From Corallococcus exiguus (GTDB lineage: Bacteria > Myxococcota > Myxococcia > Myxococcales > Myxococcaceae), in NCBI RefSeq assembly GCF_017302975.1, contig NZ_JAFIMT010000003.1: a stretch of DNA of 64,000 bases; one strand, written 5' to 3'. Below, one piece after another: positions 1-64,000 of this stretch. A program made the translations under genes and the position numbers. The notes under the pieces were generated by a model. It had not been told where the DNA came from. It ran no database searches and saw nothing but the letters and a program-made list of their open reading frames with translations. The number at the start of each line of letters is the position of its first letter. Positions within the stretch are counted from its first letter, which is position 1.

Positions 1-535
1 AACTGGTGCGGCGTCAGTCCGACCGCGTGGCCCACGACGGGGAAGACGAACAGCGCCACCGCGTTGAGCAGGAACACCGTGCCCAGGGCCACGGACGTCT
101 CGTGCTCCTGGGGCCGCAGCACCGGCACCACCGCCGCGATGGCGCTCCCGCCGCAGATGGCCGTGCCCACGCTGATGAGCAGCCCCGTCACGCGGGGAAC
201 ACCGAGCAGCCGGGCGAGCCCCACCCCCAGCGTCAGGCACACCGCGATGCCCACCACCGTGTAGCCCAGCCCCTCACGCCCCGCGGTAATCACCGTGCGC
301 AGGTCCATGCCCGCGCCCAGCCCCACCACCGCCAGGGACAACAGCCGGGGCGTCAGGGCCCGCGTCGTCGTGGCGAACGGATTGCCCACGGTCAGCGCCA
401 CGCACAGCCCCGCGAGCAGGGCCACGCCGGTGGAGACAGAAGGCAGCAGGCAGAGCGCCGCGCACAGCGGCACCAGGACATGTCCGGCAGTCCAGGTCCG
501 GGGTTGGACAACGGGAAGCGATGGAGGCGTTTCCA
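1..535 (-). CDS. Putative YeiH/UPF0324-family (sulfate-exporter-type) integral membrane protein, N-terminal part; gene runs off the window start
   Basis: Reverse-strand translation from the ATG at 533-535 gives a continuous ORF to position 1: METPPSLPV...VGLGAGMDL...ICGGSAIAAVVPVL...LGTVFLLNAVALFVFPVVGH. It is highly hydrophobic and multi-helical, with a motif pattern reminiscent of UPF0324. The plus-strand ORF 6..800 is Arg/His-rich antisense junk. Confidence 0.5.
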
Positions 536-593
536 TGCGCCAGGACATGTGCCGGGCGGCCTCCGGACACCAGATGTCAGAAGCGATAAGGCA

Positions 594-1385
594 TCAGTTT
601 TCTGGATGGCTCACGGGGATGAGCAGGGACAGCTCGTTGGGAGTGAGGATTTCGCAGCCGTCGCGGGTGACGAGCACGGTGTGCTCGAACTGGGCGGACA
701 GGCTGCCGTCCGCGGTCACGACGGTCCACCCGTCCGGCATCATCCGGATGTCCGCGCGCCCCAGATTCACCATGGGCTCGATGGTGATGACCATCCCTGA
801 TTTCAGCGTGATGCCCGTGCCCGCCTTGCCCACGTGAGGCACGTGCGGCTCCCCATGCATCTGCCTGCCAATGCCGTGGCCCCCGAACTCCTCCACGATG
901 CTGCACCCCTCCGCCTTCGCCAACGCCATCACCGCCGCGCCAATGTCCCCCAGCCGCGCGCCGTGCCGCACCACGGACACGCCCGCGTCGCGGCAGCGCC
1001 GAGCCACGTCCACGACGTGCTTCGCGTCCGCGGAGACCTCGCCAATCATGAACGTGGCGGACGTGTCGCCGTGGAAGCCGTCCAGGTGCGTCGTCACGTC
1101 CACGTTGACGATGTCGCCGGGCTTCAGCACTTCATCCGTGCGCGGGATGCCATGGCACACCACGTGGTTGCGGCTGGTGCACACCGTGGCCGGGAAGCCC
1201 TTGTAGCCCAGCTGACTGGGCGTCCCACCCCGCCGCGCCGTGTCCTCGCGAACCCACGCGTCGATGTCCGCCGTCGTGACGCCCGGCTGGAGCCGGGACG
1301 CCACGTGCGCCAACGTGCCCGCCGCCGCGCGGCCCGCGAGCCGCAACCGCTCCACTTCACTGCCCTTGAAGAGAGGAATTCCCAT
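594..1385 (-). CDS. map: Type I methionine aminopeptidase
   Basis: Full-length pita-bread fold homology (FHGDTSATF...HGIGRQMHGEPHV...ITIEPM) with metal-ligand Asp/His/Glu in the expected places. The likely true start is the ATG at MGIPLFKG (codon 1383-1385) rather than the upstream TTG. Confidence 0.9.
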   Translation of the reverse strand: MGIPLFKGSEVERLRLAGRAAAGTLAHVASRLQPGVTTADIDAWVREDTARRGGTPSQLGYKGFPATVCTSRNHVVCHGIPRTDEVLKPGDIVNVDVTTHLDGFHGDTSATFMIGEVSADAKHVVDVARRCRDAGVSVVRHGARLGDIGAAVMALAKAEGCSIVEEFGGHGIGRQMHGEPHVPHVGKAGTGITLKSGMVITIEPMVNLGRADIRMMPDGWTVVTADGSLSAQFEHTVLVTRDGCEILTPNELSLLIPVSHPEN

Positions 1386-1486
1386 GCCGGGCAAGGTGGC
1401 ACCCGCCCGTCCGGAGCGTCCAATGCTGTTCTGGCATGACGCGGCCTGGGTGCACGGCGCGCACGACTCGCGCTAACCTCCCGCTC

Positions 1487-1780
1487 GTGAGCATCACGCA
1501 CCTCCAGTCCTTCGTCGCGGTGGCGGAAGAGGGCCACGTGGGCCGGGCCGCGCTCCGGCTGCACATCACCCAGCCGCCGCTCAGCCGCCACATCCTCGCC
1601 CTGGAGGATGAGCTGGGCACGCCCCTCTTCGAGCGCGTCCCCAAAGGCATGCGCCTGCTGCCCACCGGCGAGGCCCTGCTCCACCACGCGCGCCGCATCC
1701 TCGCGGAGGTGGAGGTCGCCACCCTCACCGTGCGAGAGGCGGCCCAAGGCTCCGGAGTTTCCAAGCCGCCCCCCGCCTGA
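1487..1780 (+). pseudogene. LysR-family regulator remnant: HTH domain only, truncated where the helicase gene begins
   Basis: ITHLQSFVAVAEEGHVGRAALRLHITQPPLSRHILALEDELGTPLFERVPKGMRLLPTGEALLHHARRIL is a canonical LysR N-terminal wHTH plus linker. The ORF stops at 1780, which is 3 nt from the 3' end of the convergent helicase gene, and no substrate-binding domain follows in any frame. Confidence 0.55.
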
Positions 1781-1783
1781 CCG

Positions 1784-4345
1784 TCAAGACCAGGCGGCCA
1801 TGCCGCCAATCCGGCGCAGCATCAGGATGGGGCCGTCGTCCATGCGGCGGCCGCGCAGATCAATCTCACAGTCGATGACCCAGTCCCCATGGCCCTCCGG
1901 GTCCATGATGCGCTGCTGGGCCTCCCACTGGCGCGTGCCCGCCTCCTTGAGCTGCGTGTTCGCCGGCTTGCGCGCCTGGGGAGTGAGCACCACCAGCTTG
2001 TGCTCCTCGAAGTACGGCGCCATGGCCTGCTCCAGCTTCGGCGCGGTCCACTCGCCCAGCGCGTTGTCCAGCATGCCCAGCGCGTCCAGGTAGCGGCGCT
2101 GGCCCAGCGCGCGCAACAAACGGTGCAGCTCTTCGCGCACGCGCGCGGCGAAGGCCTTGGGGTCCTCCGTGAGCTCCTTGGGCTTGAGGTCCACCACCGG
2201 CTTCACTTCGACGGGGGCCTCCGGGTTGCGCATCCGCTCCCACTCATCCAGGAGGCTGGAGTCCACCTGACGCAGCGTCGCGCGAAGGTGGTCGAGGATG
2301 TCGTCCAGGTCCTCGTTGCGGAACTTCTCCGGCACCGTCTGCACCAGCGACTTGTAGACGTCACCCACGTAGCGCAGCAGCACGCCCTCGCTGCGCTGCA
2401 GGCCGTACTCGCGCACGTAGTCGTGGAAGGACATGAAGCGCTCGAACATGTCCCGGACAATGGACTTGGGCCGGATGTTCTCCTCGCCCACCCACGGGTG
2501 CTTCTTCGCGAAGGCGTTGAAGGTGCCGTAGACGAACTCGCGGTTCGGCTTGGGCCACTCCAGCTTCTCCAGCTCCTCCATGCGGTCGTCGTACTCCACG
2601 CCCCGCGCCTTCATCTCCTGGATCTTCTCCCCCTTCAGCTGGTGCAGCTGCGCGTACAGCACCACGTCCGGGTTCTCCAGGATGGACTCCACCAGCGTGA
2701 CGACGTCCAGCGCGTACGTGTCCAGCGTGGGGTCCAACAGCTCCAGCGTCTCATGCAGGTACAGCGACAGCGTGTGGTTGAGGCTGAAGTCGCGCTGCAG
2801 GTCCTCCGACACCTCCACCGTCGCCGAGTGCTTCTCCCACTGCACCACCTTCACGATGCCCGCGTCGCGCAGCGTGCGGAAGTACATCGCCGCGTCCTTC
2901 AGGAGCTTCTTCTTCGTGTAGTCGGAGCTGTGCGAGCGCATCACCAGCTGCACCAGCCGCTTGTAGCCGCCGCTGCCCTCCGTCTTGTCGCTCTGGAGCA
3001 GGTTGAGCAAGAGGCCGTGGCTCACGTCGAAGCGAGACTCCAGCGGCTCCGGCATCCCGTTCTGGAGCCGCTCGAAGGTGCTCTTGTCGTACTGCACGAA
3101 CCCCTTCTGCGGCGGCTTCGCCTTGGGCGACTTCTTCTTGCCCGCGGCCTCCTTCGCCGCCTGGCGGATGTTCTCGACCATGTACTCCGGGGCCTGCGCC
3201 ACCACGCTGCCCTCGGTGTCGAAGCCCTTGCGGCCCGCGCGGCCGGAGATCTGCTTGAAGTCGCGCACGCTCAGCGTCGCCAGCTTCTCTCCGTTGAACT
3301 TGAACAGCTGCGTGAAGAGCACCGTGCGGATGGGGATGTTCACGCCCACGCCCAGCGTGTCCGTGCCGCTGATGACCTTGAGCAGACCCTGCTGCGCCAG
3401 CTTCTCCACCAGCAGGCGGTACTTGGGCAGCAGGCCCGCGTGGTGCATGCCGATGCCGTGGCGCAGGAAGCGCTGGAAGTCCTTGCCGTAGGGCGTGTCG
3501 AAGGGGGCGTCCAGCAGCGCCTGGCGGATCTCCTCCTTCTCTTCCTTGGTGTTGAAGTCCACGGACATCAAATTCTGCGCCTGCTCGGCCGCGGCCCGCT
3601 GCGTGAAGTTCACCAGGTACACGGGGTACTTCCCGCGCGCGATGAGGTCCTGGATGGTCTCGTGCAGCGGCACCTCGCGGTAGTCGAAGTCCAGCGGCAC
3701 GGGGCGCTCGGAGCTGCGCACCGTGGCCACCTCGCGGCCGGAGAGCTTCTCCAGGCTCTGCTCGATGACGTGCGTGTCGCCCAGCGTGGCGGACATCAGC
3801 AGGAACTGCGTCTTGGGCAGCGCCAGCAGCGGAATCTGCCAGGCCACCCCGCGCTCCTTGTCGGAGTAGTAGTGGAACTCGTCCATCACCACCGCGTCCA
3901 CGCGCGCGGAGGCGTCACGCAGCGCGAGGTTCGAAAGAATCTCCGCCGTGCAGCAGAGGATGGGCGCCTCGCGGTTGATGGACGCGTCGCCCGTCAGCAT
4001 GCCCACGTTCTCCGGGCCGAAGGCCTTGGAGAGCGCGAAGAACTTCTCGTTCACCAGCGCCTTGATGGGGCACGTGTAGAACGACACCTTGCCCTCGGCC
4101 ATGGCCTTGAAGTGGAGCGCCATGGCCACCAGCGACTTGCCGGAGCCCGTGGGCGTCTTGAGGAACAGGTGCTTGTCGCTCAAGAGCTCCAGGATGGCCT
4201 CCTCCTGGGCGGAGTACAGGCTCAGGCCGTTCGTGGCCACGTAGCCCACGAAGCGGTTGAGGATCTCGTCGGCATCGAGAGGGGGCTCGCCGGGCTTCGG
4301 CAACAAGGCGGCGAGCGGGGCGCGGGTGTCGGCGGGGGCACTCAT
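1784..4345 (-). CDS. Superfamily-2 DEAD/DEAH-box helicase with C-terminal DUF3516-like domain
   Basis: Walker A TPTGSGKS, DEAD-like box VVMDEFH, SAT motif, and helicase C motifs (ISGRAGRKG). There is a long C-terminal extension typical of DUF3516 helicases. The ATG is at codon 4343-4345 (MSAPADTRA). Confidence 0.85.
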   Translation of the reverse strand: MSAPADTRAPLAALLPKPGEPPLDADEILNRFVGYVATNGLSLYSAQEEAILELLSDKHLFLKTPTGSGKSLVAMALHFKAMAEGKVSFYTCPIKALVNEKFFALSKAFGPENVGMLTGDASINREAPILCCTAEILSNLALRDASARVDAVVMDEFHYYSDKERGVAWQIPLLALPKTQFLLMSATLGDTHVIEQSLEKLSGREVATVRSSERPVPLDFDYREVPLHETIQDLIARGKYPVYLVNFTQRAAAEQAQNLMSVDFNTKEEKEEIRQALLDAPFDTPYGKDFQRFLRHGIGMHHAGLLPKYRLLVEKLAQQGLLKVISGTDTLGVGVNIPIRTVLFTQLFKFNGEKLATLSVRDFKQISGRAGRKGFDTEGSVVAQAPEYMVENIRQAAKEAAGKKKSPKAKPPQKGFVQYDKSTFERLQNGMPEPLESRFDVSHGLLLNLLQSDKTEGSGGYKRLVQLVMRSHSSDYTKKKLLKDAAMYFRTLRDAGIVKVVQWEKHSATVEVSEDLQRDFSLNHTLSLYLHETLELLDPTLDTYALDVVTLVESILENPDVVLYAQLHQLKGEKIQEMKARGVEYDDRMEELEKLEWPKPNREFVYGTFNAFAKKHPWVGEENIRPKSIVRDMFERFMSFHDYVREYGLQRSEGVLLRYVGDVYKSLVQTVPEKFRNEDLDDILDHLRATLRQVDSSLLDEWERMRNPEAPVEVKPVVDLKPKELTEDPKAFAARVREELHRLLRALGQRRYLDALGMLDNALGEWTAPKLEQAMAPYFEEHKLVVLTPQARKPANTQLKEAGTRQWEAQQRIMDPEGHGDWVIDCEIDLRGRRMDDGPILMLRRIGGMAAWS

Positions 4346-4531
4346 CGGGCCCGACTCTAGGAGGAGCCGCCCCATCCCCGTGAAAAATCGCGCGTCCCCA
4401 GTCCGACACTCGCACCCGGAGAGGCCCCCTGCCTGCCCGGCCTGTGCACCCGGGCACAGTGGCAACGGCTGGGACGCGCATGGCCATGAACGGAGGGCCT
4501 CCCCATCCTGCCTCCGCGACATTCACGGGGG

Positions 4532-5170
4532 TTGAACATGCGGACAGCGAAATTCTGGATGGGGACACTGCTGGCGGGCGCGCTGGCGCTGGGCTACGGC
4601 TGCGGAAGCGAGGCGAACAAGGAGCCCACGCCGCAGGACGTGCCACAGCAGCAGGTCCCGGACGCGGGCATCGACGCGGGCGTGCTCCTGACGCTCACCG
4701 ACGCGCAGATCGCCCGCGTCCTGCAGGTGGCCAACGACAGCCTGGTGATGCTGGCCCAGTACGCCGCGCCGCTCTCCAGCGACCCGGCCATCATCGCCTT
4801 CAACAACCAACTGGTGACGGATCAGACCGCCGCGAGACAACGGCTGGACGCGCTGCTCACGGCCCAGGGCATCACACCCGAAGACTCCGCGCTGAGCCTC
4901 CAATTGCAGACCGAGGCCCAGCAGATCATGCAGACCCTCGCCGGTCCGAACGCACCGGCCGCGGGCCCCGAGCTCGACCTGGCGTTGACCAGCGCGCAGC
5001 TCGCCCTGCACACGCAAATCGGCTTCCTCAACGACAGCCTGCTGTCGACCCAGATCGTCAACCCGGCCCTGACGCAGGAGGCGCTCACCGAGCGGCAGGC
5101 CGTGCAGCAGAACATCAACGCCGCCGTGGTCACCCAGTCGAACCTGGTGCTCCCACCCGTCACGCCGTAG
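4532..5170 (+). CDS. Lipoprotein, helical, possibly DUF4142-like
   Basis: Signal peptide plus lipobox (LALGYGC), then an Ala/Gln/Leu-rich helical body with internally repeated AQ..L segments. Confidence 0.6.
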   Translation: MNMRTAKFWMGTLLAGALALGYGCGSEANKEPTPQDVPQQQVPDAGIDAGVLLTLTDAQIARVLQVANDSLVMLAQYAAPLSSDPAIIAFNNQLVTDQTAARQRLDALLTAQGITPEDSALSLQLQTEAQQIMQTLAGPNAPAAGPELDLALTSAQLALHTQIGFLNDSLLSTQIVNPALTQEALTERQAVQQNINAAVVTQSNLVLPPVTP

Positions 5171-5203
5171 CGGGAGCGCTTTCCGTCGCTGGATAAAAAT
5201 ACA

Positions 5204-5234
5204 GCTCGGGCTCTCAGAACCTGAGAGCCCGAGC
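5204..5234. terminator. Perfect 14-bp inverted repeat hairpin (gctcgggctctcag/ctgagagcccgagc), candidate intrinsic terminator
   Basis: Seen directly 34 nt downstream of the lipoprotein stop and upstream of the kinase gene. It is a GC-rich stem with a short loop and no U-tract, as is common in high-GC genomes. Confidence 0.45.
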
Positions 5235-5318
5235 GCGTTCACACGACCCGTGGGGGAGGATTCGACCCAGGTGCTTTCCAATCGTGTCGGACCGGTCTAG
5301 TAGGAATTTGGACCGCCG

Positions 5319-6977
5319 ATGCAAAAGCCAACCGAACCGACCTCCGCGCAGAGCGAGCCGTTGACCACGGGACGGGTCCTGCGCTCCACGTATGAGATTG
5401 GCACCGTGCTCGGCAAGGGTGGCATGGGCGCGGTGTTCCTCGCGCGCCACCTGCGCCTGCCGGGCAAGCAGGTCGCCATCAAGGTGCTGCACGGCGCGGA
5501 GGAGGTGTCGGAAGAGGTGGCGCTGCGCTTCCGGCGCGAGGCGGAGATCGCCTCCCGGCTGGGGCACCCGAACATCGTGGAGGTGCTGGACTTCGACACC
5601 CTGGAGGACGGCACGCCCTTCATGGTGATGGAGTACCTGCGCGGGGAAGGCCTGTCGCGCCGGCTGCGCAAGCAGAAGCAGCTGCCGCTGGAGGAGGTCT
5701 TCTCCATCACGCGGCAGATGGGCGCGGCGTTGCAGGCGGCGCACCGCGCGGGCGTGGTGCACCGCGACCTGAAGCCGGGCAACGTGTTCCTCGTGCCCAC
5801 GGAAGCGGGCGGCGTCGTGGGCGAGCGCGTGAAGCTGCTCGACTTCGGCATCTCCAAGCTCGTGGACTCGCGCACGCTGATGACGCTGGACTCCGTGCTG
5901 ATGGGGACGCCGCAGTACATGGCCCCCGAGCAGGCCATGGGCCACAACAGCAACGTGGACGCGCGCACGGACCTCTTCGCGTTCGGCTGCATCGTCTACG
6001 AGATGATCGCCGGCCGGCCGCCCTACTCCGGCGACAACGTCGCGGAGCTCATCTACCAGATCGTCCACCTGGAGCCCCCACCGCTCCTGTCGCTCGCGCC
6101 CGAGACGCCGCCGCACGTGGTGACGGCCATCTCCCGCGCGATGGCGAAGAAGCCGGACGACCGCTACCCGGACGTGGGCTCGTTCATCCTGGACCTGACG
6201 GGCAGCCCGCTCCAGACGCTCGCGGAAGTGAAGCCGGAGCAGCGCTCGCGTCCCGCCAATCCCACGGCCCCGCCGTCGGTGCCGCGTCCGCCGGACCGCG
6301 AGGAGCACATCCCCACGGTGGGAATGCGCCCCCACGCCGGCCACGATACGTCGTCCCCTGCTCCTTCCGCCGATCCTCGGACGGCGTCCCTGGCCGCCCA
6401 GCCGCTGGCTCCCGCCCGAGCGAAGTGGCCGGTGGCCGTGGCCGTGGGGATGGCGGTCATCATCGCGTTCGCCGTCGCCTTCTTCTGGAAGCGACCGGGC
6501 GTGACGGCGCCCGCCGTCGTGGTGGTGAATCCCCCGTCTCCCCCGGTCCAGCCGCAGCCCCAGCCCACGGAGCCCGTCACCCCGACCGCCGTGGTCGTGG
6601 CGCCGCCGGAGGACGTGAACAAGCCCGTGGATCCGGAGCCCCAGCCGACGCAGCCGACGGAACCGGAGAACTCCACGCAGCCCACGGTGAACGCGAAGCC
6701 GAAGTCTCGCGTCGCCCCTGAGTCCATGCCGGACAGCGTCCGCGAGGACCTGGCGGCGGCCCAGAAGGCACTGGACGCGTCGAACACGACGGAAGCGCTG
6801 CGTCACATCCGGCGCAGCCAGCGCACGAAGATCACCGGCCTGTCGTTCTCGCTGCTCACCCGCGTGTACTGCCAGCAACACGACCTGGCGAACTCGCGGG
6901 CACAATGGACCCGCGTACCGGCAACGGAACGTCCAAGGGTCCGACAATACTGTTCGCGGTACGATATCGACCTTTAG
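5319..6977 (+). CDS. Hanks-type Ser/Thr protein kinase with TM segment and Pro/Thr-rich extracytoplasmic tail
   Basis: GKGGMGAVF (G-loop), VAIKVL, HRDLKPGNVFL, DFG, YMAPE and DLFAFG are all present. There is a hydrophobic TM (VAVAVGMAVIIAFAVAFF) and a PxP-rich C-terminus. Confidence 0.9.
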   Translation: MQKPTEPTSAQSEPLTTGRVLRSTYEIGTVLGKGGMGAVFLARHLRLPGKQVAIKVLHGAEEVSEEVALRFRREAEIASRLGHPNIVEVLDFDTLEDGTPFMVMEYLRGEGLSRRLRKQKQLPLEEVFSITRQMGAALQAAHRAGVVHRDLKPGNVFLVPTEAGGVVGERVKLLDFGISKLVDSRTLMTLDSVLMGTPQYMAPEQAMGHNSNVDARTDLFAFGCIVYEMIAGRPPYSGDNVAELIYQIVHLEPPPLLSLAPETPPHVVTAISRAMAKKPDDRYPDVGSFILDLTGSPLQTLAEVKPEQRSRPANPTAPPSVPRPPDREEHIPTVGMRPHAGHDTSSPAPSADPRTASLAAQPLAPARAKWPVAVAVGMAVIIAFAVAFFWKRPGVTAPAVVVVNPPSPPVQPQPQPTEPVTPTAVVVAPPEDVNKPVDPEPQPTQPTEPENSTQPTVNAKPKSRVAPESMPDSVREDLAAAQKALDASNTTEALRHIRRSQRTKITGLSFSLLTRVYCQQHDLANSRAQWTRVPATERPRVRQYCSRYDIDL

Positions 6978-7037
6978 GGTCGTCCGGGCGCGCGGAAGCT
7001 CCAGAGCGGGGGCGCGCCCGCAATCCAAGGAGTTGTC

Positions 7038-7871
7038 GTGAGAGTGCTACTGGCAGTGGGGGTCGTGGCGCTGTCCCTGGGGTGTTCCCGGGGCGTGCGG
7101 CCCGACAGCGAGGTGGCGGGTACGAAGCCCACCACCGGCAAGGTGTATTCCAACGAGGCCGGCGAGAAGATCACCCTCATCGCGCTGGAGCCCGGTGACG
7201 CGAAGAAGGCGCTGGTCGCTTTCGAAGGCACCAAGAGCGAGCTGGACGGCCAGGTGCTGGTCGCGTGGGTGGACACGCAGCAGCGGCGCTCCGTGGAGTA
7301 CTGGACGCTGTGGCGCGGCAGCAAGCAGCGCTTCGTCACCCTGCATGATCGGGGCGGCTACGAGGACCTGGTCTTCAGCGGCGTGAACCACTCGGGATAC
7401 ACGCACCTGAAGCCGGACACGGCCAAGACGGGCGCGCTGAAGGTGGAGAAGGTCTTCGAGCGCTACCAGGACCTGGAGGGCGACAAGAAGTACCAGGGCC
7501 TGCTCGCGTTCGACCGCAAGTTCTGGACGAACCAGGCGGAGACGCAGCTGTCCGAGGCCCTGGCGGCGACGAACAAGGCATGCGGCTCGAAGCTGACGTC
7601 CACCGTGGCCTGGGACGCCATCACCAACGAGCAGATCAACAAGATGTCCTTTGGTAGCTACTGCGTGGGCCCGATGGAGTCGCTCCAGAAGCTGTGCGAG
7701 CGCTCCGACGAGGCCAAGCGCGCCGTCCAGCAGAAGATCCAGGCGGTGGAGTGCCGCATGGACGCCAAGGCCGCGCTGAAGCTGGAAGCCCAGAAGGTCA
7801 TCTGGTCCGTGACCTCGGATCGGACGGTCCAGTCCGACGAGACCACCACCTTCTTCACCGACAACCTCTAG
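7038..7871 (+). CDS. Hypothetical lipoprotein
   Basis: Signal peptide plus lipobox (LSLGCS), a GGAGG-like RBS (aaggag) upstream, and myxobacterial codon usage. Confidence 0.65.
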   Translation: MRVLLAVGVVALSLGCSRGVRPDSEVAGTKPTTGKVYSNEAGEKITLIALEPGDAKKALVAFEGTKSELDGQVLVAWVDTQQRRSVEYWTLWRGSKQRFVTLHDRGGYEDLVFSGVNHSGYTHLKPDTAKTGALKVEKVFERYQDLEGDKKYQGLLAFDRKFWTNQAETQLSEALAATNKACGSKLTSTVAWDAITNEQINKMSFGSYCVGPMESLQKLCERSDEAKRAVQQKIQAVECRMDAKAALKLEAQKVIWSVTSDRTVQSDETTTFFTDNL

Positions 7872-7889
7872 AACGAAAGCCCACCGACA

Positions 7890-8705
7890 ATGACGCTTCG
7901 ACGCATGGTCATCGCCCTGGGGCTCGTCCTGGCCCCGCAAGCCGCGCTCGCGCTGGATCCGCCCTGGAAGCAGGAGCAGAAGCTGCGCGACCGCATGGTG
8001 CTGGAGTCCGCCAAGGTCTGCGCGGACGGCAAGGGTCACTACACGGTCCTCATCCCCCAGACGCCCGAGCACGAGGGCGACCTGTTCTACGGGGACGGCA
8101 AGACGTTCACGCAGGTGGTGCCCGTGGGCTACCCGTCCTCCACGGACGGCGCCTTCTTCGAGCCCCGCTTCTTCAACCCCAAGGCCAACGACAACTTCCG
8201 CGGCACGGACTACCGCGTCGTCTCCGACGTGAAGCTGAGCGAGGACTTCAAGACGTGCGCGCTGCGCTGCGGGGAGAAGAACCTGCCGCAGCAGCCGGTG
8301 CCGGCGGAAGAGGCCAAGGAACTCTTGCGCAAGGCCACGTACCAGCCCAGCCCGGTGAAGTTCCAGCCGTACGCGCTGCTGCGCGACGACAAGGGTGTGT
8401 ACTACCTGGTCGAGCGCGGCATCGGCGCGGACAACAAGAGCTTCCGCATCTTCACGGGCCAGCGCGGCCAGGTGAAGCAGCAGAAGATGCTCAACGTCGT
8501 CACCGACTCGCAGGGAGAAATCTTCTCCACGCAGGGCGGCGACCTGCGCCTCGTGGTGGACCGCGAGGAGCCGTCGTTCTGGGTGGTGAAGAGCAAGCGC
8601 CAGAAGCTGCGCGCGGTGCCGGTGGGTGAGAACCTGCCCTTCATCTACAACGAGCTGGGCGTCTACACGGGCGCGCGGCTGGGCACGCCCTGCGACGACG
8701 TGTAG
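7890..8705 (+). CDS. Hypothetical secreted protein
   Basis: N-terminal signal peptide (LVLAPQAALALDPP). The ORF follows the previous gene after an 18-nt gap. Confidence 0.6.
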   Translation: MTLRRMVIALGLVLAPQAALALDPPWKQEQKLRDRMVLESAKVCADGKGHYTVLIPQTPEHEGDLFYGDGKTFTQVVPVGYPSSTDGAFFEPRFFNPKANDNFRGTDYRVVSDVKLSEDFKTCALRCGEKNLPQQPVPAEEAKELLRKATYQPSPVKFQPYALLRDDKGVYYLVERGIGADNKSFRIFTGQRGQVKQQKMLNVVTDSQGEIFSTQGGDLRLVVDREEPSFWVVKSKRQKLRAVPVGENLPFIYNELGVYTGARLGTPCDDV

Positions 8706-8735
8706 TTCCGTAGCACCGGGGAGCCCCGGGCACGG

Positions 8736-11504
8736 TCAGCCGTTGAGCACCTTCACGGCCTTCACCATGTCCGGGGCCAACTCCTCGTGTTCCACGAGGG
8801 TGAACCCCAGCTTCTTGCTGACGGCCTGCATGCCGCGGTTGCGCGTGAGGATGTCCGCGACGATGCGGCGCAGGCCCCAGTCCCTCCCAATGTCCACCAG
8901 CCGCCGCAGCAGCTCCGTGCCCAGGCCCAGCCGCTGGGCGGGGTCGCTGACGGTGATGGCGAACTCCGCGTCCTTCGTGCCGCGCAGGCGCGTGAGCCGG
9001 CCCACCGCGACAATCTCTCCCCCGCCCTTCCCGTCCGGCGACGGCCGCTCGGCGACGAGCGCCATTTCACGCGCGTAGTCGTTGAAGCAGATGCGCGCCA
9101 GGCGCTCATGGGCCACGCGCTGGCTGAGCTTCATCAGGCCCGCGTAGCGCATGAACACGGTCTGCTCGGAGAGGGCCTGGTGGAAGCGGCCCATGGCGGG
9201 CTCGTCCTCCGGGCGGATGGGGCGCACCAGGAGCTGCTCGCCGTTCTTCAGCGTGAGCACCTTCGCGTACTGGTGCGGGTACGGTTCGATGGCGAGCTTC
9301 GGCAGCGCCGAGGCCGGGACCTCCGGCGGGTGCAGCACCACGCGCGCATCCAGCGCGATGATGCGCTCGCCGGAGACGAGCAGCGGATTGATGTCCAGCT
9401 CGCGGATGAGCGGCTGCTCCACCACCAGCTGGCTGAAGCGAACCATCAGCCGCTCCAGCGCGCCCATGTCCACGGGGGCCCGGCCGCGCACGCCCTTGAG
9501 CGCGTGGTGGATGCGCGTGCGCTCCATCATGCGTCGCGCCAGCGTGGTGGTGAGGGGCGGCAGGCCCAGGGCGCGGTCCTGCATCACCTCCACCAGCGTG
9601 CCGCCCGCGCCGAAGAGCAGCACCGGCCCGAACTGCGCGTCCAGGCTGCTGCCCAGAATCAGCTCGTAGCCGTCCAGCTTCGCCATGGGCTGCACGGTGA
9701 CGCCCTGGAACGCGTCCTGGAGGCCCCGCTCCGTGAGCGCGTCGCGGATGGCGCGCCAGGCCTCCCTCACCTGCGCCTCGTCGCGCAGGTCCAACCGCAC
9801 GCCGCCCACGTCCGTCTTGTGCGTCACCGTGAGCGAGTTCAGCTTGAGCACCACGGGGAAGCCCAGCGCGCGGGCCTTCTCCACCGCCTCGTCCTCGGAC
9901 GTGGCGAGCCACGTCTCCACGGTGGGGATGCCGTAGGCGGCCAGGAGGCGCTTGGACTCGTATTCGGACAGGAGGGTGCGGCCGGAGGCGCGGGCTTCGT
10001 CCACCAGGGCGCGCGCCACGTCGCGCGCTCCGCCGGTGGGCTCCTCCGCCAGCGTGGGCGTCTCATAGAGCCCGGCGATGTTGTCCGAGTAGCGCCACAT
10101 GTAGTTGAAGACACGGGCCGCGGTGTCCGGGTAGCCGAAGGTCGGGATGCCCGCGTCGTTGAGGATGCGCTCGCCGGCGGCGACTTCCGAACCCCCCATC
10201 CAGCTGGCGAGCACGGGCTTGCCGGGCAGCTTCGCGTAGCCCTTGAGGCGGTCCGCCGTCTTGGTGGGCTCCGTCATGTCCTGCGGCGTGAGGATGACGA
10301 GCAGGCCGTCGCTGTTGGGGTCCGCGCCGGTGGTCTCCAGCGCCTTCGCGTAGCGCTCCGCGTCCGCGTCTCCCAGGATGTCCACCGGGTTGGCGTGGCT
10401 CCACGGCGGCGGCAGGAAGCCGTCCAGCTGCTTCTTGGTGTCGTCGGACAGCACGGCCAGCTCACCGCCACCGGACACAAGCGCGTCCGTGGCGAGCACC
10501 GCGGGGCCGCCCGCGTTGGTGAGCAGCGTGAGCCTGCGGCCGGAGGGCCGGGGCTGGCGGGCCAGCACCTCCGCCATGTGGAACAGGTCCTCGATGGAGT
10601 CCACGCGCAGCACGCCCGCGCGGCGGAAGGCGGCGGAGAGGACTTCGTCGCTGCCGGCGAGCGTGCCGGTGTGGGACGCGGCGGCCTGCGCGGCCTGCGC
10701 GGTGCGGCCGGCCTTGATGACGATGATGGGCTTGGTGAGGGCCACCTCGCGCGCGGCGGACAGGAAGGCGCGCGCGTCGCCGATGGACTCCATGTACAGC
10801 AGGATGGAGCGCGTCATCGGATCATCCGCGAGGAAGTCGATGAGGTCTCCCCAGCCCACGTCCAGCATGGAGCCCACGGAGACGAAGGCGCTGAAGCCCA
10901 CGGCTTCGCGGAGGCTCCAGTCGAGGATGGAGGTGAGCAGCGCGCCGGACTGGCTGATGAAGGCCACGTTGCCGGGGCGGGCCATGCCCTTGGCGAAGGT
11001 GGCGTTGAAGCCGCTCGTGGGGCGCATCACGCCCAGGCAGTTGGGGCCGATGATGCGCAGGTTCGCGGCCTGGGCAATCTGCAGCACCTCCTGCTCCAGC
11101 TTCGCGCCCTCCGGGCCCGTCTCCTTGAAGCCCGCGGAGATGATGATGGCGCCCTTGACGCCGACCTCCGCGCACTCGCGGATGATGGCCGGCACGGACT
11201 TCGCGGGCGTGACGATGACGGCCAGGTCCACGGCTTCCGGCAGCGCGCGCAACGAAGGCCACGCCTTGATGCCGAGCACGTTGGGGCGCTGCGGGTTCAC
11301 CGGGTAGACGGTGCCGCCGAACGGGCTGCTGATGAGGTTCCAGAGGACGGTGCGGCCCACGCTGCCGGGGCGCTCGCTCGCCCCCACCACCGCGACGCTG
11401 CGGGGGGAGAAGATGACCTCCAGCGGCTGACGGGTCCGCTGGTGGAGCAGGTCGATGGAAGGGTCCGTCCGGGCCGGGGGCGTGGCGGGGCGTTGCTCGT
11501 CCAT
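8736..11504 (-). CDS. Bifunctional ADP-forming acyl-CoA synthetase (CoA-binding + ATP-grasp) / GNAT acetyltransferase, Pat-like protein lysine acetyltransferase
   Basis: The N-terminus has a CoA-binding/succinyl-CoA-synthetase-like Rossmann domain ([14 protein letters not shown]). The middle is an ATP-grasp domain and the C-terminus is a GNAT domain ([30 protein letters not shown]). The start could be the ATG at 11504 or the GTG at 11567. Confidence 0.8.
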
Positions 11505-11642
11505 GGTGCGCTCGTATTCGGTGGGTGGCCGTACCGGAGCAATCTCCGGCAGGCCCCCATCGTGCACCAGTCGTGAGGAAGGGGACGGGGCAGCGGACGT
11601 TTCCCCATCCTGTTCCTTATGCGAGCGAACGGGCGGACGCCG

Positions 11643-12536
11643 TCACGACGCGCGCGCCTGCTCCACCACCGGCTTGAGCACGGTGCTGGCGAACTCCGCC
11701 AGCGTGGTGGGCGTGGTGGTCTCCTTCGAGCGGGGCTCGGCCGGATCCATGCGCCCGTCCTGGATGGCGCCGTACATCTCCACGAAGGTGTCCGCCGCGA
11801 AAGCGGGCATGCCCGCGCCCGTCATGCCCTTGCGCAGGTCGTCCAGGCCCACCCGCACGTACTTCACGGGCTGGCCCAGCACCTGGGTGAGGATGCTGGC
11901 GACCTCCGGATAGGTGAGGTCCTTGGGCCCGTGGACGCCCACATAGCGGTGGCCCGTCCACGACGGATCCAGGAGCACCTCGGCGGCCTTGGCCGCGATG
12001 TCCGCGGTGGCGACCATGGGGAAGGCCTTCGTCTCCGGGCTCGCGCTGAAGAGCGCGCCGGCCTTCGCCAGGCCGTGCACGTCGCGCAGCAGGTTCTCCA
12101 TGAAGAAGCCCGCGCGCAGGCTGACGACGTTGGGCGCCGCCGCCTGGAAGGCCTCTTCAATGGGCTTCAGCACGGACACCGGCCCCGTGCCCGCCCCGCT
12201 CTGCGCGCCGACGCTGGAGAGGATCACCACGCGCTTCACGCCGTGCGCCTTCACGCGCTCCGCGGCCAGCCGGCCGTTGGCCTTCGCCCAGTCCTGGAAG
12301 TCCGGGCGGATGGCGGGCGGCGACAGCCAGAACAGCGCCTCCGCGCCCACGAGCGCCGCGTCCAGCGTGGCCTGCTCCTCGATGGAGCCCTGCACCACCT
12401 TCGCGCCCAGCTTCACCAGGTCCGCCACCTTCTCCGGGGTGCGCGAAATGATGGTGACCTGACGGCCCGCCTTCAGCAGCTTCTCCACGAGGGGACGACC
12501 GATGTTGCCATTCGGGGTGTTGATGACGATGGACAT
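11643..12536 (-). CDS. NmrA-family NAD(P)H-binding protein
   Basis: MSIVINTPNGNIGRPLVEKLLKAG is an N-terminal Rossmann GxxGxxG motif, and length and topology match NmrA/atypical SDR. It is divergent from a LysR gene. Confidence 0.8.
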   Translation of the reverse strand: MSIVINTPNGNIGRPLVEKLLKAGRQVTIISRTPEKVADLVKLGAKVVQGSIEEQATLDAALVGAEALFWLSPPAIRPDFQDWAKANGRLAAERVKAHGVKRVVILSSVGAQSGAGTGPVSVLKPIEEAFQAAAPNVVSLRAGFFMENLLRDVHGLAKAGALFSASPETKAFPMVATADIAAKAAEVLLDPSWTGHRYVGVHGPKDLTYPEVASILTQVLGQPVKYVRVGLDDLRKGMTGAGMPAFAADTFVEMYGAIQDGRMDPAEPRSKETTTPTTLAEFASTVLKPVVEQARAS

Positions 12537-12607
12537 GGGGTTTGCCTCCAGCGACAGCGAGATGGCGCAACAGTGCTCCCGCGTCATTCATGAGGCCACT
12601 GCATGCT

Positions 12608-13621
12608 ATGCATACACCCATGCGCCGCGCTCATGAAACCCCAGCGGCCTCCCCCGCGGAGGTCGACCTCTCCGGCATCAACCTCAACCTGATGGTGACG
12701 CTGGACGCGCTGCTGAAGGAGGCGCACGTCACCCGCGCCGCCGCGCGCGTGGGCCGCACCCAGTCCGCGATGAGCCATGCGCTCGCGCAGCTGCGGGAGT
12801 TGCTGGGCGACGCACTGCTCATCCGCGGCCGGGGCGGCATGGTGCTGACACCTCGCGCGCAGCAGCTGGCCGCGCCGCTCAAGCGGGGGCTGGCGGAGCT
12901 GCGCCGGGCCCTGCGCGACGAGCCCGCGTTCGAGCCCGCCACCGCGACCCGCCGCTTCACCGTGGCCACTCGCGACTTCTTCGGGTCAGTACTGCTGCCA
13001 GGCGCGCTGGAGCTCCTGGGCCGTGAGGCGCCCGGAGTGGACCTGTCCGTACTGCACGTGGACAGCAACACCTTCGCGGGACAACTGGAGACGGGAGAAG
13101 TGGACCTGGCCATCATCGTCGCGCCCGTGCCGACCGGGCCGGGCCTGCGCCAGCAGAAGCTACTTACCGAGGACTTCGTCTGCGTGGTGCGCAAGGACCA
13201 CCCCACCGTGCGCCGCACGCTGGACGTGGACACCTACCTGAAGCTGTCCCACATCCTCATCAGCCCCAAAGGCGACGGAGTGGGCGCGGTGGACCTGGCC
13301 CTGGCCCAGCGCGGCCTGCCTCCGCGCCGCATCGCCGTGCGCGTGCCCTACTTCCTCATCGCACCGCTGGCGGTGTCGCGCTCCAACCACATCCTCACCG
13401 CGCCCCGCCGCCTCATCGCCGAGTTCCGCGACGCGTACGAACTCCAGGTCTTCCCTCCGCCCATCCCCTTGCGCCCCTTCGACATCCTCCAGGTCTGGCA
13501 CGAGCGCTTCGACGGAGATCCCGCGCACCAGTGGCTCCGCGAACTGGTGGCGCGGTCCGTCAACACAGGGTCTGAAAACACCCGGAGTTCACGAAGGGTG
13601 CGGCGCGCGCCAGCTTCCTGA
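12608..13621 (+). CDS. LysR-family transcriptional regulator
   Basis: N-terminal wHTH (LNLMVTLDALLKEAHVTRAAARVGRTQSAMSHALAQLRE) plus a C-terminal substrate-binding domain. It is arranged divergently from the NmrA gene. Confidence 0.85.
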   Translation: MHTPMRRAHETPAASPAEVDLSGINLNLMVTLDALLKEAHVTRAAARVGRTQSAMSHALAQLRELLGDALLIRGRGGMVLTPRAQQLAAPLKRGLAELRRALRDEPAFEPATATRRFTVATRDFFGSVLLPGALELLGREAPGVDLSVLHVDSNTFAGQLETGEVDLAIIVAPVPTGPGLRQQKLLTEDFVCVVRKDHPTVRRTLDVDTYLKLSHILISPKGDGVGAVDLALAQRGLPPRRIAVRVPYFLIAPLAVSRSNHILTAPRRLIAEFRDAYELQVFPPPIPLRPFDILQVWHERFDGDPAHQWLRELVARSVNTGSENTRSSRRVRRAPAS

Positions 13622-13691
13622 CACTCGGGGGACGCGACACTGAACGTCAGTACACAGGTGGGGGAGCATCGCATGGGGGGCTTCGTGTAGG

Positions 13692-14318
13692 GTGCTCCCC
13701 ATGAATCCTGAGAAGCTTGTCTTCGCCCAGACCGTGGACGCGCTCTTCGTCCGCGCGCTGGAGAACCGCCTGACGCCAGCGTGCCGCGAGCACCTGAAGC
13801 GGGCGGGGCTGGACCTCGACAAAAAGCTGGAGCGCTCCTATTCGCTGGAGCAGTGGCGGGAATTCCTGCGAATCGCGGCGGGCCACGTCTATGGCGGCGT
13901 GCCGGCGGAGGCCGCGTACTACTCCCTGGGCGAGCGCTTCATGGACGCCTACTTCGGCACCTTCTTTGGCCGAGCGCTCCTGGGCGTGGGCCGGCTGGCC
14001 GGTCCCCGGCGGATGCTGCTGCGGGCGGACCTGGGCTTTCGCGCCGGCAACAACTTCAGTGAAATCAAAATCGTGGAGCGCAGCGCGACATCGCTGGAGC
14101 TCTGGATGAACGACGTGCTGGCGGATCAGCCGACGTTCGCGGCGGGGCTGCTCGCGCGCGCGGTGGCGCTGTGCGGGGGCTGGCGGGTGGTGGCGCTGCC
14201 GGAGGAGTTCGACGGCACGGCGGCGACGTTCCACCTGCGCTGGAGCGAGGCCTCCGCGGAAGGGGCGCTCAGCGCCACTGAGGATGGGTCCGGAGGCGAC
14301 GCTCGACCTCAGGCGTGA
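13692..14318 (+). CDS. DUF2378 (TIGR02265, Myxococcus paralogous family) protein
   Basis: About 200 aa with the pattern LVFAQTVDALF...LDLDKKLERSYSLEQWREFLRIAA typical of this myxobacteria-restricted family. Confidence 0.6.
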   Translation: MLPMNPEKLVFAQTVDALFVRALENRLTPACREHLKRAGLDLDKKLERSYSLEQWREFLRIAAGHVYGGVPAEAAYYSLGERFMDAYFGTFFGRALLGVGRLAGPRRMLLRADLGFRAGNNFSEIKIVERSATSLELWMNDVLADQPTFAAGLLARAVALCGGWRVVALPEEFDGTAATFHLRWSEASAEGALSATEDGSGGDARPQA

Positions 14319-15120
14319 GGGTGCCCCCGTGCGGGGCCCGGGAGGACGAGCGCTCCCAGCGCTCCAGCCACCGGGTCCCCAGCGGGGCGGCCAGTGTTTC
14401 ATAGCGGGTCGAGGCCACGGTGGTCTCCCCCTTGGTGCCGGTGGACACGCCGGCGCCCACGTAGAACCCCGCGAGCAGCAGCGTGACGCGGGTGGGCGTG
14501 GCCGCGCTGTAGGTCATCAGCAGGGCGCCCTCTCCGTCTTCCCGGCAGTGCCGGCGCACCCGGGCGAGGACGGCTTCGGTCCACATGTCCGGGTTGGACG
14601 CGGGTGAGAACGGATCGAAGAAGACGAGGTCCGCCAGGGGCAGCTGCGCGTCCGGCTCCAGGAAGGGCACCGCGTCCCCCAGCTTGAGGGTCCACTGGAT
14701 GCCGGGCTCGCTCCAGGCGCCGTGCTTCATGAGGCTCTCGGCGGCTTCGCGGAACGGCTGGAGGAAGGGGAAGCCCTCCGCGTCCGCGAGCGCGAGCCGC
14801 AGCGGGGCCAGGTCCACCTCGAAGCTGACGATGTGCAGGTCGCGGGCGCGGTCCGGGCCCAGTTCCCGGGCGCGGGTGAGCGCGGCGACGGCGTTGGTGG
14901 CGGCGCCCAGGCCCACGTCATGGATGACGAGCGGCGGGCCGGGCTGGCGCAGGCGGTCCGCGAGGCCGGGCTGGTCGACGTAGAGGCGCAGGGCCTCCTG
15001 CCACGGGCCCACCGCGGGATGCATGACCTCGCCATGGCCCAGGTGGCGCACGGCGCGGTGGCCGTTGCGAAGGGTGACGAGCTCGAAGTCGCCGTCGCGC
15101 GGATGGGAGGGCTCGGACAT
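14269..15120 (-). CDS. MnmC-like SAM-dependent methyltransferase domain protein (DUF752; tRNA mnm5s2U-type methyltransferase domain, standalone)
   Basis: ...DVGLGAATN...LHIVSFE...FFDPFSPASNPDMWTEAVLARV...GALLMTYSAA matches the MnmC methyltransferase domain signature (DGFAPAKNPDMW in E. coli). It was recovered as the 3' 283 codons of the 573-aa ORF, with the ATG at 15118-15120. Confidence 0.7.
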   Translation of the reverse strand: MSEPSHPRDGDFELVTLRNGHRAVRHLGHGEVMHPAVGPWQEALRLYVDQPGLADRLRQPGPPLVIHDVGLGAATNAVAALTRARELGPDRARDLHIVSFEVDLAPLRLALADAEGFPFLQPFREAAESLMKHGAWSEPGIQWTLKLGDAVPFLEPDAQLPLADLVFFDPFSPASNPDMWTEAVLARVRRHCREDGEGALLMTYSAATPTRVTLLLAGFYVGAGVSTGTKGETTVASTRYETLAAPLGTRWLERWERSSSRAPHGGTLTPEVERRLRTHPQWR

Positions 15121-15168
15121 GGGGCTCCTGGCCTGGAGGGGATGTGTGGGAAAGGATGGGTGCCTAGC

Positions 15169-16164
15169 ATGACGACTCCAGGGCAGGAACATCGGGGCGC
15201 GCTTCACGGGGAGGACGTCCGGCACGGGGAGGCTCCGTTCGAGGGCGGCCAGGTGAGGCTGTCGCTGCGCGTGGAGGCAGGAACGCGCACGGTCTTGGCG
15301 GCCGCGTGGGAGGCGTCGGTGGAAGCCTCGGTGGACGCGGGGCATCCGCTGGCGGCGTGCCTGGAGTCGCTGTGCCAGAACGCGGTGGGCATGGCGGTGG
15401 ACGTGTTCCTGCGCTTCGACGACTTCCACTTGCGCGCGGGGTGTCCGGACGGGCTGGAGGCGACGGAGGAGGCGGGGCTGGCGGTGCGGGTGTTCCGGCT
15501 GGCCTTCAGCCAGTTCCACCCTCGGGCCACGGGGCCCGCGTATCTGTCGAGCGGACTGGTGCTGGCGAAGCTGCCCCGGGGCGCGAGTCCGGAGTGGGAC
15601 GAGCCGGGGTTCTACTTCGCGCACTACTACCGCGAAGAGCTGTGGGCCGCGGCGGTGGAGGAGGCGCGCCGGGGCGGCGTGCTGGGACCGCGAGCGGCGT
15701 GTGCGTACATCGATGCGCTGCTGGCGAAGGCGGATGACACGGTGGAGCTGGACTGGCCCGTGGAGCAGGGCACGGCGACCTGGGACTGGTTGACGCGCGT
15801 GTGCCTGCCGGCGGTGACGGGGGGCGCGGAGCGGACAAGGCGGTTGCTGGAAGGGGGGTACGGGGGCGCGAGCGGCACGGGGAGCTTCCCCTTCGGGCAC
15901 CTGGACGGAGGGTTTTGGCATCCGCCGGTGGGGCTGCCGGAGCCCGAGGACGTGGGGCACGCGGAGTTCATCCTCGGGGATTTGGAGCACCTGTTGCCGG
16001 AGCTGCCGAAGGACGGCGTGTTGCTGGCCGCGCCCCGGTGGATGGCGGTGGGACAGACACAGGACTCCCCTGCCCTGCGCCGGGCGGACATCTCAAGTGA
16101 GGAGGCCGGGGGCTTCGGCCTGTTCAACGCGGCGGCGCACGACGTGGGTGAAGACGATGATTGA
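15169..16164 (+). CDS. Hypothetical protein (acidic, Trp-rich)
   Basis: Clean ORF from the ATG at 15169 with coding-like composition. The 5' part of the 480-aa track ORF was rejected. Confidence 0.5.
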   Translation: MTTPGQEHRGALHGEDVRHGEAPFEGGQVRLSLRVEAGTRTVLAAAWEASVEASVDAGHPLAACLESLCQNAVGMAVDVFLRFDDFHLRAGCPDGLEATEEAGLAVRVFRLAFSQFHPRATGPAYLSSGLVLAKLPRGASPEWDEPGFYFAHYYREELWAAAVEEARRGGVLGPRAACAYIDALLAKADDTVELDWPVEQGTATWDWLTRVCLPAVTGGAERTRRLLEGGYGGASGTGSFPFGHLDGGFWHPPVGLPEPEDVGHAEFILGDLEHLLPELPKDGVLLAAPRWMAVGQTQDSPALRRADISSEEAGGFGLFNAAAHDVGEDDD

Positions 16165-16897
16165 TGGGCGCCTCCTGGGTGGGCTGGTGGCTCTGATCTG
16201 TCTGTCGTGCGCTTCGGGTCCAAGGCAGTACGCGCAGACCACGGACTCCGCGACCAATGGATGTCTGCGCAATCCCACCTGCTACACGCAGCCGGGGGAT
16301 GAGGCGTTCCTCCCGTGGGTGGACAAGGCCGTGAGGGCAGCGGCTTCCGCGGGAGCCACGATGAAGCTCCTGGAGGCGGCGGATGTGGCCCGCATCGAGC
16401 ACCTGTTGGTGGAGTGCGCCAAGGAAGCGGACTTCATCGTCAATGAGCGTGAGTACGGCGAGGGGAAGTATCCGGACGACAAGGAGTGCTTGCGCGTGGT
16501 TGGCCAGGACAAGGACGGCAAACCCATTTGGCGGCAAGCAGAGCTGGGGAAGTTGAAACACGCGGTTGCCTTCGCATGCGTTCAGCGAGAAGTCCGTCGA
16601 CTCTTTCCCGATAACGTCTCAATCGAGCCTCGCTACGGGACCTCCCCTACGTCAGGTGGCCCCACAATGACGAACATATGGAAGGGCTCGAAGAAGCCCG
16701 ACATCGTCCTTCATGCCACTGGCCAGCCACTCCAGATCCAATGCATTTTCGACCTCAAGTTCCCGTGCACGCTGAAAAGCAAGGGCGACCCCCTCTCCAA
16801 CGACGGAACCCGTGAACAAATGTCCCGCTACGCGGAGCTGAGAGGAAAGTGCAAGCCCGCGATCATCACGCCCCAGTTTGGAGTCTTGCGTGAATAA
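16157..16897 (+). CDS. Cys-rich lipoprotein of unknown function (candidate exported toxin-like protein)
   Basis: MIDGRLLGGLVALICLSCASG carries a lipobox, and the mature protein has at least 10 Cys. GC is locally lower, and the gene is translationally coupled to the next gene (overlap GTGAATAA). Confidence 0.6.
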   Translation: MIDGRLLGGLVALICLSCASGPRQYAQTTDSATNGCLRNPTCYTQPGDEAFLPWVDKAVRAAASAGATMKLLEAADVARIEHLLVECAKEADFIVNEREYGEGKYPDDKECLRVVGQDKDGKPIWRQAELGKLKHAVAFACVQREVRRLFPDNVSIEPRYGTSPTSGGPTMTNIWKGSKKPDIVLHATGQPLQIQCIFDLKFPCTLKSKGDPLSNDGTREQMSRYAELRGKCKPAIITPQFGVLRE

Positions 16898-17894
16898 GTA
16901 TCCGCTCCTTCAACACTTCTCCACGACGCTCCCCCGGGTCCAACTGGTCCTGCGCATCGTGTTCTATCTGCCGCATGACCACCGAGTGTTGGCCCCCGTC
17001 CTACGACAGGTCCTCAACACCTATCTTGGATTCATTGCGGCCAGTGGTGGGGCACTGACCTCTGGCTATGATCCCGACATCAGTGAGGATTCCTTCCCAC
17101 TCACTCCTGACACCTGGGAAGAGGTCCACACGGAGTTGGAGAAGGCTCGCTTTGGGCCTCTGGAGGACATGGACCAGGACTCCTTCTGGTTTTGGACCCT
17201 GACCAAGAGGAACTACGACACATGGGTTCTTCTCAAGGGAGGACATTCGGAGCCAGATGGCTACGAATTCAGTTTCGAGTCTCGGATCCCATGGAGAGAA
17301 CCCACTTCCGAGCACAGCGTTCTGAGCGTGAAGCTCCCAATAAGCTTCCTGGAGACGCAGGGGCCCGAGAAGGCCTTTGCACTGGCACGGTCCCTGGCGG
17401 AGCTTCTTCCGTTCTCCACGGGCCATGCCGGGCTGTCGCTCTCATTCACGCGCGGGAGGTCGAAGCTCCTTCCCCTTCTCAAGGAGCAGCTGTCCAGGCA
17501 TCCCGGCTGGCACGTTCCGCCTCCGCTGACGTGGGGCTTGGGACCGTGGATCGACGACGTGCACTGGCTGAACTTCCTGGGCCCTCCCCTGCTCGAAACC
17601 GTTGGCGGCATCCAGGCGCTTCGCTCGCACCTGAGCCATCCGGAGACCACCGTCCAGGAGCTCACCGGAGGCCGTGCCCTGATCAGCCTGGGCGCCGAGC
17701 CGCTCGCGGGGGACACAAAACGGGGTGAGACACTGCCGGCGTATCGCGAACTGGCCCGGTTCCTGGAGCCCTGGCTCCTGCCCTTCCCCCACGTCAACAC
17801 CTGGGACGGCTACACCGACGACGAGGCCCGCCTCTGGTGGCGCCGCTTCCTGGAGGGCCCTCCCGAAAAGATATCCGTTCCACGGGATGGGTAA
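16890..17894 (+). CDS. Hypothetical cytoplasmic protein coupled to upstream lipoprotein (candidate immunity-like partner)
   Basis: A GTG start overlaps the upstream stop by 8 nt. There is no signal peptide, and it shares the lower-GC segment. Confidence 0.55.
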   Translation: MNKYPLLQHFSTTLPRVQLVLRIVFYLPHDHRVLAPVLRQVLNTYLGFIAASGGALTSGYDPDISEDSFPLTPDTWEEVHTELEKARFGPLEDMDQDSFWFWTLTKRNYDTWVLLKGGHSEPDGYEFSFESRIPWREPTSEHSVLSVKLPISFLETQGPEKAFALARSLAELLPFSTGHAGLSLSFTRGRSKLLPLLKEQLSRHPGWHVPPPLTWGLGPWIDDVHWLNFLGPPLLETVGGIQALRSHLSHPETTVQELTGGRALISLGAEPLAGDTKRGETLPAYRELARFLEPWLLPFPHVNTWDGYTDDEARLWWRRFLEGPPEKISVPRDG

Positions 17895-18023
17895 CCGCGC
17901 CGGATTTTTTCACGCATTGCCCCAGCACCCGGCGCACTGATAATCCGCAACCCGGAGTGTTCACGTCGAGCGGCAGGCCGACGGTCGTGGTCGCGCCAGC
18001 CCTCGCGGATCGGGGTTTCATCG

Positions 18024-21000
18024 ATGCGGTCACAACGCGCTGTCTGGAGCAGGCTCCTGTTGTTCGCCGCGAGCCTGGGCCTTCTTTCCTGCGGCGGGAA
18101 CGAGCGCCCGGCGGCATCCGAGGGCATCCGCACCACGCACGCCCGTCTCGCGACGGCACCGGCCTGGTACGCCACCCCGTCCATGGCGACGGCACGCGGG
18201 CAACACGCGGCCGTCCTGCTCCCCAACGGCAAGCTGCTCGTCGTCAACGGCGTCAACTCGTCCGGATTCGTGGGCACGGCGGAGACCTACGATCCCGCCA
18301 CCAGCACCTGGGCCTCCGCGGGCCCCTCCAGCCTCACGGGCAACGTCACCCTGGCCGTGCTCCTGCCCACGGGCCGGGTGCTGGTACTGACCGATGGCTC
18401 GCAGGGGGGACGCCTCTATGATCCCGTCGCCAACACCTGGGCCGCCACGGGCAACATGTCCACGACCCGCGCCCTCCCCACGGCCACGCTGCTGGCCACG
18501 GGACAGGTCCTCATCGCGGGCGGCACCGGCGGTGGCGGCGTCCGGCTCACGACCGCGGAGATCTACGACCCCGCGACCAACACCTTCACCACCACGGGCG
18601 CCATGACCGTGGGCCGCGGCGCGCACATGTCGACGCGGCTGCGTGACGGGCGGGTGCTCGCGGTGAGCGGCTTCAACGGAAGCGGCGAGGTGCCCGGCGC
18701 CGACCTCTACGATCCGGCCAGCGGCACCTGGTCCGCCGCCGCGCCCCCGCTGGTGGCCCGCCACTACTCCACCAGCACCCTGCTTCCCGACGGCCGCGTG
18801 CTCGTCGCGGGTGGATTCACCGCGAGCGGTGTCACGGCCCAGTCGGAGCTCTACGACCCGGCCGCCAACACCTGGACCGCGACCGGCAGCCTCGCGTTCC
18901 CGCGCGCCAGCCACATGGCCACGTTGCTGCCCGATGGCCGCATCCTCGTCACCGGCGGTTCCAACACTTCCAGGGCGGCGCAGATCGAATCGGAGCTCTA
19001 CGACCCCGCCACCGGCACCTGGACCGCCGCGGGCACGATGAACATCGCCCGCGAGAACCACACCGCGACGCTGCTGCCCACGGGCAAGGTGTTCGTCACG
19101 GGCGGGTTCGCCCAGAACCCCAGCCTGACCTTCTTCGCGCAGACGGAGGTCTACGACCCCGCCGCGAGCCAGTGGTCCCCGGCCGGCGCCATGGGCACGC
19201 CCCGGACGGATCCCATGGTGGCTCTGCTGCCTGGTGGCCAGGTGCTCGTCGCGGGAGGCCGTGGTGTCAGTTCCTCGGCGGCGGTGGAGGTGTATGACCG
19301 CGCGAGCAACAGCTGGAGCGCCGCGCCCGCGCTCGCCGTGCCCCGCGAGCGCGCGACCGCGACCGTCCTGCGCTCCGGCCAGGTGCTGGTCGCGGGTGGA
19401 CGTAACGGGACCACCTCGACGGCTTCCGCCGAACGCTACGATTCCACCACCGGGACCTGGCTGCCCACCGCCGACCTCCTCGGCACGCGGCACCTCCACT
19501 CCGCCACGCTCCTGCCGGATGGCCGGGTGTTCGTGTCCGGCGGACAGCGCAACGCCGCGGTGCTCGCCTCCGCGGAGCTCTACTCGGCCGACACCAACAC
19601 CTGGAGCGCGGCGGCGCCCCCCACCGTCGCGCGCGCGAGCCACGGCGCGGTGCTGCTCCATGACGGCCGGGTGCTCGTCGCCGGCGGCCATGACAACAGC
19701 GGCGCGGAGACGGCCTCGGCGGAGCTGTACGACCCCGCCACGAACACCTGGTCCCCCGCGGCGAACCTCGACAACGTCCGGGACGAGCTGACGCTGACGC
19801 TGCTGCCCTCGGGCCAGGTGTTGGCGGCGGGAGGAAAGGTGGGCCTCACGTACCTCACGTCCGCGGAGCTGTACGACCCCGCCACGAACACCTGGACCCC
19901 GGTGGGCCCGCTCGCGCAGTCGCGCATGCACCACACCGCCACGTTGCTGCCCTCCGGCAAGGTCTTGATCGCGGGCGGCCTGACCGACCTGGGCGCCTAC
20001 GTCGACACCGCGGAGATGTTCGATCCCCAGCTGCGCATCTTCACGACCGTCGCGGACCCCACCACGCGCGGAGGGCTGATCTCCACCGCCCTGCCTTCAG
20101 GCGAGGCCCTCCTCGTGGGAGGCGTGGGCCCGCCCGACGCGGAGCTGTTCAACGAGAACGGCGCCCAGCCCGCATGGCGGCCCACGGTGACGAATCCGGT
20201 GACCCTCGTCGCGGCCTGCCCCACCGTCCTGGAGGGCATGCTGTTCCGGGGCATCTCCGGAGGCAGCAGCGGCAGCTACTCGGACTCCTCCACCGACTTC
20301 CCCCTGGTGCGGTTCCGCGCCGCGGAGGGCGGCCGTCTCTGGACGCTCCCCTCCAGCAACACCTCGGCCACGCGCGCGACGGTGACCGTCCCCGCGGACG
20401 TGCCGGTGGGCACCTACGGGCTGACTGTCTTCGCCAACGCCATCTCCGGCGGGCGGATGGTGACCGTCGTCGCCAACCGTCCTCCGACGGCGGCGGACCA
20501 GACGGTCGTCGTTCCGAAGGACACGGTCACGGCGATCGCCCTGAGCGGCACGGATCCGGACCCCGGCCAGGTGTTGAGCTGGACCGCGGTCACCCAGCCG
20601 CAGCACGGCACGCTCGGCACCAGCGCGCAGGGGACGCTCGAGTACACCCCCAACCCCGGCTTCGTGGGCACGGACAGCTTCACCTACCGGGTCCGTGACT
20701 GCGCCGACGACAGCAACATCGCGACCGTGACCCTCAACGTGACCGAGGACGCGGTGCCCACCACCCTCACCTGCCCCGCGAACCTCACCGTGGAGGCGAC
20801 GGATCCGGACGGCGCGCTCGTGACCTACGACCCTGCCGTGCTGGAGCCGGCGGGAGGGCTCCCGGTGAGCTACTCGCAGCCGTCAGGCTCGCTGTTCCCG
20901 ATTGGCACCACGACGGTCACCGCGACCTCCACCGGCCTCACCTGTACGTTCCAGGTGACGGTGCAGGACACCACGGCGCCCACCCTCACCTGCCCCGCGG

Positions 21001-21323
21001 ACATCACCGTGGCGCCGAACACGCAGGTGACGTTCACGCCCACGGCCACGGACGCGGTGACGGCCAATCCGACCGTGACGTCTTCGCCCGCGTCGGGCAG
21101 TGAGTTCCCCGCGGGAGCCACGCAGGTCACCGTCACCGCCACGGATGCGGCGGGCAACACCGCGCAGTGCACGTTCCAGGTCCGGGTCCAGGCGCAGGTC
21201 GTGGAGATTGCCGGCGGTGGCTGTAACAGCACCGGTGGCACCACGTCCGCGCTGGCGCTCCTCGCCGCCCTGGCGGCCTGGGGCTCGTCGCGTCGCCGTC
21301 AGAACCCGGCCCGGGGGAACTGA
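18024..21323 (+). CDS. Kelch-repeat (multi-blade beta-propeller) lipoprotein with two HYR-like domains and MYXO-CTERM anchor
   Basis: Lipobox LLSCGG. There are at least 13 repeats of the ...YDPA(T/S)(N/G)TW(S/T)..A..M... Kelch motif, then PTLTCPA...TCTFQV HYR-like modules. The C-terminal GGGCNSTGG + hydrophobic stretch + RRRQ is a MYXO-CTERM sorting signal. Confidence 0.85.
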   Translation: MRSQRAVWSRLLLFAASLGLLSCGGNERPAASEGIRTTHARLATAPAWYATPSMATARGQHAAVLLPNGKLLVVNGVNSSGFVGTAETYDPATSTWASAGPSSLTGNVTLAVLLPTGRVLVLTDGSQGGRLYDPVANTWAATGNMSTTRALPTATLLATGQVLIAGGTGGGGVRLTTAEIYDPATNTFTTTGAMTVGRGAHMSTRLRDGRVLAVSGFNGSGEVPGADLYDPASGTWSAAAPPLVARHYSTSTLLPDGRVLVAGGFTASGVTAQSELYDPAANTWTATGSLAFPRASHMATLLPDGRILVTGGSNTSRAAQIESELYDPATGTWTAAGTMNIARENHTATLLPTGKVFVTGGFAQNPSLTFFAQTEVYDPAASQWSPAGAMGTPRTDPMVALLPGGQVLVAGGRGVSSSAAVEVYDRASNSWSAAPALAVPRERATATVLRSGQVLVAGGRNGTTSTASAERYDSTTGTWLPTADLLGTRHLHSATLLPDGRVFVSGGQRNAAVLASAELYSADTNTWSAAAPPTVARASHGAVLLHDGRVLVAGGHDNSGAETASAELYDPATNTWSPAANLDNVRDELTLTLLPSGQVLAAGGKVGLTYLTSAELYDPATNTWTPVGPLAQSRMHHTATLLPSGKVLIAGGLTDLGAYVDTAEMFDPQLRIFTTVADPTTRGGLISTALPSGEALLVGGVGPPDAELFNENGAQPAWRPTVTNPVTLVAACPTVLEGMLFRGISGGSSGSYSDSSTDFPLVRFRAAEGGRLWTLPSSNTSATRATVTVPADVPVGTYGLTVFANAISGGRMVTVVANRPPTAADQTVVVPKDTVTAIALSGTDPDPGQVLSWTAVTQPQHGTLGTSAQGTLEYTPNPGFVGTDSFTYRVRDCADDSNIATVTLNVTEDAVPTTLTCPANLTVEATDPDGALVTYDPAVLEPAGGLPVSYSQPSGSLFPIGTTTVTATSTGLTCTFQVTVQDTTAPTLTCPADITVAPNTQVTFTPTATDAVTANPTVTSSPASGSEFPAGATQVTVTATDAAGNTAQCTFQVRVQAQVVEIAGGGCNSTGGTTSALALLAALAAWGSSRRRQNPARGN

Positions 21324-21326
21324 GAC

Positions 21327-23072
21327 ATGCGCTCCCTCTTTTCTCGAATGGACCTCTCCTTGCGTACGAAGGCTCAGAGCTGGGCGCTGGCCGCGCTGCT
21401 GGCCACCGCCGTCACCCCCGCCGCGTTCGGGCAGACCACCACGAGCCCGCTGAGGCCGCTGGACCTGGAGCGCCTGCGCTTCACGCCCGCGGCGACGGAC
21501 TCGATGCTGGTGGACACCGGCCGCGTGCTCCCCGAGGGCGGCTACCGCCTGCTCCTCATGGTCAACTACGAGCGCGGCATCCTCCTGCTCCAGGGCAGTG
21601 ATGGACTGGAGCGCTCCATCCTCCACTACCGCACCGCGGGCTGGCTGGCCGGTGCGTGGTCGCCGGTGGACCGGTTGGAGTTCTCCGCGAAGCTGCCCGT
21701 CATCATCGCGCAGGGCGGTCACGGCGCGGAGCAGCTGGTGGGCGTGAGCGAGCCGGACTCGTTCGGCCTGGGTACGCCGGAGCTGGGCGTGCGCTACGAG
21801 CTGCTGCGGCGCGAGGAAGGCGCGCCGGTGTTCCTGGGCCTGGGCCTGGACATCGGGATTCCGGGAGGCACGGCGGACGCGTTCGGCCGTCAGGCGGGCT
21901 GGGCCGGGTTCCAGTTCGCGCCCCGCGTTTCCATCAGCCGCGAGGTGGGCCCCGTGGTGCTGGGCGCCAACGCGGGCATCCGGATCCGCTCGCGGGAAGT
22001 GGAGCCGGGCCGCGACGTGGGCACGGAGCTGGAGCAGGGCGTGGTGGTGGCCACGCGCGGCAAGGGGCTGCGCGCCGAAATCGCGCTGCAGGCCGCCGAG
22101 TCGCTCGTGGAGTCGGACCTGGCGCTGGAGCTCTTGGGCGGCGTGCGGCTGCCGGTGGGCGCGGGCTTCGAGGCCTTCGCGATTGGCGGGCACGGCTTCA
22201 CGGACATCCCGGGCACGCCGTCGTTCCGGCTGGGCGCGGGCATCGCGTACGCGAACGAGCCCGAGCCCGTGGACCGGTGCCGCACCGGCCGCAGCCACAC
22301 GCCGGAGCAGTGCCCGAACGAGGACGACGACGGCGACGGCGTGGCCAACAAGGACGACCGCTGCCCGCTGGAGGCCGGCTCCGTGGAGAACAACGGCTGC
22401 CCGGACAAGGACTCGGACGGCGACGGCGTGGTGGACCGCGAAGACCAATGCCCGAACGAGGCCGGCCCCGCGTCCGAGCGTGGCTGCCCGGTGAAGGACA
22501 CGGACGGAGACGGCGTGCCGGACAAGGACGACGCCTGCCCGAACCAGGCCGGCCCCGCGTCCGAGCGTGGCTGCCCCGTGAAGGACACGGATGGCGACGG
22601 CGTGCCGGACAAGGACGATGCCTGCCCGAACGAGGCCGGTCCCGCGTCCGAGCGTGGCTGCCCCGCGAAGGAACAGCCCAAGCCCGAGGAGCCCAAGCCC
22701 CAGCCCCAGGAGAAGCCCGCGGAGACGACGTCGCCGCTGGAGCACATCGTCCAGTTCCCGGTGAACCAGTCGGAGTTCCAGGAGAACGAGCAGCGGCAGC
22801 TGGATGACATCGCGGCCTACCTGAAGGCGAACCCGAAGCTGAACGTCCGGATTGAAGGCCACACGGACAACAGCGGTCCGGAGGAAGCCAACCGCACGCT
22901 GAGCCAGCAGCGCGCGAACCGCGTGCGCGCGTACCTCATCCAGCAGGGCATCGCGGGCTCGCGGCTGGAGGCGAAGGGCTTCGGCCCCGACCGTCCGCGC
23001 GTGTCCAACGAGACGCCGGAAGGCCGCAGCGCGAACCGCCGCGTGGAGTTCGTCCCCGTCACGGGGAGCTGA
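21327..23072 (+). CDS. OmpA-family outer-membrane protein with thrombospondin type-3 (Ca-binding) repeats
   Basis: Signal peptide, then a beta-strand-rich N-domain. Repeated DxDxDGxxDxxDxCP (TSP3) units follow, and a C-terminal OmpA_C domain (NVRIEGHTDNSG...NRTLSQQRANRVRAYL...GFGPDRP). Confidence 0.85.
   Translation: MRSLFSRMDLSLRTKAQSWALAALLATAVTPAAFGQTTTSPLRPLDLERLRFTPAATDSMLVDTGRVLPEGGYRLLLMVNYERGILLLQGSDGLERSILHYRTAGWLAGAWSPVDRLEFSAKLPVIIAQGGHGAEQLVGVSEPDSFGLGTPELGVRYELLRREEGAPVFLGLGLDIGIPGGTADAFGRQAGWAGFQFAPRVSISREVGPVVLGANAGIRIRSREVEPGRDVGTELEQGVVVATRGKGLRAEIALQAAESLVESDLALELLGGVRLPVGAGFEAFAIGGHGFTDIPGTPSFRLGAGIAYANEPEPVDRCRTGRSHTPEQCPNEDDDGDGVANKDDRCPLEAGSVENNGCPDKDSDGDGVVDREDQCPNEAGPASERGCPVKDTDGDGVPDKDDACPNQAGPASERGCPVKDTDGDGVPDKDDACPNEAGPASERGCPAKEQPKPEEPKPQPQEKPAETTSPLEHIVQFPVNQSEFQENEQRQLDDIAAYLKANPKLNVRIEGHTDNSGPEEANRTLSQQRANRVRAYLIQQGIAGSRLEAKGFGPDRPRVSNETPEGRSANRRVEFVPVTGS
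22452..22680 (+). repeat. 87-bp near-identical tandem repeat (about 2.6 copies) encoding TSP3 units CPNEAGPASERGCPVKDTDGDGVPDKDDA
   Basis: Direct reading: the 22452-22538 and 22539-22625 units differ at only a few bases, and a third partial copy follows. Confidence 0.8.
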
Positions 23073-23169
23073 CCGCGTCAACGGGACGCCGCTTCGTGGT
23101 CACCCACGAAGCGGCGCATGGATGTTTCAGTAAGACGGGCGTGGAGGCCTCCTCCACGCCCGTTTTGCG

Positions 23170-23943
23170 TCAGGCCTCTTCAGGGTGCAGCTGCACCAGC
23201 GCGGGAAGCTCCGCCGCGCGGTCACGCAGCCGCGCCTTGGGGCGGATGGCCACCGGAACGCGGGAGGCCGCGAGCAGCTCCAGGTCGAACACGTTGTCGC
23301 CGAACGCCGCGTAGAGCGGCCGGTCCGTCCGCAGCCTCAGGCTGTTCACCTTGCCGGGGCCGTAGGGCACGGGCTCGAAGACGGACGTCAGCAGCCGTCC
23401 ACCCTCCTCTTTCGGCGTGCAGGCCACCACGAAGTCAGGCGTGATGCCCACCTCGCGCACCGCGGCCTCCACCACCGCGCGAGGCGACGCGCTGACCACG
23501 TAGCAGTCCACGCCCTGCCCCCGCGCCCACTCCACCACGCGGCGGGCTTCTGGATGGACGCGGCCGGCCACGCCCCTCCGGGCCACCACGTCGAGCGCGA
23601 AGCCGCGCATCTCCTCCGCGTGCCAGCCGGCGAAGATCCACGCCATCATCTCGTAGGTGTCCTTCTCCGGCAGCCGCCCGGCCTCGAACGCCTTGAACAG
23701 CGCGTGCGCCAGCGTCACCACGTCCGGATGCGACTCCACGCCATGGCGGGCCCCCAGCTGCTCCAGCGCCACGCGGGCCTCGGGGCGCACGCCGCCGTGC
23801 TCCAGCAGGGCCATGAACAGGTCATCCCCCACGTCCCCGCTCCACAGCGTGCCGTCCCCATCGAAGGCCAGCACGCCGTCCGGCGTCCGCTCCACCTCGC
23901 GACGGATGCGCTCCAGCGTCTCCTCGACCCGCTCAATCCTCAT
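23170..23943 (-). CDS. HAD-superfamily (IB-like) hydrolase
   Basis: LAFDGDGTLWSGD carries motif I DxDGT. The downstream motifs are YVVSASP and a C-terminal GDNVFD. Confidence 0.75.
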   Translation of the reverse strand: MRIERVEETLERIRREVERTPDGVLAFDGDGTLWSGDVGDDLFMALLEHGGVRPEARVALEQLGARHGVESHPDVVTLAHALFKAFEAGRLPEKDTYEMMAWIFAGWHAEEMRGFALDVVARRGVAGRVHPEARRVVEWARGQGVDCYVVSASPRAVVEAAVREVGITPDFVVACTPKEEGGRLLTSVFEPVPYGPGKVNSLRLRTDRPLYAAFGDNVFDLELLAASRVPVAIRPKARLRDRAAELPALVQLHPEEA

Positions 23944-24047
23944 GGGCGGCATCCTCGCTGGCCGCACTGGCCGGTGTCACCCGTGGCCGCGAAGCCGGGA
24001 GGCGGGCTGTTCACCATCCCGGGGAACGGGTGTCTACTCTTCAGGGC

Positions 24048-24608
24048 ATGGCACGAACCGAGAAAGAGAAGATGCTCGCGGGCGAGTTGTACGTCGCCGT
24101 GGACCCGCAGCTGACCGCCGAGCGGAGCCGCGCCCGGAAGCTCCTGCGCTCCTACAACCAGTCCACCGAGGACGAGCTGCCGCTGCGTGAAAGCCTGCTC
24201 ACCGAGTTGCTGGGCAAGGTGGGCGCCGGAACGTGGATCGAACCGCCGTTCCTCTGCGACTACGGCGAGCACATCCGGCTGGGCGAGCGCGTCTTCATGA
24301 ACTTCCAGTGCGTCATCCTGGACTGCAACACGGTGACGATTGGCGACGACGTGTCCTTCGGCCCGAACGTACAGGTCTACGCGGCCACGCATCCGCTGGA
24401 CCCGGATGAGCGCATCAAGGGCCCGGAGCTTGGGCGCCCCGTCACCATCGGTTCGAAGGTGTGGATTGGAGGCGGGTCCATCATCTGCCCGGGAGTCACC
24501 ATCGGAGAGGGAACCACGATTGGCGCGGGCAGCGTGGTGACGCGGGACATTCCGCCGTATGTCTTCGCCGCCGGCAATCCCTGTCGCGTCATCCGGAACC
24601 TCCGGTAG
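24048..24608 (+). CDS. Maltose/galactoside O-acetyltransferase family (left-handed beta-helix) acetyltransferase
   Basis: The N-terminal MAT/LacA-like helix (EKEKMLAGELY) and hexapeptide repeats (VTIGDDVSFGPNVQV...VTIGSKVWIGGGSII) are both present. Confidence 0.85.
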   Translation: MARTEKEKMLAGELYVAVDPQLTAERSRARKLLRSYNQSTEDELPLRESLLTELLGKVGAGTWIEPPFLCDYGEHIRLGERVFMNFQCVILDCNTVTIGDDVSFGPNVQVYAATHPLDPDERIKGPELGRPVTIGSKVWIGGGSIICPGVTIGEGTTIGAGSVVTRDIPPYVFAAGNPCRVIRNLR

Positions 24609-24650
24609 CGCACTGTCCTTGCGGCCCGGAATCGAGCAAGACTCAAGGCC

Positions 24651-25388
24651 ATGAGCCTGAGATTGCTGCCGCCAGCGAAGAAGGTGCCCTTGCTCTGGGA
24701 ACGGCCCGAGCCGGCCCCCCCGCCTGGCTCGGTCCCGCTGCGATGGGCAGCCATCGCACGGGCGGCCGTGAGCCTCGCCGACAAGAAGGGGCTCGGCGCC
24801 GTCACCCTGCGCACCGTGGCGGCGGCGCTGAAGGTGGACTCGAAGCGGCTTCGCGAGCGCGTGTTCTCAAAGGAGGAGTTGCACGAGCTCATGGTGGACG
24901 CGTTCTACCAGGAGCTGCTCGCGGACAGCCTCTACGGCGGAGACTGGCGTCAGATCCTTCGCGAAGTCGCCCAACAGTCGCGGCGGGCCGTGCACAAGCA
25001 CCTGTGGTTCACCGACCTGCAGGGCCCTCGGTTCAGCATGGTTCCCCACGCACTCGTGTACATCGATACAACCCTGGACGCGTTGGCGGATGAGCCCGGG
25101 TTCGAGAACATCGGCAGCGCCTTGCGGATCCTGCAGAACGTCAGCGCCTACGCCACGGGCGCCATCGTCGGAGAAGCCACCGAGGTGCGCTGCGAGCGCC
25201 GGTTCGGCAAGGAATGGATGGAGATGCGGGACACCCTGGGGCCCTACTACCGGCGGAGGCTCGCAACCGGCCGGTTCGCGAGGATCGTCCAGGCGGTCGA
25301 GGACCCTTTGGGGACGTCCCTGGACGTGTTGTTCGACCAGGGACTGGAGTTCATGATCGACGGGATCGCCGCGCGGCTCTCACACTGA
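24651..25388 (+). CDS. TetR/AcrR-family transcriptional regulator
   Basis: The N-terminal HTH is LGAVTLRTVAAALKV, and the helical C-terminal domain is ligand-binding-like. Confidence 0.65.
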   Translation: MSLRLLPPAKKVPLLWERPEPAPPPGSVPLRWAAIARAAVSLADKKGLGAVTLRTVAAALKVDSKRLRERVFSKEELHELMVDAFYQELLADSLYGGDWRQILREVAQQSRRAVHKHLWFTDLQGPRFSMVPHALVYIDTTLDALADEPGFENIGSALRILQNVSAYATGAIVGEATEVRCERRFGKEWMEMRDTLGPYYRRRLATGRFARIVQAVEDPLGTSLDVLFDQGLEFMIDGIAARLSH

Positions 25389-25400
25389 GGCGGCGTGACT

Positions 25401-26162
25401 TCAGCCCACGGCCTGGTGGGTCTCGGTGACGCCCTGGTACTGGTAGGCGCCGCTGTCATACGGGGTGATGGCGTCGTCGGCCTTCTTGGTGCAGGCCGCG
25501 GCGGTGGGGTCGAAGGCCTGGAACTGGCCCTTGTCGTCCTTGAACTCCACCCACGCATGGGCGCCCCGGTCCGTATTGCCGAAGACGACGCGCGCGTCCA
25601 CGCCGGCCTGCTCGAAGCGCTGCTCGGCCTCGATGGCCATGTCCACGCAGACGCCGGACTTGGACGCGTCGAAGTTGCTGGAGTTCTTCATGGCGGCATC
25701 CCACGTCTTGCCACCCGAGTAGTCGTACTTCCAGGACGTGGCCTCCTTCGCGATGTCCTGGGCCACCGCATCCGCGCTCTTGCCGGAGGACGGTCCCTTC
25801 GCGCCCTGCGCCTGCGTGGGAGCGGGAGTCGGGGCCGGAGCGGGCTGGGGCTTCTGGGCCTGGGCCTTGGAAGGCTCGAAGCTGTCGCGCTGCCAGTTCT
25901 GCTGGAAGCTCTGTGAGCCGCCGGTGGGCTTCGGGCCCTGGGCCTTCACGCCTTCGCCCTTCAGCAGGGACTCCTTCGTCAGGCCCAGCTCCTTCAGCAG
26001 CTTGGCGAACTCCTGGGGCTGCTTCGCGGAGTCCACCGTCTTCACGGGAGAGCCGTCCGCGTTGACGACCTTCACCACGACATTCCGCGGGGCCTGCGCG
26101 GCTTCGGGGGACACCTTCGCGCACGGGCTGGAGGACGGACGCGAGAGGGAGGAGATCGCCAT
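25401..26162 (-). CDS. Hypothetical protein with Pro/Gln-rich linker and C-terminal transglutaminase-like (Cys-His-Asp) domain
   Basis: In the C-terminal 100 aa, KSGVCVDMA...GAHAWVEFKD...FDPT matches the order and spacing of transglutaminase-like cysteine-peptidase cores. Confidence 0.45.
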   Translation of the reverse strand: MAISSLSRPSSSPCAKVSPEAAQAPRNVVVKVVNADGSPVKTVDSAKQPQEFAKLLKELGLTKESLLKGEGVKAQGPKPTGGSQSFQQNWQRDSFEPSKAQAQKPQPAPAPTPAPTQAQGAKGPSSGKSADAVAQDIAKEATSWKYDYSGGKTWDAAMKNSSNFDASKSGVCVDMAIEAEQRFEQAGVDARVVFGNTDRGAHAWVEFKDDKGQFQAFDPTAAACTKKADDAITPYDSGAYQYQGVTETHQAVG

Positions 26163-26341
26163 GGGTCAGGGCCTCGAAGGAACAGCGGGGATGCCTGTCC
26201 CATAAGCACGGCGTGTGCCAGCGCTCGTGCTCCCTGGGGTGAACGCCAAACCCCTGTGTTTCCAAGGCCCGAAGGCCTGCCCTCGTCAGCGCAAGCCCGC
26301 GCCGCTGATGACAGCCGTGCGCAGGGTGATGTCCGGCGTCA

Positions 26342-27526
26342 TCACCCCGCCGGCTCGGAGGCGACGTCGGGCTCCGGTTCGTCCGGCCCCTCCACGGTGC
26401 GCTCCAGCGTGCGAGCGAGCGCGGCCCGCGCCTCCGCCGCCTCCTCGAAGGGCTCATCGCTCCCGGCCCGCGCGGGGGCAGGCACCGTCGCATCCAGCTC
26501 CGCCGGGTGCAGGCGGAACCACTTCGCGACGAGCATCACCTCCTGGGCCTCCTGAGCGCGGAGGCCAATCGCCTCCGGCTCCGGCACGTCGAAGATGTCC
26601 CGCACGCGTGCGTCCAGCGCCGCCTGCTCCTCCGGCGTCCGGGGCGTGGGCACCTCCGCGCGGATCCGCCCCCGCCGCAGCACATACGTGCGGTCCTCTC
26701 CGGCATGCCCGCGCACCGTGTAGACCAGCGACAGCCGCCGCAGCGTGCGCCCCAGCTCGACGATCCACGCCTGCACGTTCTCCAGCCGCTCCGCGCGATC
26801 CCTCAGCTCCGCCGCGTATTCGAACTGGAGCCGCCGCGCCGCCATCGCCATGCGCTCGCGCAGGATGACCAGCGGCCGGTCCGACTCGCCGTTGAGGAAC
26901 GCCCGAGCCAGCGCGACCTGCGCCAGGTACTCCGCCGTCGTGCACCCGCCCGCGCACGGCGACAGGCACCGCGCCGTCTGCCCGCGCATGCACCGCGGGT
27001 CGTCCTTCAGGGGGAAGAGCTGGATCTGATCCGCCAGCCGCATGGGCGTCTCGGACGGGCAGTCGCGCAGCTCCAGCAGGTCGTTCACCGCGCGCACCAC
27101 GTCCGCCATGGTGTGCCGTCCGTGGAAGGGCCCGAAGTACTCCGCGCGCCCGCCGCCACCGGGCTGGCCCACCACGCGCAGCCGGGGCACGGCCTCGCGC
27201 GTGAGCTGGAGGAAGCAGTGCGCGCGGTCGCGCTTGTGCTCCACGTTGTAGAGGGGCCGGTGGCTCTTGATCAGCCGGAACTCATGGAGCAGCGCCGCGA
27301 ACTCGCTGGCCGTGTACTCCCACTCCACCTGATGCGCCTGGGCGACGATCTCCCAGGCCTTCTCGCCCTCGTCCGCGCGGAAGTACGACAACAGCCGCGT
27401 GCGCACCCGCACGGACTTGCCCACGTAGAGCAGCTCCCCGGCGGGACCGAAGAACCGGTACACGCCGGGCCGGTTCTCCGCGCTTGAGCGGACGTGACTC
27501 AGGAGGGTGGCGACGCGCGGGTCCAT
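26342..27526 (-). CDS. UvrC-homolog GIY-YIG excinuclease (Cho-like)
   Basis: The GIY-YIG motif is GVYRFFGPAGELLYVGKSVRVRTRLLSYF. It also has UvrC-like Cys-rich and middle domains, but lacks the UvrC C-terminal HhH and RNaseH-like parts. Confidence 0.75.
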   Translation of the reverse strand: MDPRVATLLSHVRSSAENRPGVYRFFGPAGELLYVGKSVRVRTRLLSYFRADEGEKAWEIVAQAHQVEWEYTASEFAALLHEFRLIKSHRPLYNVEHKRDRAHCFLQLTREAVPRLRVVGQPGGGGRAEYFGPFHGRHTMADVVRAVNDLLELRDCPSETPMRLADQIQLFPLKDDPRCMRGQTARCLSPCAGGCTTAEYLAQVALARAFLNGESDRPLVILRERMAMAARRLQFEYAAELRDRAERLENVQAWIVELGRTLRRLSLVYTVRGHAGEDRTYVLRRGRIRAEVPTPRTPEEQAALDARVRDIFDVPEPEAIGLRAQEAQEVMLVAKWFRLHPAELDATVPAPARAGSDEPFEEAAEARAALARTLERTVEGPDEPEPDVASEPAG

Positions 27527-27635
27527 GCGGCAGGTAGCGCCACAGGCTAACCCGCCACGTCCCGCCACACCGCCGTTCGCGTGCCGCCCGTCACAACCCG
27601 GCCGGAGGGCGGGCGAAGGGCCACCCGCCCGGACT

Positions 27636-29039
<1,404 letters not shown>

Positions 29040-29088
29040 TTACCGCGCGTCTTGGGTCGCCGCGCCATTTCCGTTACAAGCCGCCGCC

Positions 29089-30687
29089 ATGTTCAACGTC
29101 ATCAACGTCTCCAAGGCCTATGGGCCCAAGAAGCTGTTCGAGGAGGTCAACGTCGCCTTCTCGCCGGGCCGCCGCTACGGCCTGACCGGTCCGAACGGGG
29201 CCGGCAAGTCCACGTTCATGAAGATCCTCGCGGGAGACGAGGAGCAGGACATGGGCGACATCATCCGCCCGCGGAAGCTGGGCATCCTGCGCCAGGACCA
29301 CTTCCGCTACGAGAACGATCGAGTCATCGACGTGGTGCTGATGGGCAACCGCCACCTGTGGGCGGCGATGGACGAGAAGAACAAGCTCCTGGCCAAGTCC
29401 GACATCACCGAGGAGGACGGCAACCGGCTGGGTGAGCTGGAAGGCGTCATCGCGGAAGAGGACGGCTACTCGGCGGAGAGCGACGCGGCCACGCTGCTGG
29501 CGGGCCTTGGCATCGAGGAGTCCTTCCACGAAGAGCCCATGCGCCAGCTGACGGGCGGCCTGAAGCTGCGAGTGCTGCTCGCGCAGGCGCTGTTCGGCAA
29601 GCCGGAAGGGCTGCTGCTCGACGAGCCCACGAACAACCTGGATATCGACTCCATCCGCTGGCTGGAGAACTTCCTGCATGTGTACGAGGGCGTGCTGATC
29701 ACCATCAGCCACGACCGGCACTTCCTGAACTCGATTTGCACGCATATCGCGGACATCGATTACGAGACGATCATCCAGTACACGGGTGGTTACGACGACA
29801 TGGTCCGGCAGAAGTCGCAGCTGCGGACCCGGGTCGAGTCCGAGACGGCGGAGAAGAAGAAGAAGATCGCCCAGCTGCAGGACTTCGTGGCGCGCTTCCA
29901 CGCCGGTACGCGAGCGTCGCAGGTGCAGAGCCGCATCAAGCAGATCGACAAGCTGAAGACGGAGGACCTGAAGCGCTCGAACATCGCGCGGCCGTTCATC
30001 CGGTTCGACCAGAAGGTGGTCAGCGGTCGTCAGACGCTGATGTTCGAGGGCCTGAAGAAGTCCTTCGACGGGGTGCCGGTCATCAAGCCGTTCACGGGCC
30101 TGGTCTGCAAGGGCGAGCGTATCTGCGTGATTGGCCGCAACGCGGTGGGTAAGTCCACGCTGGTGAAGATGCTGGCCAACCAGCTGGAGCCGGACGCGGG
30201 GACCATCACCTGGGGCCACCAGGCGACGGTGGGCTACCTGCCGCAGGACCACCACGGCGTCATCCACAAGGGCACGACGTGCTTCGGCTACCTCCGGGAG
30301 ATCAGCGAGAAGCTGACGAACGAAGAGATTTCGGGCGTGTTGGGCCGGATGCTCTTCTCGGGTGAAGAGCGGATGAAGGCGACGGACACGCTCTCCGGTG
30401 GTGAGACGGTGCGCGTGCTGTTGTCCAAGCTGATGATCACGCAGGACAACGTGCTGATTCTGGACGAGCCGACGAACCACCTGGACCTGGAGTCCATCGC
30501 GGCGCTGGCGGAAGGCCTCTCGAAGTTCGACGGCACCGTCATCTGCGTGACGCACGACCAGGAGCTCATCTCCGAGGTCGCGACCCGCATCTGGAGCCTG
30601 GAGGCGGGCAAGGACGTGCTCGACTTCAACGGGCCCTACTCGGAGTTCATGGAGAAGCACGCGGACGCGGCGCTGAAGCGCCGGTAG
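29089..30687 (+). CDS. ABC-F family ATPase (two ABC domains, no TMD)
   Basis: It has two Walker A motifs (GPNGAGKST; GRNAVGKST), two LSGG signature motifs and an inter-domain linker. The start is the ATG at MFNVIN. Confidence 0.9.
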   Translation: MFNVINVSKAYGPKKLFEEVNVAFSPGRRYGLTGPNGAGKSTFMKILAGDEEQDMGDIIRPRKLGILRQDHFRYENDRVIDVVLMGNRHLWAAMDEKNKLLAKSDITEEDGNRLGELEGVIAEEDGYSAESDAATLLAGLGIEESFHEEPMRQLTGGLKLRVLLAQALFGKPEGLLLDEPTNNLDIDSIRWLENFLHVYEGVLITISHDRHFLNSICTHIADIDYETIIQYTGGYDDMVRQKSQLRTRVESETAEKKKKIAQLQDFVARFHAGTRASQVQSRIKQIDKLKTEDLKRSNIARPFIRFDQKVVSGRQTLMFEGLKKSFDGVPVIKPFTGLVCKGERICVIGRNAVGKSTLVKMLANQLEPDAGTITWGHQATVGYLPQDHHGVIHKGTTCFGYLREISEKLTNEEISGVLGRMLFSGEERMKATDTLSGGETVRVLLSKLMITQDNVLILDEPTNHLDLESIAALAEGLSKFDGTVICVTHDQELISEVATRIWSLEAGKDVLDFNGPYSEFMEKHADAALKRR

Positions 30688-31116
30688 TCTTTCGGCACTC
30701 CAGGCAGTGCCTACGCCGCCCGTTTCCGGTGCTCCGGAAGCGAGGCGGCGTTTTCGTGCGCGTGTCAATTCTTCCTGTACGCTGTCACCCAGCTCAACGT
30801 ACGAAGGCACTTGGAGGAGAGAGTTAAAGAACAGGTTGTCCTCACCACCACAGCGAGGCTGCGCGAGGTGTCGCTGGTAAATGCAGGTGAAGGAGCGCTG
30901 GTGGGCGTACAGGCGGCGACAGCCGAAGGGGCCGGTGCTCTGCGAGGTGGTTCATGCGCAAAGGCTTGAGGCCTGTGCCGCACTGCGCGAGAGCGGGCTC
31001 CGTGGCTTCGTAACCACCGGGTGTGAGACTCAAATCTTTCCTGTAGGGGCGGGCTTGTAGATCTGCAACGCTTCCGCAACCCGCCCTCTCCTGGGACGAG
31101 GTGAAGGAGCCAAGCA

Positions 31117-32052
31117 ATGCCTGACGGAAGACTGAAGCGCCTCGCTGACATGAAGCCGCTGGCGGATCTGTCTAGCCCCCTGACTCCGCCAAGTCTGGAG
31201 GCTGAGAGGAACCACGAACCGGGGTACTTCAAGGGACGCCGAGGGTTCAACCCGAACTTCATCCCTGAATTCCAGGTCGAACTCCCAACGCTATCCAAGT
31301 CGCTCAGCGACGACGCGGCGCCGCTAGTCACTGACGCGAACAAGCACGTCCTCGACTACGAGAACTTCTCGCTCGTGATGTCCAAATCGCGGCGGCTGGC
31401 CATCTACACCGCGTGCAACATCGAAGGCGAGCAGAGTAAGCGCGACAAGGTGGCGCGCCAGGGCAAGGACGAGTGGTTCTATGACCTACGCATCAGCCCT
31501 CATCACCAGATTGGCGAAGACCTCTACCGAGACAACGAACTCGACCGCGGTCACCTCGTCCGCCGCGAGGACCCCGTCTGGGGAGACAAGGCCGTCCACG
31601 CCAACGACGACACTTTTCACTTCACCAACTGCTCGCCGCAGCACTCGGGCTTCAACCAGAAGACTTGGCTTGGGCTGGAGAACTACATACTCCAGAACGC
31701 CCGACTGCACGAACTGAAGGCCACGGTCTTCACGGGCCCCGTCTTCACCCCCAATGACCCACTGTATCGTGGCGTGCGGATTCCCCGCTCGTACTGGAAG
31801 GTTGTCTCCGTCTTCAGCGAGGAGCAACGTTCGGCAACCGCCTATGAAATCAAGCAGGACCACCTCCTGGAAGGGCTTGAGTTCCTCTACGGCAAGTACA
31901 AGACGCACCAAGTGAGCATCCACAAGGTCGAGCGTATGACGGGGCTCAAGTTCGGCCCACTCTCCACCTACGACGGCTTTTCGAACGAGGAGGCCACCGT
32001 CGGCTCCGAGGTCAGCATGCCCTTGTCGGACTGGCGCGCGATCCGGATTTAA
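31117..32052 (+). CDS. Non-specific DNA/RNA endonuclease (Endonuclease_NS / Serratia-EndoG-like, beta-beta-alpha-Me, DRGH motif), no signal peptide
   Basis: LDRGHLVRRED is the catalytic DRGH motif, and the FTNCSPQ and Asn metal site lie downstream. There is a strong RBS (gaaggag) 6 nt before the ATG. GC is lower than in the flanks. Confidence 0.85.
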   Translation: MPDGRLKRLADMKPLADLSSPLTPPSLEAERNHEPGYFKGRRGFNPNFIPEFQVELPTLSKSLSDDAAPLVTDANKHVLDYENFSLVMSKSRRLAIYTACNIEGEQSKRDKVARQGKDEWFYDLRISPHHQIGEDLYRDNELDRGHLVRREDPVWGDKAVHANDDTFHFTNCSPQHSGFNQKTWLGLENYILQNARLHELKATVFTGPVFTPNDPLYRGVRIPRSYWKVVSVFSEEQRSATAYEIKQDHLLEGLEFLYGKYKTHQVSIHKVERMTGLKFGPLSTYDGFSNEEATVGSEVSMPLSDWRAIRI

Positions 32053-35000
32053 GCCCTCGCGGGGAATCCCCTGATCGCCACCAGGGAGTGGAGGAACTCG
32101 TCCCAGTCTTGGAGAGACTCCGCGAACCTCTGGGCTGCGGAGTCCTCCGTTGCATAAGTGGAGACATGAACCAACTCGAGAAGTTGCCCACACTCGTCCG
32201 CGTGATTGACGAGCTCGCGTGCTTGGTCCTTCAGGCGCATGCGGAAGAACGTTTTCATCCTATCGGCAGGAAGAAACTTCTCGGCGAGTGTGGGCCATCT
32301 CTTTCCCCCTCCCTTAAGGAGCGCGAAACGCGCGGGCACCCTCCACTCCACATGCCGCGCCACCAGCAGCCTTTTCACGACCGTGACGGTGGCCGCTGAC
32401 TCCTCCATCACGAGTGCGAATAACCACTCGTGGAGGGCGTTCACCAGTTCCGGGGGCACCTGATCGAACGTGACGAGGTCTGCCTTGGACGATGTGTTGA
32501 TGCTGAATGGCGTCCTGACGAGCTTCAGCAACTGGTGAATCCGGTCCGCCCACCCCCTAGCGCCAAAGTCCAGGAGCGTCTCGATCGTGAATTGTTCGCC
32601 AGCATTTAACGACGTCAGCGGCGCTGCCCGGAAGTACTCGGCAAGCAACGAACGAACGTCACCGGGAGCAAAGAGAACGAGTCGACGGAGCAGCCCAGGG
32701 GCCTGACGCGACACCATCCGCCGAAGCTGATTGGCGACATGCAATGCGCTGTCCGCCAATGAGGGACTACTCAAGCCAGCCCGCCGTAACGCGCCCACTT
32801 GGCCCGTGAGGCATTCGAGCAGCGCCATCTGGGTTTCCCGCTCGTGCGCCAGACTGGCTCCTTCATCAAAGAGTTTCTCGGACCTCCGATCCCCCATCTT
32901 GAACAGCAACTCCGCATGGGCCCGGATTAGTTGAAGGCGCTCGAACCCGCTCGAATGTGAGTCTGAATGACCGCGCTCGTACGCCTCCAACGCCATGTCG
33001 AATTCCGCCATGTCGGAGAGTGCCGTACCCAGCAGCCTGCTCCATTCAGCCCCTTGACCGGATGGAGCCCGACTTGTGAGCAACTCGCGCACGAACTCGG
33101 GCTTGCCACGGCGCATGTCCTGCTCGGCCCGCTGCTTAGCGTACTGAGTCCAAACGCTGGAACTCAGCATCTCGCGCTCCTCCGGGTCCAGCACTTGGCC
33201 GAGCTTGGCCTTAAGAAAGGCGCGCGCCTGTGGCTGGAGGTCGGGGACCGCAGTCTTAAGGAGAGGCTCTGCATCCTCCGACCAACGCAGCTCAGCACGG
33301 TCGATCTTATCCAAGAGCAGATGATGGTAGAGTTCTTCAGCATGGTTGGCTGGACCTACGCGCTCAGCGTAGTAGGCGGCCGCGCGCTCATTGATCTGCC
33401 TGAACTTTCCGGGGTCGGAACGCTCCAAGTCGTCGCGGATCAACCCCAGCATAAAGGTCCGGATATCGCGACGATGCACGAGTACGTCGCCTCTGCGCGT
33501 CACCAGCGCGACTTCCTTTGCCATCTTCTCGAAGAGGGCGCGTGCTTTGACCTCGTCCACGTCTTTCAAGCCGCAAGGCTCCGCAAGCACCTTGGAGATC
33601 AGCTCGGGCGTAAGCTGCCGGAGGATTAACCCCGGATGTGCCAGTCGGGCGACCTCTTTGTCCACGTGAGAGAGAGTCCGGGTGAAGAGCTGCACCGCGA
33701 CATTCTCAGAGTCGTATTGTCCGAGCACGCGGGCGAGCCCCCCCCGCCTCACGCCGACGAGTTCCCCCATCACCAGCTCCGACTCGGAAACTCGTGTGAG
33801 TTCCTTGCGGACGAGGCCCACTGCCAGCTTGAGAGAGAGTGGGCTCGTCCCCACGTGAGACACTATCTCGTCGAGCATCTCTCGTGGCAGCGCCAGCCTA
33901 TTCTTCAGGAACTGGACAGCGGACCGCCGGTCCAATCCCTTGAGCCAAAACCCCTCGGCACTAGGCTCCGCAAGAGGAGCCCGACCGGAGATGACAACCC
34001 GCAGTTCCCCCCAGTCTCCGTTGTCGCTAAGGGTCTGCAACATCGAGAGAACCTCCGCCACGTCTCCATCCCCCGCGCGCTGCACCTCCTCGAACGTATC
34101 GAGAACAAGGAGGAGCGGTCTTCCGTCCCGAGTTAAGGGACGTACGGCGTTGCGCAACTGGCGCGCACCCTCATGCACAAGACGTGGGTCTCGCACCACC
34201 TCCTCCACATCAATGCTGGCGAACTCGGAGGAGCGGGCGCTCCGGTGTCGCTCGCGAAGCAGCCTCTCGAAGCGTTCGCGCTGCCGCCCCCCAAAGCTCT
34301 TGAGTTCCGTCCCGAGATGCGGGAACTGAAACGCAAGCTGTTGCGCCATCTCCTGCAAGAGGGATATGGGCTGGCGTGGCAGAAGGGTCGCCCGATCAAA
34401 GTCAAGGTAGACGAACGGAAACCGGCGCTCCGGATCCTGACGCGCATGTTCGACGAGAAACTGCGCCATCAATGTTGATTTGCCGATGCCCCCTGCCCCA
34501 TAGACAACAAAAGGTTGATAGTGAGAGTCGGCCCACCTCCGAACGGTCCGCACTAAGGATTTCAGCTCACGGCGTCCCCAGCCAGCCCAGGACTCAGGAG
34601 GCTGCACACCAACGTAGTCACTAAGCTTTCTCAGCTCTGTCGTGCGGCCAGCGAAACCCTCTCGAAGCAGCTCATCGAAGGGCTTGAGGATCTGCGCGAA
34701 CCCGAGCTGCTGGCGGACCCGCTCCGGGTTCGGCATCTCGACCGGTGTGCCCTCCAACCATTCACAAATCACTGCAGTCTTCGCAAGTTCGTCGACACTC
34801 TGCTGTTGGATCGGTGGTGCGGAACCATTGAGATATTGAGACAGTGCCTCCGACAGCTCGTCATCCGAGGCCGAGCTGCCCATGCGGCCCACCTCCAAGC
34901 GGATCTCCTTGGCTGACAGGGACCGCAGGACCTCCTTTCGAGGCGCTTCCTTGAGCATCCATCGCCGGTACCCCCGACGCGTGGTCACCGTGCTCTCCCT

Positions 35001-35234
35001 TAGGAGGCGGTCTAGCACCCCTCGTCGATGTTCCATCGATAGCTGCGGGGGCAAGAGCTGCGTTGGGTCGAAAGTACCGACCAAGGCGGCGCGCTTGCGC
35101 ACGGCACCATAGAGGTCGTCCACGACTCCCGCCTCCGGCAGGGCGAACGACTTTTCCAGTGTGCCGCGTATCGCCTCTCGCAGTTCCTCCGGAATCAGAG
35201 ACAGCGCTTCGTCAATGGGGCTCTTGCCTGCCAT
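32049..35234 (-). CDS. STAND/NB-ARC-like P-loop NTPase with approximately 230-aa N-terminal helical domain and approximately 550-aa C-terminal helical (TPR-like) repeat sensor region
   Basis: Walker A is VYGAGGIGKSTL and Walker B is RPLLLVLDTFEEV, followed by a GxP-like segment. There is a long Leu/Ala/Arg-rich helical C-terminus. A GAGGA RBS sits 6 nt upstream of the ATG, and the gene is the last of a three-gene operon. Confidence 0.8.
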   Translation of the reverse strand: MAGKSPIDEALSLIPEELREAIRGTLEKSFALPEAGVVDDLYGAVRKRAALVGTFDPTQLLPPQLSMEHRRGVLDRLLRESTVTTRRGYRRWMLKEAPRKEVLRSLSAKEIRLEVGRMGSSASDDELSEALSQYLNGSAPPIQQQSVDELAKTAVICEWLEGTPVEMPNPERVRQQLGFAQILKPFDELLREGFAGRTTELRKLSDYVGVQPPESWAGWGRRELKSLVRTVRRWADSHYQPFVVYGAGGIGKSTLMAQFLVEHARQDPERRFPFVYLDFDRATLLPRQPISLLQEMAQQLAFQFPHLGTELKSFGGRQRERFERLLRERHRSARSSEFASIDVEEVVRDPRLVHEGARQLRNAVRPLTRDGRPLLLVLDTFEEVQRAGDGDVAEVLSMLQTLSDNGDWGELRVVISGRAPLAEPSAEGFWLKGLDRRSAVQFLKNRLALPREMLDEIVSHVGTSPLSLKLAVGLVRKELTRVSESELVMGELVGVRRGGLARVLGQYDSENVAVQLFTRTLSHVDKEVARLAHPGLILRQLTPELISKVLAEPCGLKDVDEVKARALFEKMAKEVALVTRRGDVLVHRRDIRTFMLGLIRDDLERSDPGKFRQINERAAAYYAERVGPANHAEELYHHLLLDKIDRAELRWSEDAEPLLKTAVPDLQPQARAFLKAKLGQVLDPEEREMLSSSVWTQYAKQRAEQDMRRGKPEFVRELLTSRAPSGQGAEWSRLLGTALSDMAEFDMALEAYERGHSDSHSSGFERLQLIRAHAELLFKMGDRRSEKLFDEGASLAHERETQMALLECLTGQVGALRRAGLSSPSLADSALHVANQLRRMVSRQAPGLLRRLVLFAPGDVRSLLAEYFRAAPLTSLNAGEQFTIETLLDFGARGWADRIHQLLKLVRTPFSINTSSKADLVTFDQVPPELVNALHEWLFALVMEESAATVTVVKRLLVARHVEWRVPARFALLKGGGKRWPTLAEKFLPADRMKTFFRMRLKDQARELVNHADECGQLLELVHVSTYATEDSAAQRFAESLQDWDEFLHSLVAIRGFPARA

Positions 35235-35241
35235 GGCGTCC

Positions 35242-37092
35242 TCAGCTCAAACCCGTGGCGAACGCGGCGACTCCTCTCGCCAGCGCCTTGGAGAACGGCT
35301 CATCCTGGAGCTTGTTTGCACTCGCCATCATCACGAGGCCAGGCGCTATCTGGCTCAGCAGCGTGCGCGGAGTCTGCTTGCCGTGATGTTCCACATAACG
35401 CGCAAGGTACTCCGCCACCTCGTCGGAGCCGGGCGCCCGGGTGCGATCCACTTCCACGAGCGAGGCGAGCACCGTCAAGAGACTCGGTGGCCCGCCGATG
35501 AGGAGCCAGCGAAGTGCGGCGAGATGTGGCACCTCTCGCAATAACCGCACCAGGATGTCGAGCGTCTCGTCGTTCACGAACGTCTTCCGGTTGAAGTTAT
35601 CCAGCGCAATCCAGATCGAGAAGGATCCATTCACCTCCGCCGGGTAGCGGAGTGCGAATGCCGCAGTGAACCAGTCGAATAGGAGGGTGCTCGCCCAGCG
35701 CGCAGACTGACGGTCCACGGGTCGAGCTGGCGCGCCCTCCACCGGCAGTTTCAGGTCGCGTGCCAAGTCCATCAGGAACGCGTCAGGTGCCTTGTCCTGA
35801 ATCGCCGACATATCGTAGTCCATGACCACGTCCGGGCGCCCGGAGAACAGCCCTTTCATGATGTCGATGGAGAACGAGCACCCCGAGTCGTCATCACCTT
35901 CCACCACCAGGATGCGCTTTGGTGAGTGCGCCGCTCCCATTGTCCAGAGGATCTGCTGGAACTCAATGCGACCCAGAACTGGTGCCCCGGACGGCAATTG
36001 CCAGAGCGGCACGAATCCAGGAAGGTCCTGAGACTCAAACCCACCCTTCGACTGGATGTGGTCGCGGATCAACCAGATGGGTACCCCCTGGTTTAACTGC
36101 TGGTTCTGCACTTCCGCGTGGTGGAGCGCGACAAGCCCGAACCGGATATCGAAGCATGGTGCGCCGGAAGCCCCCTTCATCGTGTTCACGGCGTAGCGCA
36201 ACCGCGCTTGGCGGGTGTCCATGGCCTTGAACGGTCCAAAGGCAATGTGGAGCGCATGACCCGCCGGGTGCTGCCCGATGACCAGCGGCTGGTCCGGTTC
36301 GAGCGTCATGGTCGTGGAGGACCCGGCAGGGAACTCCACCCAACCGCGCTCCTGCCCCCCACCCGTGCCGACGGGCGCCCTTCCCACGGGTTTGGCGAGG
36401 TTGAGCACCGCGTAGTCCAGCAGCGTCAGGCAGTCCGGTGGATTGGGCAGTTCCAGGACAATGCCGTCTTCCGGGTGTCCCGGGCTCATCGGTCCCAGCC
36501 AGTCGTCCCGCAGCGCCACGGCTGTTCCCGGGAGCAGCTCAGTCCCATCCGCGAGAGCGACGTAGTCGAAACGGCATCGGATCTTCTCTCCGACGCTCGG
36601 CAGGGGCGCCCCCTCCGCGTCGAAACACGTCGCGATGACGTGATAGGCTGTGAGCACGCGATCCGGCGCGATGAGCACACCGGTTCCCATCGCATTCGCT
36701 TCCACCTCAATCCGGCAGATCTGCTGCCCGCGCTTCTGCATCTGGGCCGAGAACACAGTCCAGGGCGCCATGGGTCCGTTGTAAGTGATGAGGCTTTGTA
36801 GGGGAGAGGCGTCGGCAGCCTGAGTCCCCAGCCGCGACAGGAATTGCATTAGCCTGGGCGTCTTAGGAGCATCTCGCAGCAGATAGGCGATTAGCTTAGC
36901 AGTGGCCCCGTTGAGCGTCACCCAATCAAGCAGCACCCCCGGCCCGGATTCCTCGGACGCGCCGGGCGCGATGACGTCCAGGCTCTGCTTGAACCACATC
37001 TCGATGAGAGCGCGCAGCTTTGGGCCTTCCAATTCTGCGGACAGGATGGAGGCCAGCTCGGTACGTTCCTGAGGGGTGAGCGCCAGTTGCAT
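35242..37092 (-). CDS. Three-module protein: N-terminal small helical domain (EAD-like) + trypsin-like serine peptidase + C-terminal domain of unknown function
   Basis: His motif is GTGVLIAPDRVLTAYHV, Asp is in DYAVLNL, and Ser motif NTMKGASGAPCF is GDSGGP-like. The roughly 100-aa N-terminal helical module is MQLALTPQERTELASIL...LRALIEMWFKQ. The C-terminal approximately 280 aa have no recognisable motif. The gene lies 9 nt after the upstream protease gene. Confidence 0.75.
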   Translation of the reverse strand: MQLALTPQERTELASILSAELEGPKLRALIEMWFKQSLDVIAPGASEESGPGVLLDWVTLNGATAKLIAYLLRDAPKTPRLMQFLSRLGTQAADASPLQSLITYNGPMAPWTVFSAQMQKRGQQICRIEVEANAMGTGVLIAPDRVLTAYHVIATCFDAEGAPLPSVGEKIRCRFDYVALADGTELLPGTAVALRDDWLGPMSPGHPEDGIVLELPNPPDCLTLLDYAVLNLAKPVGRAPVGTGGGQERGWVEFPAGSSTTMTLEPDQPLVIGQHPAGHALHIAFGPFKAMDTRQARLRYAVNTMKGASGAPCFDIRFGLVALHHAEVQNQQLNQGVPIWLIRDHIQSKGGFESQDLPGFVPLWQLPSGAPVLGRIEFQQILWTMGAAHSPKRILVVEGDDDSGCSFSIDIMKGLFSGRPDVVMDYDMSAIQDKAPDAFLMDLARDLKLPVEGAPARPVDRQSARWASTLLFDWFTAAFALRYPAEVNGSFSIWIALDNFNRKTFVNDETLDILVRLLREVPHLAALRWLLIGGPPSLLTVLASLVEVDRTRAPGSDEVAEYLARYVEHHGKQTPRTLLSQIAPGLVMMASANKLQDEPFSKALARGVAAFATGLS

Positions 37093-37101
37093 GGGTAATC
37101 G

Positions 37102-38274
37102 TCAAGGTACGAAGTGCAGGCCGAATTCCTTGAACCTCGCCTCAGCAATCATCTTCGCCATGAGCACAGCCTCATTTTGGCTGAGTTGGGTTCCCCGAAA
37201 GTGAAGCCCCACTACCTTATTCGTGGCTAGCCGCACCACGCACGAGCCAGATGAGCCCTTGAGCGTACTGCAATCGTGTTGCAGGGAGCAGGTGGACGCA
37301 TCCAGCGCTGTGATGACGCCTGGCGCTAGGCGCTTGCGTCCGTAGATTCCCCCAAAAATCTGTTCCAGGACCTCGGACTCGTGCGTGTCGTCGAAGCCTG
37401 GATAGCCAATCGTGTACACGTGGTCGTCGCTTGTGCGAACCTCGGCGTCATTCGAGGCGATGGGGAGCGGGGCCGGAAGCGTCTCACCGGCCGCGTTCCG
37501 GGTCTCGACCTCCAGCAGGGCGAGGTCCGGATGACCCGCCGCGCCATCCTCCACGTGGAGGATTCGCTTCACCTCGAACTCCAGAGTCTTCGCATTCTGC
37601 TCCTCGACAAGGAAATCGACCCATACGCGCGTTCCCTCGTGCAAATTCCAGCCATCCCCAGACTTCTTCCCAAGATGCGGGTCCACCACATGGCGGTTCG
37701 TCACGAGGACCCCGGAACCTGCGACCCAGGCCGTTCCAATGCCCCTGCCATTTCCTCCCTTCGATCCGAAGTACACCCGGCCCACGCTCTGGAGGGTGCG
37801 CTTGATCTTATTGCGGTTCAGGTCGAGCGCGAGGTGCTCCCAGCTCTTGTCCAGCGGCCCATTGAAGTCTCCCTGCTGGATGAGCATTGAAGGCCGGCCC
37901 GTCAGGCGGACGATGGCTTCCAGTGAGGCGAGCTGTGGCAGGGTGAGAGCTGCCCGCGTCCCATCCTTTGAAATCTCCGCGAGCGCGGTCGCCGCAGTCC
38001 GAACGAGCGAGACTCCCTTCGCTGTGAGTTCCTTCTCGGTCTTGCCCCGAACCCCGTCCACGCATACCAAGTCCAACAGGAGCGCCGTCTTCTGCGGGTC
38101 GTTTTTAACAGCCTCCGCGAGTTCTTCAGCACGCTTAGAGGACAGCGCCCCCTGGGCCACGGTCTCCTCAACGGGAGCGCCAGCGGCTTCCAGCGACTCC
38201 ACTGTTCGACCGCCCAAAACGTACATGGCGCGCGCTATGAACTGACTTGGCTCAAACAGGCCATTGTTTCCCAC
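37102..38274 (-). CDS. Trypsin-like serine peptidase with approximately 170-aa N-terminal helical domain
   Basis: His motif is GTAWVAGSGVLVTNRHVV, Asp is in HPDLALLEV, and the Ser motif is TLKGSSGSCVV. It is the first gene of the island operon. The listed start is a GTG at 38274, with an alternative ATG at 38226. Confidence 0.75.
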   Translation of the reverse strand: MGNNGLFEPSQFIARAMYVLGGRTVESLEAAGAPVEETVAQGALSSKRAEELAEAVKNDPQKTALLLDLVCVDGVRGKTEKELTAKGVSLVRTAATALAEISKDGTRAALTLPQLASLEAIVRLTGRPSMLIQQGDFNGPLDKSWEHLALDLNRNKIKRTLQSVGRVYFGSKGGNGRGIGTAWVAGSGVLVTNRHVVDPHLGKKSGDGWNLHEGTRVWVDFLVEEQNAKTLEFEVKRILHVEDGAAGHPDLALLEVETRNAAGETLPAPLPIASNDAEVRTSDDHVYTIGYPGFDDTHESEVLEQIFGGIYGRKRLAPGVITALDASTCSLQHDCSTLKGSSGSCVVRLATNKVVGLHFRGTQLSQNEAVLMAKMIAEARFKEFGLHFVP

Positions 38275-38307
38275 ACTGCCCCCGTTGCAAATGGCTCACA
38301 TGCGAAG

Positions 38308-38532
38308 ATGACATATCCGCGCCACATCCCAAAGCGCGGAGTCGTGGCGCCGATGGAGGACCGATTCTCTCTCTACCTCGTCGTCCAGAAACAGCCTGAT
38401 GGCTCCGTGACGGCATTCATCCGCCCCCAGAGCGGAACTTCTCACCCATTCGGCGCAAGGTGGCCACCGAGCTTAAACGACTGGTGGCTCAGAAGCCGGA
38501 TGCGACGGTGCGCGAGGCATCAGTGGGTATGA
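38308..38532 (+). pseudogene. Decayed internal fragment of a paralog of the serine-hydrolase gene at 41090-42841
   Basis: Nucleotides 38335-38440 align to 41466-41570 at roughly 85% identity (VAPMEDRFSLYLVVQKQPDGSVTAFIR versus VAPLEDRFSLYLVVQKQPDGSVKAFIR). No N- or C-terminal remainder of the gene is present. Confidence 0.65.
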
Positions 38533-38541
38533 TGCACGGCC

Positions 38542-39984
38542 ATGTACCCGAGACGCCGTCTTCTGGCCCGTGGACCGTGGCTGTTTGATCTCAGACCGCA
38601 TCAGCTCACCGTCTTCCACGGTGCCGAAGGCGTGCGCCGGGAGGTCAGTGGAGACGTGCCGAATCCACCGACCGCGCCCGTGGTGCTCGCCGCGCTGGAT
38701 GAAGCAAAGTACGTCTGGGTGGGATGCGGGGATCGGCGTGCCTTCTCCGTGGGGGCGAGCGCTCCCGTCCAGGCCTTTCCGAGGGAGTGCTTCGATCTAA
38801 TCTCTGATGGGAACCGGCTCATCGGAACGGAGGTGGACGGCGCCCTCAAGCTGAGCACCCTCTTCACGACCGATGGGTCCGGGCAGCGATGGGAGACCAT
38901 GACCTTGCTCAAGCCCGTGTCCGCCAGGCACGGGTACGGATATAGCGAGGGGCGCCCCCACCGTCAGTCCCCTGATGGGGCGTTCCTCGACACGAGCCCC
39001 TTTGGCATCACTGTCGTGGAAAAGGGCCGAGGCCGTGTCTACGTGCTTCGCCCGGGCGCGGCTCAGCCAGAGGGAGCGCTCCAGGTGGAGCCGGGCCATG
39101 AGCAGGACATCTGGCGGGCCCTGGCCACTCCTCACGGCGTGCTTCTCCTGCTCGTCATCAACTACCGGCAGACGGTGCTCCTCCACTTCGTGCTCGACGG
39201 CACCTTGCTCGGCTCCATCCCGGCTCAGGACGATGAGGACGATGAGGATGATGAACTGACCTGGGGCGGTGCCGGGGTGTGCGTCCTCGACGCGGACCGG
39301 GCGCTCCTCTTCGTCCAGGACAAGGTCCTCCTGGTGTCCCTGCCCGGGCTCCAGGTGATGGAGACGCTCGCGGGGGAATGGCCCCGCTTCGTGTCCGTGA
39401 CGCCCGCAGGGGCTGATCGGTGGTGGGTGGGCCCCGAGGACAGTGACGCGCTCTTCCTGCTCACCGCGGAGCCCGGACACCCCTTGCGCCTCGACGCCTC
39501 GAACCGTCCGGTGAGCCCGGGCGCGCCGCTCATGCACGTGGGCTACAAGACGCCCGCGATCCACTGGACCGAGTACATTTCGGCGCCGCTGACCGTTTCC
39601 GCTCCCGTGACCGAGACGTGGCGGGCGGTGGTACGCAATGACGGGACCGCGTGTGAGGCGGTGCGGATCCGGGTGTCCGGGGTGCTCGTCGGTGCTCGCG
39701 CGGTGGACGTGAGCGTGCGGTATCGCGGCCAGCCGCTCCCGATGGTGGAGGAGTTCCGCGTGAACGCCGTCGGCGTTACCGCTGGACTGGAGGGAGGGGC
39801 CACCGCGGAGCTGGAGGTGAGCTTCAAGCCTCGGGGCGAGGGCTCAGGACCGCTGACCATCACCGTCGAGCCGTGCTCCTGGCAGTCGCAGGGCAAAGAG
39901 TGGCAGTGGGACAAAGAGGAGCCTCGCGTCCTCGCGGTGACGGGTCATCCAGCATCCGCCCAGTTCCTTCTCACGGTGGAGTAG
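38542..39984 (+). CDS. Hypothetical protein (beta-rich, no signal peptide recognised)
   Basis: Long ORF from an ATG with coding-like composition and an acidic DDEDDEDDE linker. Confidence 0.5.
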   Translation: MYPRRRLLARGPWLFDLRPHQLTVFHGAEGVRREVSGDVPNPPTAPVVLAALDEAKYVWVGCGDRRAFSVGASAPVQAFPRECFDLISDGNRLIGTEVDGALKLSTLFTTDGSGQRWETMTLLKPVSARHGYGYSEGRPHRQSPDGAFLDTSPFGITVVEKGRGRVYVLRPGAAQPEGALQVEPGHEQDIWRALATPHGVLLLLVINYRQTVLLHFVLDGTLLGSIPAQDDEDDEDDELTWGGAGVCVLDADRALLFVQDKVLLVSLPGLQVMETLAGEWPRFVSVTPAGADRWWVGPEDSDALFLLTAEPGHPLRLDASNRPVSPGAPLMHVGYKTPAIHWTEYISAPLTVSAPVTETWRAVVRNDGTACEAVRIRVSGVLVGARAVDVSVRYRGQPLPMVEEFRVNAVGVTAGLEGGATAELEVSFKPRGEGSGPLTITVEPCSWQSQGKEWQWDKEEPRVLAVTGHPASAQFLLTVE

Positions 39985-41068
39985 CGCGAACCTTCTCGGG
40001 CTCGGGTGCGGCGCTCATCCTCCAGAGCAGGGCGCCGCCCCCAAGCAGGAGACCCAAGCCCACTGCCGCCACGAGGATCCAGCCTCGTCCCACGCGGGGC
40101 CGGGCCTGGCTCTCCGGGCCGTCTGGAGCCGGGGCGACGACGGCCGGGTCGTCACTTGGAGAGACCTGCTGGACGAGCTGGGCCACCTGCTGGGATGTCA
40201 CCGGCTCCCCAACCGAACGGATGAAGGCCTCCAGGTCCTTCCGGAACGCGTGGCAGTCCGGGTAGCGCTCGTCCCGATCCTTCACGAGCGCCCGGGCGAG
40301 GATGGCTCGAAGGGCATCGGGTAGGTCCGGCCGGTGCTGCTCCGCGGGCACCATGGGCTCGTTTGCGACGGCCCGAAACAAGTTGAATTCGGACACGGAT
40401 TCAAAAGGTCTGTGCGTGGTGAGCAGTTCGTAGAGCACCAGACCGAGTGAGTAGACGTCCACCCGCCGGTCCGGCGACACGCCCATGATCTCCTCGGGCG
40501 CCATGTACCTGTACTTGCTCATGTCGGGGTAGTGGTACTCGGGGGCCCACCGTACCCGGAAGTAGTCGATGCCGAAGTCCACCACCTTGGCCGTCCCCTG
40601 GCGCGTCAGGAGAATGTTGTACGGCCGGACGCAGCGGTGGATGAGCCGCAGCGACTCGTTCGTCTTGGGATCGGTGAGGTCGTGGGCGTAGGCGAGCCCC
40701 TCGCAGGCTTGCGAGATGATGCGCGCGCACAGGGTCGCCGGCAGCATCATCCGCTGGGCCACCACGTGCTTGATCACCCTGCGCAGGCTGGGCCCATCGA
40801 TGTGCTCCCTGGCGAGGAAGTACGTGCCGTCCGTCTCACCCACGTCGACGACCTTCGCAAGGTGCGGATGCGTGAGCCGGGCGGCGTCCCTCGCCGTGTC
40901 GAGGAACATCTCCGGGAAATCCGTCTGCTCGGCCATGTCCGAGCGGAGGCACTGGAGCACCAGCGTCTTCTCGATGCCCTGAGGGTTGGCGGCCGTGGCC
41001 AGAGAATCTTCGATGATTCCTTCGACCAGCGGGCGGATGCGCTGGTATTTGCCGACGTGGGATGTCAC
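39971..41068 (-). CDS. Membrane-anchored pseudokinase (Hanks fold with degenerate G-loop, missing beta3 Lys and HRD Asp)
   Basis: The kinase-fold motifs DFG, YMAPE and DVYSLG are present. The catalytic loop reads HRCVRPYN, with Cys replacing the catalytic Asp and Arg replacing Lys. The G-loop position reads RPLVEGIIEDS with no glycines, and VAIK is replaced by TLVLQ. A C-terminal TM helix is present. The start was chosen at the GTG at 41068 to avoid overlap with the divergent gene. Confidence 0.6.
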   Translation of the reverse strand: MTSHVGKYQRIRPLVEGIIEDSLATAANPQGIEKTLVLQCLRSDMAEQTDFPEMFLDTARDAARLTHPHLAKVVDVGETDGTYFLAREHIDGPSLRRVIKHVVAQRMMLPATLCARIISQACEGLAYAHDLTDPKTNESLRLIHRCVRPYNILLTRQGTAKVVDFGIDYFRVRWAPEYHYPDMSKYRYMAPEEIMGVSPDRRVDVYSLGLVLYELLTTHRPFESVSEFNLFRAVANEPMVPAEQHRPDLPDALRAILARALVKDRDERYPDCHAFRKDLEAFIRSVGEPVTSQQVAQLVQQVSPSDDPAVVAPAPDGPESQARPRVGRGWILVAAVGLGLLLGGGALLWRMSAAPEPEKVRATPP

Positions 41069-41089
41069 GGAGCGTATGAATAGCAGACC

Positions 41090-42841
41090 ATGACCCGGTA
41101 TCGCTTCCTTGGGCTTCTGCTGGCGCTGCTTCCGCTCCATGTCGGCGCTGTCCCCATTCCCGCGGAGCAGTTGGTGGGCATCTGGGGCGGTGAGCGCGTC
41201 CTCGGGCCTCAGGTTCGCGGAGAGCTGACACTGGTGCGGGCTGGGAACTCCTGGCACGCGCGCATCGCAGGCGTCGACGTCCCGGCCCGGGTCGAGGGTC
41301 GGAAGGTGTCCGTCATCTTCCCAGGAGGCGAACTCCGAGCGACGTTGGCGGAGAACGGGCAGAGCATCACGGGCCACTGGATCCAGCCGCGTGTGCTCAT
41401 GAGCGGCATGAAGTTCGCCACTCCCGTGGAACTGCGCGCGCTTCAGCCGGGTGTCTGGCGCGGCAACGTGGCGCCGCTGGAGGACCGGTTCTCGCTGTAT
41501 CTCGTCGTCCAGAAGCAGCCTGACGGCTCCGTGAAGGCGTTCATCCGCAACCCGGAGCGGAACTTCGGCAACCGGATGCTCTTCCGTGTCGACCTCCAGG
41601 GCCGCACGGTCCGGCTCACGTCCACCAAGGACAACACCCAGATCGAAGGCACGTTCGACGCGGAGTCCGGACGGCTGTCGCTCCCCTACCCTCCCTTCGA
41701 CACGACGTTCGACTTCACCCGCCGGGACCGGTCGCAGGCCGTGGGGCTCTACTCCCGCACGCCCGCTCCCGGCCCCTACGCCTACCAGAAGCCCATCGGG
41801 GAGGACGATGGCTGGACCACGGCATCCCCCGCCGACGTCGGCATGGACATCCAGCCGATCCAACAGCTCGTGCAGCGCATCCTCGACCAGGAACCGAGCC
41901 CGGAGTCCGTCCCCGCCATCCAGGGGCTGCTCATCGCGCGCCACGGGAAGCTCATCGTCGAAGAGTATTTCCAGGGCTTCGACAAGGAGCGCCCCCACGA
42001 CCTGCGCTCCTCCTCCAAGTCCTACGCGTCCCTGCTGATTGGCATTGCCCTGGACCAGGGTGCCCCCTTCACCGTGGACACGCCCGTCGCCTCACTCTTC
42101 CCCGAGTACAAGGGCAAGCTCTCCCACCTGGACGCGCGCAAGCGCAAGCTCACCGTCGCGCACTTGATGACCATGGCGACGGGCCTGGCCTGTGACGACG
42201 ACAATCCGGATTCACCCGGCAACGAGGACCGGCTCGAGGACTCCGTACCGGATTGGTACAAGTACACGCTGGACCTCCCCATGGTCCGTTCTCCCGGCGA
42301 CGGGAAGGCCGTGTACTGCTCCGCGAACATCAACCTGCTGGGCGGCGTCCTCCGCAACACCACCCGCACCTGGATCCCCGAGTTCTTCACGAAGAACGTC
42401 GCCACGCCCCTGCAGATGCGCGGCTACCACCTGGACCTGATGCCCGACGGCGAGCAGTACCTCGGCGGCGGCATCTACATGCGCCCGCGCGATGCCCTGA
42501 AGCTCGGGCAGCTCTACCTCTCCGGTGGCACTTGGAACGGGAAGCGCGTGGTCAGCCAGCGCTGGGTGGAACGCTCCGTCGCGAACCAGGCGACGATGCC
42601 GGACGGACGAACCTATGGCTACACGTGGTGGCGCCATGAGCTTCGCGTCGGCGACCGCGTGTATTCGCAATACGAAGCCAGCGGCAACGGTGGCCAGCTG
42701 GTGATGGTCGTCCCGGAGCTGGACCTTGTCGTGCTGTTCACCGCGGGCAACTACAACCACGTCGCCATCTGGCGGAAGTTCCGCGAGGAACTCCTGCCTC
42801 GATACATCATGGCCGCGGTCTCCACGCCCCCGCGGCCTTGA
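41090..42841 (+). CDS. Secreted beta-lactamase/transpeptidase-family serine hydrolase with N-terminal extra domain
   Basis: There is a signal peptide and the SxxK motif SSSKSY. A YxN-like motif and a C-terminal beta-lactamase fold (GYTWW...GNGGQ) are also present. Confidence 0.8.
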   Translation: MTRYRFLGLLLALLPLHVGAVPIPAEQLVGIWGGERVLGPQVRGELTLVRAGNSWHARIAGVDVPARVEGRKVSVIFPGGELRATLAENGQSITGHWIQPRVLMSGMKFATPVELRALQPGVWRGNVAPLEDRFSLYLVVQKQPDGSVKAFIRNPERNFGNRMLFRVDLQGRTVRLTSTKDNTQIEGTFDAESGRLSLPYPPFDTTFDFTRRDRSQAVGLYSRTPAPGPYAYQKPIGEDDGWTTASPADVGMDIQPIQQLVQRILDQEPSPESVPAIQGLLIARHGKLIVEEYFQGFDKERPHDLRSSSKSYASLLIGIALDQGAPFTVDTPVASLFPEYKGKLSHLDARKRKLTVAHLMTMATGLACDDDNPDSPGNEDRLEDSVPDWYKYTLDLPMVRSPGDGKAVYCSANINLLGGVLRNTTRTWIPEFFTKNVATPLQMRGYHLDLMPDGEQYLGGGIYMRPRDALKLGQLYLSGGTWNGKRVVSQRWVERSVANQATMPDGRTYGYTWWRHELRVGDRVYSQYEASGNGGQLVMVVPELDLVVLFTAGNYNHVAIWRKFREELLPRYIMAAVSTPPRP

Positions 42842-42848
42842 CCCCATC

Positions 42849-43508
42849 TCAATCCCGGTCCGGCGCTCCCAGCGGGAAGAGCGGCCGGTACGGCCTCCCT
42901 CCATCCACCGCCCGAGCCACGGACGGACGCGCGAGCAACCTCGCGCGATAGGCGCGCAGCTGGGGACACGACTCGGGAATCCGGTGCGTCCAGTCCGCAT
43001 AGAACAGCGACGGCGCCGCCGCACAGTCCGCCAGCGTGAAGTCGTTGCCCGCGGCCCAGGCCCTGCCACCCAGCTGCCCTTCAATCCAACCGTAGGCGCG
43101 CTCCAGCTTCTCCACGGCCATCTTCATGCCGTCCTGGCGCTTCACCGGGTCCCCCGTCAGCGCACCGTCCACGGCGTGCTGGGCCGCGTTCATCACGTGC
43201 AGGTCGAAGAAGCGGTCGAGGAACCGCACGTCCAGCGCGGCCAGCGGATCCTCGGGCAACAGGCGCACCGGCCCGGGATGCTTCAGCTGGAGGTACTCGA
43301 TGATGATGCTGGTCTCGACGACGTTGCGCTCGCCGTCCACCAGCAGCGGGAACTTGCGCAGCGGCCAGCGGCGCAGCCATTCGGCTGAATGCTCCGGTGT
43401 CTCCGGGCTGATGCTTCGAAACTCGAAGGGCGTACCGTTCTCGTACAGCGCGATGAGCACCTTCTGCGTGTACGAGGAGAAATAGTGACCGTAGACCGCG
43501 AGCGACAT
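42849..43508 (-). CDS. Glutathione S-transferase family protein
   Basis: N-terminal thioredoxin-like GST fold (YGHYFSSYTQKVLIAL) with an alpha-helical C-domain. It is divergent from an HxlR regulator. Confidence 0.8.
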   Translation of the reverse strand: MSLAVYGHYFSSYTQKVLIALYENGTPFEFRSISPETPEHSAEWLRRWPLRKFPLLVDGERNVVETSIIIEYLQLKHPGPVRLLPEDPLAALDVRFLDRFFDLHVMNAAQHAVDGALTGDPVKRQDGMKMAVEKLERAYGWIEGQLGGRAWAAGNDFTLADCAAAPSLFYADWTHRIPESCPQLRAYRARLLARPSVARAVDGGRPYRPLFPLGAPDRD

Positions 43509-43605
43509 CGTCGGACCTCTCCATTCGACCACTTGCGTTTCACAACGGGTTGAACCGTATTTGCACTACTTGCATACTGCAAGCAGAAACCCCAGGAGCA
43601 CGGCC

Positions 43606-44112
43606 ATGCCGCAGACAGGGCGCTCCGGCTGCCCCATCAACCTGACGCTCGAACAGCTCGGCGACCGTTGGAGCCTGATCGTCATCCGTGACGTCATGTT
43701 CGGGAACCGGCGCAGCTACGGCGACCTGCTCTCGCGGAGCGAAGAAGGCATCGCCTCCAACATCCTCGCGGACCGGCTCAAGCGCCTGACCGCGTCCGGC
43801 CTGCTGTCGCGACGCCCGGATCCAAACCACCAGCAGAAAGGCATCTACAGCCTCACGGAGGCGTCCATCCAATTGGTGCCCCTGCTCGCGCACATGGGTG
43901 CCTGGGGCCGCCGGCACACGCAGGTGAGCGAGGAGCTGTCGGTGCGCGCGGAGCTGCTGGAGAAGGGCGGCCCGCCCCTCTGGAACGCGTTCATGGAGGA
44001 GCTGCGCCACCTGCACCTGGACGCGCCACGCCCTTCCCGCTCGGTGTTCCGTGAGCTTCAGGCCGCCTACGAGATGGCCGTCGCTCGCAACGCTCGGGAC
44101 GGACGGACCTGA
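43606..44112 (+). CDS. HxlR-family winged-helix transcriptional regulator
   Basis: CPINLTLEQLGDRWSLIVIRDVMFGNRRSYGDLL...IASNILADRLKRL is the HxlR signature. Confidence 0.85.
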   Translation: MPQTGRSGCPINLTLEQLGDRWSLIVIRDVMFGNRRSYGDLLSRSEEGIASNILADRLKRLTASGLLSRRPDPNHQQKGIYSLTEASIQLVPLLAHMGAWGRRHTQVSEELSVRAELLEKGGPPLWNAFMEELRHLHLDAPRPSRSVFRELQAAYEMAVARNARDGRT

Positions 44113-44135
44113 AGCGGGTAGCGTTCACCGCGCTC

Positions 44136-44756
44136 ATGAAAGTCATCGGCTGGTGGATGTTCGTCCTGATGTGCGCGCTGTGGCTCCCCGCCTGCGGTCC
44201 CTACGACTGCACCGCGGAGAACTGCGCGGACGGATGCTGCTCCGCGCTCAATGAGTGCATCCGCTACCGGAGCGACTCGGAATGCGGCCCCAATGGCGGC
44301 AGCTGTGAAGCCTGCGCGGAAGGCAGTGTCTGCCGGTTGGACCAGCGCGCCTGCTACGCGGGCGTGATGCGCACCTACGTGCAGCCCCGGCGGGCCGTCA
44401 TCGCGGACGTCGACCCGGACACGGGCGAGGACTGGGACTCCGACGGCTCCCCGCCGGACGTCGTCGTGGAGATGAAATGCCCCTCCGCGCCCGATCGCTC
44501 CCGCACCCCCGAGGACGAGAGCTGGGAGCCCGAATGGCGCTCCGGCGGCTGCCAGGTCATCTCCTCCAACCTCCTGCGTTACCCGCTCGAAATCTCCATC
44601 TTCGACAACGACGACTTCACCTTCGATGACGAGTTCGGCGGCCTCTCCTACCAGGTCACCCGCGCGGACCTGAACCTGGGCCGCATCGAGCTCTCCATCC
44701 CGCCCATCGTGAAGACGCTCGTCTTCGACCTGAGCCACAACTACGCGCCGCAATGA
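44136..44756 (+). CDS. Secreted Cys-rich hypothetical protein
   Basis: Signal peptide plus lipobox-like LPACG, followed by at least 14 Cys in the first 90 mature residues (CxxC pairs). Confidence 0.55.
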   Translation: MKVIGWWMFVLMCALWLPACGPYDCTAENCADGCCSALNECIRYRSDSECGPNGGSCEACAEGSVCRLDQRACYAGVMRTYVQPRRAVIADVDPDTGEDWDSDGSPPDVVVEMKCPSAPDRSRTPEDESWEPEWRSGGCQVISSNLLRYPLEISIFDNDDFTFDDEFGGLSYQVTRADLNLGRIELSIPPIVKTLVFDLSHNYAPQ

Positions 44757-44804
44757 GCCGGGCCCGGCTGTAACCGTCCCCTCGCCCCCGGCGTAGTCCT
44801 GGCC

Positions 44805-45290
44805 ATGCGCGCCCACGCACTGCCGCTCCTGGTCCTGTTCGCCTCCGCCTGTGGTCCCTCTTCCTCCGTGGACGAGGGGCTCGGCGTCGTCCAGGGCATC
44901 GACACGTCCGAGAACGGCATCACCGCCTTCGTCCGCTCGGGCCAGTACAGCTCCTGGCTCGCGGAGCCCTCGGTCCACGACACGCGCGCTCCCCACGGCA
45001 GCAAGGTCCGCGTGTTCTTCAACGACGTCGTCGCGCGCTCGCTTCGCGACGGCAACGCCACGCACCCCGTGGGCAGCATCCTGGTGAAGGAGCTCTTCGA
45101 GGACGACGGGAAGACGCTCCGGGGCCACGCGCTGGACGTGAAGGTCGCGGAAGGCCCCGGCAAGGACACCTGGATCTTCTACGAGGGCTTTGGCCCCGAC
45201 TACACCCGGAACTACTACGGCCGCGCCCACTCGACCTGCCACGGCTGCCACTCGGACGGGACGGACTACGTCACGTCACCCCTGCCCTGA
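44805..45290 (+). CDS. Cytochrome P460-like lipoprotein (C-terminal CxxCH haem-c site)
   Basis: Lipobox LFASACG. It is about 160 aa with a single CHGCH (CxxCH) near the C-terminus, the arrangement characteristic of cytochrome P460/c'-beta. Confidence 0.5.
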   Translation: MRAHALPLLVLFASACGPSSSVDEGLGVVQGIDTSENGITAFVRSGQYSSWLAEPSVHDTRAPHGSKVRVFFNDVVARSLRDGNATHPVGSILVKELFEDDGKTLRGHALDVKVAEGPGKDTWIFYEGFGPDYTRNYYGRAHSTCHGCHSDGTDYVTSPLP

Positions 45291-45343
45291 AAATGACGAC
45301 GGGCGGCCCCCTTTCGAGGACCGCCCGCCGCTAAACACCATGC

Positions 45344-46384
45344 CTATCGCGCCGTGGACTTGCGGCGCATCAGGAACACGCCCAGGCCCACGCCTGCGGC
45401 CAATTTCGCCGCGGCGGCCAGCGGCGTCTTGCTCAGCGGCACCGGGCGGCTCTCGTACTGCGGCTGGGGCGGAACCGGACGGAAGTCCGTGGCGCCGGGG
45501 AGGTTCGCGCCGCCCTCCTCCGCCTCCGTCTTTGTCACGTTCGGTCCCGGCGCATCCGGATCCCGCGACCCCGGCGCCTTCCCGTCCGGCGACTTGTGCT
45601 CGAGGATGCCGTTGATCTCCGCGCCCAGCAGCACGACCATGCAGGAGATCTGCATCCACAGCAGCATCACGATGACACCGCCGATGGCGCCGTAGTTCAC
45701 GTCATACGAGCCGAAGTTCGCCACGTACTTCGAGAAGCCCCACGAGGCGATCACCCAGATGACCACGCTCACCACCGACCCCGGCGTGATGAACTTGAAC
45801 TTCTGCTTCACGTCCGGAAGCACGTAGTACAGCACCGCCAGCAGCAGCATCATCAGGATGCCCGCCACCGGCATGCGCAGCCACAACACGATGCCGGTGA
45901 ACGGATCGCCCAGCTTGTCGGCAATGGCCGGCGTCACGATGGCGACGAGGGCCGCCAGCACCACCGTCACCGCCGTCCCCAGCGTCGTCAGCAGCGCGAG
46001 TCCACGCTTCTTCCAGAACGGGCGCTTCTCCGTCACGCCGTAGACCGTGTTGAGCGCGTCCATCAGCGCCACCACACCGCCGGATGCCGCCCAGACGGCG
46101 CCCACGCCACCGATCGTCAGCAACCCTACCGGGTTGCTGGTCGCCAACGCCTCCAGCCGCTCGCCCAGGATCTTCGTCACCTCCTGCGGCGCTACCTTCG
46201 ACAGCTCCTGGATGAGCTGCTGCGCCTGGTGCGGATCAATCAGCACACCGGCCAGTGACACGAGGAACAGCAGGAACGGGAACAGCGCCATGATGGCGGA
46301 GAACGTCAGCGCCCCCGCGACGTTGCTCACGTTGTCGCGTCCCCACTCGTCCTTGAGGGACTTGAAGAACTCCTTCCAACTCAT
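45344..46384 (-). CDS. YihY/BrkB-family (virulence-factor BrkB/'RNase BN'-like) integral membrane protein
   Basis: Six TM helices with the family pattern ALTFSAIMALFPFLL...GSYDVNYGAIGGVIVMLLWMQIS. The ATG is at MSWKEF. Confidence 0.8.
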   Translation of the reverse strand: MSWKEFFKSLKDEWGRDNVSNVAGALTFSAIMALFPFLLFLVSLAGVLIDPHQAQQLIQELSKVAPQEVTKILGERLEALATSNPVGLLTIGGVGAVWAASGGVVALMDALNTVYGVTEKRPFWKKRGLALLTTLGTAVTVVLAALVAIVTPAIADKLGDPFTGIVLWLRMPVAGILMMLLLAVLYYVLPDVKQKFKFITPGSVVSVVIWVIASWGFSKYVANFGSYDVNYGAIGGVIVMLLWMQISCMVVLLGAEINGILEHKSPDGKAPGSRDPDAPGPNVTKTEAEEGGANLPGATDFRPVPPQPQYESRPVPLSKTPLAAAAKLAAGVGLGVFLMRRKSTAR

Positions 46385-46550
46385 TCCCCTGCCGGGCAGG
46401 ACCATGCGTCTCCTCCTTGGAGGAGATTGGGCATTCCATCCCCCGGCTGGCTTCCTCCCCCAGGACGGAGCTCGCCCCCCTGCCTGCTCACCGCGCAGGG
46501 GGCGGGGAATGACAAGCCCCCGCGCCACGCCTGCCCGGCCGCCCTTCGCG

Positions 46551-47096
46551 TCAGAAAACGGGCAGCACGGGCGCGTCCTTCAACCGGGGCGCGCGCTGAT
46601 CCTTCGCCGACAAGAGCGGCTGCTTCACCGGCCACGGGATGGCCAGGTCCGGATCATCCCAGGCCACGCTCCGCTCGGACTCCGGGGAGTACAGCGCGGT
46701 GCACTTGTAGAAGAAGTCCGCCGAGTCGCTCACCACGCAGAACCCGTGCGCCAGGCCCGCCGGCACCCAGAGCTGATGCTTGTTCTCGCCCGTCAGCTCC
46801 GCGGCCACCCAGCGGCCGAACGTGGGCGAGCCCTTGCGGATGTCCACCGCCACGTCCCACACCGCGCCCGCCAGGCACTGCACCAGCTTGCCCTGCGCGT
46901 TCGGCTCCTGGAAGTGAAGGCCTCGCAGCGTGCCCTTCACCGAGCGCGACAGGTTGTCCTGCACGAACGGGCCGACCACCCCCACGTCCGCGTAGCGCTT
47001 CGCGTGGAAGGACTCGAGGAAGAAGCCCCGGTCGTCGCCGAACACCTTCGGCTCGATGAGCAGGACGTCCGGAATCGCCAGCGGGGTCACCTTCAC
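46551..47096 (-). CDS. rmlC: dTDP-4-dehydrorhamnose 3,5-epimerase
   Basis: Cupin RmlC motifs ([22 protein letters not shown]). Its GTG start overlaps the rmlA stop (GTGA). Confidence 0.9.
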
Positions 47097-47974
47097 GACA
47101 CCGCCCCCCGCTTCTCCACCAGGTCCAACAGGTACTGGCCGTACTCGTTCTTGCGCATGGGCTCCGCCAGCGCCGTCAGCCGCTGCTCGTCGATGTAGCC
47201 CATGCGGAAGGCGATCTCCTCCGGACAGGCCACCTTGAGGCCCTGACGGCGCTCGATGATCTCGATGTAGTTGGATGCCTGCATCAGCGACTCGTGCGTG
47301 CCGGTGTCCAGCCACGCGTAGCCGCGTCCCATCAGCTCCACGTTGAGCTGGCCGCGGCGCAGGTACTCCGCGTTGACGTCGGTGATCTCGTACTCGCCGC
47401 GCTTGCCCGGCTTGAGGTTCGCCGCGATGTCGATGACCTGGTTGTCGTAGAAGTACAGGCCGGTGACGGCGTAGTGCGACTTGGGCTTCGTCGGCTTCTC
47501 CTCGATGCTGACGGCCTTGTGCTGGGCGTTGAGCTCCACCACGCCGTAGCGCTCCGGATCCTTCACGTAGTAGCCGAACACCGTGGCGCCCTGCGTGCGC
47601 TTCGACGCGCGCTGGGTGAGCTCCCCCATGCCGTGGCCGTAGAAGATGTTGTCACCCAGGATGAGCGACACGGGGTCGTTGCCCACGAAGTCCCGGCCGA
47701 TGACGAACGCCTGCGCCAGGCCCTCCGGACGCGGCTGCTCGGCGTACTGGAGGCGGATGCCCCACTGCTCTCCGTCGCCCAACAGCTCGCGAAAGCGCGG
47801 CAGGTCCTGCGGCGTGGAGATGACGAGGATCTCCCGGATGCCCGCCAGCATCAGCGTCGTCAGCGGGTAGTAGATCATCGGCTTGTCGTAGACGGGCAAC
47901 AGCTGCTTGCTCACCACGCGCGTCAGTGGATACAGGCGCGTGCCCGAACCCCCGGCCAGAATGATTCCCTTCAT
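47093..47974 (-). CDS. rmlA: Glucose-1-phosphate thymidylyltransferase
   Basis: [18 protein letters not shown] plus full-length RmlA homology. Confidence 0.92.
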
Positions 47975-48046
47975 GAGTTCTCCCCTGTGTTCCACGGCCC
48001 GGCCGCGAAACGGATGCGCGCGGCCCGGCCGCCACGCGCGGATGCT

Positions 48047-48946
48047 CTAGCTGGCGCGGTGCGCCTTCCAGGCCGCGTGGAAGCGCGCCAGGGACTCCGC
48101 CAGCTCCAACGGCTGGGCCTTCAACTCCGTGCGCACCTTGTCCGTCTTGAGGCCACTGCGCAGCGGACGGGGGCTGGCCAGCTTCAGGTCCGCCATCCGC
48201 GTCGGCGTGATCAGCGACGAGTCGAAGCCGAACACCTCGCAGAGCGCCCGGCCAAAGCCCACCCGGTCGATGACCGTGCCGCCGCAGGTGTTCCACACCC
48301 CACCGAGCCGCCGCTCCCCCAGCTCCACCAGCATGGCGGCCACGCTGTCCGCGAAGCTGGGGGACACCACCTGGTCCTCGAAGAGCTTCACCGGCTGGCC
48401 CTTCTCCAGCGCCCCCACCAACCACGCCCCGAAGTTGGGACGCCCCGCCGCGGGCCAGCCATACACCACCGCCGTGCGCGCGATGGCGCAGCCCGGCGCG
48501 AACACGCGTGCCGCCTGCTCGGCCATGTGCTTGGTCAGCGCGTACACGCCACGCGGGTTGGGCAGCGCGTCCTCGGAATACGGCCCGGCGTCTCCGTCGA
48601 AGACGTAGTCCGTGGAGACGTGCACCAGGTGCGCGCCAGCGAGCTTCGCTGCCCGGGCCACCGCGGCCGTGGCGTGGACGTTCGCCGCGTAGGCCGCGTC
48701 CGGGTCCTTCTCACACGCGTCCACCTCCGTCATGGAGGCGGGGTGGATGATGGCCTCCGGACGCGCCTGGGCGATGGCGGCGGCCACGTCCTGCTCGCGC
48801 GTGAGGTCCACCTCCACGTAGCCGTGAGTGCCACCCGTGCGCCGGGGACCCCGCCCCAGGCCCACCACTTCATGTCCGCGCTCGGTCAGCTGCGCGCAGA
48901 CGCGGCTGCCCACCAGACCGTTGGCTCCCGTGACGAGAAAGCGCAT
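48047..48946 (-). CDS. rmlD: dTDP-4-dehydrorhamnose reductase
   Basis: MRFLVTGANGLVG Rossmann motif, a YxxxK site and RmlD length. Confidence 0.88.
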   Translation of the reverse strand: MRFLVTGANGLVGSRVCAQLTERGHEVVGLGRGPRRTGGTHGYVEVDLTREQDVAAAIAQARPEAIIHPASMTEVDACEKDPDAAYAANVHATAAVARAAKLAGAHLVHVSTDYVFDGDAGPYSEDALPNPRGVYALTKHMAEQAARVFAPGCAIARTAVVYGWPAAGRPNFGAWLVGALEKGQPVKLFEDQVVSPSFADSVAAMLVELGERRLGGVWNTCGGTVIDRVGFGRALCEVFGFDSSLITPTRMADLKLASPRPLRSGLKTDKVRTELKAQPLELAESLARFHAAWKAHRAS

Positions 48947-48950
48947 GGCG

Positions 48951-49976
48951 CTAACCCCTCCCCTTCAGCCGGGCCTTGTACTGGGTGTCGAAGTACTGGC
49001 GATAGGCGCCGCTCGTGACGCGCTCCCACCAGGCGCGGTTCTCCATGTACCAGGTCACCGTCTCCTCCAGCCCCTGCTCGAAGGTGTGCTTCGGCTGATA
49101 GCCCAGCTCCGTGCGGATCTTCGTGGGGTCGATGGCGTAGCGGCGGTCATGGCCCGGCCGGTCCGCGACGTACTGGATGAGCGACTCGGGCTTCTTCAAG
49201 AGGCCCAGGATGCCCTTGACGATCTCGATGTTGCGGCGCTCGGAGCCGCCGCCGATGTTGTAGACCTCGCCCGCGCGGCCCTTCTCCAGCGCCACCAGCA
49301 GGCCCTGGCAGTGGTCCTCCACGTGGAGCCAGTCGCGCACGTTGGCGCCGTCGCCGTAGACGGGCAGCGGCTTGTCGTGCAGCGCGTTCACCACCATCAG
49401 CGGGATGAGCTTCTCCGGGAACTGATAGCGGCCGTAGTTGTTCGAGCAGCGCGTCACCACCACGTCCATCTTGAACGTGTGGTGGTAGGCCAGCGCGATC
49501 AGGTCCGAGGACGTCTTGGAGGCCGAGTACGGGCTGGAGGGCTGCAGCGGAGAGGTCTCCGTGAAGGCGCCCGTGGGGCCCAGCGAGCCGTAGACCTCGT
49601 CGGTGGAGACCATCAGGAAACGCTTCACGCCCCGGGCGCGGCAGGCTTCCAAGAGCTGCTGGGTGCCCAGCACGTTGGTGTTGATGAACACCTCCGGGCC
49701 CAGGATGGAGCGGTCCACGTGGCTTTCGGCCGCCAGGTGCATCACCGCGTCGACACCGTGCTGGACGATGAGGTGTTCCACCAGCTCCCGGTTGGCGATG
49801 TCGCCGCGCACGAAGACGTGCTTCGGGTCACCTTCCAGGTCGGCGAGGGTCTCGAGGTTGCCCGCGTACGTGAGCTTGTCGAGGTTGATGATCTTCCAGT
49901 CGGGCCGCTCGCGGCGCAGGTACTTCACCAGATTGGAGCCGATGAAGCCGCAGCCCCCTGTCACCAGGACGTTCAT
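48951..49976 (-). CDS. rmlB: dTDP-glucose 4,6-dehydratase
   Basis: MNVLVTGGCGFIGSN plus YSASK, full-length; recovered as the 3' 342 codons of the 970-aa track ORF. Confidence 0.92.
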   Translation of the reverse strand: MNVLVTGGCGFIGSNLVKYLRRERPDWKIINLDKLTYAGNLETLADLEGDPKHVFVRGDIANRELVEHLIVQHGVDAVMHLAAESHVDRSILGPEVFINTNVLGTQQLLEACRARGVKRFLMVSTDEVYGSLGPTGAFTETSPLQPSSPYSASKTSSDLIALAYHHTFKMDVVVTRCSNNYGRYQFPEKLIPLMVVNALHDKPLPVYGDGANVRDWLHVEDHCQGLLVALEKGRAGEVYNIGGGSERRNIEIVKGILGLLKKPESLIQYVADRPGHDRRYAIDPTKIRTELGYQPKHTFEQGLEETVTWYMENRAWWERVTSGAYRQYFDTQYKARLKGRG

Positions 49977-50090
49977 TGACAAGCCACCACTCGCACTTCG
50001 AGAGAAAGCGCCCTCCGTAGCGGAGGGAAGGATCCCCGTCAAGGCAAGCGCGCGACCACTTGTGGCCGGTCCGGGCCAGGGGTAAATGCC

Positions 50091-51737
50091 ATGCCCAACG
50101 TGAGCCTCTGGAACAGCAAGCGAGGGACCGCGTCCTCGAGCGCCGGAGCAGTCCACCAGCTCGTGCCGCGGCTGGCCTGGGGCGACGCCGTGGGCAACCA
50201 GGTGCGCTACCTGCGAAACCTCCTGCGCGGATGGGGATACGCGTCGGAGATCTACGCCGAGCAGTGGGACGAGGCGTGTCGCGACGAGGTGCGCCCCGCC
50301 CTCGACTACGCGCGCGACGCGGGCCGGGACACCGCGCTGCTCGTCCACCACAGCTTCGAGTCGCGGCTGGTGCCGCTGGTGGCCAAGGCGAAGGGCCGCA
50401 AGGCGCTGCTGTACCACAACGTCACGCCCGAACGGTTCTTCGAGGGCACGGACCGCCACGTCGCCCGCGGCTGCATGCTGGCGCGCGAGGAGCTGCTCCA
50501 GCTGCGCGAGCACGTGACGCACGCCTGGGCGTACTCGCACTTCAGCGTGGAGGAGCTGTCCGCCGCGGGCTACCCGGACGCGAGCGTCCTGCCCTTCGCG
50601 GTGGACTGGAACGCGTTCAACGTGCCGCCGGACCCGGCCCTGCGCGAGCAGGTGGAGGACGGGTGCGCCAACGTGCTCTTCGTGGGCCGCACGGTGCCCA
50701 GCAAGCGGTTGGAGGACGTGCTGCGCGTCTTCACCGCCTACCAGCGCCTGTACCAGCCCAAGAGCCGGCTGCTGGTGGCGGGCACGCTCTACAGCAGCGC
50801 GCCCTATGACGCGTCCGTGCTGGCGCTGCGCGAGCAGCTGGGCCCGGATCGCGTGGTGTTCCTGGGCCGGGTGGACGCCGCCCAGCTGTCCGCGTGCTTC
50901 GCGTCCGCCACCGCGTACCTCTCCATGAGCCGCCACGAGGGCTTCGGCGTGCCGCTGCTGGAGGCCATGTACCGGGGCGTGCCGGTGGTGGCCTACGGCG
51001 CCGCGGCGGTGCCGGAGACCATGGGCGGCGCGGGCCTCACCACCCTGTCGGACGACCCCGCGCAGGTTGCGGGGCTGCTGGCGGTGCTGGAGCGAGACCC
51101 CGCCCTGCGCTCGCGGGTGGTGGAGGCGCAGCGTCAGCGACTGGCGTCCCTGGACCAGCAGTCCGTGGCCCAGCGGGTGCGCGAGGCGCTCATGCCCTTC
51201 CTCCAGGGGAATGCGTCCCCGGCCCGTCCGCCCGCCTCGCCCGCCGTCACCGTGGTGTGCCCGGGCTTCGACGCCGCGCCGGATGCGCCCATGTCCCAAC
51301 TGGCGCGCGCGGTGGTGGACCGGCTGCCGGACGCGAGCCTGTGGACGGTGCGCCGTCAGGTGATGCCCCTGCAGCTGGCCCCGAGCGATGAGCGCGACGG
51401 CGTGACGCGGGTGCGGCGCTTCACGCCGGACGAGCCGTGCTTCGGGTTGGACGGGGTCAGTCCGCCGTCGTCGTCGCTGGAGACGGGCGTGCGGTGCGCC
51501 CCGGGGCCGTTGCTGTTCGCGGGGGCCGGTGAAGAGGTGGCCCGGCGCACGGTGTCCCGGCTGCCGCCGGACATGCGCGTCGCGGGCATCTGGGAGCCCC
51601 GCCGCGCGCCGGACGCGGGCGTCAAACAGGTCCTGGGAAAGAGGCAGTGGGAGCTCACCCCGGGGCGCGACCTGACGTCGCTGGCGGCGGAGCTGGCAAG
51701 AGAGCTGGACGTGGGAGGACACCCGCATGCGCGCTGA
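50091..51737 (+). CDS. Glycosyltransferase family 1 (GT4-like) with approximately 180-aa C-terminal extension
   Basis: GT-B C-domain motifs (FVGRTVPSKR, EGFGVPLLEAMYRGVPVV). Confidence 0.8.
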   Translation: MPNVSLWNSKRGTASSSAGAVHQLVPRLAWGDAVGNQVRYLRNLLRGWGYASEIYAEQWDEACRDEVRPALDYARDAGRDTALLVHHSFESRLVPLVAKAKGRKALLYHNVTPERFFEGTDRHVARGCMLAREELLQLREHVTHAWAYSHFSVEELSAAGYPDASVLPFAVDWNAFNVPPDPALREQVEDGCANVLFVGRTVPSKRLEDVLRVFTAYQRLYQPKSRLLVAGTLYSSAPYDASVLALREQLGPDRVVFLGRVDAAQLSACFASATAYLSMSRHEGFGVPLLEAMYRGVPVVAYGAAAVPETMGGAGLTTLSDDPAQVAGLLAVLERDPALRSRVVEAQRQRLASLDQQSVAQRVREALMPFLQGNASPARPPASPAVTVVCPGFDAAPDAPMSQLARAVVDRLPDASLWTVRRQVMPLQLAPSDERDGVTRVRRFTPDEPCFGLDGVSPPSSSLETGVRCAPGPLLFAGAGEEVARRTVSRLPPDMRVAGIWEPRRAPDAGVKQVLGKRQWELTPGRDLTSLAAELARELDVGGHPHAR

Positions 51738-52266
51738 GGACCTCATCACCGGCGACCCCACCGTGAAGGCGGTGCTGGAGTCCCTGGAGCGGCTGCCCAC
51801 GCCCGAGCCCGAGAAGGTAGAGGCGCTGCGCCGACGCCTCGCCGCCACCCAGGGCCCGGCCACCAGCCCCGCGTGGCCCCCGTTCCTGGAGGGCGCGCGG
51901 CTGAAGCGCGACGCGCGCTACGCGGACCCGCCTTCGTCCCACCGGCCCGTGGTGGGGCCCGCGCTGGTGATGGCCAAGCGCGCCTTCCGGCTGGCGTTCC
52001 AGCCCTTCATCAACGAGGCGCTCCGGCGGCAGGTGGAGTTCAACGAGGCCATCCTGGACGCGCTCGCGCTCATCCATGAGCACCAGCGTGTCCAGGCGCG
52101 CACGCAGTCCCTGTGGCGCCAGGAGGTGGAGCGCCAGCTGGAGCAGCTGACGTCACGCCCGCCTGCCGCGACGCCGGAGCCTTCGCCGAAGCCGGCACCA
52201 GAGCCGTCGCCGGAGCCCGCGGGGGAACCGCCGCGCCGAGGGCCCTCGCGGCGACGGGGCCGCTAG
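51727..52266 (+). CDS. Hypothetical protein with Pro-rich C-terminus
   Basis: An ORF that overlaps the GT1 3' end by 11 nt. It has no motif, and its coding status is uncertain. Confidence 0.35.
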   Translation: MRAEDLITGDPTVKAVLESLERLPTPEPEKVEALRRRLAATQGPATSPAWPPFLEGARLKRDARYADPPSSHRPVVGPALVMAKRAFRLAFQPFINEALRRQVEFNEAILDALALIHEHQRVQARTQSLWRQEVERQLEQLTSRPPAATPEPSPKPAPEPSPEPAGEPPRRGPSRRRGR

Positions 52267-52318
52267 CCGGCCTGGGAGCCTGGCGGACACGTGACGGGGG
52301 ACACGCGGAAGCGGTAGG

Positions 52319-53242
52319 GTGCCGCCCCCTATGTCCGCCCCCTCCTGTCCCGCCTGCGCTTCGTCCTCGCTCCGACCGTCCTTCCAGGGGCCCCGGCTGG
52401 ACGTGGAGACCTGCGCGAGCTGTGGCCACCGAGTGGCGACCCACCGCGCGCCGCGCAACACCGCCGACTACCACGCGCAATACGACAGCGGCGGCTTCAT
52501 GGACTCGCTGCGCGTCACGCGCCAGCGCCAGGCCCGGAGCATCGTCGAGCGTCTGCGCCGCCACATCCCCCAGCCCTCGCGGCTCCTGGACTTCGGTGCG
52601 GGCCGGGGCTGGTTCCTGGAGGGCTGCCGCGAGGCGGGCGTCCAGGAGCTGGCCGGCGCGGACATCTCCGAGCTGTCCGTCAACCTGATGCGCGACGCGG
52701 GCATCCCCGGCATGCGCCTGCCCCTTCCGGAGGGCGGACAGTGGCCCCTGCCCCTCCAGGACCTGCCCTTCCGTCCGCGCATCCTCACGCTTCTGGACGT
52801 CGTGGAGCACTTCCCGGGTGCGCACCTGGCGGACATGGTGCGCCACCTCGTCACACAGCTGGCGCCCGAGCTGGAGTGGGTGGTGCTGAAGGTGCCGGTG
52901 GCCAGCGGCCTGCTCTACCGCGTCTCCCGTGCCATGGCCGGCGTGGCCTCGTCGGGGCTGCTGGAGCAACTCTACCAGGCCGGCACCTTTCCTCCGCACG
53001 AGAGCTACTTCACCCACGACTCCATGGAGGCCCTGCTCCCGCGCGTGGGCCTGGAGCGCGTGGACGCCTTCGGGGACCTGGACTTCGAGGCCGACAGCCT
53101 GGCGGACCGGGCGCACGCCCTGCGGAAGCTCCCCCGGCCGCTCGTCTCCCTGGCGGGCCAGGGCCTGGGCGCGGTGGCCCGGGGCCTGAGCCTGGAGGAC
53201 GCGGGTATCTTCATCGCGCGCGTGAGCGGGAACCGGGCGTAG
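52319..53242 (+). CDS. Class I SAM-dependent methyltransferase with N-terminal Cys4 zinc-ribbon
   Basis: The zinc-ribbon is CPACAS...CASCGH. The SAM motif I is LLDFGAGRGWF and the acidic motif II is LLDVVEH. Confidence 0.75.
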   Translation: MPPPMSAPSCPACASSSLRPSFQGPRLDVETCASCGHRVATHRAPRNTADYHAQYDSGGFMDSLRVTRQRQARSIVERLRRHIPQPSRLLDFGAGRGWFLEGCREAGVQELAGADISELSVNLMRDAGIPGMRLPLPEGGQWPLPLQDLPFRPRILTLLDVVEHFPGAHLADMVRHLVTQLAPELEWVVLKVPVASGLLYRVSRAMAGVASSGLLEQLYQAGTFPPHESYFTHDSMEALLPRVGLERVDAFGDLDFEADSLADRAHALRKLPRPLVSLAGQGLGAVARGLSLEDAGIFIARVSGNRA

Positions 53243-53301
53243 CGGGTTGTTCGTGCGGGCCGGGAAACGATAGAAGCCCGGAAGACGCAGGAGGGGGCTG
53301 A

Positions 53302-54000
53302 ATGGACACCCGACAGGGCCTCATCGTGTTGCTGGCCTTCAACGAGGAGGAGTGCATCGGCTCGACGGTGGCGGAGCTGCGCGAGGCGCTGCCGGAGTTC
53401 GACGTGCTCGTCGTGGACGACGGCTCACGCGACGCCACGGCGCAGCGCGCGCGGGACTGCGGAGCGCGGGTGCTCACCCATCCCTTCAACCTGGGCGTCG
53501 CCGCGGGCGAGGCCAGCGGCCTGCTGTTCGCGTCCCGCAACGGGTACGAGCACGTCATCCGCATGGACGGCGACGGACAGCATGACCCGGCGTCCGTGCC
53601 CGCGCTGCGCGAGGCGCTCCAGTCGGGCGTGGAGCTGGTCATCGGCAGCCGCTTCGCGGGCGTCACCAGCTTCCGCTCCACGTGGCTGCGCCGCTTCGGC
53701 AACCGGTTCCTGGCGAACCTCCTGTCCACGCTGAGCCGCCACCGCATCACCGACCCCACCTCCGGCTTCCGGGGCTTCGGTCCGCAGGCGATCCGCTTCT
53801 TCGCGCGCGTCCACCCGCATGACTACCCGGAGCCGGAGAGCGTGCTGATGGCGGCGCGGCAGGGCTTCGCCATCGCGGAGGTGCCGGTGCGCATGCGGCC
53901 GCGCCTCACCGGCACCAGCTCGCTGACGCCGTGGAAGTCGGCCTTCTACATGGCGAAGGTGTCCTTCGCCCTGCTCATGGAGCGGGTCCGTCCCGTCTGA
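53302..54000 (+). CDS. GT2-family polyprenyl-phosphate glycosyltransferase (DPM1/GtrB/ArnC-like catalytic domain)
   Basis: The family motifs are VVDDGSRD, DGDGQHDP and the downstream acceptor loop. Confidence 0.85.
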   Translation: MDTRQGLIVLLAFNEEECIGSTVAELREALPEFDVLVVDDGSRDATAQRARDCGARVLTHPFNLGVAAGEASGLLFASRNGYEHVIRMDGDGQHDPASVPALREALQSGVELVIGSRFAGVTSFRSTWLRRFGNRFLANLLSTLSRHRITDPTSGFRGFGPQAIRFFARVHPHDYPEPESVLMAARQGFAIAEVPVRMRPRLTGTSSLTPWKSAFYMAKVSFALLMERVRPV

Positions 54001-54416
54001 TGCCCATGCTTCGCTCCAGCCTCATCGGCGTGGCCTTCGCGGCCGCCTTCGCCTTCAGCGTCCTGTGGTCGGCCCGGGGCCGGCGCACCAGTGAGCGGCA
54101 CACCTTCGCGTGGCTGCTGGTGGCGGTGGCCATCGCGGGCCTGTCGCTGTGGCGCCATGGCATCGACGCGCTGGCGTCAGCCATGGGCATCTACTACGCC
54201 CCGTCCGCCCTCTTCTTCATCGCCCTGACGTGCCTCATGTGGCTGGTGTACCGGCTGAGCCTCCAGGTGGCCGACCAGCGCCAGCAGCTCAAGCGGCTGG
54301 CCCAGGAGGTCGCCCTGCTCACCTCCGCGGAGGCCGAGCGCGCCGCGCGTGCGCAGCCCCGTCCGGAAGTCGTCTCCCCCGCCGTCGCCGCCCGTCGCGA
54401 CTCGCACGCCGTCTGA
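54000..54416 (+). CDS. DUF2304-family small membrane protein (GT2-associated)
   Basis: Its ATG overlaps the GT2 stop (TGATG). It has three TM helices and a C-terminal charged tail, the standard GT2 + DUF2304 pairing. Confidence 0.65.
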   Translation: MPMLRSSLIGVAFAAAFAFSVLWSARGRRTSERHTFAWLLVAVAIAGLSLWRHGIDALASAMGIYYAPSALFFIALTCLMWLVYRLSLQVADQRQQLKRLAQEVALLTSAEAERAARAQPRPEVVSPAVAARRDSHAV

Positions 54417-54443
54417 GGGCCCACCGGGCCCCATCCGTCCTCC

Positions 54444-55841
54444 ATGCTTCCGTCTTCACCGCCCCCGTCCCCGCTGCGTCCATTCTTCATCGCGCCCGTC
54501 GTGGCCTTCCTCGTCGTGGCCGCCGTGCTGGGCGCGGTGCTGAGCTTCCTCACGCCCCCGTTCCAGGTGGCGGACGAGCCCGCGCACTTCTACCGCGCGT
54601 ACCAGGTCTCCGAGGGACAGCTGACGGCCACGCGGATCCCGGTGGGGGACGCGGGCGGGCAGCTCCCGCGCAGCATCGTGCGGGTGGCGCAGGAGGTGTC
54701 CGACGGCGTGGGCGGCCATCCCGACGTGCGCCAGGACCGGCAACGCCTGAGCGACGCGATGCACGCGGCGCTGGCGCCCCAGGACACCCAGGAGTGGCGC
54801 TTCGCCGCGTCCGCCATCTACTTCCCGCTGGTCTACTTCCCGCAGTCGCTGGGCATGGTGCCCGCGCGGCTGTTGGAGGCGTCCCCGGTGGCGGTGCTGT
54901 GGGCGGGCCGGCTGGGCAACGTGCTGGTGGCGCTGCTGCTCACCGCGCTGGCGCTGCGCCTGATGCCCTTCCAGCGGTGGGCCTTCGCGCTGCTGGCGCT
55001 CACGCCCATGGTGCTCTTCCAGCGCGCGTCGGTGTCCGCGGACCCCATCACGATGTCGGCGTGCCTGCTGCTGGTGGCGCTGTCGCTGCACTACACCTTC
55101 GCGCACCCGGGCCCGCTGGGCGCGAAGCAGCTGGGGCTGCTGCTGGCGAGCGCGGTGTTCGTGGCGCTGTGCAAGCAGGCCTACCTTCCGCTGTCGCTGG
55201 TGTTCCTGCTGCTGCCGCTCACCCGGCTGGGGACGCGCGGCCGCTACGCCCTGGCCCTGGCCGCCATCGTCGCCGTGCCCGCGCTGCTCCAGTTCGCGTG
55301 GTCCTCCACCGTGCGGGACATCTTCCGCCCCAGCGAGGTGGTGGCGCAGGTGGCCCACATCCGCGCGCACCCCTTCCAGGTGCTGGGCGTGCTGGTGAGT
55401 GACTTCTGGAGGCGGCTGCCGGACTTCCTGCATCAGGGCGGCGGCGTGCTGGGCTGGCTGGACACCCCGGTGCCCCGCCCTGCCCTCTTCGCCCTGGCCG
55501 CGTTGCTCCTGGGAGTGATGGCGCTGGACGCCGACGGGGCCGCGCCGAAGGTGGGCTGGCGCGAGCGCGCGGTGGCGCTGGGGGTGGCGGTGGCGGGTGT
55601 GCTGGCCATCCAGGCCATGCTGTACCTGGCGTGGACGGCGCCGGGCGCGAACCACGTGGACGGGGTGCAGGGCCGCTACCTGTTGCCCTACACGCCGCTG
55701 CTGGTGGTGGCGCTGGCCCCGCCCGCCTGGGCACCGCGCGCGCTGACGCGCTTCAAGCCAGTGCTCATCGCCTGCTTCATCCTGCTCACCGCGGCGGTGA
55801 CGCTCACCACGGTGTACCAGCGCTACTACGGCCCCGCGTAG
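54444..55841 (+). CDS. DUF2142-family polytopic membrane protein (GT-C-like candidate glycosyltransferase/polymer-modifying enzyme)
   Basis: At least 10 TM helices and an early periplasmic loop with acidic residues (VADEPAHFYRAY), consistent with DUF2142/GT-C-like topology. Confidence 0.6.
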   Translation: MLPSSPPPSPLRPFFIAPVVAFLVVAAVLGAVLSFLTPPFQVADEPAHFYRAYQVSEGQLTATRIPVGDAGGQLPRSIVRVAQEVSDGVGGHPDVRQDRQRLSDAMHAALAPQDTQEWRFAASAIYFPLVYFPQSLGMVPARLLEASPVAVLWAGRLGNVLVALLLTALALRLMPFQRWAFALLALTPMVLFQRASVSADPITMSACLLLVALSLHYTFAHPGPLGAKQLGLLLASAVFVALCKQAYLPLSLVFLLLPLTRLGTRGRYALALAAIVAVPALLQFAWSSTVRDIFRPSEVVAQVAHIRAHPFQVLGVLVSDFWRRLPDFLHQGGGVLGWLDTPVPRPALFALAALLLGVMALDADGAAPKVGWRERAVALGVAVAGVLAIQAMLYLAWTAPGANHVDGVQGRYLLPYTPLLVVALAPPAWAPRALTRFKPVLIACFILLTAAVTLTTVYQRYYGPA

Positions 55842-55904
55842 GGCCTGAAGGCTTCTTCACCGCCAGGATCCACCCCGCCTCCAGGCAGGGTGGATCCGGC
55901 CAGC

Positions 55905-58900
55905 TCAGCGACTGACTGCCGTGGCGCTGGCGTCTTCGCGGGCCGCGCTTCGAGCGGGCGGATTCACCAGACCGGACAGCAGCCCGTGGAGCTCCTTGGC
56001 CTGGGTCTCGTAGTCGCGCACGGTGGTGCGCTGGGAGCTCGGGGCGCGCGACAGACGCTCCGGGTGGGCCACCAGGTCGCGCAGCACGCGGCGGAAGCCG
56101 TCGGCGTCCGTCATGTCCACGACGTTGCCGTTGACGCCCTCCACGATGTCCTCGCTGACGCCGCCTGACGCCGTGGTGACCACCCACACGTTACGGGCCA
56201 TGGCCTCGCGCACCGTCAGGCCGAAGCTCTCCTTGCACTGCGAGGGCATCAGCAGCACGTCCACCCCGTCGAAGAAGGCGTCCATCCCGTCCTGATCATA
56301 CGGACGCACCACCTCCACCTGCCCCTTCACCTTCCATTCCTTCGCGTCGATGGAGGCCGACCCCATGCGCAGCTGGATGTCGGTCATCTTCAGGACCCAG
56401 CCGGACTCCGGCACCGACTCCAGGATGTCCTTGAGCCAGAAGTACCCCTTGTGCACCGCGTGGCCGCCCAGGTAGGCGAAGCGCACGGGGGCGTTGGCGG
56501 GGCGCGGGGCGCGCGCACGCGTGGGCAGCAGCACGCCGTTCTTGTTCACGACGATGCGCTCCGGCGCGACGCCGTTGGCGATGTAGAGCTGGCGCTGGAA
56601 CTCGCTGGGCGCCATCAGCAGGGCCGCGCCGTCCAGCACCTTGCGCAGGGCGAACGTGCGCTTGAAGGTGTAGCGCGAGTCCGGCACGCACTTGGTGCAC
56701 ACGCGCAGGTCGATGCCCTTCTGGCCGCAGTACGTGGCGTCCTCGCGGACCATGAACTGCCGCTCGCACAGCCACCACGCGTCATGCACGGTGATGGTGT
56801 ACGGGATGCCCTCCGCGGCGCACGCCGTGGCGAGCGTGGAGGTCAAGAGCTGGATGGAGTGGAAGTGCACCACGTCCGGGCGCACCGCCTTGAGCACCTG
56901 GGTGAAGGTCTCCCCCATGCGCGGGTTCTGGTACTCCTGGGCGCGGTCGGTGAGGGCCGGCACCTGGGTGGCGATGACCGGCAGGCCCAGCGCCTCGTAG
57001 CGCACCACCGAGTAGGCGGGCAGCGGCGAGTTCAGGATGCCGGTGAACACGGTGACGTCGCAGCCCTCCGCCTTCAGCTGGTGCGCCAGCTGCTCCGCCA
57101 CGACGGTCGCCCCGCCGAAGCTCAAGGGCGCGAAGAGGATGTTGGCCTCCAGGACCTTCAGGCGCGGAGGCGGCGCGGGCGGCAGGTGCTGGAGGATGGG
57201 CTGGAGCCGCTCCGTGGCCACCACCGCCGGGTGGTAGCGCGCCATCACGCTGCGGTGGGCCTCCTCGCCCATGCGCTTGCGCAGTGACGCGTCCTGCACC
57301 AGCGCGGACAGCCCGGACTCCCACTCCTCACGGGTGGTGGCGACGAAGCCGTTGCGGCCGTGGTCGATGATCTCCCGGAACGGCCCGGAGCCGGAGCACA
57401 CCGCGGGCACGCGGAAGATGGACGCCTCGATGAACTTGATGTTGCTCTTGGCGTCGTTGAAGACCGTCGTCTCCAGCGGCGCGATGGAGATCTGCCAGGA
57501 CGCAAGCGCGCGCAGGTAGTCGTCCGCGTCCAGGAACGGGATGCGGAAGACGCGGTCGGAGAAGCGCTCGAAGCCCGCCGGCAGCTCCAGGAAGCCGTGG
57601 ATGGCCAGGCGCACGTTCGGATGGCGCTCCATCACCGCGAGGATGGCGTCCGCGGCGATGGCGAAGTCTGCGTCGTGCGTGCGGGTGCCGCTGCCGTAGC
57701 CGATGGTGACCGTGTCCGCGTCCACTGCGGGCGGGCGCGCTTCCATCTCCCGGGCCAGCTCCAGGATGCCGTCGTCCAGGCAGTTCTCGACGACGTAGAC
57801 CTTGCCGGAGATGACGCGGGCCATCTGCTCCGCGATGGTGGGCGTGCTGGCGATGGCGTGCTCACACAGGCTGAGAGCCTTGCGGTAGAGCTTCGCGCCG
57901 TTGAGCAGCAGCTCGCGCTCGTTCTCCGGCAGCCGCTGCACGTTGGTGTTCTTCTGGTACTCCTCCACGTCGAAGATGAGGTCGTCGACGTCGAAGAAGT
58001 GCGGGAGGCCCAGGCGCTTCGTTTCCGCCAGCAGCTCCTCCACGCCAGGGAACGCGGGCACCCGGTAGTAGATGACCAGGCCGTGGAACTGGAGCGCGGC
58101 CTTGCACTCCTCGTGGTCGTTCCAGCGCAGGACGGTGACGTCGTACCCGAGCCGGTGGAACATGGCGACCTTCTGATCCACGCGGTAGCGCTTGCACTGG
58201 GGCAGCGACAGCTCCGCGATGATCAGGATGCGCCGGCCCAGGCTGGCCTGGGAGAGCTGCGTCAGCGGCGCGGTCCACGGAGCCGGAGGCGCGAGCGGCG
58301 CGCTCGGGGCCACGACCGCGGCGATGGGGGCGGCGGGTGCGACAGGGGCGGCCGGCTTGAGGGCGGCCTTGGCGGCGCGCAGCGCCTTGAGCGCGCCCTG
58401 CTTCGCGGGCAGCTTGATCAGCTTCGCGCCCACCTTGTGCAGGGTGCCCTTGCTCTTCTGGTAGAGGTGGCCGCGCTTCGTGCCGGGGGGCAGCACGCGC
58501 TCACGCATGGACCAGTAACGGTTGATGGCCTTCCACGCGAGGCTTCCGTTGATGTGCGCCAGCTCCGAGCCCTGGCGCGCCACGTGCGCATCCAGTTCGT
58601 AGATGCGGGCGTTCTTGCGGCCCAGCTCCTCCTGGAGCATCCGCTGGGCCAGGCCCTGCCGCGCGAGCCGGCCTTCGAACTCGCGCAGGGTGCTGGCGGT
58701 GTCGCGCGCCGCTTCACGGGCGGCGTCCAGCTCCGCCTGGAGCTGCTGCGCCTGGCGCGCATGGTCCGCGGCCTGCTGTTCCTTCTGTCCGTAGGCGTCG
58801 CGCAGGTGCTGCCGGTGCAGCAGGAGCGTCAGTCGCCCGCCCAGCGTGGCGAAGGCCTGCCGCACGTGTTCACGCTCCGCGTCCCGGGTGCTCGTCAGGG

Positions 58901-59522
58901 CAAGCATCCCTTCCGGCTGCTCCGGGCCCACGGCGAGCACGCCCAGACCGAAGCCGTGCTCGAACTCGAAGGAGGGATACTGGCCCTTGAGTTCCTCCCA
59001 CAGTTGCCAGACGCCGAAGTTGCGCTCGTGCACGTGGGTGTCGTGGAAGAGGATGACGCCGCGCGCGCTCATCTTGGGGCGCCAGTGCTCGAAGTCCGCC
59101 TTCACCTGGGCGTATTCGTGGCAGCCGTCGATGTGGAGCAGGTCGATGGAGCCGTCCGCGAACTGGCCGAGGGCCTCGTCGAAGGTCACCTGGTGCAGTT
59201 GGGAGAACCGGCTGTAGAGCGGGTCATGGTGCGCGCGCAGGTCCGCGAGCACGTCCGGCCCGTAGAAGCCCGCGTGCGGGTCACCCTGCCAGGTGTCCAC
59301 CGCGTGGCAGCGCGTCTCCAGCTTCAGCGCGTCCACCGCCTGGCAGAACGCGGAGTAGGACACGCCGGTGTGCGCGCCCAGCTCCACCAGCGTCGAGGGA
59401 CGCAGCAGGTCCACCAGGAACATCGCGAACGGGACGTGCTCCACCCAGGCTGAGGAGGCCAGCAGCCGCAGGGGCTGCGTGAGGCAGAGGGGGTGTTCCA
59501 GGGGATTGAGCTGTGGATGCAT
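55905..59522 (-). CDS. 1200-aa fusion: class I SAM methyltransferase + coiled-coil spacer + two GT-B (GT4-like) glycosyltransferase domains
   Basis: The N-terminus has a TylF/CmcI-like MTase (HIDGCHEY...ILFHDT). A roughly 130-aa heptad-rich region follows ([29 protein letters not shown]...). Two GT-B modules with E-x7-E-type motifs come after ([12 protein letters not shown]; the second is around [12 protein letters not shown]). A TTG at 59561 is an alternative start. Confidence 0.75.
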
Positions 59523-59672
59523 GTTCGTGGCGTCCGGAAGGCAGACCCTCGCAGCAGGCAAGGCACGCCCCCCTCTCCTTGGCGGATGTCCTCCATGTCA
59601 CCCCCCTCCGGGAGCGTCAAGGCTGGCAGCCCGCCCGCTCCCCATGGGAGGAGGCGCGTTCGCTGTTCATTT

Positions 59673-62189
59673 CTACGGTGTCTGGAGAAAGCCGAGGCGC
59701 GGATGTCCGGTGGGGTCGGTCCGTCCCGCGCGGACCCACGCTTCACGGAGCCGGTCGGCGTCGTGGGTGGCCTCGGGTGCGTCGTCCTGGGAATGGGTGC
59801 GCACGAGTCGCGCATGGGGAGCGTAGAGGACGCGCAGCCCGGCTTCGCTCGCGCGCAGGCACAGGTCCACGCCCCGGGCCTCGTCGGACGTGAAGGCCGC
59901 GTCCCAACCTCCGAGCGACTCCAGGACCTCGCGGCGGATCATCGCGCAGGCACTGGAGACGGCGCGCACGTCCCGCGGCCAATGCGAGCCGCCGAATGCG
60001 CCGAGCGTGGGATCGAACATCCCCGCGAAGGGACGCAGCACCCGGCCCTCGGCGTCGAAGCGCAGCCCGGCCTCCAGCACCAGGCCCCAGGGAGAGACGA
60101 TGCGCGCGCCCACCACGCCGACGCCGGGGCGCGAAGCCTGCGACGCGAGTTCCCGCAGCCACCCCGGTCCGGTCGGAAGCGTGCCTGCCTCCAGGACGAG
60201 GATGAGTTCGCCCCGGGCCTCGCGCAGCAACTGGTTCGCCACGGCGCCCGGGGTCGCGGCCGCGTCTACCTGGACGCGGATGGCGTTGCCGGTGGAGGAA
60301 GCGGCTGGATACGAAACAGGGACGCTGACCTCCACGTCCAGGTCGTCCGTGAAGGCGAGGAGCGCCGTGAGCTCGTCCTCGGTGGGCGCCTCCGAGAGCA
60401 GCACGGACACCCGGGGACGGCCCACGAGCGGGTGGCGGATCCGGTACAGACCTGGCGAGACCGTCTCCGCGGAGCCGCCCTCCCCCATTCGCACCAGATG
60501 CTCCGCCACGGCCCTGCGGCCTGCTTCGGAGGCCGCGGGCTTCGCGCTCGCGTCCGTGGCCGTGGAGCCGGGCAGCGTCCTCCAGTGGTAGAGCACGCGG
60601 GGGATGTGCTCGAAGCGCCCAGTGCGCTCCATCAGGCGAAGCAGCAGGTCGTGGTCCTGCGCTCCCTCGAAGCCAGGGCGGATACCGCCCACCTCGCGCA
60701 GCAGCGATGTGCGCACCACGAGGAAGTGGCACACGTAGTTCACCGCGCGCAGCAACTCCGGAGACAGAGAGGGCTTCAGGTATGGCGCGAAGCGCAGCCC
60801 CTGCGCGTCCACCTTGTCCTCATCCGAGTAGACGACGTCCGCGGCTGGCGCCTCACCAAGCCGCAGCACGACCTCGGCCAGCGCGTGCGGCGCCAGCAGG
60901 TCGTCGTGGTCGAGGAAGCCTACGTACTCGCCGGTGGCCAGAGCCAGCGCGGCGTTGGTCGCGCGTGCGATGCCCTGGTTCGACTCCAACCGCTCGAAGC
61001 GAATCCGCGCGTCGCCGGCCGCGGCCTCTCGCAACGTGTCCGCCACCGCCGACGAGCGCGACCCGTCGTCGACGATGCACAGTTCCCAGTGCGGATACAC
61101 CTGAGCACGCACGGACGCGACGCATGCGCGGAGGACGTCCACCGGCGTCTCCCATGCGGGCGTGACCAGACTGATCCGCGGCCGACGCTCCAGCCGTGCC
61201 AGCGCGGCGGTCGCGTCGCGGACCTCGAGGGCTTCTCGCTCCAGGGCGTCGCGCGTGTACCCGACTGGCGCGGGCAAAAGCACGGCCGGACGGGCCACGC
61301 CCAGGAGGTGCCGCAACAGTCGGACGGTCGCGTGATTGAAGGCGACCTGCCGCCGCCACAGCTCACGCCACAGGGGCAGGCCCACTGCGCTAGCCTCTTG
61401 CGACAACACGTCGCAGCGAGCCTCCAGCGCGTCCAGTGCCTCGGCGGCGCCTTCGGTCCGGAGAGGCCATCCAGGTCTGGATAGCAGGGCCACGACCGCG
61501 AGGTTCCAGGCCCGCTGCGCCTCCAGCCCCGGCACGGAGGGAAGCCAGCGGCCCACCGCGCCCACGGGCCGCGGATCCGCGAGTCGCCCGAGTTCCTCGC
61601 GGGCCAGCTCCGGCAGTGTCCGCTCCGGTTGCCTGATCAACGCCCTCAGCTGCAGGTCGAAGCGCAGCTGGCGGTCCAGCACCCAGCGCTGCAAGGGCGA
61701 AAGCCCCCGCGTCCCCAAACGTTTGGCGGCGGTGATGACCGGGCCCCAGCGCGCGCGGTGCGACCGAGGCACGTCGAAGCCCAACACCTCGACGAAGAAA
61801 TCGCGCGGCGGATGCGCCCCGCTGCCGGGAGGTCCCGCTGTGGCCTGCGCGGCGGAGGATGACTTCCGGTCGCCCGGAGCCAACGTCGAGTCCTGCGCGG
61901 CGGAGGATGACTTCCGGTAGCCCGGAGCCAACGTCGAGTCCTGCGCGGCGGTGGATGACTTCCGGTCGCCCGGAGCCAACGTCGAGTCCTGCGCGGCGGA
62001 GGATGACTTCCGGTAGCCCGGAGCCAACGTCGAGTCCTGCGCGGCGGTGGATGGATTCGGGTCGGCAGGAGCCAACGTCGTGACCTCCGCAACGGAGGAC
62101 GACTTCCGGTCGGCCGCGTCCAAAGTCGCGGCCTCGACGCCCGGCGTCGCCCGCGAGCCACGTGGGCCGTCACTGTCGGCGGTACCCAT
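59673..62189 (-). CDS. Tandem double-GT2 glycosyltransferase with repeat-containing N-terminal region
   Basis: Two GT-A modules are present (ISLVTPAW...IVDDGS...DHDD; RVSVLLS...). An N-terminal low-complexity region is encoded by the 48-bp repeats. The ATG is at MGTADSD, 4 nt after the upstream stop. Confidence 0.7.
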   Translation of the reverse strand: MGTADSDGPRGSRATPGVEAATLDAADRKSSSVAEVTTLAPADPNPSTAAQDSTLAPGYRKSSSAAQDSTLAPGDRKSSTAAQDSTLAPGYRKSSSAAQDSTLAPGDRKSSSAAQATAGPPGSGAHPPRDFFVEVLGFDVPRSHRARWGPVITAAKRLGTRGLSPLQRWVLDRQLRFDLQLRALIRQPERTLPELAREELGRLADPRPVGAVGRWLPSVPGLEAQRAWNLAVVALLSRPGWPLRTEGAAEALDALEARCDVLSQEASAVGLPLWRELWRRQVAFNHATVRLLRHLLGVARPAVLLPAPVGYTRDALEREALEVRDATAALARLERRPRISLVTPAWETPVDVLRACVASVRAQVYPHWELCIVDDGSRSSAVADTLREAAAGDARIRFERLESNQGIARATNAALALATGEYVGFLDHDDLLAPHALAEVVLRLGEAPAADVVYSDEDKVDAQGLRFAPYLKPSLSPELLRAVNYVCHFLVVRTSLLREVGGIRPGFEGAQDHDLLLRLMERTGRFEHIPRVLYHWRTLPGSTATDASAKPAASEAGRRAVAEHLVRMGEGGSAETVSPGLYRIRHPLVGRPRVSVLLSEAPTEDELTALLAFTDDLDVEVSVPVSYPAASSTGNAIRVQVDAAATPGAVANQLLREARGELILVLEAGTLPTGPGWLRELASQASRPGVGVVGARIVSPWGLVLEAGLRFDAEGRVLRPFAGMFDPTLGAFGGSHWPRDVRAVSSACAMIRREVLESLGGWDAAFTSDEARGVDLCLRASEAGLRVLYAPHARLVRTHSQDDAPEATHDADRLREAWVRAGRTDPTGHPRLGFLQTP
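61838..62085. repeat. 48-bp tandem repeat, 4 near-perfect + about 2 degenerate copies (unit ctgcgcggcggaggatgacttccggtcgcccggagccaacgtcgagtc)
   Basis: Directly visible. Copies alternate the variants tcgccc/tagccc and gag/gtg, so there is also 96-bp super-periodicity. It encodes (AAQDSTLAPG[DY]RKSSS)n in the minus-strand GT2 frame. Confidence 0.85.
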
Positions 62190-62193
62190 CGTC

Positions 62194-63615
62194 TCAGCGC
62201 CCGCTGCCGGATTTGAGCCGGTTCGCCAGGGCCTTGAGCGTGCCGTGGACCCAGGGGATGCCGTGGACGCGGGCATTCAGCATGTCCACCACCCGGTGGC
62301 GGAACTCCCTGGCCTGGAGCGTCTCTTCGCGGATCCGCGACACGGCATCCACCCAGGCATCCAGCGGGCGCACCAGCCAGGTCCCCGGCGCCACGGCGAC
62401 GGCCGGTGGCTCGCGCGGACCGCGTACCTCGCACGAGGCGATGCCGCCCAGGAACACCGGAGGAAACAGCGCCCCCATCCGCGCGGGCAGGTCCCCGAGC
62501 CCCGACTCCATCGCCACCGGGAAGGGCCCGATGCGACTCCGGTCGATCACCATCGCGTGGACGAGCTCCGGGTGGACCACCAGGTGCTCCACCTCCAGCC
62601 GCTCCCCCAGCGGGAACGGCACCTTCGCGCGCACATACGGAGGGGTCCCCTCACCGGACGCCCACTCGGTGCGGAACGCCCGCGCCAACGCCCAGGCCTC
62701 GCGGCCCGTCTGGAGCGCACGCACCAACTCCACGTAGTGCCGCGGGTACACCAGACACCGCGCGTCCACGAACGCCAGGTACTGTCCCCGGGCCTCGCGC
62801 ACGGCCTCCGCGTACAGAGCCCCCGAGGGCGCGCGCACGGTGCGCGCCTGGAACGACCCCAGCCTGCCGTAGCGCTCCAGCGCCGCCTCCGCAGCGGACA
62901 AGTCCACGCCCTCATGCGCCGCGAGCAGCAGCTCCAGGGGCTGCTGCTCCTGACAGGCCAGCGCGAAGAGGGCCTCGTCGAGCGCCGCGTCCTGCGTCCC
63001 CGGCTCCACCGTGACGACGACACTGAGCAGCCCCGCCACCGGCGCGCGCACGGGCCCATCCGGCACCGCGACGTAGAGCCCCTCCTCCACCTGCGTGGAC
63101 GGCGCCAGCTGGGCCAGCAACGCCCGCAGCGCCTGAGCGGTGTCCTCCGCCAGCGCCGTGCCCCCAGACACGCACGGCACCACCTCACGGTGCGCCACGC
63201 GGTAGCCAGCCTCGGCCAGCCGCCGCAGCATCCGCTGTTCGGAGAGCCCCGCGCGCACCGGCGCTTCACCCGTCAACGCGCCCAGCAACGCCCGCGCCGA
63301 ACCGGCGTTGCGCAGGCTGAACACCAGCTCCGCCCCCGGTGCCTCGCGCCGCAGCGCCTCCAGCCCCGCCTCCAGTACCCGTTCGACGGCGTCGCCCTCC
63401 AGCACCACGAGCGTCGGCGTGGGCCCCTTGCCCCGCTTCCACTCCGGCCCCGGCAGCTCCCGCACGGAGCCGCCCCGAGCCCGCAGGGCCTCCGCCAGCG
63501 CAGGCGACGCGCCCACCAGGCACACCGCCGCGCCCGCGTGCGCACGCGACAGCACCAGCTCCATCCACCGCGCGGACGCGGCGGACGGAGGCGCCTCTTC
63601 GGACAGAGCGTTCAC
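62194..63615 (-). CDS. Hypothetical protein, possibly a GT-A-like/nucleotide-sugar-binding protein
   Basis: Its GTG start overlaps the upstream stop (GTGA), and it lies in the operon between GT2 genes. YLAFVDARCLVYPRHY resembles a DxD region, but assignment is weak. Confidence 0.45.
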   Translation of the reverse strand: MNALSEEAPPSAASARWMELVLSRAHAGAAVCLVGASPALAEALRARGGSVRELPGPEWKRGKGPTPTLVVLEGDAVERVLEAGLEALRREAPGAELVFSLRNAGSARALLGALTGEAPVRAGLSEQRMLRRLAEAGYRVAHREVVPCVSGGTALAEDTAQALRALLAQLAPSTQVEEGLYVAVPDGPVRAPVAGLLSVVVTVEPGTQDAALDEALFALACQEQQPLELLLAAHEGVDLSAAEAALERYGRLGSFQARTVRAPSGALYAEAVREARGQYLAFVDARCLVYPRHYVELVRALQTGREAWALARAFRTEWASGEGTPPYVRAKVPFPLGERLEVEHLVVHPELVHAMVIDRSRIGPFPVAMESGLGDLPARMGALFPPVFLGGIASCEVRGPREPPAVAVAPGTWLVRPLDAWVDAVSRIREETLQAREFRHRVVDMLNARVHGIPWVHGTLKALANRLKSGSGR

Positions 63616-64000
63616 CAGCGCCTCCGAGCGAACTCCAGATGGTGCCTGAAGTCCGCGATGCCCGCGAGCCGCCGCCCGGGCTTGAGGATGTCGGGCGTCT
63701 GGAATGGCTCGCCGCCCAGCTGCGCGTACTCACGCAGGCGGGCGTTCGTGAAGGCCGCGTCACCGTACTTCGCCCCGAGCAGGGCCGCGCTGCGGCGGAC
63801 CATCCGCTCGCGCACCGGGCTCTCTTCCCGGGTGACGGTGTAGTGGTGCACCAGCGCGGAGGGCGCCACCCGGACGGACAGCCCGGAGGCCCTCGCCCGC
63901 CACGACAGGTCCACGTCCTCGCAATACATGAAGAAGCGCTCGTCGAAGCCGCCCACCGTCGCGTGCAACTTCTTCGTCACGAGCAGCACGCAGCCGCTGC
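63612..64000 (-). CDS. GT2-family glycosyltransferase, C-terminal part (N-terminus beyond window end)
   Basis: GGFDERFFMYCEDVDLSWRARASG is the classic GT2 acceptor/ED motif. The minus-strand ORF is open to the window edge. Confidence 0.75.
   Translation of the reverse strand, partial: SGCVLLVTKKLHATVGGFDERFFMYCEDVDLSWRARASGLSVRVAPSALVHHYTVTREESPVRERMVRRSAALLGAKYGDAAFTNARLREYAQLGGEPFQTPDILKPGRRLAGIADFRHHLEFARRRW

Follow-up and report, generated by a model that had tools for sequence, protein, structure and literature searches.

The window analysed here, a stretch of 64,000 nt from the soil myxobacterium Corallococcus exiguus, holds a pair of overlapping forward-strand genes, ORF1 and ORF2, which in Corallococcus form the downstream end of a unit of three overlapping genes; the first gene transcribed is probably up331. 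The genes and their features are as follows.

about 15169..16164, + strand: up331, ~331 aa, start approximate; overlaps ORF1 by 8 nt and is annotated with a length of 331 aa in C. coralloides DSM 2259
16157..16897, + strand: ORF1, lipoprotein and predicted PD-(D/E)xK nuclease toxin, 246 aa; ATG at 16157, TAA at 16895-16897
16157..16210, + strand: ORF1 aa 1-18, type II signal peptide and lipobox recognised from sequence, lipidated residue Cys18, +2 Ala, +7 Gln
16211..16312, + strand: ORF1 aa 19-52, post-lipobox region, predicted disordered linker with a Cys36/Cys42 loop; motif YAQxxDSATxGC-LRNP-xC
16313..16894, + strand: ORF1 aa 53-246, predicted nuclease domain; D182 at 16700-16702, D199 at 16751-16753, K201 at 16757-16759, QxxxY at aa 221-225
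16530..17900, + strand: hypervariable allele block, ORF1 aa ~125-246 and the whole of ORF2, delimited by comparison with a second C. exiguus strain (L084)
16890..17894, + strand: ORF2, predicted cytoplasmic immunity protein of the TsiV/DUF3396 family, 334 aa; GTG at 16890

An earlier note on this DNA had described a 246-aa lipoprotein with at least 10 cysteines, followed by a 334-aa protein whose GTG start overlaps the lipoprotein stop by 8 nt, both within a patch of lower GC content, and each part of that description holds. ORF1 has a lipobox and exactly 10 cysteines, at positions 15, 18, 36, 42, 87, 111, 141, 196, 204 and 232. The 8 nt common to the two genes lie in the string GTGAATAA, and GGAG is found 7 nt 5' of the ORF2 GTG, a start that is supported by the NCBI model of a 100% identical C. 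exiguus protein (P0117), which is also 334 aa long. GC content falls to 62.4-63.1% at 16-18 kb, compared with 70-73% in the flanks on both sides, and GC3 is 0.76 for each of the two genes against 0.84-0.96 for their neighbours. The pair is lower in GC than its flanks at 78 of 80 loci (medians 64.1% and 70.3%), so that lower GC is a trait of the whole ORF1/ORF2 family.

The third gene was missed by the earlier note: the end of up331 falls 8 nt inside ORF1 (ATGATTGA). Relatives of up331 form just 8 protein clusters, all from Corallococcus or a Myxococcaceae MAG, and the gene was not found at the loci of the pair in other genera; the conserved toxin-immunity module thus excludes it. It has no Pfam or NCBIfam match, and its AF2 model (pLDDT 38) is unusable. 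We considered up331 as a SitB-like accessory and rejected this, given its restriction to Corallococcus, the lack of family matches and an N-terminus that, by inspection, does not resemble a signal peptide.

ORF2 is a member of Pfam family PF11876 (TsiV/DUF3396; E 6.1e-40, score 137.7 bits, cutoff 25), and its family profile (A2) matches PA0821 (PDB 7DRG) with E 1.4e-11. It contains 0 cysteines, and inspection revealed no signal-peptide-like N-terminus. TsiV proteins have been shown experimentally to confer immunity to the PD-(D/E)xK nucleases of the TseV type, whose DNA-binding site they occlude in a 1:1 complex (PMC9635880). An ORF1 relative adjoins a TsiV gene in 87/87 loci, in 85 of them in the order toxin then immunity and in 2 reversed, frequently with start/stop overlaps of 4 or 8 nt. 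Some loci carry tandem arrays of pairs, and truncated toxins beside intact immunity genes are also seen.

The structural model of ORF1 predicts a PD-(D/E)xK core (alpha-beta-beta-beta-alpha-beta) that carries a D...(D/E)xK triad for catalysis. In structure it comes closest to Cas4/RecB-like nucleases, not to FAN1-like ones, with no significant hit by Foldseek against the PDB. Among its relatives, E81, D182, D/E199, K201 and Q221xxxY225 are invariant or nearly so. ORF1 matches no Pfam or NCBIfam model, VRR_NUC (PF08774) included; in a Pfam search admitting E-values up to 1 for ORF1 and up to 10 for 34 relatives, the sole weak match was to BamHI (0.048), and neither DUF2380 nor any other Pfam family was matched among the 34 family members. 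A link of the ORF1 family to a TsiV-partnered T6SS effector was also sought by hhalign against two plasmid proteins encoded 5' of TsiV genes, one from Burkholderia (L088, a TsiV-linked PAAR effector) and one from Agrobacterium (L087), and was set aside when neither alignment proved significant. C196 covaries perfectly with a C-terminal cysteine (43/43 versus 0/42), consistent with an extracytoplasmic disulfide. Richness in cysteine is by itself no evidence of periplasmic folding, because signal-less PAAR relatives retain the four invariant cysteines.

These PAAR relatives, and the label 'type VI immunity family protein' under which the protein identical to ORF2 is deposited, raise the alternative that the two genes are a T6SS effector-immunity pair, with ORF1 loaded on the spike and injected. 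The ORF2 family was indeed defined alongside T6SS effectors, and myxobacteria are known to employ T6SS in kin discrimination (PMC10433427). In distant relatives, all of them metagenomic, Tox-PAAR-like domains precede the same nuclease domain, as in P0326 and P0343, and DUF2169 lies next to it, the cassette of P0326 having the layout DUF2169 - x - PAAR-nuclease - TsiV. However, a type II signal peptide with a lipobox stands at the front of ORF1 and of almost every myxobacterial relative, and would send these proteins by way of Sec to the envelope. Export by Sec would bypass T6SS loading, a cytoplasmic process. Nor is the genomic neighbourhood that of a T6SS: no PAAR-like or DUF2169 gene occurs within 6 kb of ~80 loci or anywhere in the window, and the precomputed Pfam annotation of L001, L004 and L005 contains no VgrG, Hcp or PAAR families. 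On this evidence we regard T6SS delivery as very improbable.

The earlier note had also seen an apparent horizontal origin, which does not stand for the locus but does for the allele it carries. In at least 12 Corallococcus genomes the pair sits at one and the same place on the chromosome, which speaks against recent horizontal insertion in this genus and makes the pair an old resident there; in other genera it lies in unrelated contexts. No recognisable mobile element was found at the locus, and neither mobile elements nor T6SS genes nor sitB-like genes recur as neighbours across ~80 loci, where the recurrent neighbours are ubiquitous kinases and response regulators only. (The neighbour survey also turned up a second Corallococcus-specific syntenic locus.) What is mobile is the allele, made up of the toxin C-terminus and the immunity gene. 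Between the window and the second C. exiguus strain (L084), nucleotide identity is 42-73% at 16529-16922 and 76-87% over ORF2, compared with 95-100% on both sides, the zone of high identity taking in the 5' half of ORF1. By region, ORF1 aa 1-124 are 95% identical, aa 125-246 53%, ORF2 77% and the flanks 98%, and dS reaches 1.46 and 0.54 within the block against 0.06-0.18 outside it. The C-terminal half of ORF1 is 86% identical to that of C. aberystwythensis but 53% to that of the conspecific allele. The block is therefore a mosaic between conspecific strains that is discordant with the species tree. Synteny in all relatives, which according to the earlier note would count against a toxin-immunity pair, is found within the genus, but the sequence at this site is far from host-like or conserved, and genus-wide synteny is for that reason no refutation. 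Gene-wide positive selection was considered and finds no support by the crude measure of dN/dS (0.2-0.36).

Seen together, the family displays a conserved N-terminal part, a variable C-terminal toxin, a co-varying adjacent immunity gene and a toxin domain common to several delivery systems, as in polymorphic toxins, with the variable part of ORF1 remaining inside one homologous toxin family. The nuclease domain is found not only behind PAAR-like domains but also, in one ORF1 relative, fused to DUF2380, the SitA6 family (PMC12077181), and behind other N-termini as well. Another function would be that of a nuclease carried on the envelope or on vesicles that serves in predation or scavenges extracellular DNA, with ORF2 as an inhibitor that only protects the cell from mislocalised enzyme, much as in barnase/barstar or NucA/NuiA, and no role in kin discrimination. 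The lipoprotein signal does direct the nuclease out of the cytoplasm, dN/dS is below 1, and the locus is a chromosomal one that keeps its synteny throughout the genus. Myxobacteria release many different hydrolases, and there are exported nucleases whose inhibitors stay in the cytoplasm. However, one would not expect an enzyme-inhibitor pair with such a housekeeping role to show a sharply bounded block of elevated dS or a toxin half nearer to the allele of another species than to a conspecific one, and the tandem pairs, the truncated toxins with intact immunity and the PAAR-like fusions are marks of conflict systems; we consider this explanation unlikely. The strain differences in the toxin C-terminal half and the immunity gene look like those expected of a weapon that serves to distinguish kin from non-kin. 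The membership of ORF2 in the TsiV family, the predicted nuclease fold, the 87/87 adjacency and the hypervariable block all support the proposal of the earlier note, a lipoprotein toxin with a cytoplasmic immunity protein as in sitA/sitI, and we think it likely that ORF1 and ORF2 are a contact-dependent, SitA/SitI-like pair of toxin and immunity protein.

The N-terminus of ORF1 reads MIDGRLLGGLVALICLSC-ASG, with LSC|ASGPRQ around the lipidated Cys18. With Cys at -3 (C-L-S-C), the lipobox in this allele is slightly off the strict consensus, while canonical LAGC, LTAC or SLSC boxes occur in its relatives; almost all of the 57 relatives with the CxRNPxC motif have a lipobox, the +2 residue being mostly Ala and never Lys. 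Outer-membrane sorting requires a +2 residue other than Lys and a +7 residue other than Ala (PMC5562445), and with Ala at +2 and Gln at +7 ORF1 is predicted to reach the outer membrane. Residues 16-50 have pLDDT <50. The post-lipobox motif is kept in alignment A1 and in 57/87 relatives, C36 and C42 are both present in 62/85, and aa 19-52 are a candidate for a minimal 'escort' or entry element.

Named family members come from Corallococcus, Myxococcus, Pyxidicoccus, Archangium, Cystobacter or Vitiosangium only. The outer-membrane exchange (OME) genes traAB have been reported for Corallococcus, Myxococcus, Archangium and Cystobacter (PMC6372800), so that each genus with the family is, by genus-level reports, a traAB carrier or a close relative of one. 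From the lipobox, the predicted outer-membrane sorting, the restriction to genera known for traAB and the lack of type VI genes nearby, we infer that ORF1 is delivered by OME in the manner of SitA. A toxin-immunity pair might instead travel by another contact-dependent or diffusible route, such as bacteriocin-like release or an undescribed system, rather than by TraAB. The N-terminal region of ORF1 is far shorter than the described SitA escort domains, myxobacteria probably have undiscovered kin-discrimination systems (PMC10433427), and the Corallococcus-specific up331, overlapping ORF1, could be an accessory factor. Yet outer-membrane lipoproteins, fluorescent reporters included, are efficiently exchanged by OME (PMC5562445), the genera of the family are those with reported traAB or their close relatives, and up331 is missing from the loci of the pair in other genera. 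We judge a route other than TraAB to be distinctly unlikely.

For a SitA-like pair delivered by OME, the following course of events can be proposed. Two Corallococcus cells with matching TraA receptors would fuse their outer membranes, and the lipoprotein would pass to the partner. There the flexible segment after the lipobox may be cut or otherwise used, freeing a domain of ~190 aa that would get into the cytoplasm and act as a metal-dependent PD-(D/E)xK DNase by means of D182, D199 and K201. ORF2, made from the overlapping downstream cistron, would be cytoplasmic and, by analogy with TseV3-TsiV3, may bind its cognate nuclease and block the DNA-binding face. Old, divergent alleles consisting of the toxin C-terminal half and the immunity gene would be swapped by recombination at a single chromosomal site; with such exchange among strains, non-clonal partners would be without matching immunity. 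It is important to note that the route to the cytoplasm is not obvious, because in the ORF1 family the lipobox and the nuclease lie no more than about 35-55 aa apart, compared with the ~375-aa escort domains that mediate entry in the SitA literature.

Six families of SitA/SitI are described from myxobacteria (SitA1/2, 3, 4, 5, 6 and 7). We raise as a tentative possibility, with some doubt, that ORF1 represents a seventh, undescribed family of OME-delivered lipoprotein toxins, with a TseV-type nuclease joined to the membrane anchor through just the conserved ~35-aa motif YAQxxDSATxGCxRNPxC and no large escort, SitA7 being known to us by description only. If so, ORF1 would be the smallest known cargo to go from the outer membrane to the cytoplasm and a convenient handle on how SitA-type toxins cross the inner membrane, its very short post-lipobox region helping to test both exit of OME toxins from the outer membrane and entry to the cytoplasm. 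It would also show in nature a single toxin-immunity module whose delivery switches between T6SS (PAAR-like) and OME (lipobox), and would add a compact family (~230 aa mature) to the myxobacterial kin-discrimination repertoire, one without named members in the model species M. xanthus. Database labels would need correction: ORF2 and hundreds of myxobacterial relatives are called "type VI immunity" although their partners are lipoproteins, and ORF1 and its relatives are still labelled "hypothetical". Conspecific strains that are 95-100% identical around an ancient block of toxin catalytic half and immunity gene would offer a clean natural experiment, and the allele pair is well suited to mapping the specificity determinants of TsiV-nuclease recognition.

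Among known systems, the TseV/TsiV pairs (TseV2/3-TsiV of Salmonella bongori; PA0822/PA0821 of P. aeruginosa, PDB 7DRG) share with the locus the Pfam family of ORF2, the predicted PD-(D/E)xK fold and D...(D/E)xK triad of ORF1, the order of toxin and immunity genes and, in the distant ORF1 relatives, the layout PAAR-like, nuclease, TsiV. By contrast, ORF1 starts with a lipoprotein signal instead of a PAAR-like domain and has no T6SS neighbours, and it differs from TseV in lacking a VRR_NUC match and in having QxxxY, four invariant cysteines and a Cas4/RecB-like best structural match. HMMER detected no sequence similarity of ORF1 to the Cas4/RecB family. Cas4 binds an Fe-S cluster through one N-terminal and three C-terminal cysteines, with a spacing that differs from that of C87/C111/C141/C204 in ORF1, and unlike these nucleases ORF1 is predicted to be exported and is paired with an immunity protein.

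From SitA/SitI the locus differs in its toxin (TseV-like PD-(D/E)xK) and immunity protein (TsiV/DUF3396), in having no sitB, in the short gap before the nuclease and in lying on no Mx-alpha-like element; no named member is from M. xanthus. ORF1 is not SitA6, since it has no DUF2380 match. The SitA literature searched, which did not extend to the study defining SitA4-7, makes no mention of TseV or TsiV/DUF3396 and gives SitA7 neither a sequence nor a Pfam family or locus tag; described as a non-modular 'predicted DNase', SitA7 can be set beside ORF1 by description only. As in SitA4/6/7, ORF1 varies by allele within a single toxin family and not by domain swaps. The likeness to SitA/SitI extends to the lipobox with predicted outer-membrane sorting, to the disordered stretch after it, also a feature of SitA proteins (PMC8546572), and to the predicted C-terminal nuclease; the immunity gene lies directly downstream in an overlapping operon, its product showing no export signal, and there are several loci per genome, alleles that differ between strains, and named members in traAB genera or their close relatives.

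Re-reading the window bore out the ORF coordinates, the 8-nt overlap, the count of at least ten cysteines (exactly ten) and the lower-GC patch of the earlier note, which had described a coupled Cys-rich lipoprotein and cytoplasmic partner as a candidate polymorphic toxin/immunity pair. Its two-gene unit holds for the pair itself but overlooked a third gene, up331, that ends 8 nt inside ORF1.

Genes of the locus
~15169-16164, plus strand: up331, 331 aa; 3' end 8 nt within ORF1, ATGATTGA
16157 (ATG) to 16897 (TAA), plus strand: ORF1, predicted lipoprotein nuclease toxin, 246 aa
16890 (GTG) to 17894, plus strand: ORF2, TsiV-family protein, 334 aa

By sequence inspection the ORF1/ORF2 overlap is GTGAATAA, and the ORF1 N-terminus is MIDGRLLGGLVALICLSC followed by ASG; ORF2 has no cysteine. 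The ORF2 GTG start is supported by a GGAG 7 nt upstream and by the 334-aa length of a 100% identical NCBI C. exiguus protein. GC content is 62-63% at 16-18 kb versus 72-73% on both sides, and GC3 is 0.76 in the pair versus 0.84-0.96 in neighbouring genes. In a larger lower-GC patch (29000-39000, 60-64% GC), a DNA/RNA non-specific endonuclease of the secreted type is encoded at 31117-32052 (PF01223, E 1e-49), along with two minus-strand trypsin-like peptidases (35242-37092 and 37102-38274).

Synteny extends across at least 12 Corallococcus genomes, where the locus reads LysR, DUF2378, methyltransferase, up331, ORF1, ORF2, Kelch/MYXO-CTERM protein, OmpA. up331 is restricted to Corallococcus and always found at this locus, where it is 82-98% conserved; pair loci in Myxococcus and other genera lie in unrelated contexts without it. 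It has no family match, no signal-peptide-like N-terminus was seen by inspection, and its AF2 model is unusable (pLDDT 38). The DUF2378 gene (13692-14318, plus strand; Myxococcus paralogous family TIGR02265) is highly conserved (95-97%) and adjoins the variable locus. Directly 3' of the pair (18024-21323, plus strand) is the gene for a Kelch-repeat/Big_9/HYR protein of 1099 aa that carries both a lipoprotein-like signal (LGLLSCGG) and a MYXO-CTERM sorting tail. This protein is fast-evolving (77-79% amino acid identity between species versus 95-97% for the flanks; dN/dS 0.44-0.59), and identity between two C. exiguus strains falls within the gene from ~19223.

The immunity role proposed for the downstream partner agrees with the assignment of ORF2 to PF11876, TsiV ('Type VI immunity for VRR-NUC', formerly DUF3396; E 6.1e-40). 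A profile of 27 ORF2 relatives also matches the solved TsiV structure PA0821 (7DRG, E 1.4e-11). TsiV proteins are experimentally demonstrated immunity proteins that form 1:1 complexes with the PD-(D/E)xK nucleases TseV2/3, occluding the DNA-binding face (PMC9635880).

Neither ORF1 nor 34 relatives gave a sequence match in Pfam, NCBIfam or PDB, and membership of Pfam VRR-Nuc was ruled out accordingly. From motifs and predicted fold, ORF1 is nonetheless predicted to be a PD-(D/E)xK nuclease. In the family alignment E81, K134, H135, P181-D182, H186, Q195, K201-F-P-C204 and Q221 are invariant and D199 and Y225 nearly so, with a PD...(D/E)xK triad followed by QxxxY. All 85 non-redundant relatives have D182, D199, K201, H135, H186 and Q195, and 84 have Qxxx[YFH]. 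The AF2 model (pLDDT 81) is confident over residues 53-246, and its best structural match is Cas4. C87, C111, C141 and C204 (window 16415-16768) are likewise present in 85/85. Because these four are retained even in PAAR-linked relatives without a signal peptide, they suggest metal binding (Zn, or Fe-S in the manner of Cas4) rather than disulfides only. C196 and a C-terminal cysteine covary perfectly (43/43 vs 0/42), which would fit a disulfide made in the periplasm.

The ORF1 and ORF2 genes are one module. Scanning one genome per species found 143 ORF1 relatives, often several per genome; among the matches listed, the sources were Corallococcus, Myxococcus, Pyxidicoccus, Archangium, Cystobacter and Vitiosangium only. 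A TsiV gene adjoins the toxin gene in 87 of 87 complete relatives (85 downstream, 2 upstream), most commonly, where the start could be placed, with the two genes overlapping by 8 nt (in 15 cases) or 4 nt (in 10), and several loci carry tandem toxin-immunity arrays. The reversed order occurs in two Pyxidicoccus genomes (L014 4947-6723; L015), with TsiV 5' of the toxin and none 3'. A second, separately syntenic Corallococcus locus (L034, L040, L042-L044, L047-L050, L055, L058, L080) bears a paralogous lipoprotein-TsiV pair ~35-41% identical to ORF1, tandemly duplicated in some genomes.

The nuclease domain also appears to serve as a toxin domain elsewhere, to judge from domain architecture. When 1.84 billion representative proteins were searched exhaustively with a profile, only 245 matched. 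Two of these, P0326 and P0343, place an N-terminal Tox-PAAR-like domain (PF13665) before the nuclease; the P0326 cassette reads DUF2169 - x - PAAR/nuclease - TsiV, a layout repeated on a Burkholderia plasmid (DUF2169 and a PAAR-like DUF4150 gene ahead of TsiV). P0344 has an N-terminus of unknown kind, with TsiV next in line. In P0304 (metagenome, 451 aa) the nuclease is fused to DUF2380, which the Wall laboratory equates with the SitA6 lipoprotein toxin family (PMC12077181); the fusion ties the nuclease to an established outer-membrane exchange (OME) toxin family.

Relative to C. coralloides DSM 2259, identity is 95-97% for flanking proteins, 82% for ORF1 and 76% for ORF2. Comparison with one second C. 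exiguus strain (L084) is a sharper test and upholds the proposed polymorphism among strains.

Identity of the window to the second C. exiguus strain
Flanks and ORF1 5' half, to ~16530: nt 95-100%, dS 0.06-0.18 (amino acid identity: ORF1 residues 1-124 95%, OmpA 98%)
ORF1 3' half, 16529-16922: nt 42-73%, aa 53% (residues 125-246), dS 1.46
ORF2: nt 76-87%, aa 77%, dS 0.54
3' of ORF2, from 17923: nt 100%

Over the toxin half, the window allele matches that of C. aberystwythensis (86%) more closely than the conspecific one, and gene-wide dN/dS is 0.2-0.36. This pattern indicates that the ORF1 3' half and ORF2 are a block of old alleles exchanged via recombination; recent bursts of point mutation were rejected as its origin on the same identity, dS and dN/dS values. 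Decayed forms occur in C. carmarthensis (L028 5974-7358; toxin cut to aa 127-245, immunity intact) and among metagenomic proteins (P0356, P0316), one joining the toxin N-part to a TsiV C-terminus and another internally deleted.

We infer that ORF1 is delivered by OME. TraAB-dependent OME shares outer-membrane lipoproteins efficiently, and the +2/+7 residue rule was used to predict outer-membrane sorting of SitA1 (PMC5562445); ORF1 and nearly all relatives have a lipobox, with Ala at +2 in most cases and Lys in none, and ORF1 has Gln at +7. A disordered region follows the lipobox in SitA proteins (PMC8546572), and one is predicted in ORF1 as well (AF2 pLDDT below 50, residues 16-50). Reports of traAB in Corallococcus, Myxococcus, Archangium and Cystobacter (PMC6372800) cover four of the six genera with named family members. 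However, the stretch between anchor and nuclease, with its conserved YAQxxDSATxGCxRNPxC motif, is only ~35-55 aa, unlike the ~375 aa described for SitA escort domains, which counts against a simple SitA assignment.

By architecture ORF1 is not a type VI (T6SS) effector, and PAAR-like and DUF2169 genes are absent both from the window and from the surroundings of every family locus examined. SitA6 was ruled out because ORF1 has no DUF2380 match. For SitA7 the description is limited to a non-modular make-up and a 'predicted DNase'; compared with that description alone, identity of the pair with the SitA7 family is possible but rather doubtful. The literature searched does not connect DUF3396 with myxobacteria, and 'Lipoprotein' and 'Myxococc' are absent from the TseV paper (PMC9635880). 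By analogy, ORF1/ORF2 would work like SitA/SitI, with its predicted function built on a TseV/TsiV-type toxin-immunity module.

Follow-up and report, generated by a model that had tools for sequence, protein, structure and literature searches.

The analysed window, a 64,000-nucleotide stretch of contig NZ_JAFIMT010000003.1 from Corallococcus exiguus, contains a compact cassette of four genes that encode two trypsin-like peptidases (protease 1 and protease 2), an NLR-like STAND NTPase and an Endonuclease_NS-type nuclease (Table 1). The three minus-strand genes are separated by spacers of 9 nt (protease 1 and protease 2) and 7 nt (protease 2 and NTPase), and the NTPase and nuclease genes are convergent, with their stop codons overlapping in a TTAA at 32049-32052. 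Both this layout and the catalytic motifs of the NTPase, the proteases and the nuclease agree with a preliminary description made from the sequence alone. All four ORFs are full length and frameshift-free, and align end to end with their homologs. For the nuclease and protease 1, the start codon is in doubt: the NCBI annotation of the nuclease begins at M12 (31150; 300 aa), although the residues preceding it are conserved in homologs, and the GTG start of protease 1 differs from the deposited one, with M17 (38226; 374 aa) as a possible start.

Table 1. Features of the four-gene cassette and its borders (positions in the window).
Feature	Position	Strand	Residues	Remarks
Variable island segment	30776..38515	.		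flanked by the ABC-F gene (to 30687) and a 480-aa gene (from 38542), both conserved
Nuclease (NucA-EndoG type non-specific DNA/RNA endonuclease)	31117..32052	+	311 aa	putative effector
Endonuclease_NS domain	31333-31956	+	73-280	Pfam PF01223, 1.3e-49
NLR-like STAND NTPase	32049..35234	-	1061 aa	Pfam AAA_16, NPHP3_N
N-terminal helical domain	34590-35234	-	1-215	
NOD	33945-34589	-		contains Walker A and Walker B
Divergent helical repeat/sensor region	32403-33944	-	431-944	
C-terminal CARD-like (death-fold) domain	32085..32357	-	~960-1050	predicted
Protease 2	35242..37092	-	616 aa	candidate initiator protease; three parts
CARD/EAD1-like death-fold domain	36811-37083	-	4-94	predicted; hhalign
Trypsin-like peptidase	36043-36720	-	~125-350	H151/D226/S309; Pfam Trypsin_2
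Degenerate NOD-like P-loop module	35245-35976	-	~373-616	
Protease 1	37102..38274	-	390 aa	Pfam Trypsin_2, 4.4e-15
Family-specific N-terminal region		-	1-170	conserved motif LEAIVRLTGRPS
Trypsin-like peptidase	37150-37764	-	~171-375	H195/D250/S342
Serine-hydrolase fragment	38334..38441	+		109-nt copy of internal piece of beta-lactamase-family gene 41090-42841; right border of island

The NTPase scores above the cut-offs of both AAA_16 (40.7 bits) and NPHP3_N (32.8 bits), and its Walker A (GAGGIGKST, residues 246-254) and Walker B (LLLVLDTFEE, residues 374-383) motifs are intact. Compared to its closest homologs, the N-terminal domain and NOD share 42-55% identity, whereas the repeat region shares just 25-33%. 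The 632 homologs are dominated by EAD1-trypsin-STAND (Trypsin_2) fusions. An Avs-like architecture had been suggested earlier, but defence-profile searches gave no meaningful match to Avs profiles and thus do not support this assignment.

Protease 2 consists of three parts. Its N-terminal module matches EAD1 (hhalign, 98.7%, E 3.6e-16), and from this profile comparison appears to be a divergent EAD1. Of the three N-terminal helical modules considered as possible EADs in the preliminary description, only this one stands; the N-terminal regions of protease 1, the NTPase and the nuclease resemble neither EAD1 nor each other, and the second predicted death-fold domain is located at the C-terminus of the NTPase rather than at another N-terminus. 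Both structure models were built from shallow alignments, of 18 and 8 sequences. The C-terminal domain, previously listed as an unknown module of about 280 residues, is now recognized as a degenerate STAND NOD-like module homologous to the NOD of the partner NTPase. It has DSGCSF at the Walker A position, with the lysine replaced by a cysteine, and a Walker B-like IWIALDNF; several close homologs have an arginine instead of the lysine. Together with the NTPase relatives, the EAD1 on protease 2 supports the reading as an NTPase-dependent conflict system with EAD-coupled trypsin-like peptidases. The catalytic triad is invariant among homologs in both proteases.

Protease 1 matches the PADLOC profile PDLC03010 (4.9e-16) and has 2602 relatives at 50% clustering. 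All ten of the long relatives (610-700 aa) tested are fusions of Trypsin_2 with Endonuclease_NS, and one long relative possesses two trypsin domains plus the nuclease. These “Rosetta stone” fusions link protease 1 to the nuclease. Protease 1 is the free-standing counterpart of the peptidase portion in protease-endonuclease fusions of the LypC type, of which protease 1 and the nuclease together represent a split form. The nuclease retains its key residues (DRGH at 143-146, N180 and E188), finds EndoG/NucA matches in the PDB, and shares 47% identity with the C-terminal half of the protease-nuclease fusion P0367. Signal-peptide-like or TM-like hydrophobic stretches were found neither in the N-terminal ~70 residues of the nuclease nor in protease 1 or the NTPase, in line with the signal-less cytoplasmic nuclease suggested earlier.

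Blastn against relatives revealed that Corallococcus synteny is lost at ~30769-30775 and regained at ~38516. The segment in between has a GC content of 0.60-0.64, compared to ~0.70 in the flanks, and the four genes have a GC3 of 0.72-0.81, as opposed to 0.902 ± 0.052 for the 37 other ORFs of the window; the lower GC and A/T-richer third positions noticed at first reading are therefore real. The ABC-F gene has a low overall GC but a host-like GC3 of 0.914, which places it outside the island. A search for direct or inverted repeats flanking the island found none. The decayed serine-hydrolase fragment, originally drawn at 38308-38532, is real but smaller (Table 1), with 83-86% DNA identity to orthologs and a 30-residue match at 90%. 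A similar hydrolase copy lies 5′ of the ortholog of the 38542 gene in C. exercitus (L016), which has no island; the fragment is a rearrangement scar outside the system. Among 80 related Myxococcaceae species, none carries any of the four genes within the 10-kb neighbourhood of the ABC-F ortholog. In relatives the same chromosomal slot carries other defence-like cargo, including DUF4041-T5orf172, DUF3800 and AAA_21-methyltransferase genes. Three of the four proteins are the lone members of their own 90% clusters in a collection of ~15 billion proteins, from which the protease 1 sequence starting at the GTG is absent. By these genomic comparisons, the 7.7-kb segment is a strain-specific island that occupies a variable hotspot; it is likely a horizontally acquired defence island that carries one complete CARD-NLR-type system.

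The same machine might instead have been co-opted for a host function, such as controlled self-lysis or DNA degradation during development or predation, or the release of phage-like particles. LypABC of Caulobacter crescentus, which shares the domain layout, is repressed by CdxB, lies outside a defence island and drives the lysis that serves GTA release (Banks et al. 2026, PMC13236601), and Kaur et al. reported enrichment of such systems in multicellular bacteria including myxobacteria (PMC7159879). Nevertheless, we consider this co-option improbable; a core developmental role is unlikely, given that the 80 related species lack the cassette near ABC-F, that three of the four proteins are alone in their 90% clusters, that the codon usage is foreign and that the slot holds other defence-like genes in relatives.

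The preliminary description had counted the nuclease as part of the system, and independent loci link it to the same operon. In L001 and L086, genes for protease 1, protease 2, the NTPase and Endonuclease_NS follow in this order, all co-directional, and their nucleases are 70% and 69% identical to ours. The nuclease is also the last gene of the operon in L089 (Methylorubrum) and comes after the operon in L003/L004 (48% identity for L003); these are variants with an S8+trypsin protein, and those of L003/L004 sit on a conjugative element. The closest nuclease relative (L090, 73% identical) has an EAD1-trypsin gene on one side and a convergent trypsin gene on the other. In L002, the same three core genes stand beside a Bact_GSDM gasdermin gene, which ties this clade to gasdermin-type CARD-NLR systems. 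In three other loci the nuclease gene comes after the operon and is read in the same direction; in the window it is inverted, and thus is not co-transcribed with the operon.

This inversion, and the own promoter that it requires, would also suit a nuclease that is an independent neighbour of a three-gene protease/NTPase system in which proteolysis itself is the effector. Along the same line, locus L085 of Archangium combines the three core genes but lacks the nuclease, and members of the same nuclease subfamily (49-60% identical) are solitary amid housekeeping or metabolic genes in L088 and L091, so that the subfamily is not intrinsically protease- or NLR-dependent. Moreover, since nuclease catalysis by LypC is dispensable for lysis (PMC13236601), the nuclease may not be the sole killing activity, or may not be the principal one. 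Yet the nuclease recurs at the end of or after homologous operons, its closest relative has EAD1-trypsin and trypsin genes as neighbours, fusions to Endonuclease_NS recur among the relatives of protease 1, and the nuclease gene has an atypical GC3 (0.81) and lies within the non-syntenic segment, all of which make its independence quite improbable.

It is even less plausible that the cassette is a decaying, non-functional remnant eroded after acquisition, as might be read from the nuclease inversion relative to L001 and L086, the cysteine found where protease 2 should have its Walker A lysine and the gene fragment at the right border. The ORFs are undamaged, and so are the protease triads, the Walker motifs of the NTPase and the DRGH/N/E residues of the nuclease; the degenerate protease-linked P-loop is a family trait, as the arginine in several close homologs indicates, and LypA, which lacks Walker motifs, is still required (PMC13236601); the border fragment is found also in the relative without the island. 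Finally, a MalT/AfsR-type housekeeping STAND regulator with unrelated neighbours, a placement conceivable since STAND NTPases include transcription activators and HHpred with LypB also returns MalT (Banks et al., PMC13236601), is effectively refuted by the lack of a Pfam-detectable DNA-binding domain in the NTPase, the predominance of EAD1-trypsin fusions among its homologs and its lack of conservation in relatives.

For the defence system we propose the following process, in which the trigger, the order of the proteolytic steps, the zymogen status of the nuclease and the phenotype are inferred from characterised relatives. The NTPase would act as the sensor, whose fast-diverging helical repeats bind the trigger, for which a phage protein is the likeliest candidate, upon which it would oligomerise in an ATP-dependent manner. 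Protease 2 would then dock via its N-terminal CARD/EAD1 onto either the N-terminal domain or the C-terminal CARD of the NTPase, and its degenerate NOD-like domain may co-assemble with the NOD ring. The induced proximity would switch on its trypsin-like domain, which would act on the effector module formed by protease 1 and the nuclease, either directly or via protease 1. Proteolysis would eventually release or activate the non-specific nuclease, and the degradation of cellular and phage nucleic acid would lead to abortive infection.

The preliminary description regarded this arrangement as an uncatalogued type of defence system. The four-gene system is real, yet not a new type, as its architecture is already found in PMC10312443, PMC13236601 and PMC7159879; systems of this kind were predicted in 2020 (PMC7159879), and their role in phage defence was demonstrated in 2023-2026. 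We assign the cassette with good confidence to the known CARD-NLR family, corresponding to “System 3” of Kaur, Aravind and colleagues coupled to a STAND NTPase. Profile searches with PADLOC v2.0.0 and NCBIfam gave no system-level match, and PDB sequence searches matched no characterised Lysobacter, Pedobacter, Azospirillum or Caulobacter protein; the likeness to these proteins is confined to predicted fold and architecture.

The CARD-NLR family, which includes members with an endonuclease in place of gasdermin (Wein et al. 2023, PMC10312443), was compared through the Lysobacter enzymogenes gasdermin, Pedobacter rhizosphaerae phospholipase-endonuclease and Azospirillum three-gene operons. Like the cassette, they have two consecutive trypsin-like protease genes, the second with an N-terminal CARD-like death-fold domain of ~90 residues, followed by an NLR-like STAND ATPase whose helical N-terminal domain belongs to no known family and whose C-terminal part carries repeats and a CARD-like domain; a cell-killing effector gene adjoins the operon. 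This effector is an endonuclease or phospholipase instead of gasdermin in most relatives of the Lysobacter operon, and RIIB of T-even phages triggers the Lysobacter and Pedobacter systems (PMC10312443). In contrast, the effector in the window is a free-standing Endonuclease_NS gene 3′ of the ATPase, inverted and with overlapping stops, and protease 2 has a degenerate NOD-like module that is not described for the Lysobacter protease in the parts of PMC10312443 consulted. Compared to the solved bacterial CARD domains, sequence similarity is undetectable, and the CARD likeness is one of predicted fold only.

LypABC, which DefenseFinder assigns to CARD-NLR (PMC13236601), is similar at the level of layout, as judged from its domain descriptions. 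LypA has a CARD, a trypsin-like peptidase and a Walker-less ATPase-like domain in the same order as protease 2, LypB has the N-terminal domain, ATPase and helical repeats of the NTPase, and LypC combines a trypsin-like peptidase with a NucA/EndA-family endonuclease, corresponding to protease 1 and the nuclease. A distance of 34 residues separates the catalytic His from the catalytic Asn both in LypC (H471/N505) and in the nuclease (H146/N180). The two systems differ in that LypC is one polypeptide, whereas its counterpart is split into two genes, one at each end of the cassette, and in gene order, which is A-B-C in Caulobacter and protease 1, protease 2, NTPase and inverted nuclease in the window.

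System 3 of Kaur, Burroughs, Iyer & Aravind 2020, a purely computational description, likewise combines NucA (Endonuclease NS) with one or more trypsin-like peptidases, either fused or co-operonic (PMC7159879; PMC8195603). One trypsin paralog carries EAD1, as does protease 2, some operons add a STAND protein fused to Death-like and trypsin domains, and variants with an S8 subtilase parallel L003 and L089. A proteolytic cascade was proposed to deploy NucA (section 32), and the systems are enriched in multicellular bacteria (PMC7159879). Compared to System 3, which is mostly alphaproteobacterial, the present example is myxobacterial and pairs a full-length active-type STAND NTPase with a protease-linked degenerate one.

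In addition, the Hachiman, AVAST and canu pro-nucleases (Tuck et al. [quoted passage not shown] These systems are not homologous to ours: their protease is fused to the sensor, and their nuclease adopts a metallo-beta-lactamase fold, compared to the His-Me finger Endonuclease_NS of the window. Nevertheless, these protease-gated nucleases provide a mechanistic precedent for the proposed nuclease-release step.

Protease 1, protease 2 and the NTPase form a minus-strand trio with spacers of 9 nt (protease 1/protease 2) and 7 nt, and the stop codons of the NTPase and the nuclease share the TTAA at 32049-32052, where the two genes abut. All four ORFs were recovered with the boundaries of the preliminary description, and the motifs cited for them were found again. 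In line with its claim of a cytoplasmic, signal-less nuclease, the N-terminal ~70 residues of this protein contain neither a signal-peptide-like nor a membrane-spanning hydrophobic stretch, and none was found along the full length of protease 1 or the NTPase. NCBI starts the nuclease at M12 (31150; 300 aa) rather than at 31117 as here, and R8 and L9 are conserved among homologs. The GTG-38274 version of protease 1 differs from the deposited sequence, and the alignments of its closest relatives begin at about residue 17-20 (alternative start 38226). Three of the cassette proteins are deposited as MBN8471196-8, each the sole member of its own 90%-identity cluster among ~15 billion proteins.

Cassette genes, contents of the slot downstream of the ABC-F gene, and gene contexts of relatives
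Locus	Feature	Coordinates	Strand	Length	Match or remark
Window	Nuclease	31117-32052	+	311 aa	Endonuclease_NS, Pfam 1.3e-49
Window	STAND NTPase	32049-35234	-	1061 aa	Pfam AAA_16 and NPHP3_N, both above cut-off
Window	Protease 2	35242-37092	-	616 aa	Trypsin_2, Pfam 5.3e-11
Window	Protease 1	37102-38274	-	390 aa	Trypsin_2, Pfam 4.4e-15
L011	Slot	11702-14489			DUF4041-T5orf172 and DUF3800
L005	Slot	11716-16645			Kelch/Big_7 (Kelch/Ig) protein and AAA_21-methyltransferase
L010	Slot	1719-10216		8.5 kb	Insert including a second ABC-F 3'-end copy (7072-7446)
L016 (C. exercitus, Corallococcus relative)	Slot	1723-4946
L001, L086	Protease 1, protease 2, NTPase, nuclease				All co-directional; nucleases 69-70% identical
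L089 (Methylorubrum thiocyanatum)	S8+trypsin, protease 2, NTPase, nuclease
L003/L004 (conjugative element)	Protease 2, NTPase, S8+trypsin, 60-aa ORF, nuclease
L002	Gasdermin-hydrolase gene beside protease 1, protease 2, NTPase	3773-5938; 9058-12345
L085 (Archangium sp. MAG)	Three core genes	4934-11399			Without nuclease or gasdermin
L090	EAD1-trypsin, nuclease, convergent trypsin				Nuclease 73% identical
L087 (Nitrospira)	Nuclease and S8 protease	9001-12163			TIR genes adjoining
L088	Nuclease alone				Amid metabolic genes
L091	Nuclease alone	9001-10580			Amid metabolic genes

The reported drop in base composition was confirmed, with GC down to 0.60-0.64 across the segment and a cassette GC3 of 0.72-0.81, compared to 0.902 ± 0.052 in the 37 other ORFs of the window. 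The ABC-F gene, despite its low overall GC, has a host-like GC3 of 0.914 and therefore lies outside the island. The sole other clearly atypical genes of the window are two adjacent plus-strand ORFs of 266 and 338 aa (16097-17894; GC3 0.76). The 338-aa ORF matches Pfam TsiV, a type VI immunity family for VRR-NUC toxins (6.2e-40), and the 266-aa ORF is without a Pfam match; this pair may be an orphan toxin/immunity islet.

Comparison with relatives further supported an island. None of 80 Myxococcaceae species has any cassette gene within 10 kb of the ABC-F gene, and DNA synteny with Corallococcus relatives is lost at ~30769-30775 and regained at ~38516. In four Corallococcus genomes, a slot of 2.8-8.5 kb with different cargo sits between the ABC-F gene and the ortholog of the 38542-39984 gene, which makes this slot a variable hotspot in Corallococcus, one that could be searched for further systems. 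A 94-nt repeat of window 30664-30753 at L005, together with the second ABC-F 3'-end copy at L010, hints that recombination takes place where the ABC-F gene ends. A scan of the island for flanking direct or inverted repeats and for a recombinase-like signature found none; likewise, no sigma-70-like promoters were found there, and terminator-like sites were no more frequent than expected by chance. The hydrolase fragment noted at the edge of the island is genuine: 38334-38441 duplicates, over 109 nt, an internal stretch of the gene for a beta-lactamase-family protein (41090-42841), and 30 aa of this copy match the gene product at 90% identity. This copy predates the island, because the island-free C. 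exercitus locus carries a similar one upstream of its ortholog of the 38542 gene.

Protease 2 is trypsin-like, has an intact catalytic triad and begins with a predicted CARD-like (death-fold) domain. The same three modules occur in its 12 full-length homologs, all of which keep H151, D226 and S309. The N-terminal module alone has no Pfam match; by profile comparison, it resembles the N-terminal parts of shorter, Pfam EAD1-bearing homologs (98.7% probability, E 3.6e-16, 91 columns), as the suggestion of an effector-associated domain (EAD) had anticipated. The preliminary description was right that a C-terminal domain follows the peptidase, but not that it is an unknown one: the ~250 C-terminal residues are homologous to the NOD of the partner NTPase, the STAND P-loop module (hhalign 95.1%, E 3.1e-8, 233 columns). 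At the Walker A position, the family has GxGK[ST] in distant homologs, R in closer ones and C here (DSGCSF). From these alignments, protease 2 reads in the order of CARD/EAD1, trypsin-like peptidase and degenerate NOD. A scan of GTDB species-representative genomes retrieved no protease 2 relative and a metagenome scan only one marginal fragment, indicating that the close protease 2 clade is very rare; the relatives named here were taken from protein-level searches.

The partner is an NLR-like STAND ATPase with Walker A (residues 246-254) and Walker B (residues 374-383), a helical N-terminal domain without a Pfam match and predicted C-terminal repeats. The homolog search detected 632 relatives of the NTPase: four or five of full length at 37-41% identity, and others that are mostly EAD1-Trypsin_2-STAND fusions of ~1300 aa. 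Conservation is highest in the N-terminal domain and NOD, at 42-55% identity to close homologs and 42-50% for the N-terminal domain taken separately, and lowest in residues 701-944 (25-33%), as would be expected of a repeat region that acts as a sensor.

Housekeeping and previously catalogued alternatives fared poorly for the NTPase. A transcription activator of the MalT/AfsR type was rejected, as neither a LuxR-type HTH nor OmpR/BTAD was found at Pfam E <= 0.1. Assignment to bNACHT fails as well: NACHT (PF05729) reaches 24.9 bits, short of the Pfam threshold of 26.7, and in PADLOC the 'nacht' model (PDLC03010) matches protease 1, not the NTPase. The proposed likeness to Avs systems did not hold either, since the NTPase has no Avs match and the sole hits are those of Avs1b to ~30 residues of protease 2 (PADLOC E 9.3e-4, 14.6 bits; NCBIfam 11.9 bits, where the cut-off is 1500).

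A further expectation, of three related N-terminal adaptors, was not borne out: comparisons of the N-termini of protease 1, NTPase and nuclease with EAD1 and with one another were all non-significant (E > 0.07). In the NTPase, the best match of the EAD1 profile is at the extreme C-terminus and is weak (E 4.7e-4 with the C-terminal domain alone). The predicted structure of residues 945-1061 has a pLDDT of 85.1, and below its top structure matches there are generic helical bundles only. We infer from this model that the C-terminus of the NTPase is a second death-fold domain, which might pair with the adaptor of protease 2. EAD1 on one trypsin paralog plus a second related adaptor in the locus would agree with the EAD principle of Kaur et al. 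The isolated terminal domains have no Pfam match. Searching PDB sequences with all four proteins and with CARD-like domain profiles gave generic protease and EndoG matches only and retrieved no bacterial CARD entry, neither 9frr nor 8ss1, hence the death-fold likeness was judged by fold comparison. No significant match to a phage CARD-only protein emerged when BFVD was searched by fold with the CARD model.

Protease 1, a second and CARD-less trypsin-like protease, is encoded just upstream of protease 2. Its triad of H195, D250 and S342 is invariant among homologs, and its N-terminal 170 residues are family-specific and, by profile comparison, unrelated to EAD1. An exhaustive HMMER search yielded 2602 representatives; all ten tested relatives of 610-700 aa are Trypsin_2 and Endonuclease_NS fusions, and others are double-trypsin, double-trypsin plus nuclease, or trypsin plus PLD proteins. 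Residues 41-291 of the window nuclease share 47% identity with the nuclease part of one of these protease-nuclease fusions. Taken together, the fusions and this match indicate that protease 1 and the nuclease are the halves of a usually fused module. The nuclease subfamily has 2201 matches with ~50% identity across phyla, in which DRGH, N180 and E188 are kept, and a PDB search matched the nuclease to EndoG/NucA structures. It is an Endonuclease_NS and not of the metallo-beta-lactamase fold, and is thus distinct from the gated MBL pro-nuclease (Tuck et al. 2025).

Gene contexts of the relatives showed that the linkage of the nuclease to the operon is conserved, yet not obligatory. The Endonuclease_NS gene that adjoins the ATPase gene in the window recurs at L001, L086, L089 and L003, and is replaced by gasdermin at L002. 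The genes at L001 and L086 are all co-directional, and the convergent orientation of the nuclease in the window represents a local rearrangement. Gasdermin and an alpha/beta-hydrolase domain are joined in one 721-aa protein at L002, where the NTPase has a PG_binding_1 match. The neighbours of the Archangium trio include a Dcm methylase, Vsr and a large FtsK-like gene; the system either has lost its effector there or also exists with three genes alone. On the metagenome contig L087, the nuclease (56% identical; deposited under Nitrospira tepida) is paired with a Peptidase_S8/P_proprotein gene and adjoins two TIR-domain genes, and no NLR is present in this segment; the nuclease-protease pair is possibly an independent defence module. 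At L091, a convergent 214-aa ORF, for which no family match was found, overlaps the 3' end of the lone nuclease homolog (60% identical) by 4 nt. This tail-to-tail geometry is that of the window, and the 214-aa ORF could be an inhibitor, or the geometry could have arisen by chance.

Intact catalytic sites, domain homologies, predicted folds, the conserved nuclease linkage and the fusions were observed directly, and relatives suggest how the parts would work together. The divergent repeat region of the NTPase would sense a trigger and the NTPase would oligomerise; protease 2 would be recruited by death-fold contacts, possibly with co-assembly of its pseudo-NOD, and be activated by proximity. Proteolysis of the protease 1/nuclease module would then free the nuclease activity and the infected cell would die. 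The cleavage sites may follow Glu or Asp, in view of the likeness to V8-type proteases. In its fullest form, this would be an apoptosis-like cascade of two tiers with one gene per step, analogous to caspase-9, caspase-3 and CAD: the NLR platform recruits the CARD initiator protease 2, with the pseudo-NOD in the ring, which cleaves the separate executioner protease 1, which in turn frees an Endonuclease_NS zymogen. We consider this full scheme tentative and rather unlikely. In the proposed mechanism as a whole, the zymogen step is the weakest link, because nuclease catalysis is dispensable for lysis by LypABC, the CARD-NLR operon of Caulobacter crescentus (Banks et al. 2026, PMC13236601), and because the nuclease family stands alone in some genomes. 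A protease-gated nuclease of an unrelated fold has been described (PMC12799240). If true, a cytoplasmic Endonuclease_NS zymogen would be a novelty among His-Me finger nucleases. The natural split of protease and nuclease, which are fused in most relatives, makes cleavage order and zymogen status separately testable.

In every architectural feature, the cassette agrees with the descriptions of Wein et al., Banks et al. and Kaur et al., a likeness at the level of domain layout and predicted fold. The Lysobacter operon of Wein et al. encodes gasdermin, protease 1, CARD-protease 2 and an NLR-like STAND ATPase with an uncharacterised helical N-terminus and a C-terminal CARD-like domain; its defence needs the ATPase, protease and CARD, and in most homologous operons an endonuclease or phospholipase gene stands in for gasdermin (PMC10312443). 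Removal of the C-terminal CARD from the Lysobacter ATPase was auto-activating. [quoted passage not shown] DefenseFinder calls this operon CARD-NLR, a family present in ~0.35% of sequenced bacterial genomes (PMC13236601). PADLOC v2.0.0 (2023) has no CARD-NLR system model, and its PDLC03010 alone matches protease 1.

Similarly, System 3 of Kaur et al. (2020) combines trypsin peptidases with a NucA endonuclease, either as fusions or as genes of a single operon; EAD1, an S8 peptidase or a Death-like-trypsin-STAND protein is present in some cases, and a nuclease-deploying proteolytic cascade was proposed (PMC7159879). The window has the same core of Endonuclease_NS and trypsin-like peptidases, with fusions among relatives, and the death-fold, trypsin and degenerate NOD of protease 2 correspond to the Death-like-trypsin-STAND protein. 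Altogether, the earlier reading of a STAND/EAD/trypsin/nuclease conflict system on an island appears functionally right, judged from sequence. It is not the uncatalogued type it was taken for, but a rare myxobacterial member of a known, partly characterised family. Genes now named 'trypsin-like peptidase', 'ATP-binding protein' and 'DNA/RNA non-specific endonuclease' can thus be read as one CARD-NLR-type immune system, with a predicted function assigned to each domain except the N-terminal region of protease 1. As a Myxococcota example of the CARD-NLR family, the cassette is particular in its naturally split, inverted effector module and in the degenerate NOD on its CARD-protease.

Follow-up and report, generated by a model that had tools for sequence, protein, structure and literature searches.

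A CARD-protease with a decayed AAA+ module in a probable CARD-NLR island of Corallococcus exiguus

A small gene island of Corallococcus exiguus, lying in the 64,000-nucleotide stretch of contig NZ_JAFIMT010000003.1 (assembly GCF_017302975.1) that we analysed as one window, raises the question of what is fused to both ends of a trypsin-like protease, and what such a protease does beside a STAND ATPase and a nuclease. The protein concerned, of 616 aa, is identical to the NCBI entry 'trypsin-like peptidase domain-containing protein [Corallococcus exiguus]'. A reading made from the sequence alone had called it a three-module protease encoded by the middle gene of an operon, and both statements hold: the minus-strand genes run from a second protease (protease 1) through the 616-aa protein to the STAND ATPase (Table 1), and AlphaFold2 gives three folded modules (mean pLDDT 82 overall) with a disordered linker at residues 90–109. 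The peptides quoted in that reading also lie where it placed them, namely GASGAPCF with Ser309, RILVVEGDDDSGCSF at residues 393–407 and WIALDNF at residues 494–500. Its remark that no motif could be assigned in the C-terminal region is fair at the Pfam level, since Pfam assigns only Trypsin_2 (residues 136–322, E 5e-11) and leaves the N- and C-terminal parts without assignment. Searches with Pfam, NCBIfam and PADLOC together returned the trypsin domain and weak protease matches, with none for residues 350–616, and Foldseek with the full-length AlphaFold2 model returned trypsin folds only.

Table 1. Features of the Corallococcus exiguus locus, in window coordinates
Feature	Position (nt)	Strand	Remarks
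CARD-protease	35242..37092	-	616 aa; EAD1/CARD-like module, trypsin-like protease and degenerate AAA+ domain
N-module, aa 1-95	36808..37092	-	six-helix EAD1/CARD-like adaptor domain
Trypsin-like serine protease domain, aa 123-350	36043..36726	-	
Catalytic codons	His151 36640-36642, Asp226 36415-36417, Ser309 36166-36168	-	codons checked
C-domain, aa 364-616	35245..36003	-	AAA+ (ORC/Cdc6/STAND-like) nucleotide-binding core and helical lid
Decayed Walker A / P-loop GDDDSGCSF, aa 399-407	35872..35898	-	translation checked
Walker B strand WIALDN, aa 494-499	35596..35613	-	Asp kept, next acidic residue is Asn
Protease 1	37102..38274	-	390-aa trypsin-like peptidase, ~170-aa N-terminal region; first operon gene
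NLR-like STAND ATPase	32049..35234	-	1061 aa; helical N-terminal domain, NBD, helical C-terminal region
STAND conserved helical N-terminal domain	34590-35234	-	
STAND NBD	34029-34571	-	intact Walker A GAGGIGKST
Probable EAD1/CARD-like domain, STAND C-terminus, aa ~965-1040	32115..32342	-	
NucA-type (Endonuclease_NS) effector	31117..32052	+	311 aa, conserved N-terminal extension

From domain identity, residue conservation, synteny and homology to validated systems, all read directly from the data, we regard it as very probable that the ORF encodes a LypA-type CARD-protease ('protease 2') and that the four genes form a CARD-NLR abortive-infection system which this C. exiguus strain acquired horizontally. 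CARD-NLR is a DefenseFinder class (per PMC13236601), and these parts of such a system are found here: a trypsin domain with its full triad in the protein that bears the EAD1/CARD-like module, an upstream gene for a second trypsin-like protease, an adjacent NLR-like STAND with a helical N-terminal domain, Walker A/B motifs and long C-terminal helices, and a neighbouring Endonuclease_NS gene. All three core proteins align colinearly, end to end, with their Pedobacter rhizosphaerae counterparts: the 616-aa protein with the CARD-protease over 572 aa (E 2e-31) and, in BLASTP searches, the STAND protein with the NLR-like protein from residue 24 across the N-terminal domain and the NBD (E 5e-26) and protease 1 with its counterpart (E 7e-23). 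The P. rhizosphaerae DSM 18610 locus is among our related loci (L019), and its gene content agrees with the published description.

The trio of protease 1, three-module protein and STAND is kept at six loci from metagenomes and about 25 from genomes, spread over six phyla; the genome loci were retrieved with a Bacteroidota/Acidobacteriota-type subfamily alignment. At nearly every related locus the gene just before the three-module gene encodes a protease 1 homologue, and a STAND of the same type lies downstream at every locus with enough flank. Protease 1 itself carries Pfam Trypsin_2 at residues 180–357 (E 4e-15) and matches PADLOC PDLC03010 (E 5e-16), and residues 222–402 of the STAND protein match Pfam AAA_16, NPHP3_N and NACHT. 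At the far end of the STAND protein there is probably an EAD1/CARD-like domain, as judged from hhalign comparison of STAND C-termini with EAD1 (74–82 %, E 1e-5), from below-threshold Pfam EAD1 matches in the orthologous C-termini of two loci (L005 and L006), and from a clear EAD1 at the same C-terminal place in STAND relatives. The effector at the related loci is an Endonuclease_NS protein in ~19 of ~28, and a gasdermin in one (L001). In Corallococcus the nuclease carries Pfam Endonuclease_NS at residues 73–280 (E 1.3e-49) and shows full-length homology to the nucleases of other loci, with a ~50-aa N-terminal extension conserved across phyla; its gene is inverted relative to all other related loci, so that it runs convergent with the STAND gene and overlaps the end of the latter by 4 nt. 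A 480-aa ORF at 38542–39984 proved unrelated to the 480-aa ORF beside another of the systems (L002).

The His151/Asp226/Ser309 triad of the protease domain is invariant in all 129 family members over which residue conservation was counted, and the top Foldseek matches of the domain were V8/Esp glutamyl endopeptidases and exfoliative toxins.

The N-terminal helical unit proposed by the sequence-only reading is supported as an adaptor-type module of ~95 aa, with six helices in the AlphaFold2 model (residues 7–20, 23–34, 38–41, 50–60, 64–74 and 79–92). Profile–profile comparison with the EAD1 of short EAD1-trypsin homologues gave 93.7 % (hhalign, E 2e-7), and an HMM built from these short homologues alone matched the module with E 1.8e-8. 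Pfam EAD1 (PF19955) did not match the N-module of the 616-aa protein even at E ≤ 10, and the N-domains of two orthologues (P0003, 21.9 bits; P0008, 16.9 bits) scored below the 24.2-bit gathering threshold of PF19955. Because the kinship is seen by profile–profile comparison and not by a Pfam match, 'EAD1-like' is the best label. The solved bacterial CARD domains 8SRZ and 8SS1 were not among the matches when the PDB was searched by sequence with profiles of the N-domain and of the family, and the colinear alignment with the validated Pedobacter protease starts at residue 35, within the module.

[quoted passage not shown] A search for a homotypic partner of the N-module in the N-terminal 230 aa of STAND and in the N-terminal region of protease 1 found none, and the module showed no sequence similarity to the former. 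The idea that docking must be homotypic was rejected in view of the LypA–LypB contact just described; an N-module–STAND contact in Corallococcus would then be heterotypic, as the LypA/LypB data suggest.

The C-terminal module, estimated at roughly 280 aa in the sequence-only reading, is indeed a folded unit, of about 253 aa (364–616) rather than that size. Modelled alone, it is well ordered (AlphaFold2 pLDDT 87.6, pTM 0.83), not disordered or a linker, and shows the layout characteristic of AAA+ and STAND P-loop NTPases, in which a helical lid follows a three-layer alpha-beta-alpha P-loop core. The C-domains of homologues match AAA_22, AAA_16 and NACHT; the 616-aa protein itself gave no Pfam match to any ATPase family, and a PDB sequence search with the C-domain profile gave no significant match. 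The residues PVLGR (371–375), shortly before the Walker A strand, fit the hhGR motif that is reportedly a STAND signature at this place, with P371 invariant and G374 and R375 nearly so. A novel fold was rejected: the domain derives from the AAA+/STAND-like ATPase family, with a Walker A motif that has decayed in the Corallococcus orthologue.

The extent of this decay is clear from the family alignment. The P-loop consensus is G-x-x-G-[ST]-G-K-[TS]-F, while the Corallococcus protein reads GDDDSGCS in place of GxxxxGK[ST]. At position 405, the 129 members have Lys (91), Arg (26), Leu (6), Ala (3), Met (2) or Cys (1), the lone Cys being that of Corallococcus; the preceding G404 is kept in 127 of them. 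The nearest relatives still have Arg in the loop (P0002, GSGRTF; P0005, KAGRTF), so that the Corallococcus protein is the extreme case; loss of Lys, as Arg, is common to the whole close clade. WIALDN likewise departs from the Walker B pattern hhhhD[DE], a motif weakly conserved family-wide: W494 is found in 128/129, D498 in 66/129, and D or E at position 499 in 81/129. Within the close clade, conservation of the AAA+ core nevertheless matches that of the protease domain (69 versus 71 %, 52 versus 50 %, and 47 versus 45 %), and the core is therefore under selection despite the motif loss.

With Cys in place of the P-loop Lys, a loop filled by three Asp residues and Asn for the Walker B acid, the C-domain of this orthologue is most likely not a hydrolase; more probably it is a structural, regulatory or oligomerisation module needed for protease function, and we infer that it is nucleotide-free. 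How it might act can be put more specifically. A nucleotide-free pseudo-ATPase in the CARD-protease could co-assemble with, or cap, the oligomerised NOD of the partner STAND, giving two different AAA+ proteins per CARD-NLR signalosome; we offer this as a speculative model that is rather unlikely to be right as it stands. If true, the loss of every phosphate-binding P-loop feature in the Corallococcus clade, together with selection retained at the strength seen on the protease, would stand as evidence from nature that the module can do without nucleotide binding. Somewhat easier to credit, if still doubtful, is that the domain remains a real nucleotide-binding switch, which binds ATP non-canonically despite Cys405 and gates the protease. 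LypA sets a precedent, as its ATPase domain is without conserved Walker A/B residues and yet AlphaFold3 places ATP-Mg in the pocket (ipTM 0.96) and a T356A/S360A/F361A pocket mutant is dead (PMC13236601); moreover, S406 and F407 after the Lys position are retained (F in 122/129) along with G404, and the core is under purifying selection. A loop with three acidic side chains and neither Lys nor Arg would, however, repel phosphates, the Arg of the nearest relatives marks the Corallococcus protein as extreme, and the Walker B acids are poorly conserved across the whole family. The proposal of the sequence-only reading, namely an uncharacterised second effector, substrate-recognition or sensor module, did not survive and now seems very improbable. 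It can draw on the want of a direct Pfam, NCBIfam or PADLOC assignment for residues 350–616 and on the chance that an AAA+ lid or core contacts substrate, but by fold and family motifs the domain belongs with AAA+/STAND nucleotide-binding domains, no effector-like feature was found, and the neighbouring STAND, with its long helical C-terminal region, already serves as the sensor.

That Corallococcus undergoes development and lyses favours a different function for the whole locus: co-option for programmed lysis, as in gene transfer agent or prophage release or developmental autolysis, rather than anti-phage defence in this host. The CARD-NLR homologue LypABC is needed for gene transfer agent release in Caulobacter and lies outside defence islands (PMC13236601), and NucA-trypsin systems are enriched in multicellular bacteria (29/45 organisms; Kaur et al., PMC7159879). 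Yet the Lysobacter and Pedobacter homologues do defend against phages (PMC10312443), two related systems (L002 and L003) sit among conjugation genes, and the Corallococcus region is a low-GC island (~0.60–0.65 versus ~0.67–0.73 in the flanks), with no tRNA gene found to mark it. A scan of species-representative genomes with the close-clade alignment gave 48 matched stretches and no relatives, an absence that fits a strain-variable, horizontally moving defence cassette. We therefore consider programmed lysis improbable. Least credible is that the cassette is decaying and non-functional, with the P-loop loss and the nucA inversion as early pseudogenisation. The Cys at the Walker A Lys position is unique among the 129 relatives and nucA lies on the opposite strand, unlike at every other locus; but none of the four ORFs is truncated, the catalytic residues are intact (protease triad, STAND Walker A, nuclease DRGH motif), the whole close clade has likewise lost the Lys, to Arg, and conservation of the AAA+ core is on a par with that of the protease domain. 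Pseudogenisation was rejected on these grounds.

A CARD-NLR abortive-infection system thus remains the preferred reading, and a course of activation can be proposed for it. The STAND protein would sense an infection cue and oligomerise in an ATP-dependent manner, and the EAD1/CARD-like module would tether the 616-aa protein to it, by homology at the conserved N-terminal domain of STAND, while the C-terminal CARD-like domain of STAND itself may act as a brake. Clustering would then switch on the trypsin-like domain with its intact triad, and proteolysis would free the effector, either directly or via protease 1, so that a cytoplasmic NucA-type non-specific endonuclease could destroy the DNA of the cell. 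Both this order of activation and the cleavage of NucA by either protease are predictions for the Corallococcus system. NucA is not guaranteed to be the killing effector, because the endonuclease active site of LypC is dispensable for lysis in Caulobacter (PMC13236601).

Taken together, these results turn a previously unannotated myxobacterial island into a CARD-NLR abortive-infection system, at the confidence given above, with a NucA effector, and put names to both 'unknown' ends of its protease. The known picture of how CARD-NLR systems function is unchanged. Some observations across the family may be of use to CARD-NLR researchers: the invariant protease triad stands in contrast to the loosely kept ATPase motifs (Lys 71 %, Walker B Asp 51 %), and since the Corallococcus orthologue shows the most extreme P-loop loss, it offers a convenient natural test of the nucleotide need of the AAA+ module. 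A further such observation is that natural Rosetta-stone fusions in the same STAND clade, namely STAND-EAD1-trypsin, STAND-EAD1-trypsin-AAA+ (P0300, P0318) and STAND-EAD1-AAA+, join these domains in one chain, which also speaks for the preferred reading. The architecture can no longer be called unusual, as it is already published and an exhaustive HMM search puts the family at 1,830 cluster representatives; its real size is visible only in such a search, a word-indexed search with the C-domain alignment having returned only 6 proteins.

In the eukaryotic apoptosome and inflammasome (Apaf-1/caspase-9, NLRC4/caspase-1, CAD nuclease), the protease is coupled to a STAND/NLR ATPase through a death-fold adaptor and then activates a pore former or a DNase. 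The Corallococcus system differs in using a serine protease, not a caspase, and the AAA+-like domain of that protease is without a caspase counterpart. The Avs/Hachiman trypsin-MBL systems (Tuck et al., Science 2025, PMC12799240) follow a like logic, from NTPase sensor to trypsin-like protease to a pro-nuclease unmasked by proteolysis, but with an MBL nuclease instead of Endonuclease_NS, a protease fused to the sensor, no CARD adaptor and no second AAA+ module; the relation is one of analogy, not of shared membership. Closer is the NucA-trypsin 'System 3', for which a proteolytic cascade deploying NucA was predicted (Kaur, Burroughs, Iyer & Aravind, eLife 2020, PMC7159879). It has the same core of Endonuclease_NS and several trypsin-like peptidases, one with EAD1, and a STAND NTPase in some operons, and the Corallococcus locus likewise holds Endonuclease_NS and trypsin-like peptidases in one neighbourhood, together with an EAD1-like module and a STAND as the optional parts. 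That study was purely computational, covered 45 organisms, mostly alphaproteobacteria, and did not treat the short degenerate AAA+ domain as an entity of its own.

The experimentally validated relatives are the Lysobacter enzymogenes gasdermin system and the Pedobacter CARD-NLR system, which share with Corallococcus the set of protease 1, CARD-protease, NLR-like STAND and effector, at an identity of only ~24–31 %. In work on this type, function depended on the CARD, on the active site of protease 2 and on the ATPase, and the gasdermin was cleaved (Wein et al., PMC10312443); the requirement for the CARD-like domain holds in homologous systems (PMC13236601, PMC10312443). RIIB triggers both the Lysobacter and the Pedobacter system. 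A C-terminal CARD-like domain is predicted on the Lysobacter NLR-like protein (PMC10312443), and one is likewise predicted for the Corallococcus STAND. The effectors differ, being a plain 311-aa NucA in Corallococcus and a gasdermin or a phospholipase-endonuclease fusion in the Lysobacter and Pedobacter systems, and so do the P-loops, as Pedobacter retains a Walker A of GEPYSGKSF where Corallococcus has GDDDSGCSF.

The nearest match in design is LypA, with a CARD at residues 1–80, a trypsin-like peptidase at 85–305 and an ATPase domain at 324–592 (PMC13236601). Its modules follow the order seen in the Corallococcus protein and differ little from them in size, a likeness drawn from the published description and from the shared Lysobacter/Pedobacter-type homology. 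LypA is followed by an Orc1-like, TPR-containing NLR-like ATPase (LypB), much as the Corallococcus CARD-protease is by its STAND, and both systems include a trypsin/endonuclease partner; LypC joins protease 1 and the endonuclease in one protein, whereas in Corallococcus they are separate genes with nucA inverted, and LypABC serves gene transfer agent release. The combination of CARD, peptidase and divergent ATPase is thus already published for Caulobacter LypA, and what the Corallococcus locus adds to it is modest: its P-loop loss is extreme, and its nucA is inverted.

The middle gene of the operon encodes a three-module protease, as the sequence-only reading had proposed: its open reading frame and the peptides quoted from it are in place, and the AlphaFold2 model (mean pLDDT 82, from an input alignment of 14 sequences) predicts three folded blocks, with aa 90–109 as a disordered linker. 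The protein is identical to an NCBI entry whose sole description is 'trypsin-like peptidase domain-containing protein [Corallococcus exiguus]'. Its sole Pfam assignment is Trypsin_2 at aa 136–322, weak protease matches are found in NCBIfam and PADLOC, and both ends are without any match in Pfam, NCBIfam or PADLOC.

Coordinates of the operon and of neighbouring reading frames in the window
Feature	Position	Strand	Length	Remark
Three-module protease gene	35242–37092	−	616 aa	middle gene of operon
Protease 1, trypsin-like	37102–38274	−	390 aa	operon member
STAND ATPase	32049–35234	−	1061 aa	operon member
Endonuclease_NS gene (nucA)	31117–32052	+	311 aa	convergent with operon
Putative ORF	38542–39984	+	480 aa	divergent from operon
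ORF	39971–41998	−	675 aa	

From the alignment with 14 full-length relatives, it is clear that the apparently motif-less stretch RILVVEGDDDSGCSF lies at the Walker A position, opposite VRGGAGSGKTF, GGHGKSF and LGEPGTGKSF, and that WIALDNF lies at the Walker B position, opposite WIVLDD and WLVFDG. When isolated, the C-domains of relatives matched the Pfam families AAA_22 (7 of 12), AAA_16 (5), NPHP3_N (4) and NACHT (2); the window protein's own C-domain, run alone in the same domain search, gave zero matches. The protease triad is invariant in 129 full-length members, and the P-loop glycine is kept in 127 of them. The P-loop lysine position is occupied by Lys in 91, Arg in 26 and other residues in 11, with Cys in the window protein only, and only 66 of the 129 retain the Walker B aspartate, while 81 retain the acidic residue after it (Asn in the window protein). 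Taken together, the Pfam matches of the relatives, the Walker-position alignment and these residue counts identify the C-domain as an ORC/Cdc6/STAND-like AAA+ domain (nucleotide-binding core and lid) whose catalytic motifs have decayed in the window orthologue; the earlier suggestion of an effector or sensor module is not supported. When the C-domain profile was run in an exhaustive HMM search, 1,830 cluster representatives passed E ≤ 1e-3 and 147 of them E ≤ 1e-30; almost all of these proteins are 600–650 aa long and carry the domain around aa 360–620. The architecture is therefore common, and not unusual as had been thought.

Across the close clade, conservation of the AAA+ core equals that of the protease domain (69 versus 71 %, 52 versus 50 % and 47 versus 45 %), and the core is therefore still under selection. 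An acidic P-loop that carries no lysine makes it probable that, at this locus, the module has a structural or regulatory role and does not hydrolyse nucleotide. The main rival explanation is that it still binds nucleotide non-canonically, as has been proposed for LypA, the Caulobacter CARD-protease, of which an ATP-pocket mutant is inactive (Banks et al., PMC13236601).

The N-module is predicted to fold into six helices in the AlphaFold2 model. Shorter relatives (~350 aa) carry the adaptor-type helical domain EAD1 (PF19955) ahead of their protease domain, and comparison of the family N-module profile with that of these EAD1 regions gave 93.7 % (E 2e-7, 81 columns). An HMM based solely on the short EAD1 proteins matched the N-terminal ~95 residues of the window protein (E 2e-8; positions 8–99, counted in the stop-to-stop reading frame), with no other convincing match within the window. 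The Pfam EAD1 model itself gave sub-threshold matches on two orthologue N-modules and none on that of the window protein. The N-module has no similarity to the STAND N-terminal 230 aa or to the N-terminal region of protease 1. The separate helical unit seen in the sequence-only reading is thus borne out by model and profile as an EAD1-like domain. Its suggested docking on the NTPase agrees with homologue data, the LypA CARD binding the N-terminal domain of the NLR-like ATPase LypB (AF3 and two-hybrid assay, PMC13236601).

Protease 1, the three-module protein and a ~1,000–1,240-aa STAND-type ATPase form a trio common to six metagenome loci, accompanied by Endonuclease_NS or, in locus L001, by a gasdermin/alpha-beta-hydrolase protein. 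This L001 effector (721 aa, 3773–5938, − strand; Pfam Bact_GSDM plus alpha/beta-hydrolase) is divergent from the trio. A subfamily alignment used to scan species-representative genomes recovered 29 loci, in Burkholderiales, Acidobacteriota, Bacteroidota, Armatimonadota, Polyangiaceae and Planctomycetota, and the neighbour genes in these loci were recognised by HMMs built from our own alignments. The STAND gene lies downstream of the three-module gene in every locus with enough flank, protease 1 upstream in almost every locus, and about 19 loci contain an Endonuclease_NS gene. In L002/L003 (flanks of 8001–17022), the system is flanked by conjugative-transfer genes (TraK, TraE, TraL, TrbC and a TraG/TrwB-like ATPase) on one side and by an IS66 fragment on the other, which places it on a mobile element. 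In L014 (8950–13209) and L029 (8873–12796), STAND and Endonuclease_NS share a single frame with no stop between them, and may be putative STAND-NucA fusion proteins.

Fusions are also found among the STAND relatives: STAND-EAD1-trypsin (~1,300 aa, many examples), STAND-EAD1-trypsin-AAA+ (P0300 and P0318, ~1600 aa), STAND-EAD1, and STAND-EAD1-AAA+ without a protease (P0233 and P0292), the last showing that EAD1 can carry the AAA+ module on its own. The C-terminus of the window STAND family compares with EAD1 at 74–82 % (E 1e-5).

The stop codons of nucA and the STAND gene overlap by 4 nt, whereas in all other loci examined the nuclease gene is co-directional with the trio, usually immediately 3′ of STAND. 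Being inverted relative to the operon, nucA must therefore have a promoter to itself, within the ~430-bp interval behind the ABC-F gene. The NucA homologues (compared in the window, L002, L006, L007, L009, L010, L013, L016, L017, L020, L021, L023 and L027) share a conserved ~50-aa N-terminal extension, roughly DLxRKAxLxxMxRL ... EPETPAE ... FxGRxGYxPxFL, before the Pfam Endonuclease_NS domain, and show no obvious signal peptide.

The G+C content is ~0.60–0.65 at ~29000–39000 of the window versus ~0.67–0.73 in the flanks; no tRNA gene was found in this interval, and no close relative of the window protein when species-representative genomes were scanned with patterns matching it. The low G+C and the lack of a close relative suggest a strain-variable, horizontally acquired island. 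The 480-aa ORF had no match in Pfam, NCBIfam or PADLOC, and its kinship with a 480-aa ORF adjoining the L002 system was rejected, the two being unrelated. By eye, the C-terminal half of the 675-aa ORF resembles a Hanks-type Ser/Thr protein kinase (putative motifs LIHRCVRPYNILL ... VVDFGI ... YMAPEE), followed by a hydrophobic segment.

Alongside the domain identity, motif state, synteny and homology to validated systems observed here, a mechanism can be proposed. STAND oligomerisation would cluster and activate the CARD-protease, whose EAD1-like N-module, by analogy with the CARD of published homologues, would contact the STAND N-terminal domain. The activated protease, directly or via protease 1, would then bring about release of the NucA nuclease, whose N-terminal extension may serve as a pro-segment or for docking.

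Kaur et al. (2020, PMC7159879) predicted a NucA-trypsin conflict system that includes EAD1 and a STAND, and suggested that it acts through a proteolytic cascade. The Lysobacter gasdermin operon comprises a gasdermin, two trypsin-like proteases and an NLR-like STAND protein, and crystal structures of the bacterial CARD are available (8SRZ and 8SS1; Wein et al., PMC10312443). Most homologous operons carry an endonuclease or phospholipase in place of the gasdermin. Phage protection was shown for the version from Pedobacter rhizosphaerae DSM 18610, and deletion of the predicted C-terminal CARD-like domain of the NLR-like protein renders the system toxic (PMC10312443). Work on the published homologues shows that the system depends on the CARD, on the protease-2 active site and on the STAND ATPase, and that it is held back by the CARD-like domain at the STAND C-terminus. 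Our locus L019 is this Pedobacter system, with gene content agreeing with the published description, and the window proteins align colinearly with its CARD-protease (E 2e-31 over 572 aa), STAND (E 5e-26 over 636 aa, from the N-terminal domain on) and protease 1 (E 7e-23). By sequence, this colinearity of the three core proteins identifies the window operon as a CARD-NLR system whose effector is NucA and in which the three-module protein is the CARD-protease. The three-module architecture is already published and widespread, and what sets this locus apart is its extreme decay of the P-loop, together with the inversion of nucA.

What the first reader, a model, noticed from the sequence alone, without database searches (positions are those of the whole stretch)
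38308..38532. Decayed serine-hydrolase paralog fragment marks the island boundary
A roughly 105-bp stretch (38335-38440) is about 85% identical to an internal part of the beta-lactamase-family gene 3 kb downstream (41466-41570). It lacks the rest of that gene and sits exactly where composition returns to host-like. This looks like the scar of an insertion or recombination event that destroyed a paralog. Such a scar is independent evidence that the 30.7-38.5 kb segment was acquired.
Basis: seen in the sequence. Interest (0 to 1): 0.5.

Follow-up and report, generated by a model that had tools for sequence, protein, structure and literature searches.

The report
Two-gene junk scar at defence hotspot
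The flagged stretch is a dead, patchwork scar, made of a 109-bp piece of the neighbouring gene fused to a 77-bp piece of a jumping-gene (transposase) gene, at the edge of a spot where Corallococcus strains keep swapping anti-virus gene cassettes; it is real but ordinary.

Summary
The repeat is real. Window 38334-38441 matches 41458-41566 (109 bp, 86% identity, E = 4e-31; 30 codons 90% identical, then a 1-nt deletion).

- The piece comes from the N-terminal extension of the 583-aa protein (residues 123-159). It does not come from the serine-hydrolase domain (Pfam 280-550; S-x-x-K at 307).
Window 38442-38516 is an internal piece (codons ~63-88) of an IS630-like transposase gene. An intact-looking copy of that IS sits at this same site in another C. 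exiguus strain.
- The "ORF" 38308-38532 is a chance reading across this mosaic.
- None of the 23 related loci that carry the gene has a second copy or the fragment.
- The differences from the resident gene are mostly synonymous. The flanks are recombinant, with a sharp breakpoint at the resident gene's start. The fragment is therefore best read as another allele of the same gene, not a decayed paralogue.
- 30776-38516 is strain-specific cargo in a core defence hotspot between an ABC-F gene and a conserved 480-aa gene.

Verdict: a non-functional scar made by illegitimate recombination. The exact sequence of events is unresolved. Interest is low.

The parts
38334..38441 (+). Relic of the beta-lactamase-family gene. 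It corresponds to codons 123/124-159 of the 583-aa protein (the N-terminal, non-catalytic extension). It is in frame for 30 codons, then a 1-nt deletion after 38424 breaks the frame.
38442..38516 (+). Relic of an IS630-like transposase ORF A (HTH region, codons ~63-88). With the L024 variant of the IS, homology starts at 38432/38436, so the two relics overlap in a shared AACTTC.
   Evidence: 84-87% nt identity to L021 17483-17559, L022/L023 10032-10108 and L024 6143-6227; tblastn E = 3e-9 and 1e-8; three-way joint alignment
38227..38333 (.). 107 bp of unexplained AT-richer DNA (GC 0.55) between the start of the protease gene and the fragment. It is probably the upstream region of the cargo's first gene. 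Joint J1 lies at 38333/38334.
   Evidence: no blastn or tblastx match in any fetched locus or elsewhere in the window
38308..38532 (+). Chance 74-aa ORF that reads across the mosaic. The bla-derived part is in frame with the ATG; the transposase part is read out of frame.
   Evidence: no Pfam hit; the only protein-database matches are to the transposase part
30776..38516 (.). Strain-specific hotspot cargo segment, 7741 bp, GC 0.618.
   Evidence: synteny breaks at both ends in L001, L002, L018, L024, L025 and L026; GC
31117..32052 (+). Cargo gene: DNA/RNA non-specific endonuclease (PF01223).
   Evidence: E = 1e-49
32049..35234 (-). Cargo gene: 1061-aa STAND-type P-loop NTPase (AAA_16; weaker NACHT-like matches).
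35242..37092 (-). Cargo gene: 616-aa trypsin-like peptidase (Trypsin_2).
37102..38226 (-). Cargo gene: 374-aa trypsin-like peptidase, which matches a PADLOC 'nacht'-associated model. The start at 38226 follows the 374-aa database protein P0001.
38542..39984 (+). Conserved 480-aa hypothetical protein, the first core gene to the right of the hotspot. It is hyper-polymorphic among strains.
39971..41062 (-). Ser/Thr protein kinase-like core gene.
41090..42841 (+). Resident beta-lactamase-family gene (583 aa). The segment equivalent to the fragment is 41458-41566. A recombination breakpoint relative to strain L026 lies at about 41090-41100.
29089..30775 (+). ABC-F ATPase gene (stop at 30687; the start is inferred from the 532-aa calls in relatives) plus its terminator hairpin. 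This is the left-hand core flank. Its last ~300 bp carry alleles private to this window.

Best explanation
The stretch does nothing. It is a composite scar at the right edge of a defence-gene hotspot.

Shown:
- It consists of two unrelated gene relics joined head to tail.
- One is 109 bp from the N-terminal extension of the beta-lactamase-family gene.
- The other is 77 bp from the middle of an IS630-like transposase gene.
- Three non-homologous joints bound them: J1 at 38333/4, J2 at 38441/2 and J3 at 38516/7.
- The same IS family occupies this exact site in another C. exiguus strain.
- The fragment belongs to a different allele lineage from the present 5' half of the resident gene.

Inferred:
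- J2 was made by microhomology-mediated illegitimate recombination between the beta-lactamase-family gene (after codon 159) and the IS that lay 3.1 kb upstream on the same strand. With the L024 variant of the IS, both partners read AACTTC at the crossover.
- A joint that runs from the gene's upstream part into the IS's downstream part has the geometry of a tandem-duplication joint. The duplicated unit would be about 38442-41566, which matches the 3124-nt repeat spacing.
- A further illegitimate deletion (J1) then removed all of the upstream copy except its last 109 bp. Another deletion (J3) trimmed the IS.
- The 13% mostly synonymous difference from the resident gene arose because homologous recombination later placed a different allele next door. 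The window's 41100-41700 is 99.5-100% identical to strain L026, whereas 38517-41090 is only 78-92% identical to it.

It is therefore a relic of the same gene (an allele), not of a paralogue.
For: - The repeat is real and has sharp ends.
- The transposase relic abuts it directly.
- In L024 an IS630-like element (HTH ORF plus DDE_3 ORF) lies immediately upstream of the same 480-aa gene, on the same strand.
- The three-way alignment of J2 shows a 6-nt microhomology with the L024 IS variant and 2 nt with the L021/L022 variants.
- All 23 loci carrying the gene have exactly one significant match to the fragment, the resident gene itself.
- Differences by codon position are 2/2/8, with 8 synonymous and 3 non-synonymous codons (Fisher p = 0.018).
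- The fragment sits on its own branch inside Corallococcus. It is 84-87% identical to every orthologue, while the resident segment is 100% identical to L026.
- The flanks are mosaic, with a sharp breakpoint at about 41095.
- There is no RNA family, tRNA, promoter-like site, att-like repeat or integrase here.
- The parent gene lies only 3.1 kb away in the same orientation, which argues for a local or syntenic origin rather than random capture.
Against: - Tandem duplications normally collapse quickly by homologous recombination, so a partial illegitimate deletion (J1) would have to come first.
- The 6-nt microhomology assumes the lost IS copy resembled L024's at that point. Other copies give only 2 nt.
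- The relic is no closer to L024's IS (86%) than to copies elsewhere (84-87%).
- The sequence that originally flanked J1 is unknown.
- The third-position excess is only borderline (p about 0.05) once GC-to-AT mutation bias is allowed for.
- I could not scan the rest of the source genome for paralogues.
- The import model listed as the first rival explains the same facts with a similar number of steps.
Confidence: 0.4

Rival explanations
1. A foreign flank relic imported with the cargo. In a donor Corallococcus lineage, a deletion had fused the hotspot cargo directly to the beta-lactamase-family gene at codon ~124 (J1). A linear piece of donor DNA then entered. It recombined homologously in the 3' end of ABC-F and joined illegitimately, through microhomology, to the recipient's IS at the right edge of the hotspot (J2). 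This is homology-facilitated illegitimate recombination, or sequential displacement.
For: - L003 (C. coralloides KYC2213) shows just such a cargo-to-gene fusion. It has lost the 480-aa and kinase genes, and the joint carries 82 bp of filler.
- L002 carries a 94-bp relic of another strain's ABC-F 3' end plus terminator between two cargo blocks. So flank relics do accumulate at this hotspot.
- The window has private alleles in the last ~300-500 bp of ABC-F.
- The foreign allele state of the fragment is explained directly.
- The mechanism and comparable orphan relics are described in PMC3240628 and PMC5361080.
Against: - It needs a donor with a deletion ending precisely at codon ~124, and none has been sampled.
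- This kind of recombination is orders of magnitude rarer than ordinary homologous exchange (PMC5361080).
- No genome with this cargo next to the gene was found. The only other copy of the module (L021) is at an unrelated locus.
Confidence: 0.3
2. One reading: a second, paralogous serine-hydrolase gene once stood at this position, was destroyed when the island inserted, and has since decayed.
For: The fragment is truncated at both ends, frameshifted, and lies at the cargo edge. Its GC3 is lower than the resident's (0.77 against 0.93), with six of eight third-position changes running GC to AT, as decay would produce.
Against: - No second copy or relic occurs within ~10 kb in any of the 23 related loci, whatever their cargo.
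- No genome in the species-level scan gave two loci.
- Substitutions are concentrated at synonymous sites rather than spread evenly.
- The fragment lies inside the variable cargo segment rather than the core, and is fused to an internal point of a transposase gene, not to an insertion end.
Confidence: 0.07
3. Filler DNA: short pieces of whatever DNA was in the cell were captured at random while a double-strand break at the hotspot edge was repaired by end joining.
For: There are three illegitimate joints within about 200 bp, with short or no microhomology. L003's joint also contains 82 bp of unrelated filler.
Against: A random capture from a genome of about 10 Mb would rarely come from a gene 3.1 kb away in the same orientation. 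Nor would it often come from an IS that another strain carries at this very site.
Confidence: 0.05
4. A functional element: the 74-aa ORF 38308-38532 is a real small gene, or the region is a regulatory RNA or leader for the downstream 480-aa gene.
For: An ATG-initiated ORF spans the region and ends 10 nt before the next gene's start. Any promoter of the 480-aa gene must lie in or near this DNA.
Against: - The ORF reads one relic in frame and the other out of frame.
- It has no homologues as a unit.
- The region is absent from every relative.
- There is no Rfam match and no promoter-like site.
Confidence: 0.03

Closest known systems
Core defence hotspots bounded by fixed core genes (P. aeruginosa cDHS1/cDHS2, PMC10250203; E. 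coli hotspots, PMC10121019)
   Same: The flanking core genes are fixed (ABC-F on the left; the 480-aa gene, kinase gene and beta-lactamase-family gene on the right). Cargo differs from strain to strain, has lower GC and includes recognised defence genes. No single mobile element is responsible. Transposase sequences sit at the hotspot boundary, as that paper reports for P. aeruginosa.
   Different: This is a myxobacterial locus not described in the papers I read. The right-hand flank genes are themselves unusually polymorphic. The flagged feature is only a scar at the hotspot's edge, not a defence gene.
Orphan gene fragments left by sequential displacement, as in V. cholerae T6SS effector-immunity arrays and Rhs orphan 3' regions (PMC5361080), with homology-facilitated illegitimate recombination as the proposed mechanism (PMC3240628)
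   Same: A short, non-functional piece of a flanking conserved gene is stranded between cargo and core, and it carries a foreign allele. L002 at this same hotspot has an analogous ABC-F 3'-end relic.
   Different: Here the relic comes from a gene 3 kb beyond the immediate flank and is an internal piece lacking both gene ends. An extra deletion or a local duplication is therefore needed to explain it.
IS630/Tc1-mariner-family insertion sequences and their decayed relics
   Same: The 77-bp piece is homologous to the HTH region of an element with HTH and DDE_3 ORFs. The left ends of the copies in L021 and L024 follow a TA. Other relics of the same family occur elsewhere in C. exiguus (P0024).
   Different: Only 26 codons survive in the window. 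There are no ends, no DDE domain and no target duplication. I could not identify a convincing right inverted repeat even in the L024 copy.
Remnants of tandem duplications (microhomology-mediated duplication followed by partial deletion)
   Same: The joint runs from the downstream gene back into upstream sequence. The repeat is direct, the spacing equals the inferred unit (3124 nt), and there is microhomology at the joint.
   Different: The two copies are only 86% identical. That requires later allele replacement, for which there is independent but indirect evidence.

Membership tests
Beta-lactamase/transpeptidase-like serine hydrolase (PF00144) gene fragment | Sequence derives from the catalytic domain, including the S-x-x-K motif | tested here: not met
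   The fragment corresponds to residues 123-159. The Pfam domain spans 280-550, and the S-x-x-K (SSSK) motif is at 307.
Beta-lactamase/transpeptidase-like serine hydrolase (PF00144) gene fragment | Homology to a gene of that family | tested here: met
   109 bp at 86% identity (E = 4e-31) and 30 aa at 90% identity to the N-terminal extension of the 583-aa PF00144 protein.
Pseudogene / gene relic | Truncated at both ends, reading frame disrupted, not conserved as a unit | tested here: met
   Homology is confined to 38334-38441, with a 1-nt deletion after 38424. The stretch is absent from all relatives.
Paralogue destroyed in place by island insertion | Relatives lacking the island carry an intact second copy at this position | tested here: not met
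   There is one copy per locus in the 23 loci. Nine Corallococcus loci with other cargo have no second copy.
Paralogue destroyed in place by island insertion | Neutral decay pattern, with substitutions spread evenly over codon positions | tested here: not met
   The distribution is 2/2/8 by codon position (Fisher p = 0.018). It is borderline (p about 0.05) if mutation bias is allowed for.
IS630-family insertion sequence (relic) | Homology to the transposase N-terminal HTH region | tested here: met
   26-27 aa at 78-81% identity (E = 3e-9 and 1e-8) and 84-87% nt identity to three copies. Precomputed Pfam hits on the full ORFs are HTH_23/28/29/32/33.
IS630-family insertion sequence (relic) | DDE_3 catalytic domain | tested here: not met
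   It is absent from the window. It is present only in the L024 copy (precomputed PF13358).
IS630-family insertion sequence (relic) | Terminal inverted repeats and TA target duplication | tested here: inconclusive
   The left ends in L021 and L024 follow a TA. No clear right inverted repeat was found in L024. None is present in the window.
Core defence hotspot | Same flanking core genes with different cargo among strains | tested here: met
   The window, L001, L002, L018, L024, L025/L027 and L026 all differ, and L013 differs at the one boundary its contig covers. Blastn and tblastx found no shared cargo among the five segments compared, apart from a short L013-L018 stretch.
Core defence hotspot | Cargo contains recognised defence genes | tested here: met
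   PADLOC hits: PD-Lambda-1 at 4.5e-150 plus a SIR2 protein (L025), PDC-M48B at 5.7e-110 (L024), PDC-M04A at 1.5e-36 (L001), and a 'nacht'-associated protease model at 4.4e-16 (window).
Integrase-mediated genomic island | Integrase gene, tRNA or other att site, and flanking direct repeats | tested here: not met
   The cargo proteins scanned gave no integrase or recombinase match. There is no tRNA in 28-42 kb. The longest repeat shared by the two ends is 7 nt. The left breakpoints are nested within a spacer rather than identical.
Tandem-duplication remnant | Joint connects the end of the unit back to its start; direct repeat with spacing equal to the unit length | tested here: met
   J2 joins codon 159 of the gene to IS codon ~62/63, which lies 3124 nt upstream of the parent segment.
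Tandem-duplication remnant | The two copies are (near-)identical, or their divergence is otherwise explained | tested here: inconclusive
   The copies are 86% identical. The proposed explanation is the allele switch at about 41095, but the parental allele has not been sampled.

The most novel reading that the evidence does not exclude
J1 and J2 were made in a single step by long-range replication template switching. The nascent strand jumped 3.1 kb ahead, copied 109 nt of the beta-lactamase-family gene, and returned through the AACTTC microhomology into the IS. That would be a bacterial example of a templated insertion of the break-induced-replication type. It would be recorded at a previously undescribed myxobacterial defence hotspot whose flanking genes are kept hyper-polymorphic by repeated cross-species recombination.
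Probability: 0.1. Interest if true: 0.45.

Novelty: new member of a known kind. Interest (0 to 1): 0.2.

Why it matters
The scar itself has little importance. It is dead DNA of a familiar kind: gene and IS relics at the edge of a variable region.

Its use is as a marker. Its three illegitimate joints and its foreign allele state show that cargo turnover at this Corallococcus hotspot involves more than clean homologous replacement. Microhomology-mediated rearrangements reach as far as the gene 3 kb away.

The surrounding context is the more useful result. It is a well-defined core defence hotspot in a predatory myxobacterium. It carries a different defence cassette in every strain, including an uncharacterised module of four genes: a STAND NTPase, two trypsin-like proteases and a non-specific endonuclease.

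For annotation, 38308-38532 should not be called a gene.

Tried and rejected
- Protein-level extension of the homology: tblastn of the whole 583-aa protein found nothing beyond the 30 codons.
- Source of the fragment: a database search with the frame-corrected chimera returned only two transposase-type hits and no beta-lactamase-family hits, so the tool performed poorly on a short query. Two metagenome scans with back-translated motifs (APMEDRFSLY..., then EDRFSLYLVVQKQPDG) found nothing. No sampled orthologue is closer than 87%.
- Exact-sequence look-ups failed for the window's 480-aa protein, for P0001 and for P0046. The source genome itself could therefore not be retrieved or scanned for paralogues or full IS copies.
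- Does the fragment travel with the cargo? The only other copy of the four-gene module (L021) and a 58%-identical protease locus (L020) have no beta-lactamase-family sequence nearby.
- RNA element, tRNA, promoter and att repeats: all negative.
- The 107 bp at 38227-38333 had no match. The left cargo end, 30776-31120, gave only noise-level tblastx hits.
- A deletion between the CTGAT repeats of the IS as the origin of J3: the resulting sequence would not match the window (reasoned).
- A single site-specific att site for all cargoes: rejected for the left side, where breakpoints are nested in a spacer. On the right side, four cargo types break at the same nucleotide, and this remains unexplained.

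Full report
**1. The observation**

Window 38334-38441 and 41458-41566 are a direct repeat: 109 aligned columns, 86.2% identity, one 1-nt gap, start-to-start spacing 3124 nt, blastn E = 4e-31. At protein level, 30 codons are 90% identical to residues 124-153 of the 583-aa product of 41090-42841. No other part of that gene is found nearby. After ...ATCCGC (38424) one base is missing. Homology then continues in another frame through ...GAGCGGAACTTC (38441). The longest exact run shared by the two copies is 14 nt, so the repeat is a poor substrate for homologous recombination.

**2. What the fragment is a fragment of**

Pfam places the Beta-lactamase domain of the 583-aa protein at residues 280-550. 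The only S-x-x-K in that region is SSSK at 307. The fragment corresponds to residues 123-159, which lie in the unannotated N-terminal extension. It is therefore a piece of a gene of the serine-hydrolase family but contains none of the hydrolase domain.

**3.

The 77 nt between the fragment and the conserved core (38440/38442-38516) are 84-87% identical to an internal part of an HTH gene in three other Corallococcus loci: L021 17483-17559, L022/L023 10032-10108 and L024 6143-6227. tblastn gives 26-27 aa at 78-81% identity, E = 3e-9 and 1e-8.

In L024 the element has an HTH ORF (142 aa) followed by a DDE_3 ORF (179 aa), according to precomputed Pfam hits. From general knowledge of IS families, this is the IS630/Tc1-type architecture. 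The window keeps only codons ~63-88, read in a different frame from the ATG at 38308. The 74-aa ORF 38308-38532 is thus a chance reading across a mosaic. It has no Pfam hit, no homologues as a unit, no Rfam match and no promoter-like site.

**4. The genomic setting**

The window is from Corallococcus exiguus or a very close relative. P0001, annotated as C. exiguus, is 100% identical to the cargo protease, and the best synteny is with Corallococcus genomes.

In L001, L002, L018, L024, L025 and L026 the DNA to the left, up to the ABC-F stop (30687) and its terminator hairpin (~30775), is conserved. So is the DNA to the right from 38516/38517, which is 25 nt before the ATG of a 480-aa hypothetical gene. 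L013 and L027, whose contigs do not reach ABC-F, share the right-hand boundary.

Between these points every genome has different DNA of lower GC (0.54-0.66 against about 0.68-0.70). Blastn and tblastx find nothing in common among the segments compared, apart from a short L013-L018 stretch. The cargoes include:
- PD-Lambda-1 (E = 4.5e-150) plus a SIR2 protein in L025 and L027;
- PDC-M48B (5.7e-110) plus the IS in L024;
- PDC-M04A (1.5e-36) in L001;
- an HTH-kinase-like gene in L026.

In the window the cargo is a non-specific endonuclease, a 1061-aa STAND NTPase and two trypsin-like peptidases. The 374-aa peptidase matches a PADLOC 'nacht'-associated model at 4.4e-16.

There is no integrase, no tRNA and no att-like repeat. 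The left breakpoints are nested within a short ancestral spacer. The locus therefore behaves like the 'core defence hotspots' described in P. aeruginosa, where transposases were also found mostly at hotspot boundaries (PMC10250203). The fragment lies inside the cargo segment, 75 nt from its right edge.

**5. Is it a destroyed paralogue?**

Each of the 23 fetched loci that carry the gene has exactly one significant match to the fragment, the resident gene itself. No second copy or relic lies within about 10 kb. No genome in the species-level scan yielded two loci.

The fragment is 84-87% identical to every Corallococcus orthologue. Meanwhile the resident segment is 96% identical to L001 and L003 and 100% identical to L026. 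In a neighbour-joining tree of the segment, the fragment sits on its own long branch within Corallococcus, weakly paired with C. interemptor (54% bootstrap).

Over the 30 in-frame codons it differs from the resident gene at 2, 2 and 8 first, second and third positions. Several of its states are shared with other species' orthologues. This is what divergence between functional alleles looks like, followed by recent truncation. It is not what long neutral decay of a local copy looks like.

**6. Why the neighbour is a different allele**

The left flank is 97-99.7% identical to three C. exiguus strains until about 30.3 kb. It then falls to 93%, with alleles private to the window. The right flank 38517-41090 is only 78-92% identical to any genome, apart from a 300-bp patch that is 99% identical to L024. 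At about 41095, the start codon of the resident gene, identity to L026 jumps to 99.5-100% for 600 bp. Mismatches run at 9-17 per 100 bp before that point and 0-2 per 100 bp after it.

C. exiguus strains also differ strongly from one another in the 480-aa gene (91-95%), the kinase gene (86-95%) and the 5' half of the beta-lactamase-family gene (91-94%), against 99% in ABC-F. The hotspot and its right flank are therefore a patchwork of recombining haplotypes. The fragment and the present 5' half of the resident gene belong to different ones. That accounts for the 13% synonymous-biased divergence without any paralogue.

**7. The joints**

- J2: the gene reads ...GAGCGGAACTTC|GGCAAC..., the L024 IS reads ...GGCGGCAACTTC|TCGCCT..., and the window reads ...GAGCGGAACTTC|TCACCC... 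This is a 6-nt microhomology with that IS variant, and 2 nt with the L021/L022 variants.
- J1 (38333/4) and J3 (38516/7) show no informative homology.
- J3 lies at, or within about 10 nt of, the point where the L024 IS meets the core. About 700 bp of the IS are missing from the window.

**8. Mechanism**

All models agree that the stretch is non-functional and was built by illegitimate recombination. I estimate about 0.8 confidence in that core conclusion.

I favour a local event, at about 0.4. In an L024-like arrangement the IS lies 3.1 kb upstream of codon 159 on the same strand. A joint that runs from the gene's upstream part into the IS's downstream part is a tandem-duplication joint, with a unit of about 38442-41566. 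A later deletion (J1) would have left only the last 109 bp of the upstream copy.

The main rival, at about 0.3, is import. A donor would have a cargo-to-gene fusion of the kind seen in L003 (C. coralloides KYC2213). It would have supplied cargo plus 109 bp of its own allele. That DNA would have been anchored homologously in the ABC-F 3' end and joined illegitimately to the recipient's IS. L002's stranded ABC-F 3'-end relic shows that flank relics do accumulate at this hotspot, as in the sequential-displacement model for Vibrio T6SS arrays (PMC5361080; PMC3240628).

I could not discriminate between these two models with the data available.

**9. Novelty and verdict**

Gene and IS relics at the edges of variable regions are commonplace. 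This is a new instance of a known kind, and interest is about 0.2.

- right: the stretch is an acquired segment, a boundary marker and a recombination scar;
- not supported: it is not serine-hydrolase sequence, not a paralogue, and not simply decayed.

The hotspot and its uncharacterised cargo module of STAND NTPase, two proteases and a nuclease are the more interesting by-products.

Noticed in passing
window 30776-38516; L001 4741-7402; L002 2707-7529; L018 4636-7378; L024 ~1832-6933; L025 ~1803-7048; L026 ~6514-9611: The interval between the ABC-F gene and the conserved 480-aa gene is a core defence hotspot in Corallococcus. Every strain carries different low-GC cargo: PD-Lambda-1 plus SIR2, PDC-M48B, PDC-M04A, an HTH-kinase-like gene, or the module of STAND NTPase, two proteases and a nuclease. 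There is no integrase or tRNA.
   Followed up: partly
window 31117-38226; L021 10001-17248: The four-gene module (non-specific endonuclease, 1061-aa STAND NTPase and two trypsin-like peptidases) recurs in Corallococcus sp. AS-1-12 at an unrelated locus. There the endonuclease is in the opposite relative orientation and an IS630-like element lies next to it. Several distant homologues of the protease are single proteins that fuse Trypsin_2 and Endonuclease_NS domains (P0009, P0012-P0014), which suggests protease and nuclease act together. This is a candidate uncharacterised defence system.
   Followed up: partly
L002 5283-5376: A second, 94-bp copy of the ABC-F 3' end plus terminator lies inside the cargo of C. 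carmarthensis. It resembles the C. aberystwythensis allele more than L002's own, and is a flank relic of an earlier cargo import.
   Followed up: partly
L003 9898-9979 (compare L025 7017-9649): In C. coralloides KYC2213 the L025-type cargo is fused to the beta-lactamase-family gene near codon 7-15. The 480-aa and kinase genes have been lost, and 82 bp of unrelated filler sit at the joint.
   Followed up: yes
window 38517-41700: The right-hand flank genes (480-aa gene, kinase gene and the 5' half of the beta-lactamase-family gene) are hyper-polymorphic even within C. exiguus (86-95% identity against 99% for ABC-F). They are mosaic, with a sharp breakpoint at about 41095 relative to strain L026 and a patch at 39267-39567 that is 99% identical to L024.
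   Followed up: partly
window 38516/38517; L002 ~7529/7530; L013 ~2073/2074; L024 ~6933/6934: Four different cargo types end at the same nucleotide, just before GCGTCAGTGGGTATGATG. Five other loci keep about 25 nt more of an ancestral spacer (cTTGATgccGGGGGaACGG). The recurrent breakpoint is unexplained.
   Followed up: partly
window 42847-44114: A segment of about 1.27 kb, containing a glutathione S-transferase gene on the minus strand, is present in the window, the C. exiguus strains, L003 and L013. It is replaced by about 0.1-0.5 kb in L001, L002 and L018. This is another small variable spot.
   Followed up: no
window 52319-53062: About 0.4-0.7 kb present in the window has no counterpart in L003 and L018, whose alignments jump across it.
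   Followed up: no
window 16001-18000 and 24001-26000: Further blocks of lower GC (0.62-0.63 and 0.67) stand out against a 0.70-0.73 background. They may be other accessory segments.
   Followed up: no
L022/L023 9845-10246: Another decayed copy of the same IS630-like element lies at an unrelated C. exiguus locus and is annotated as an 81-aa 'winged helix-turn-helix' protein (P0024). Relics of this IS family seem common in the species.
   Followed up: partly
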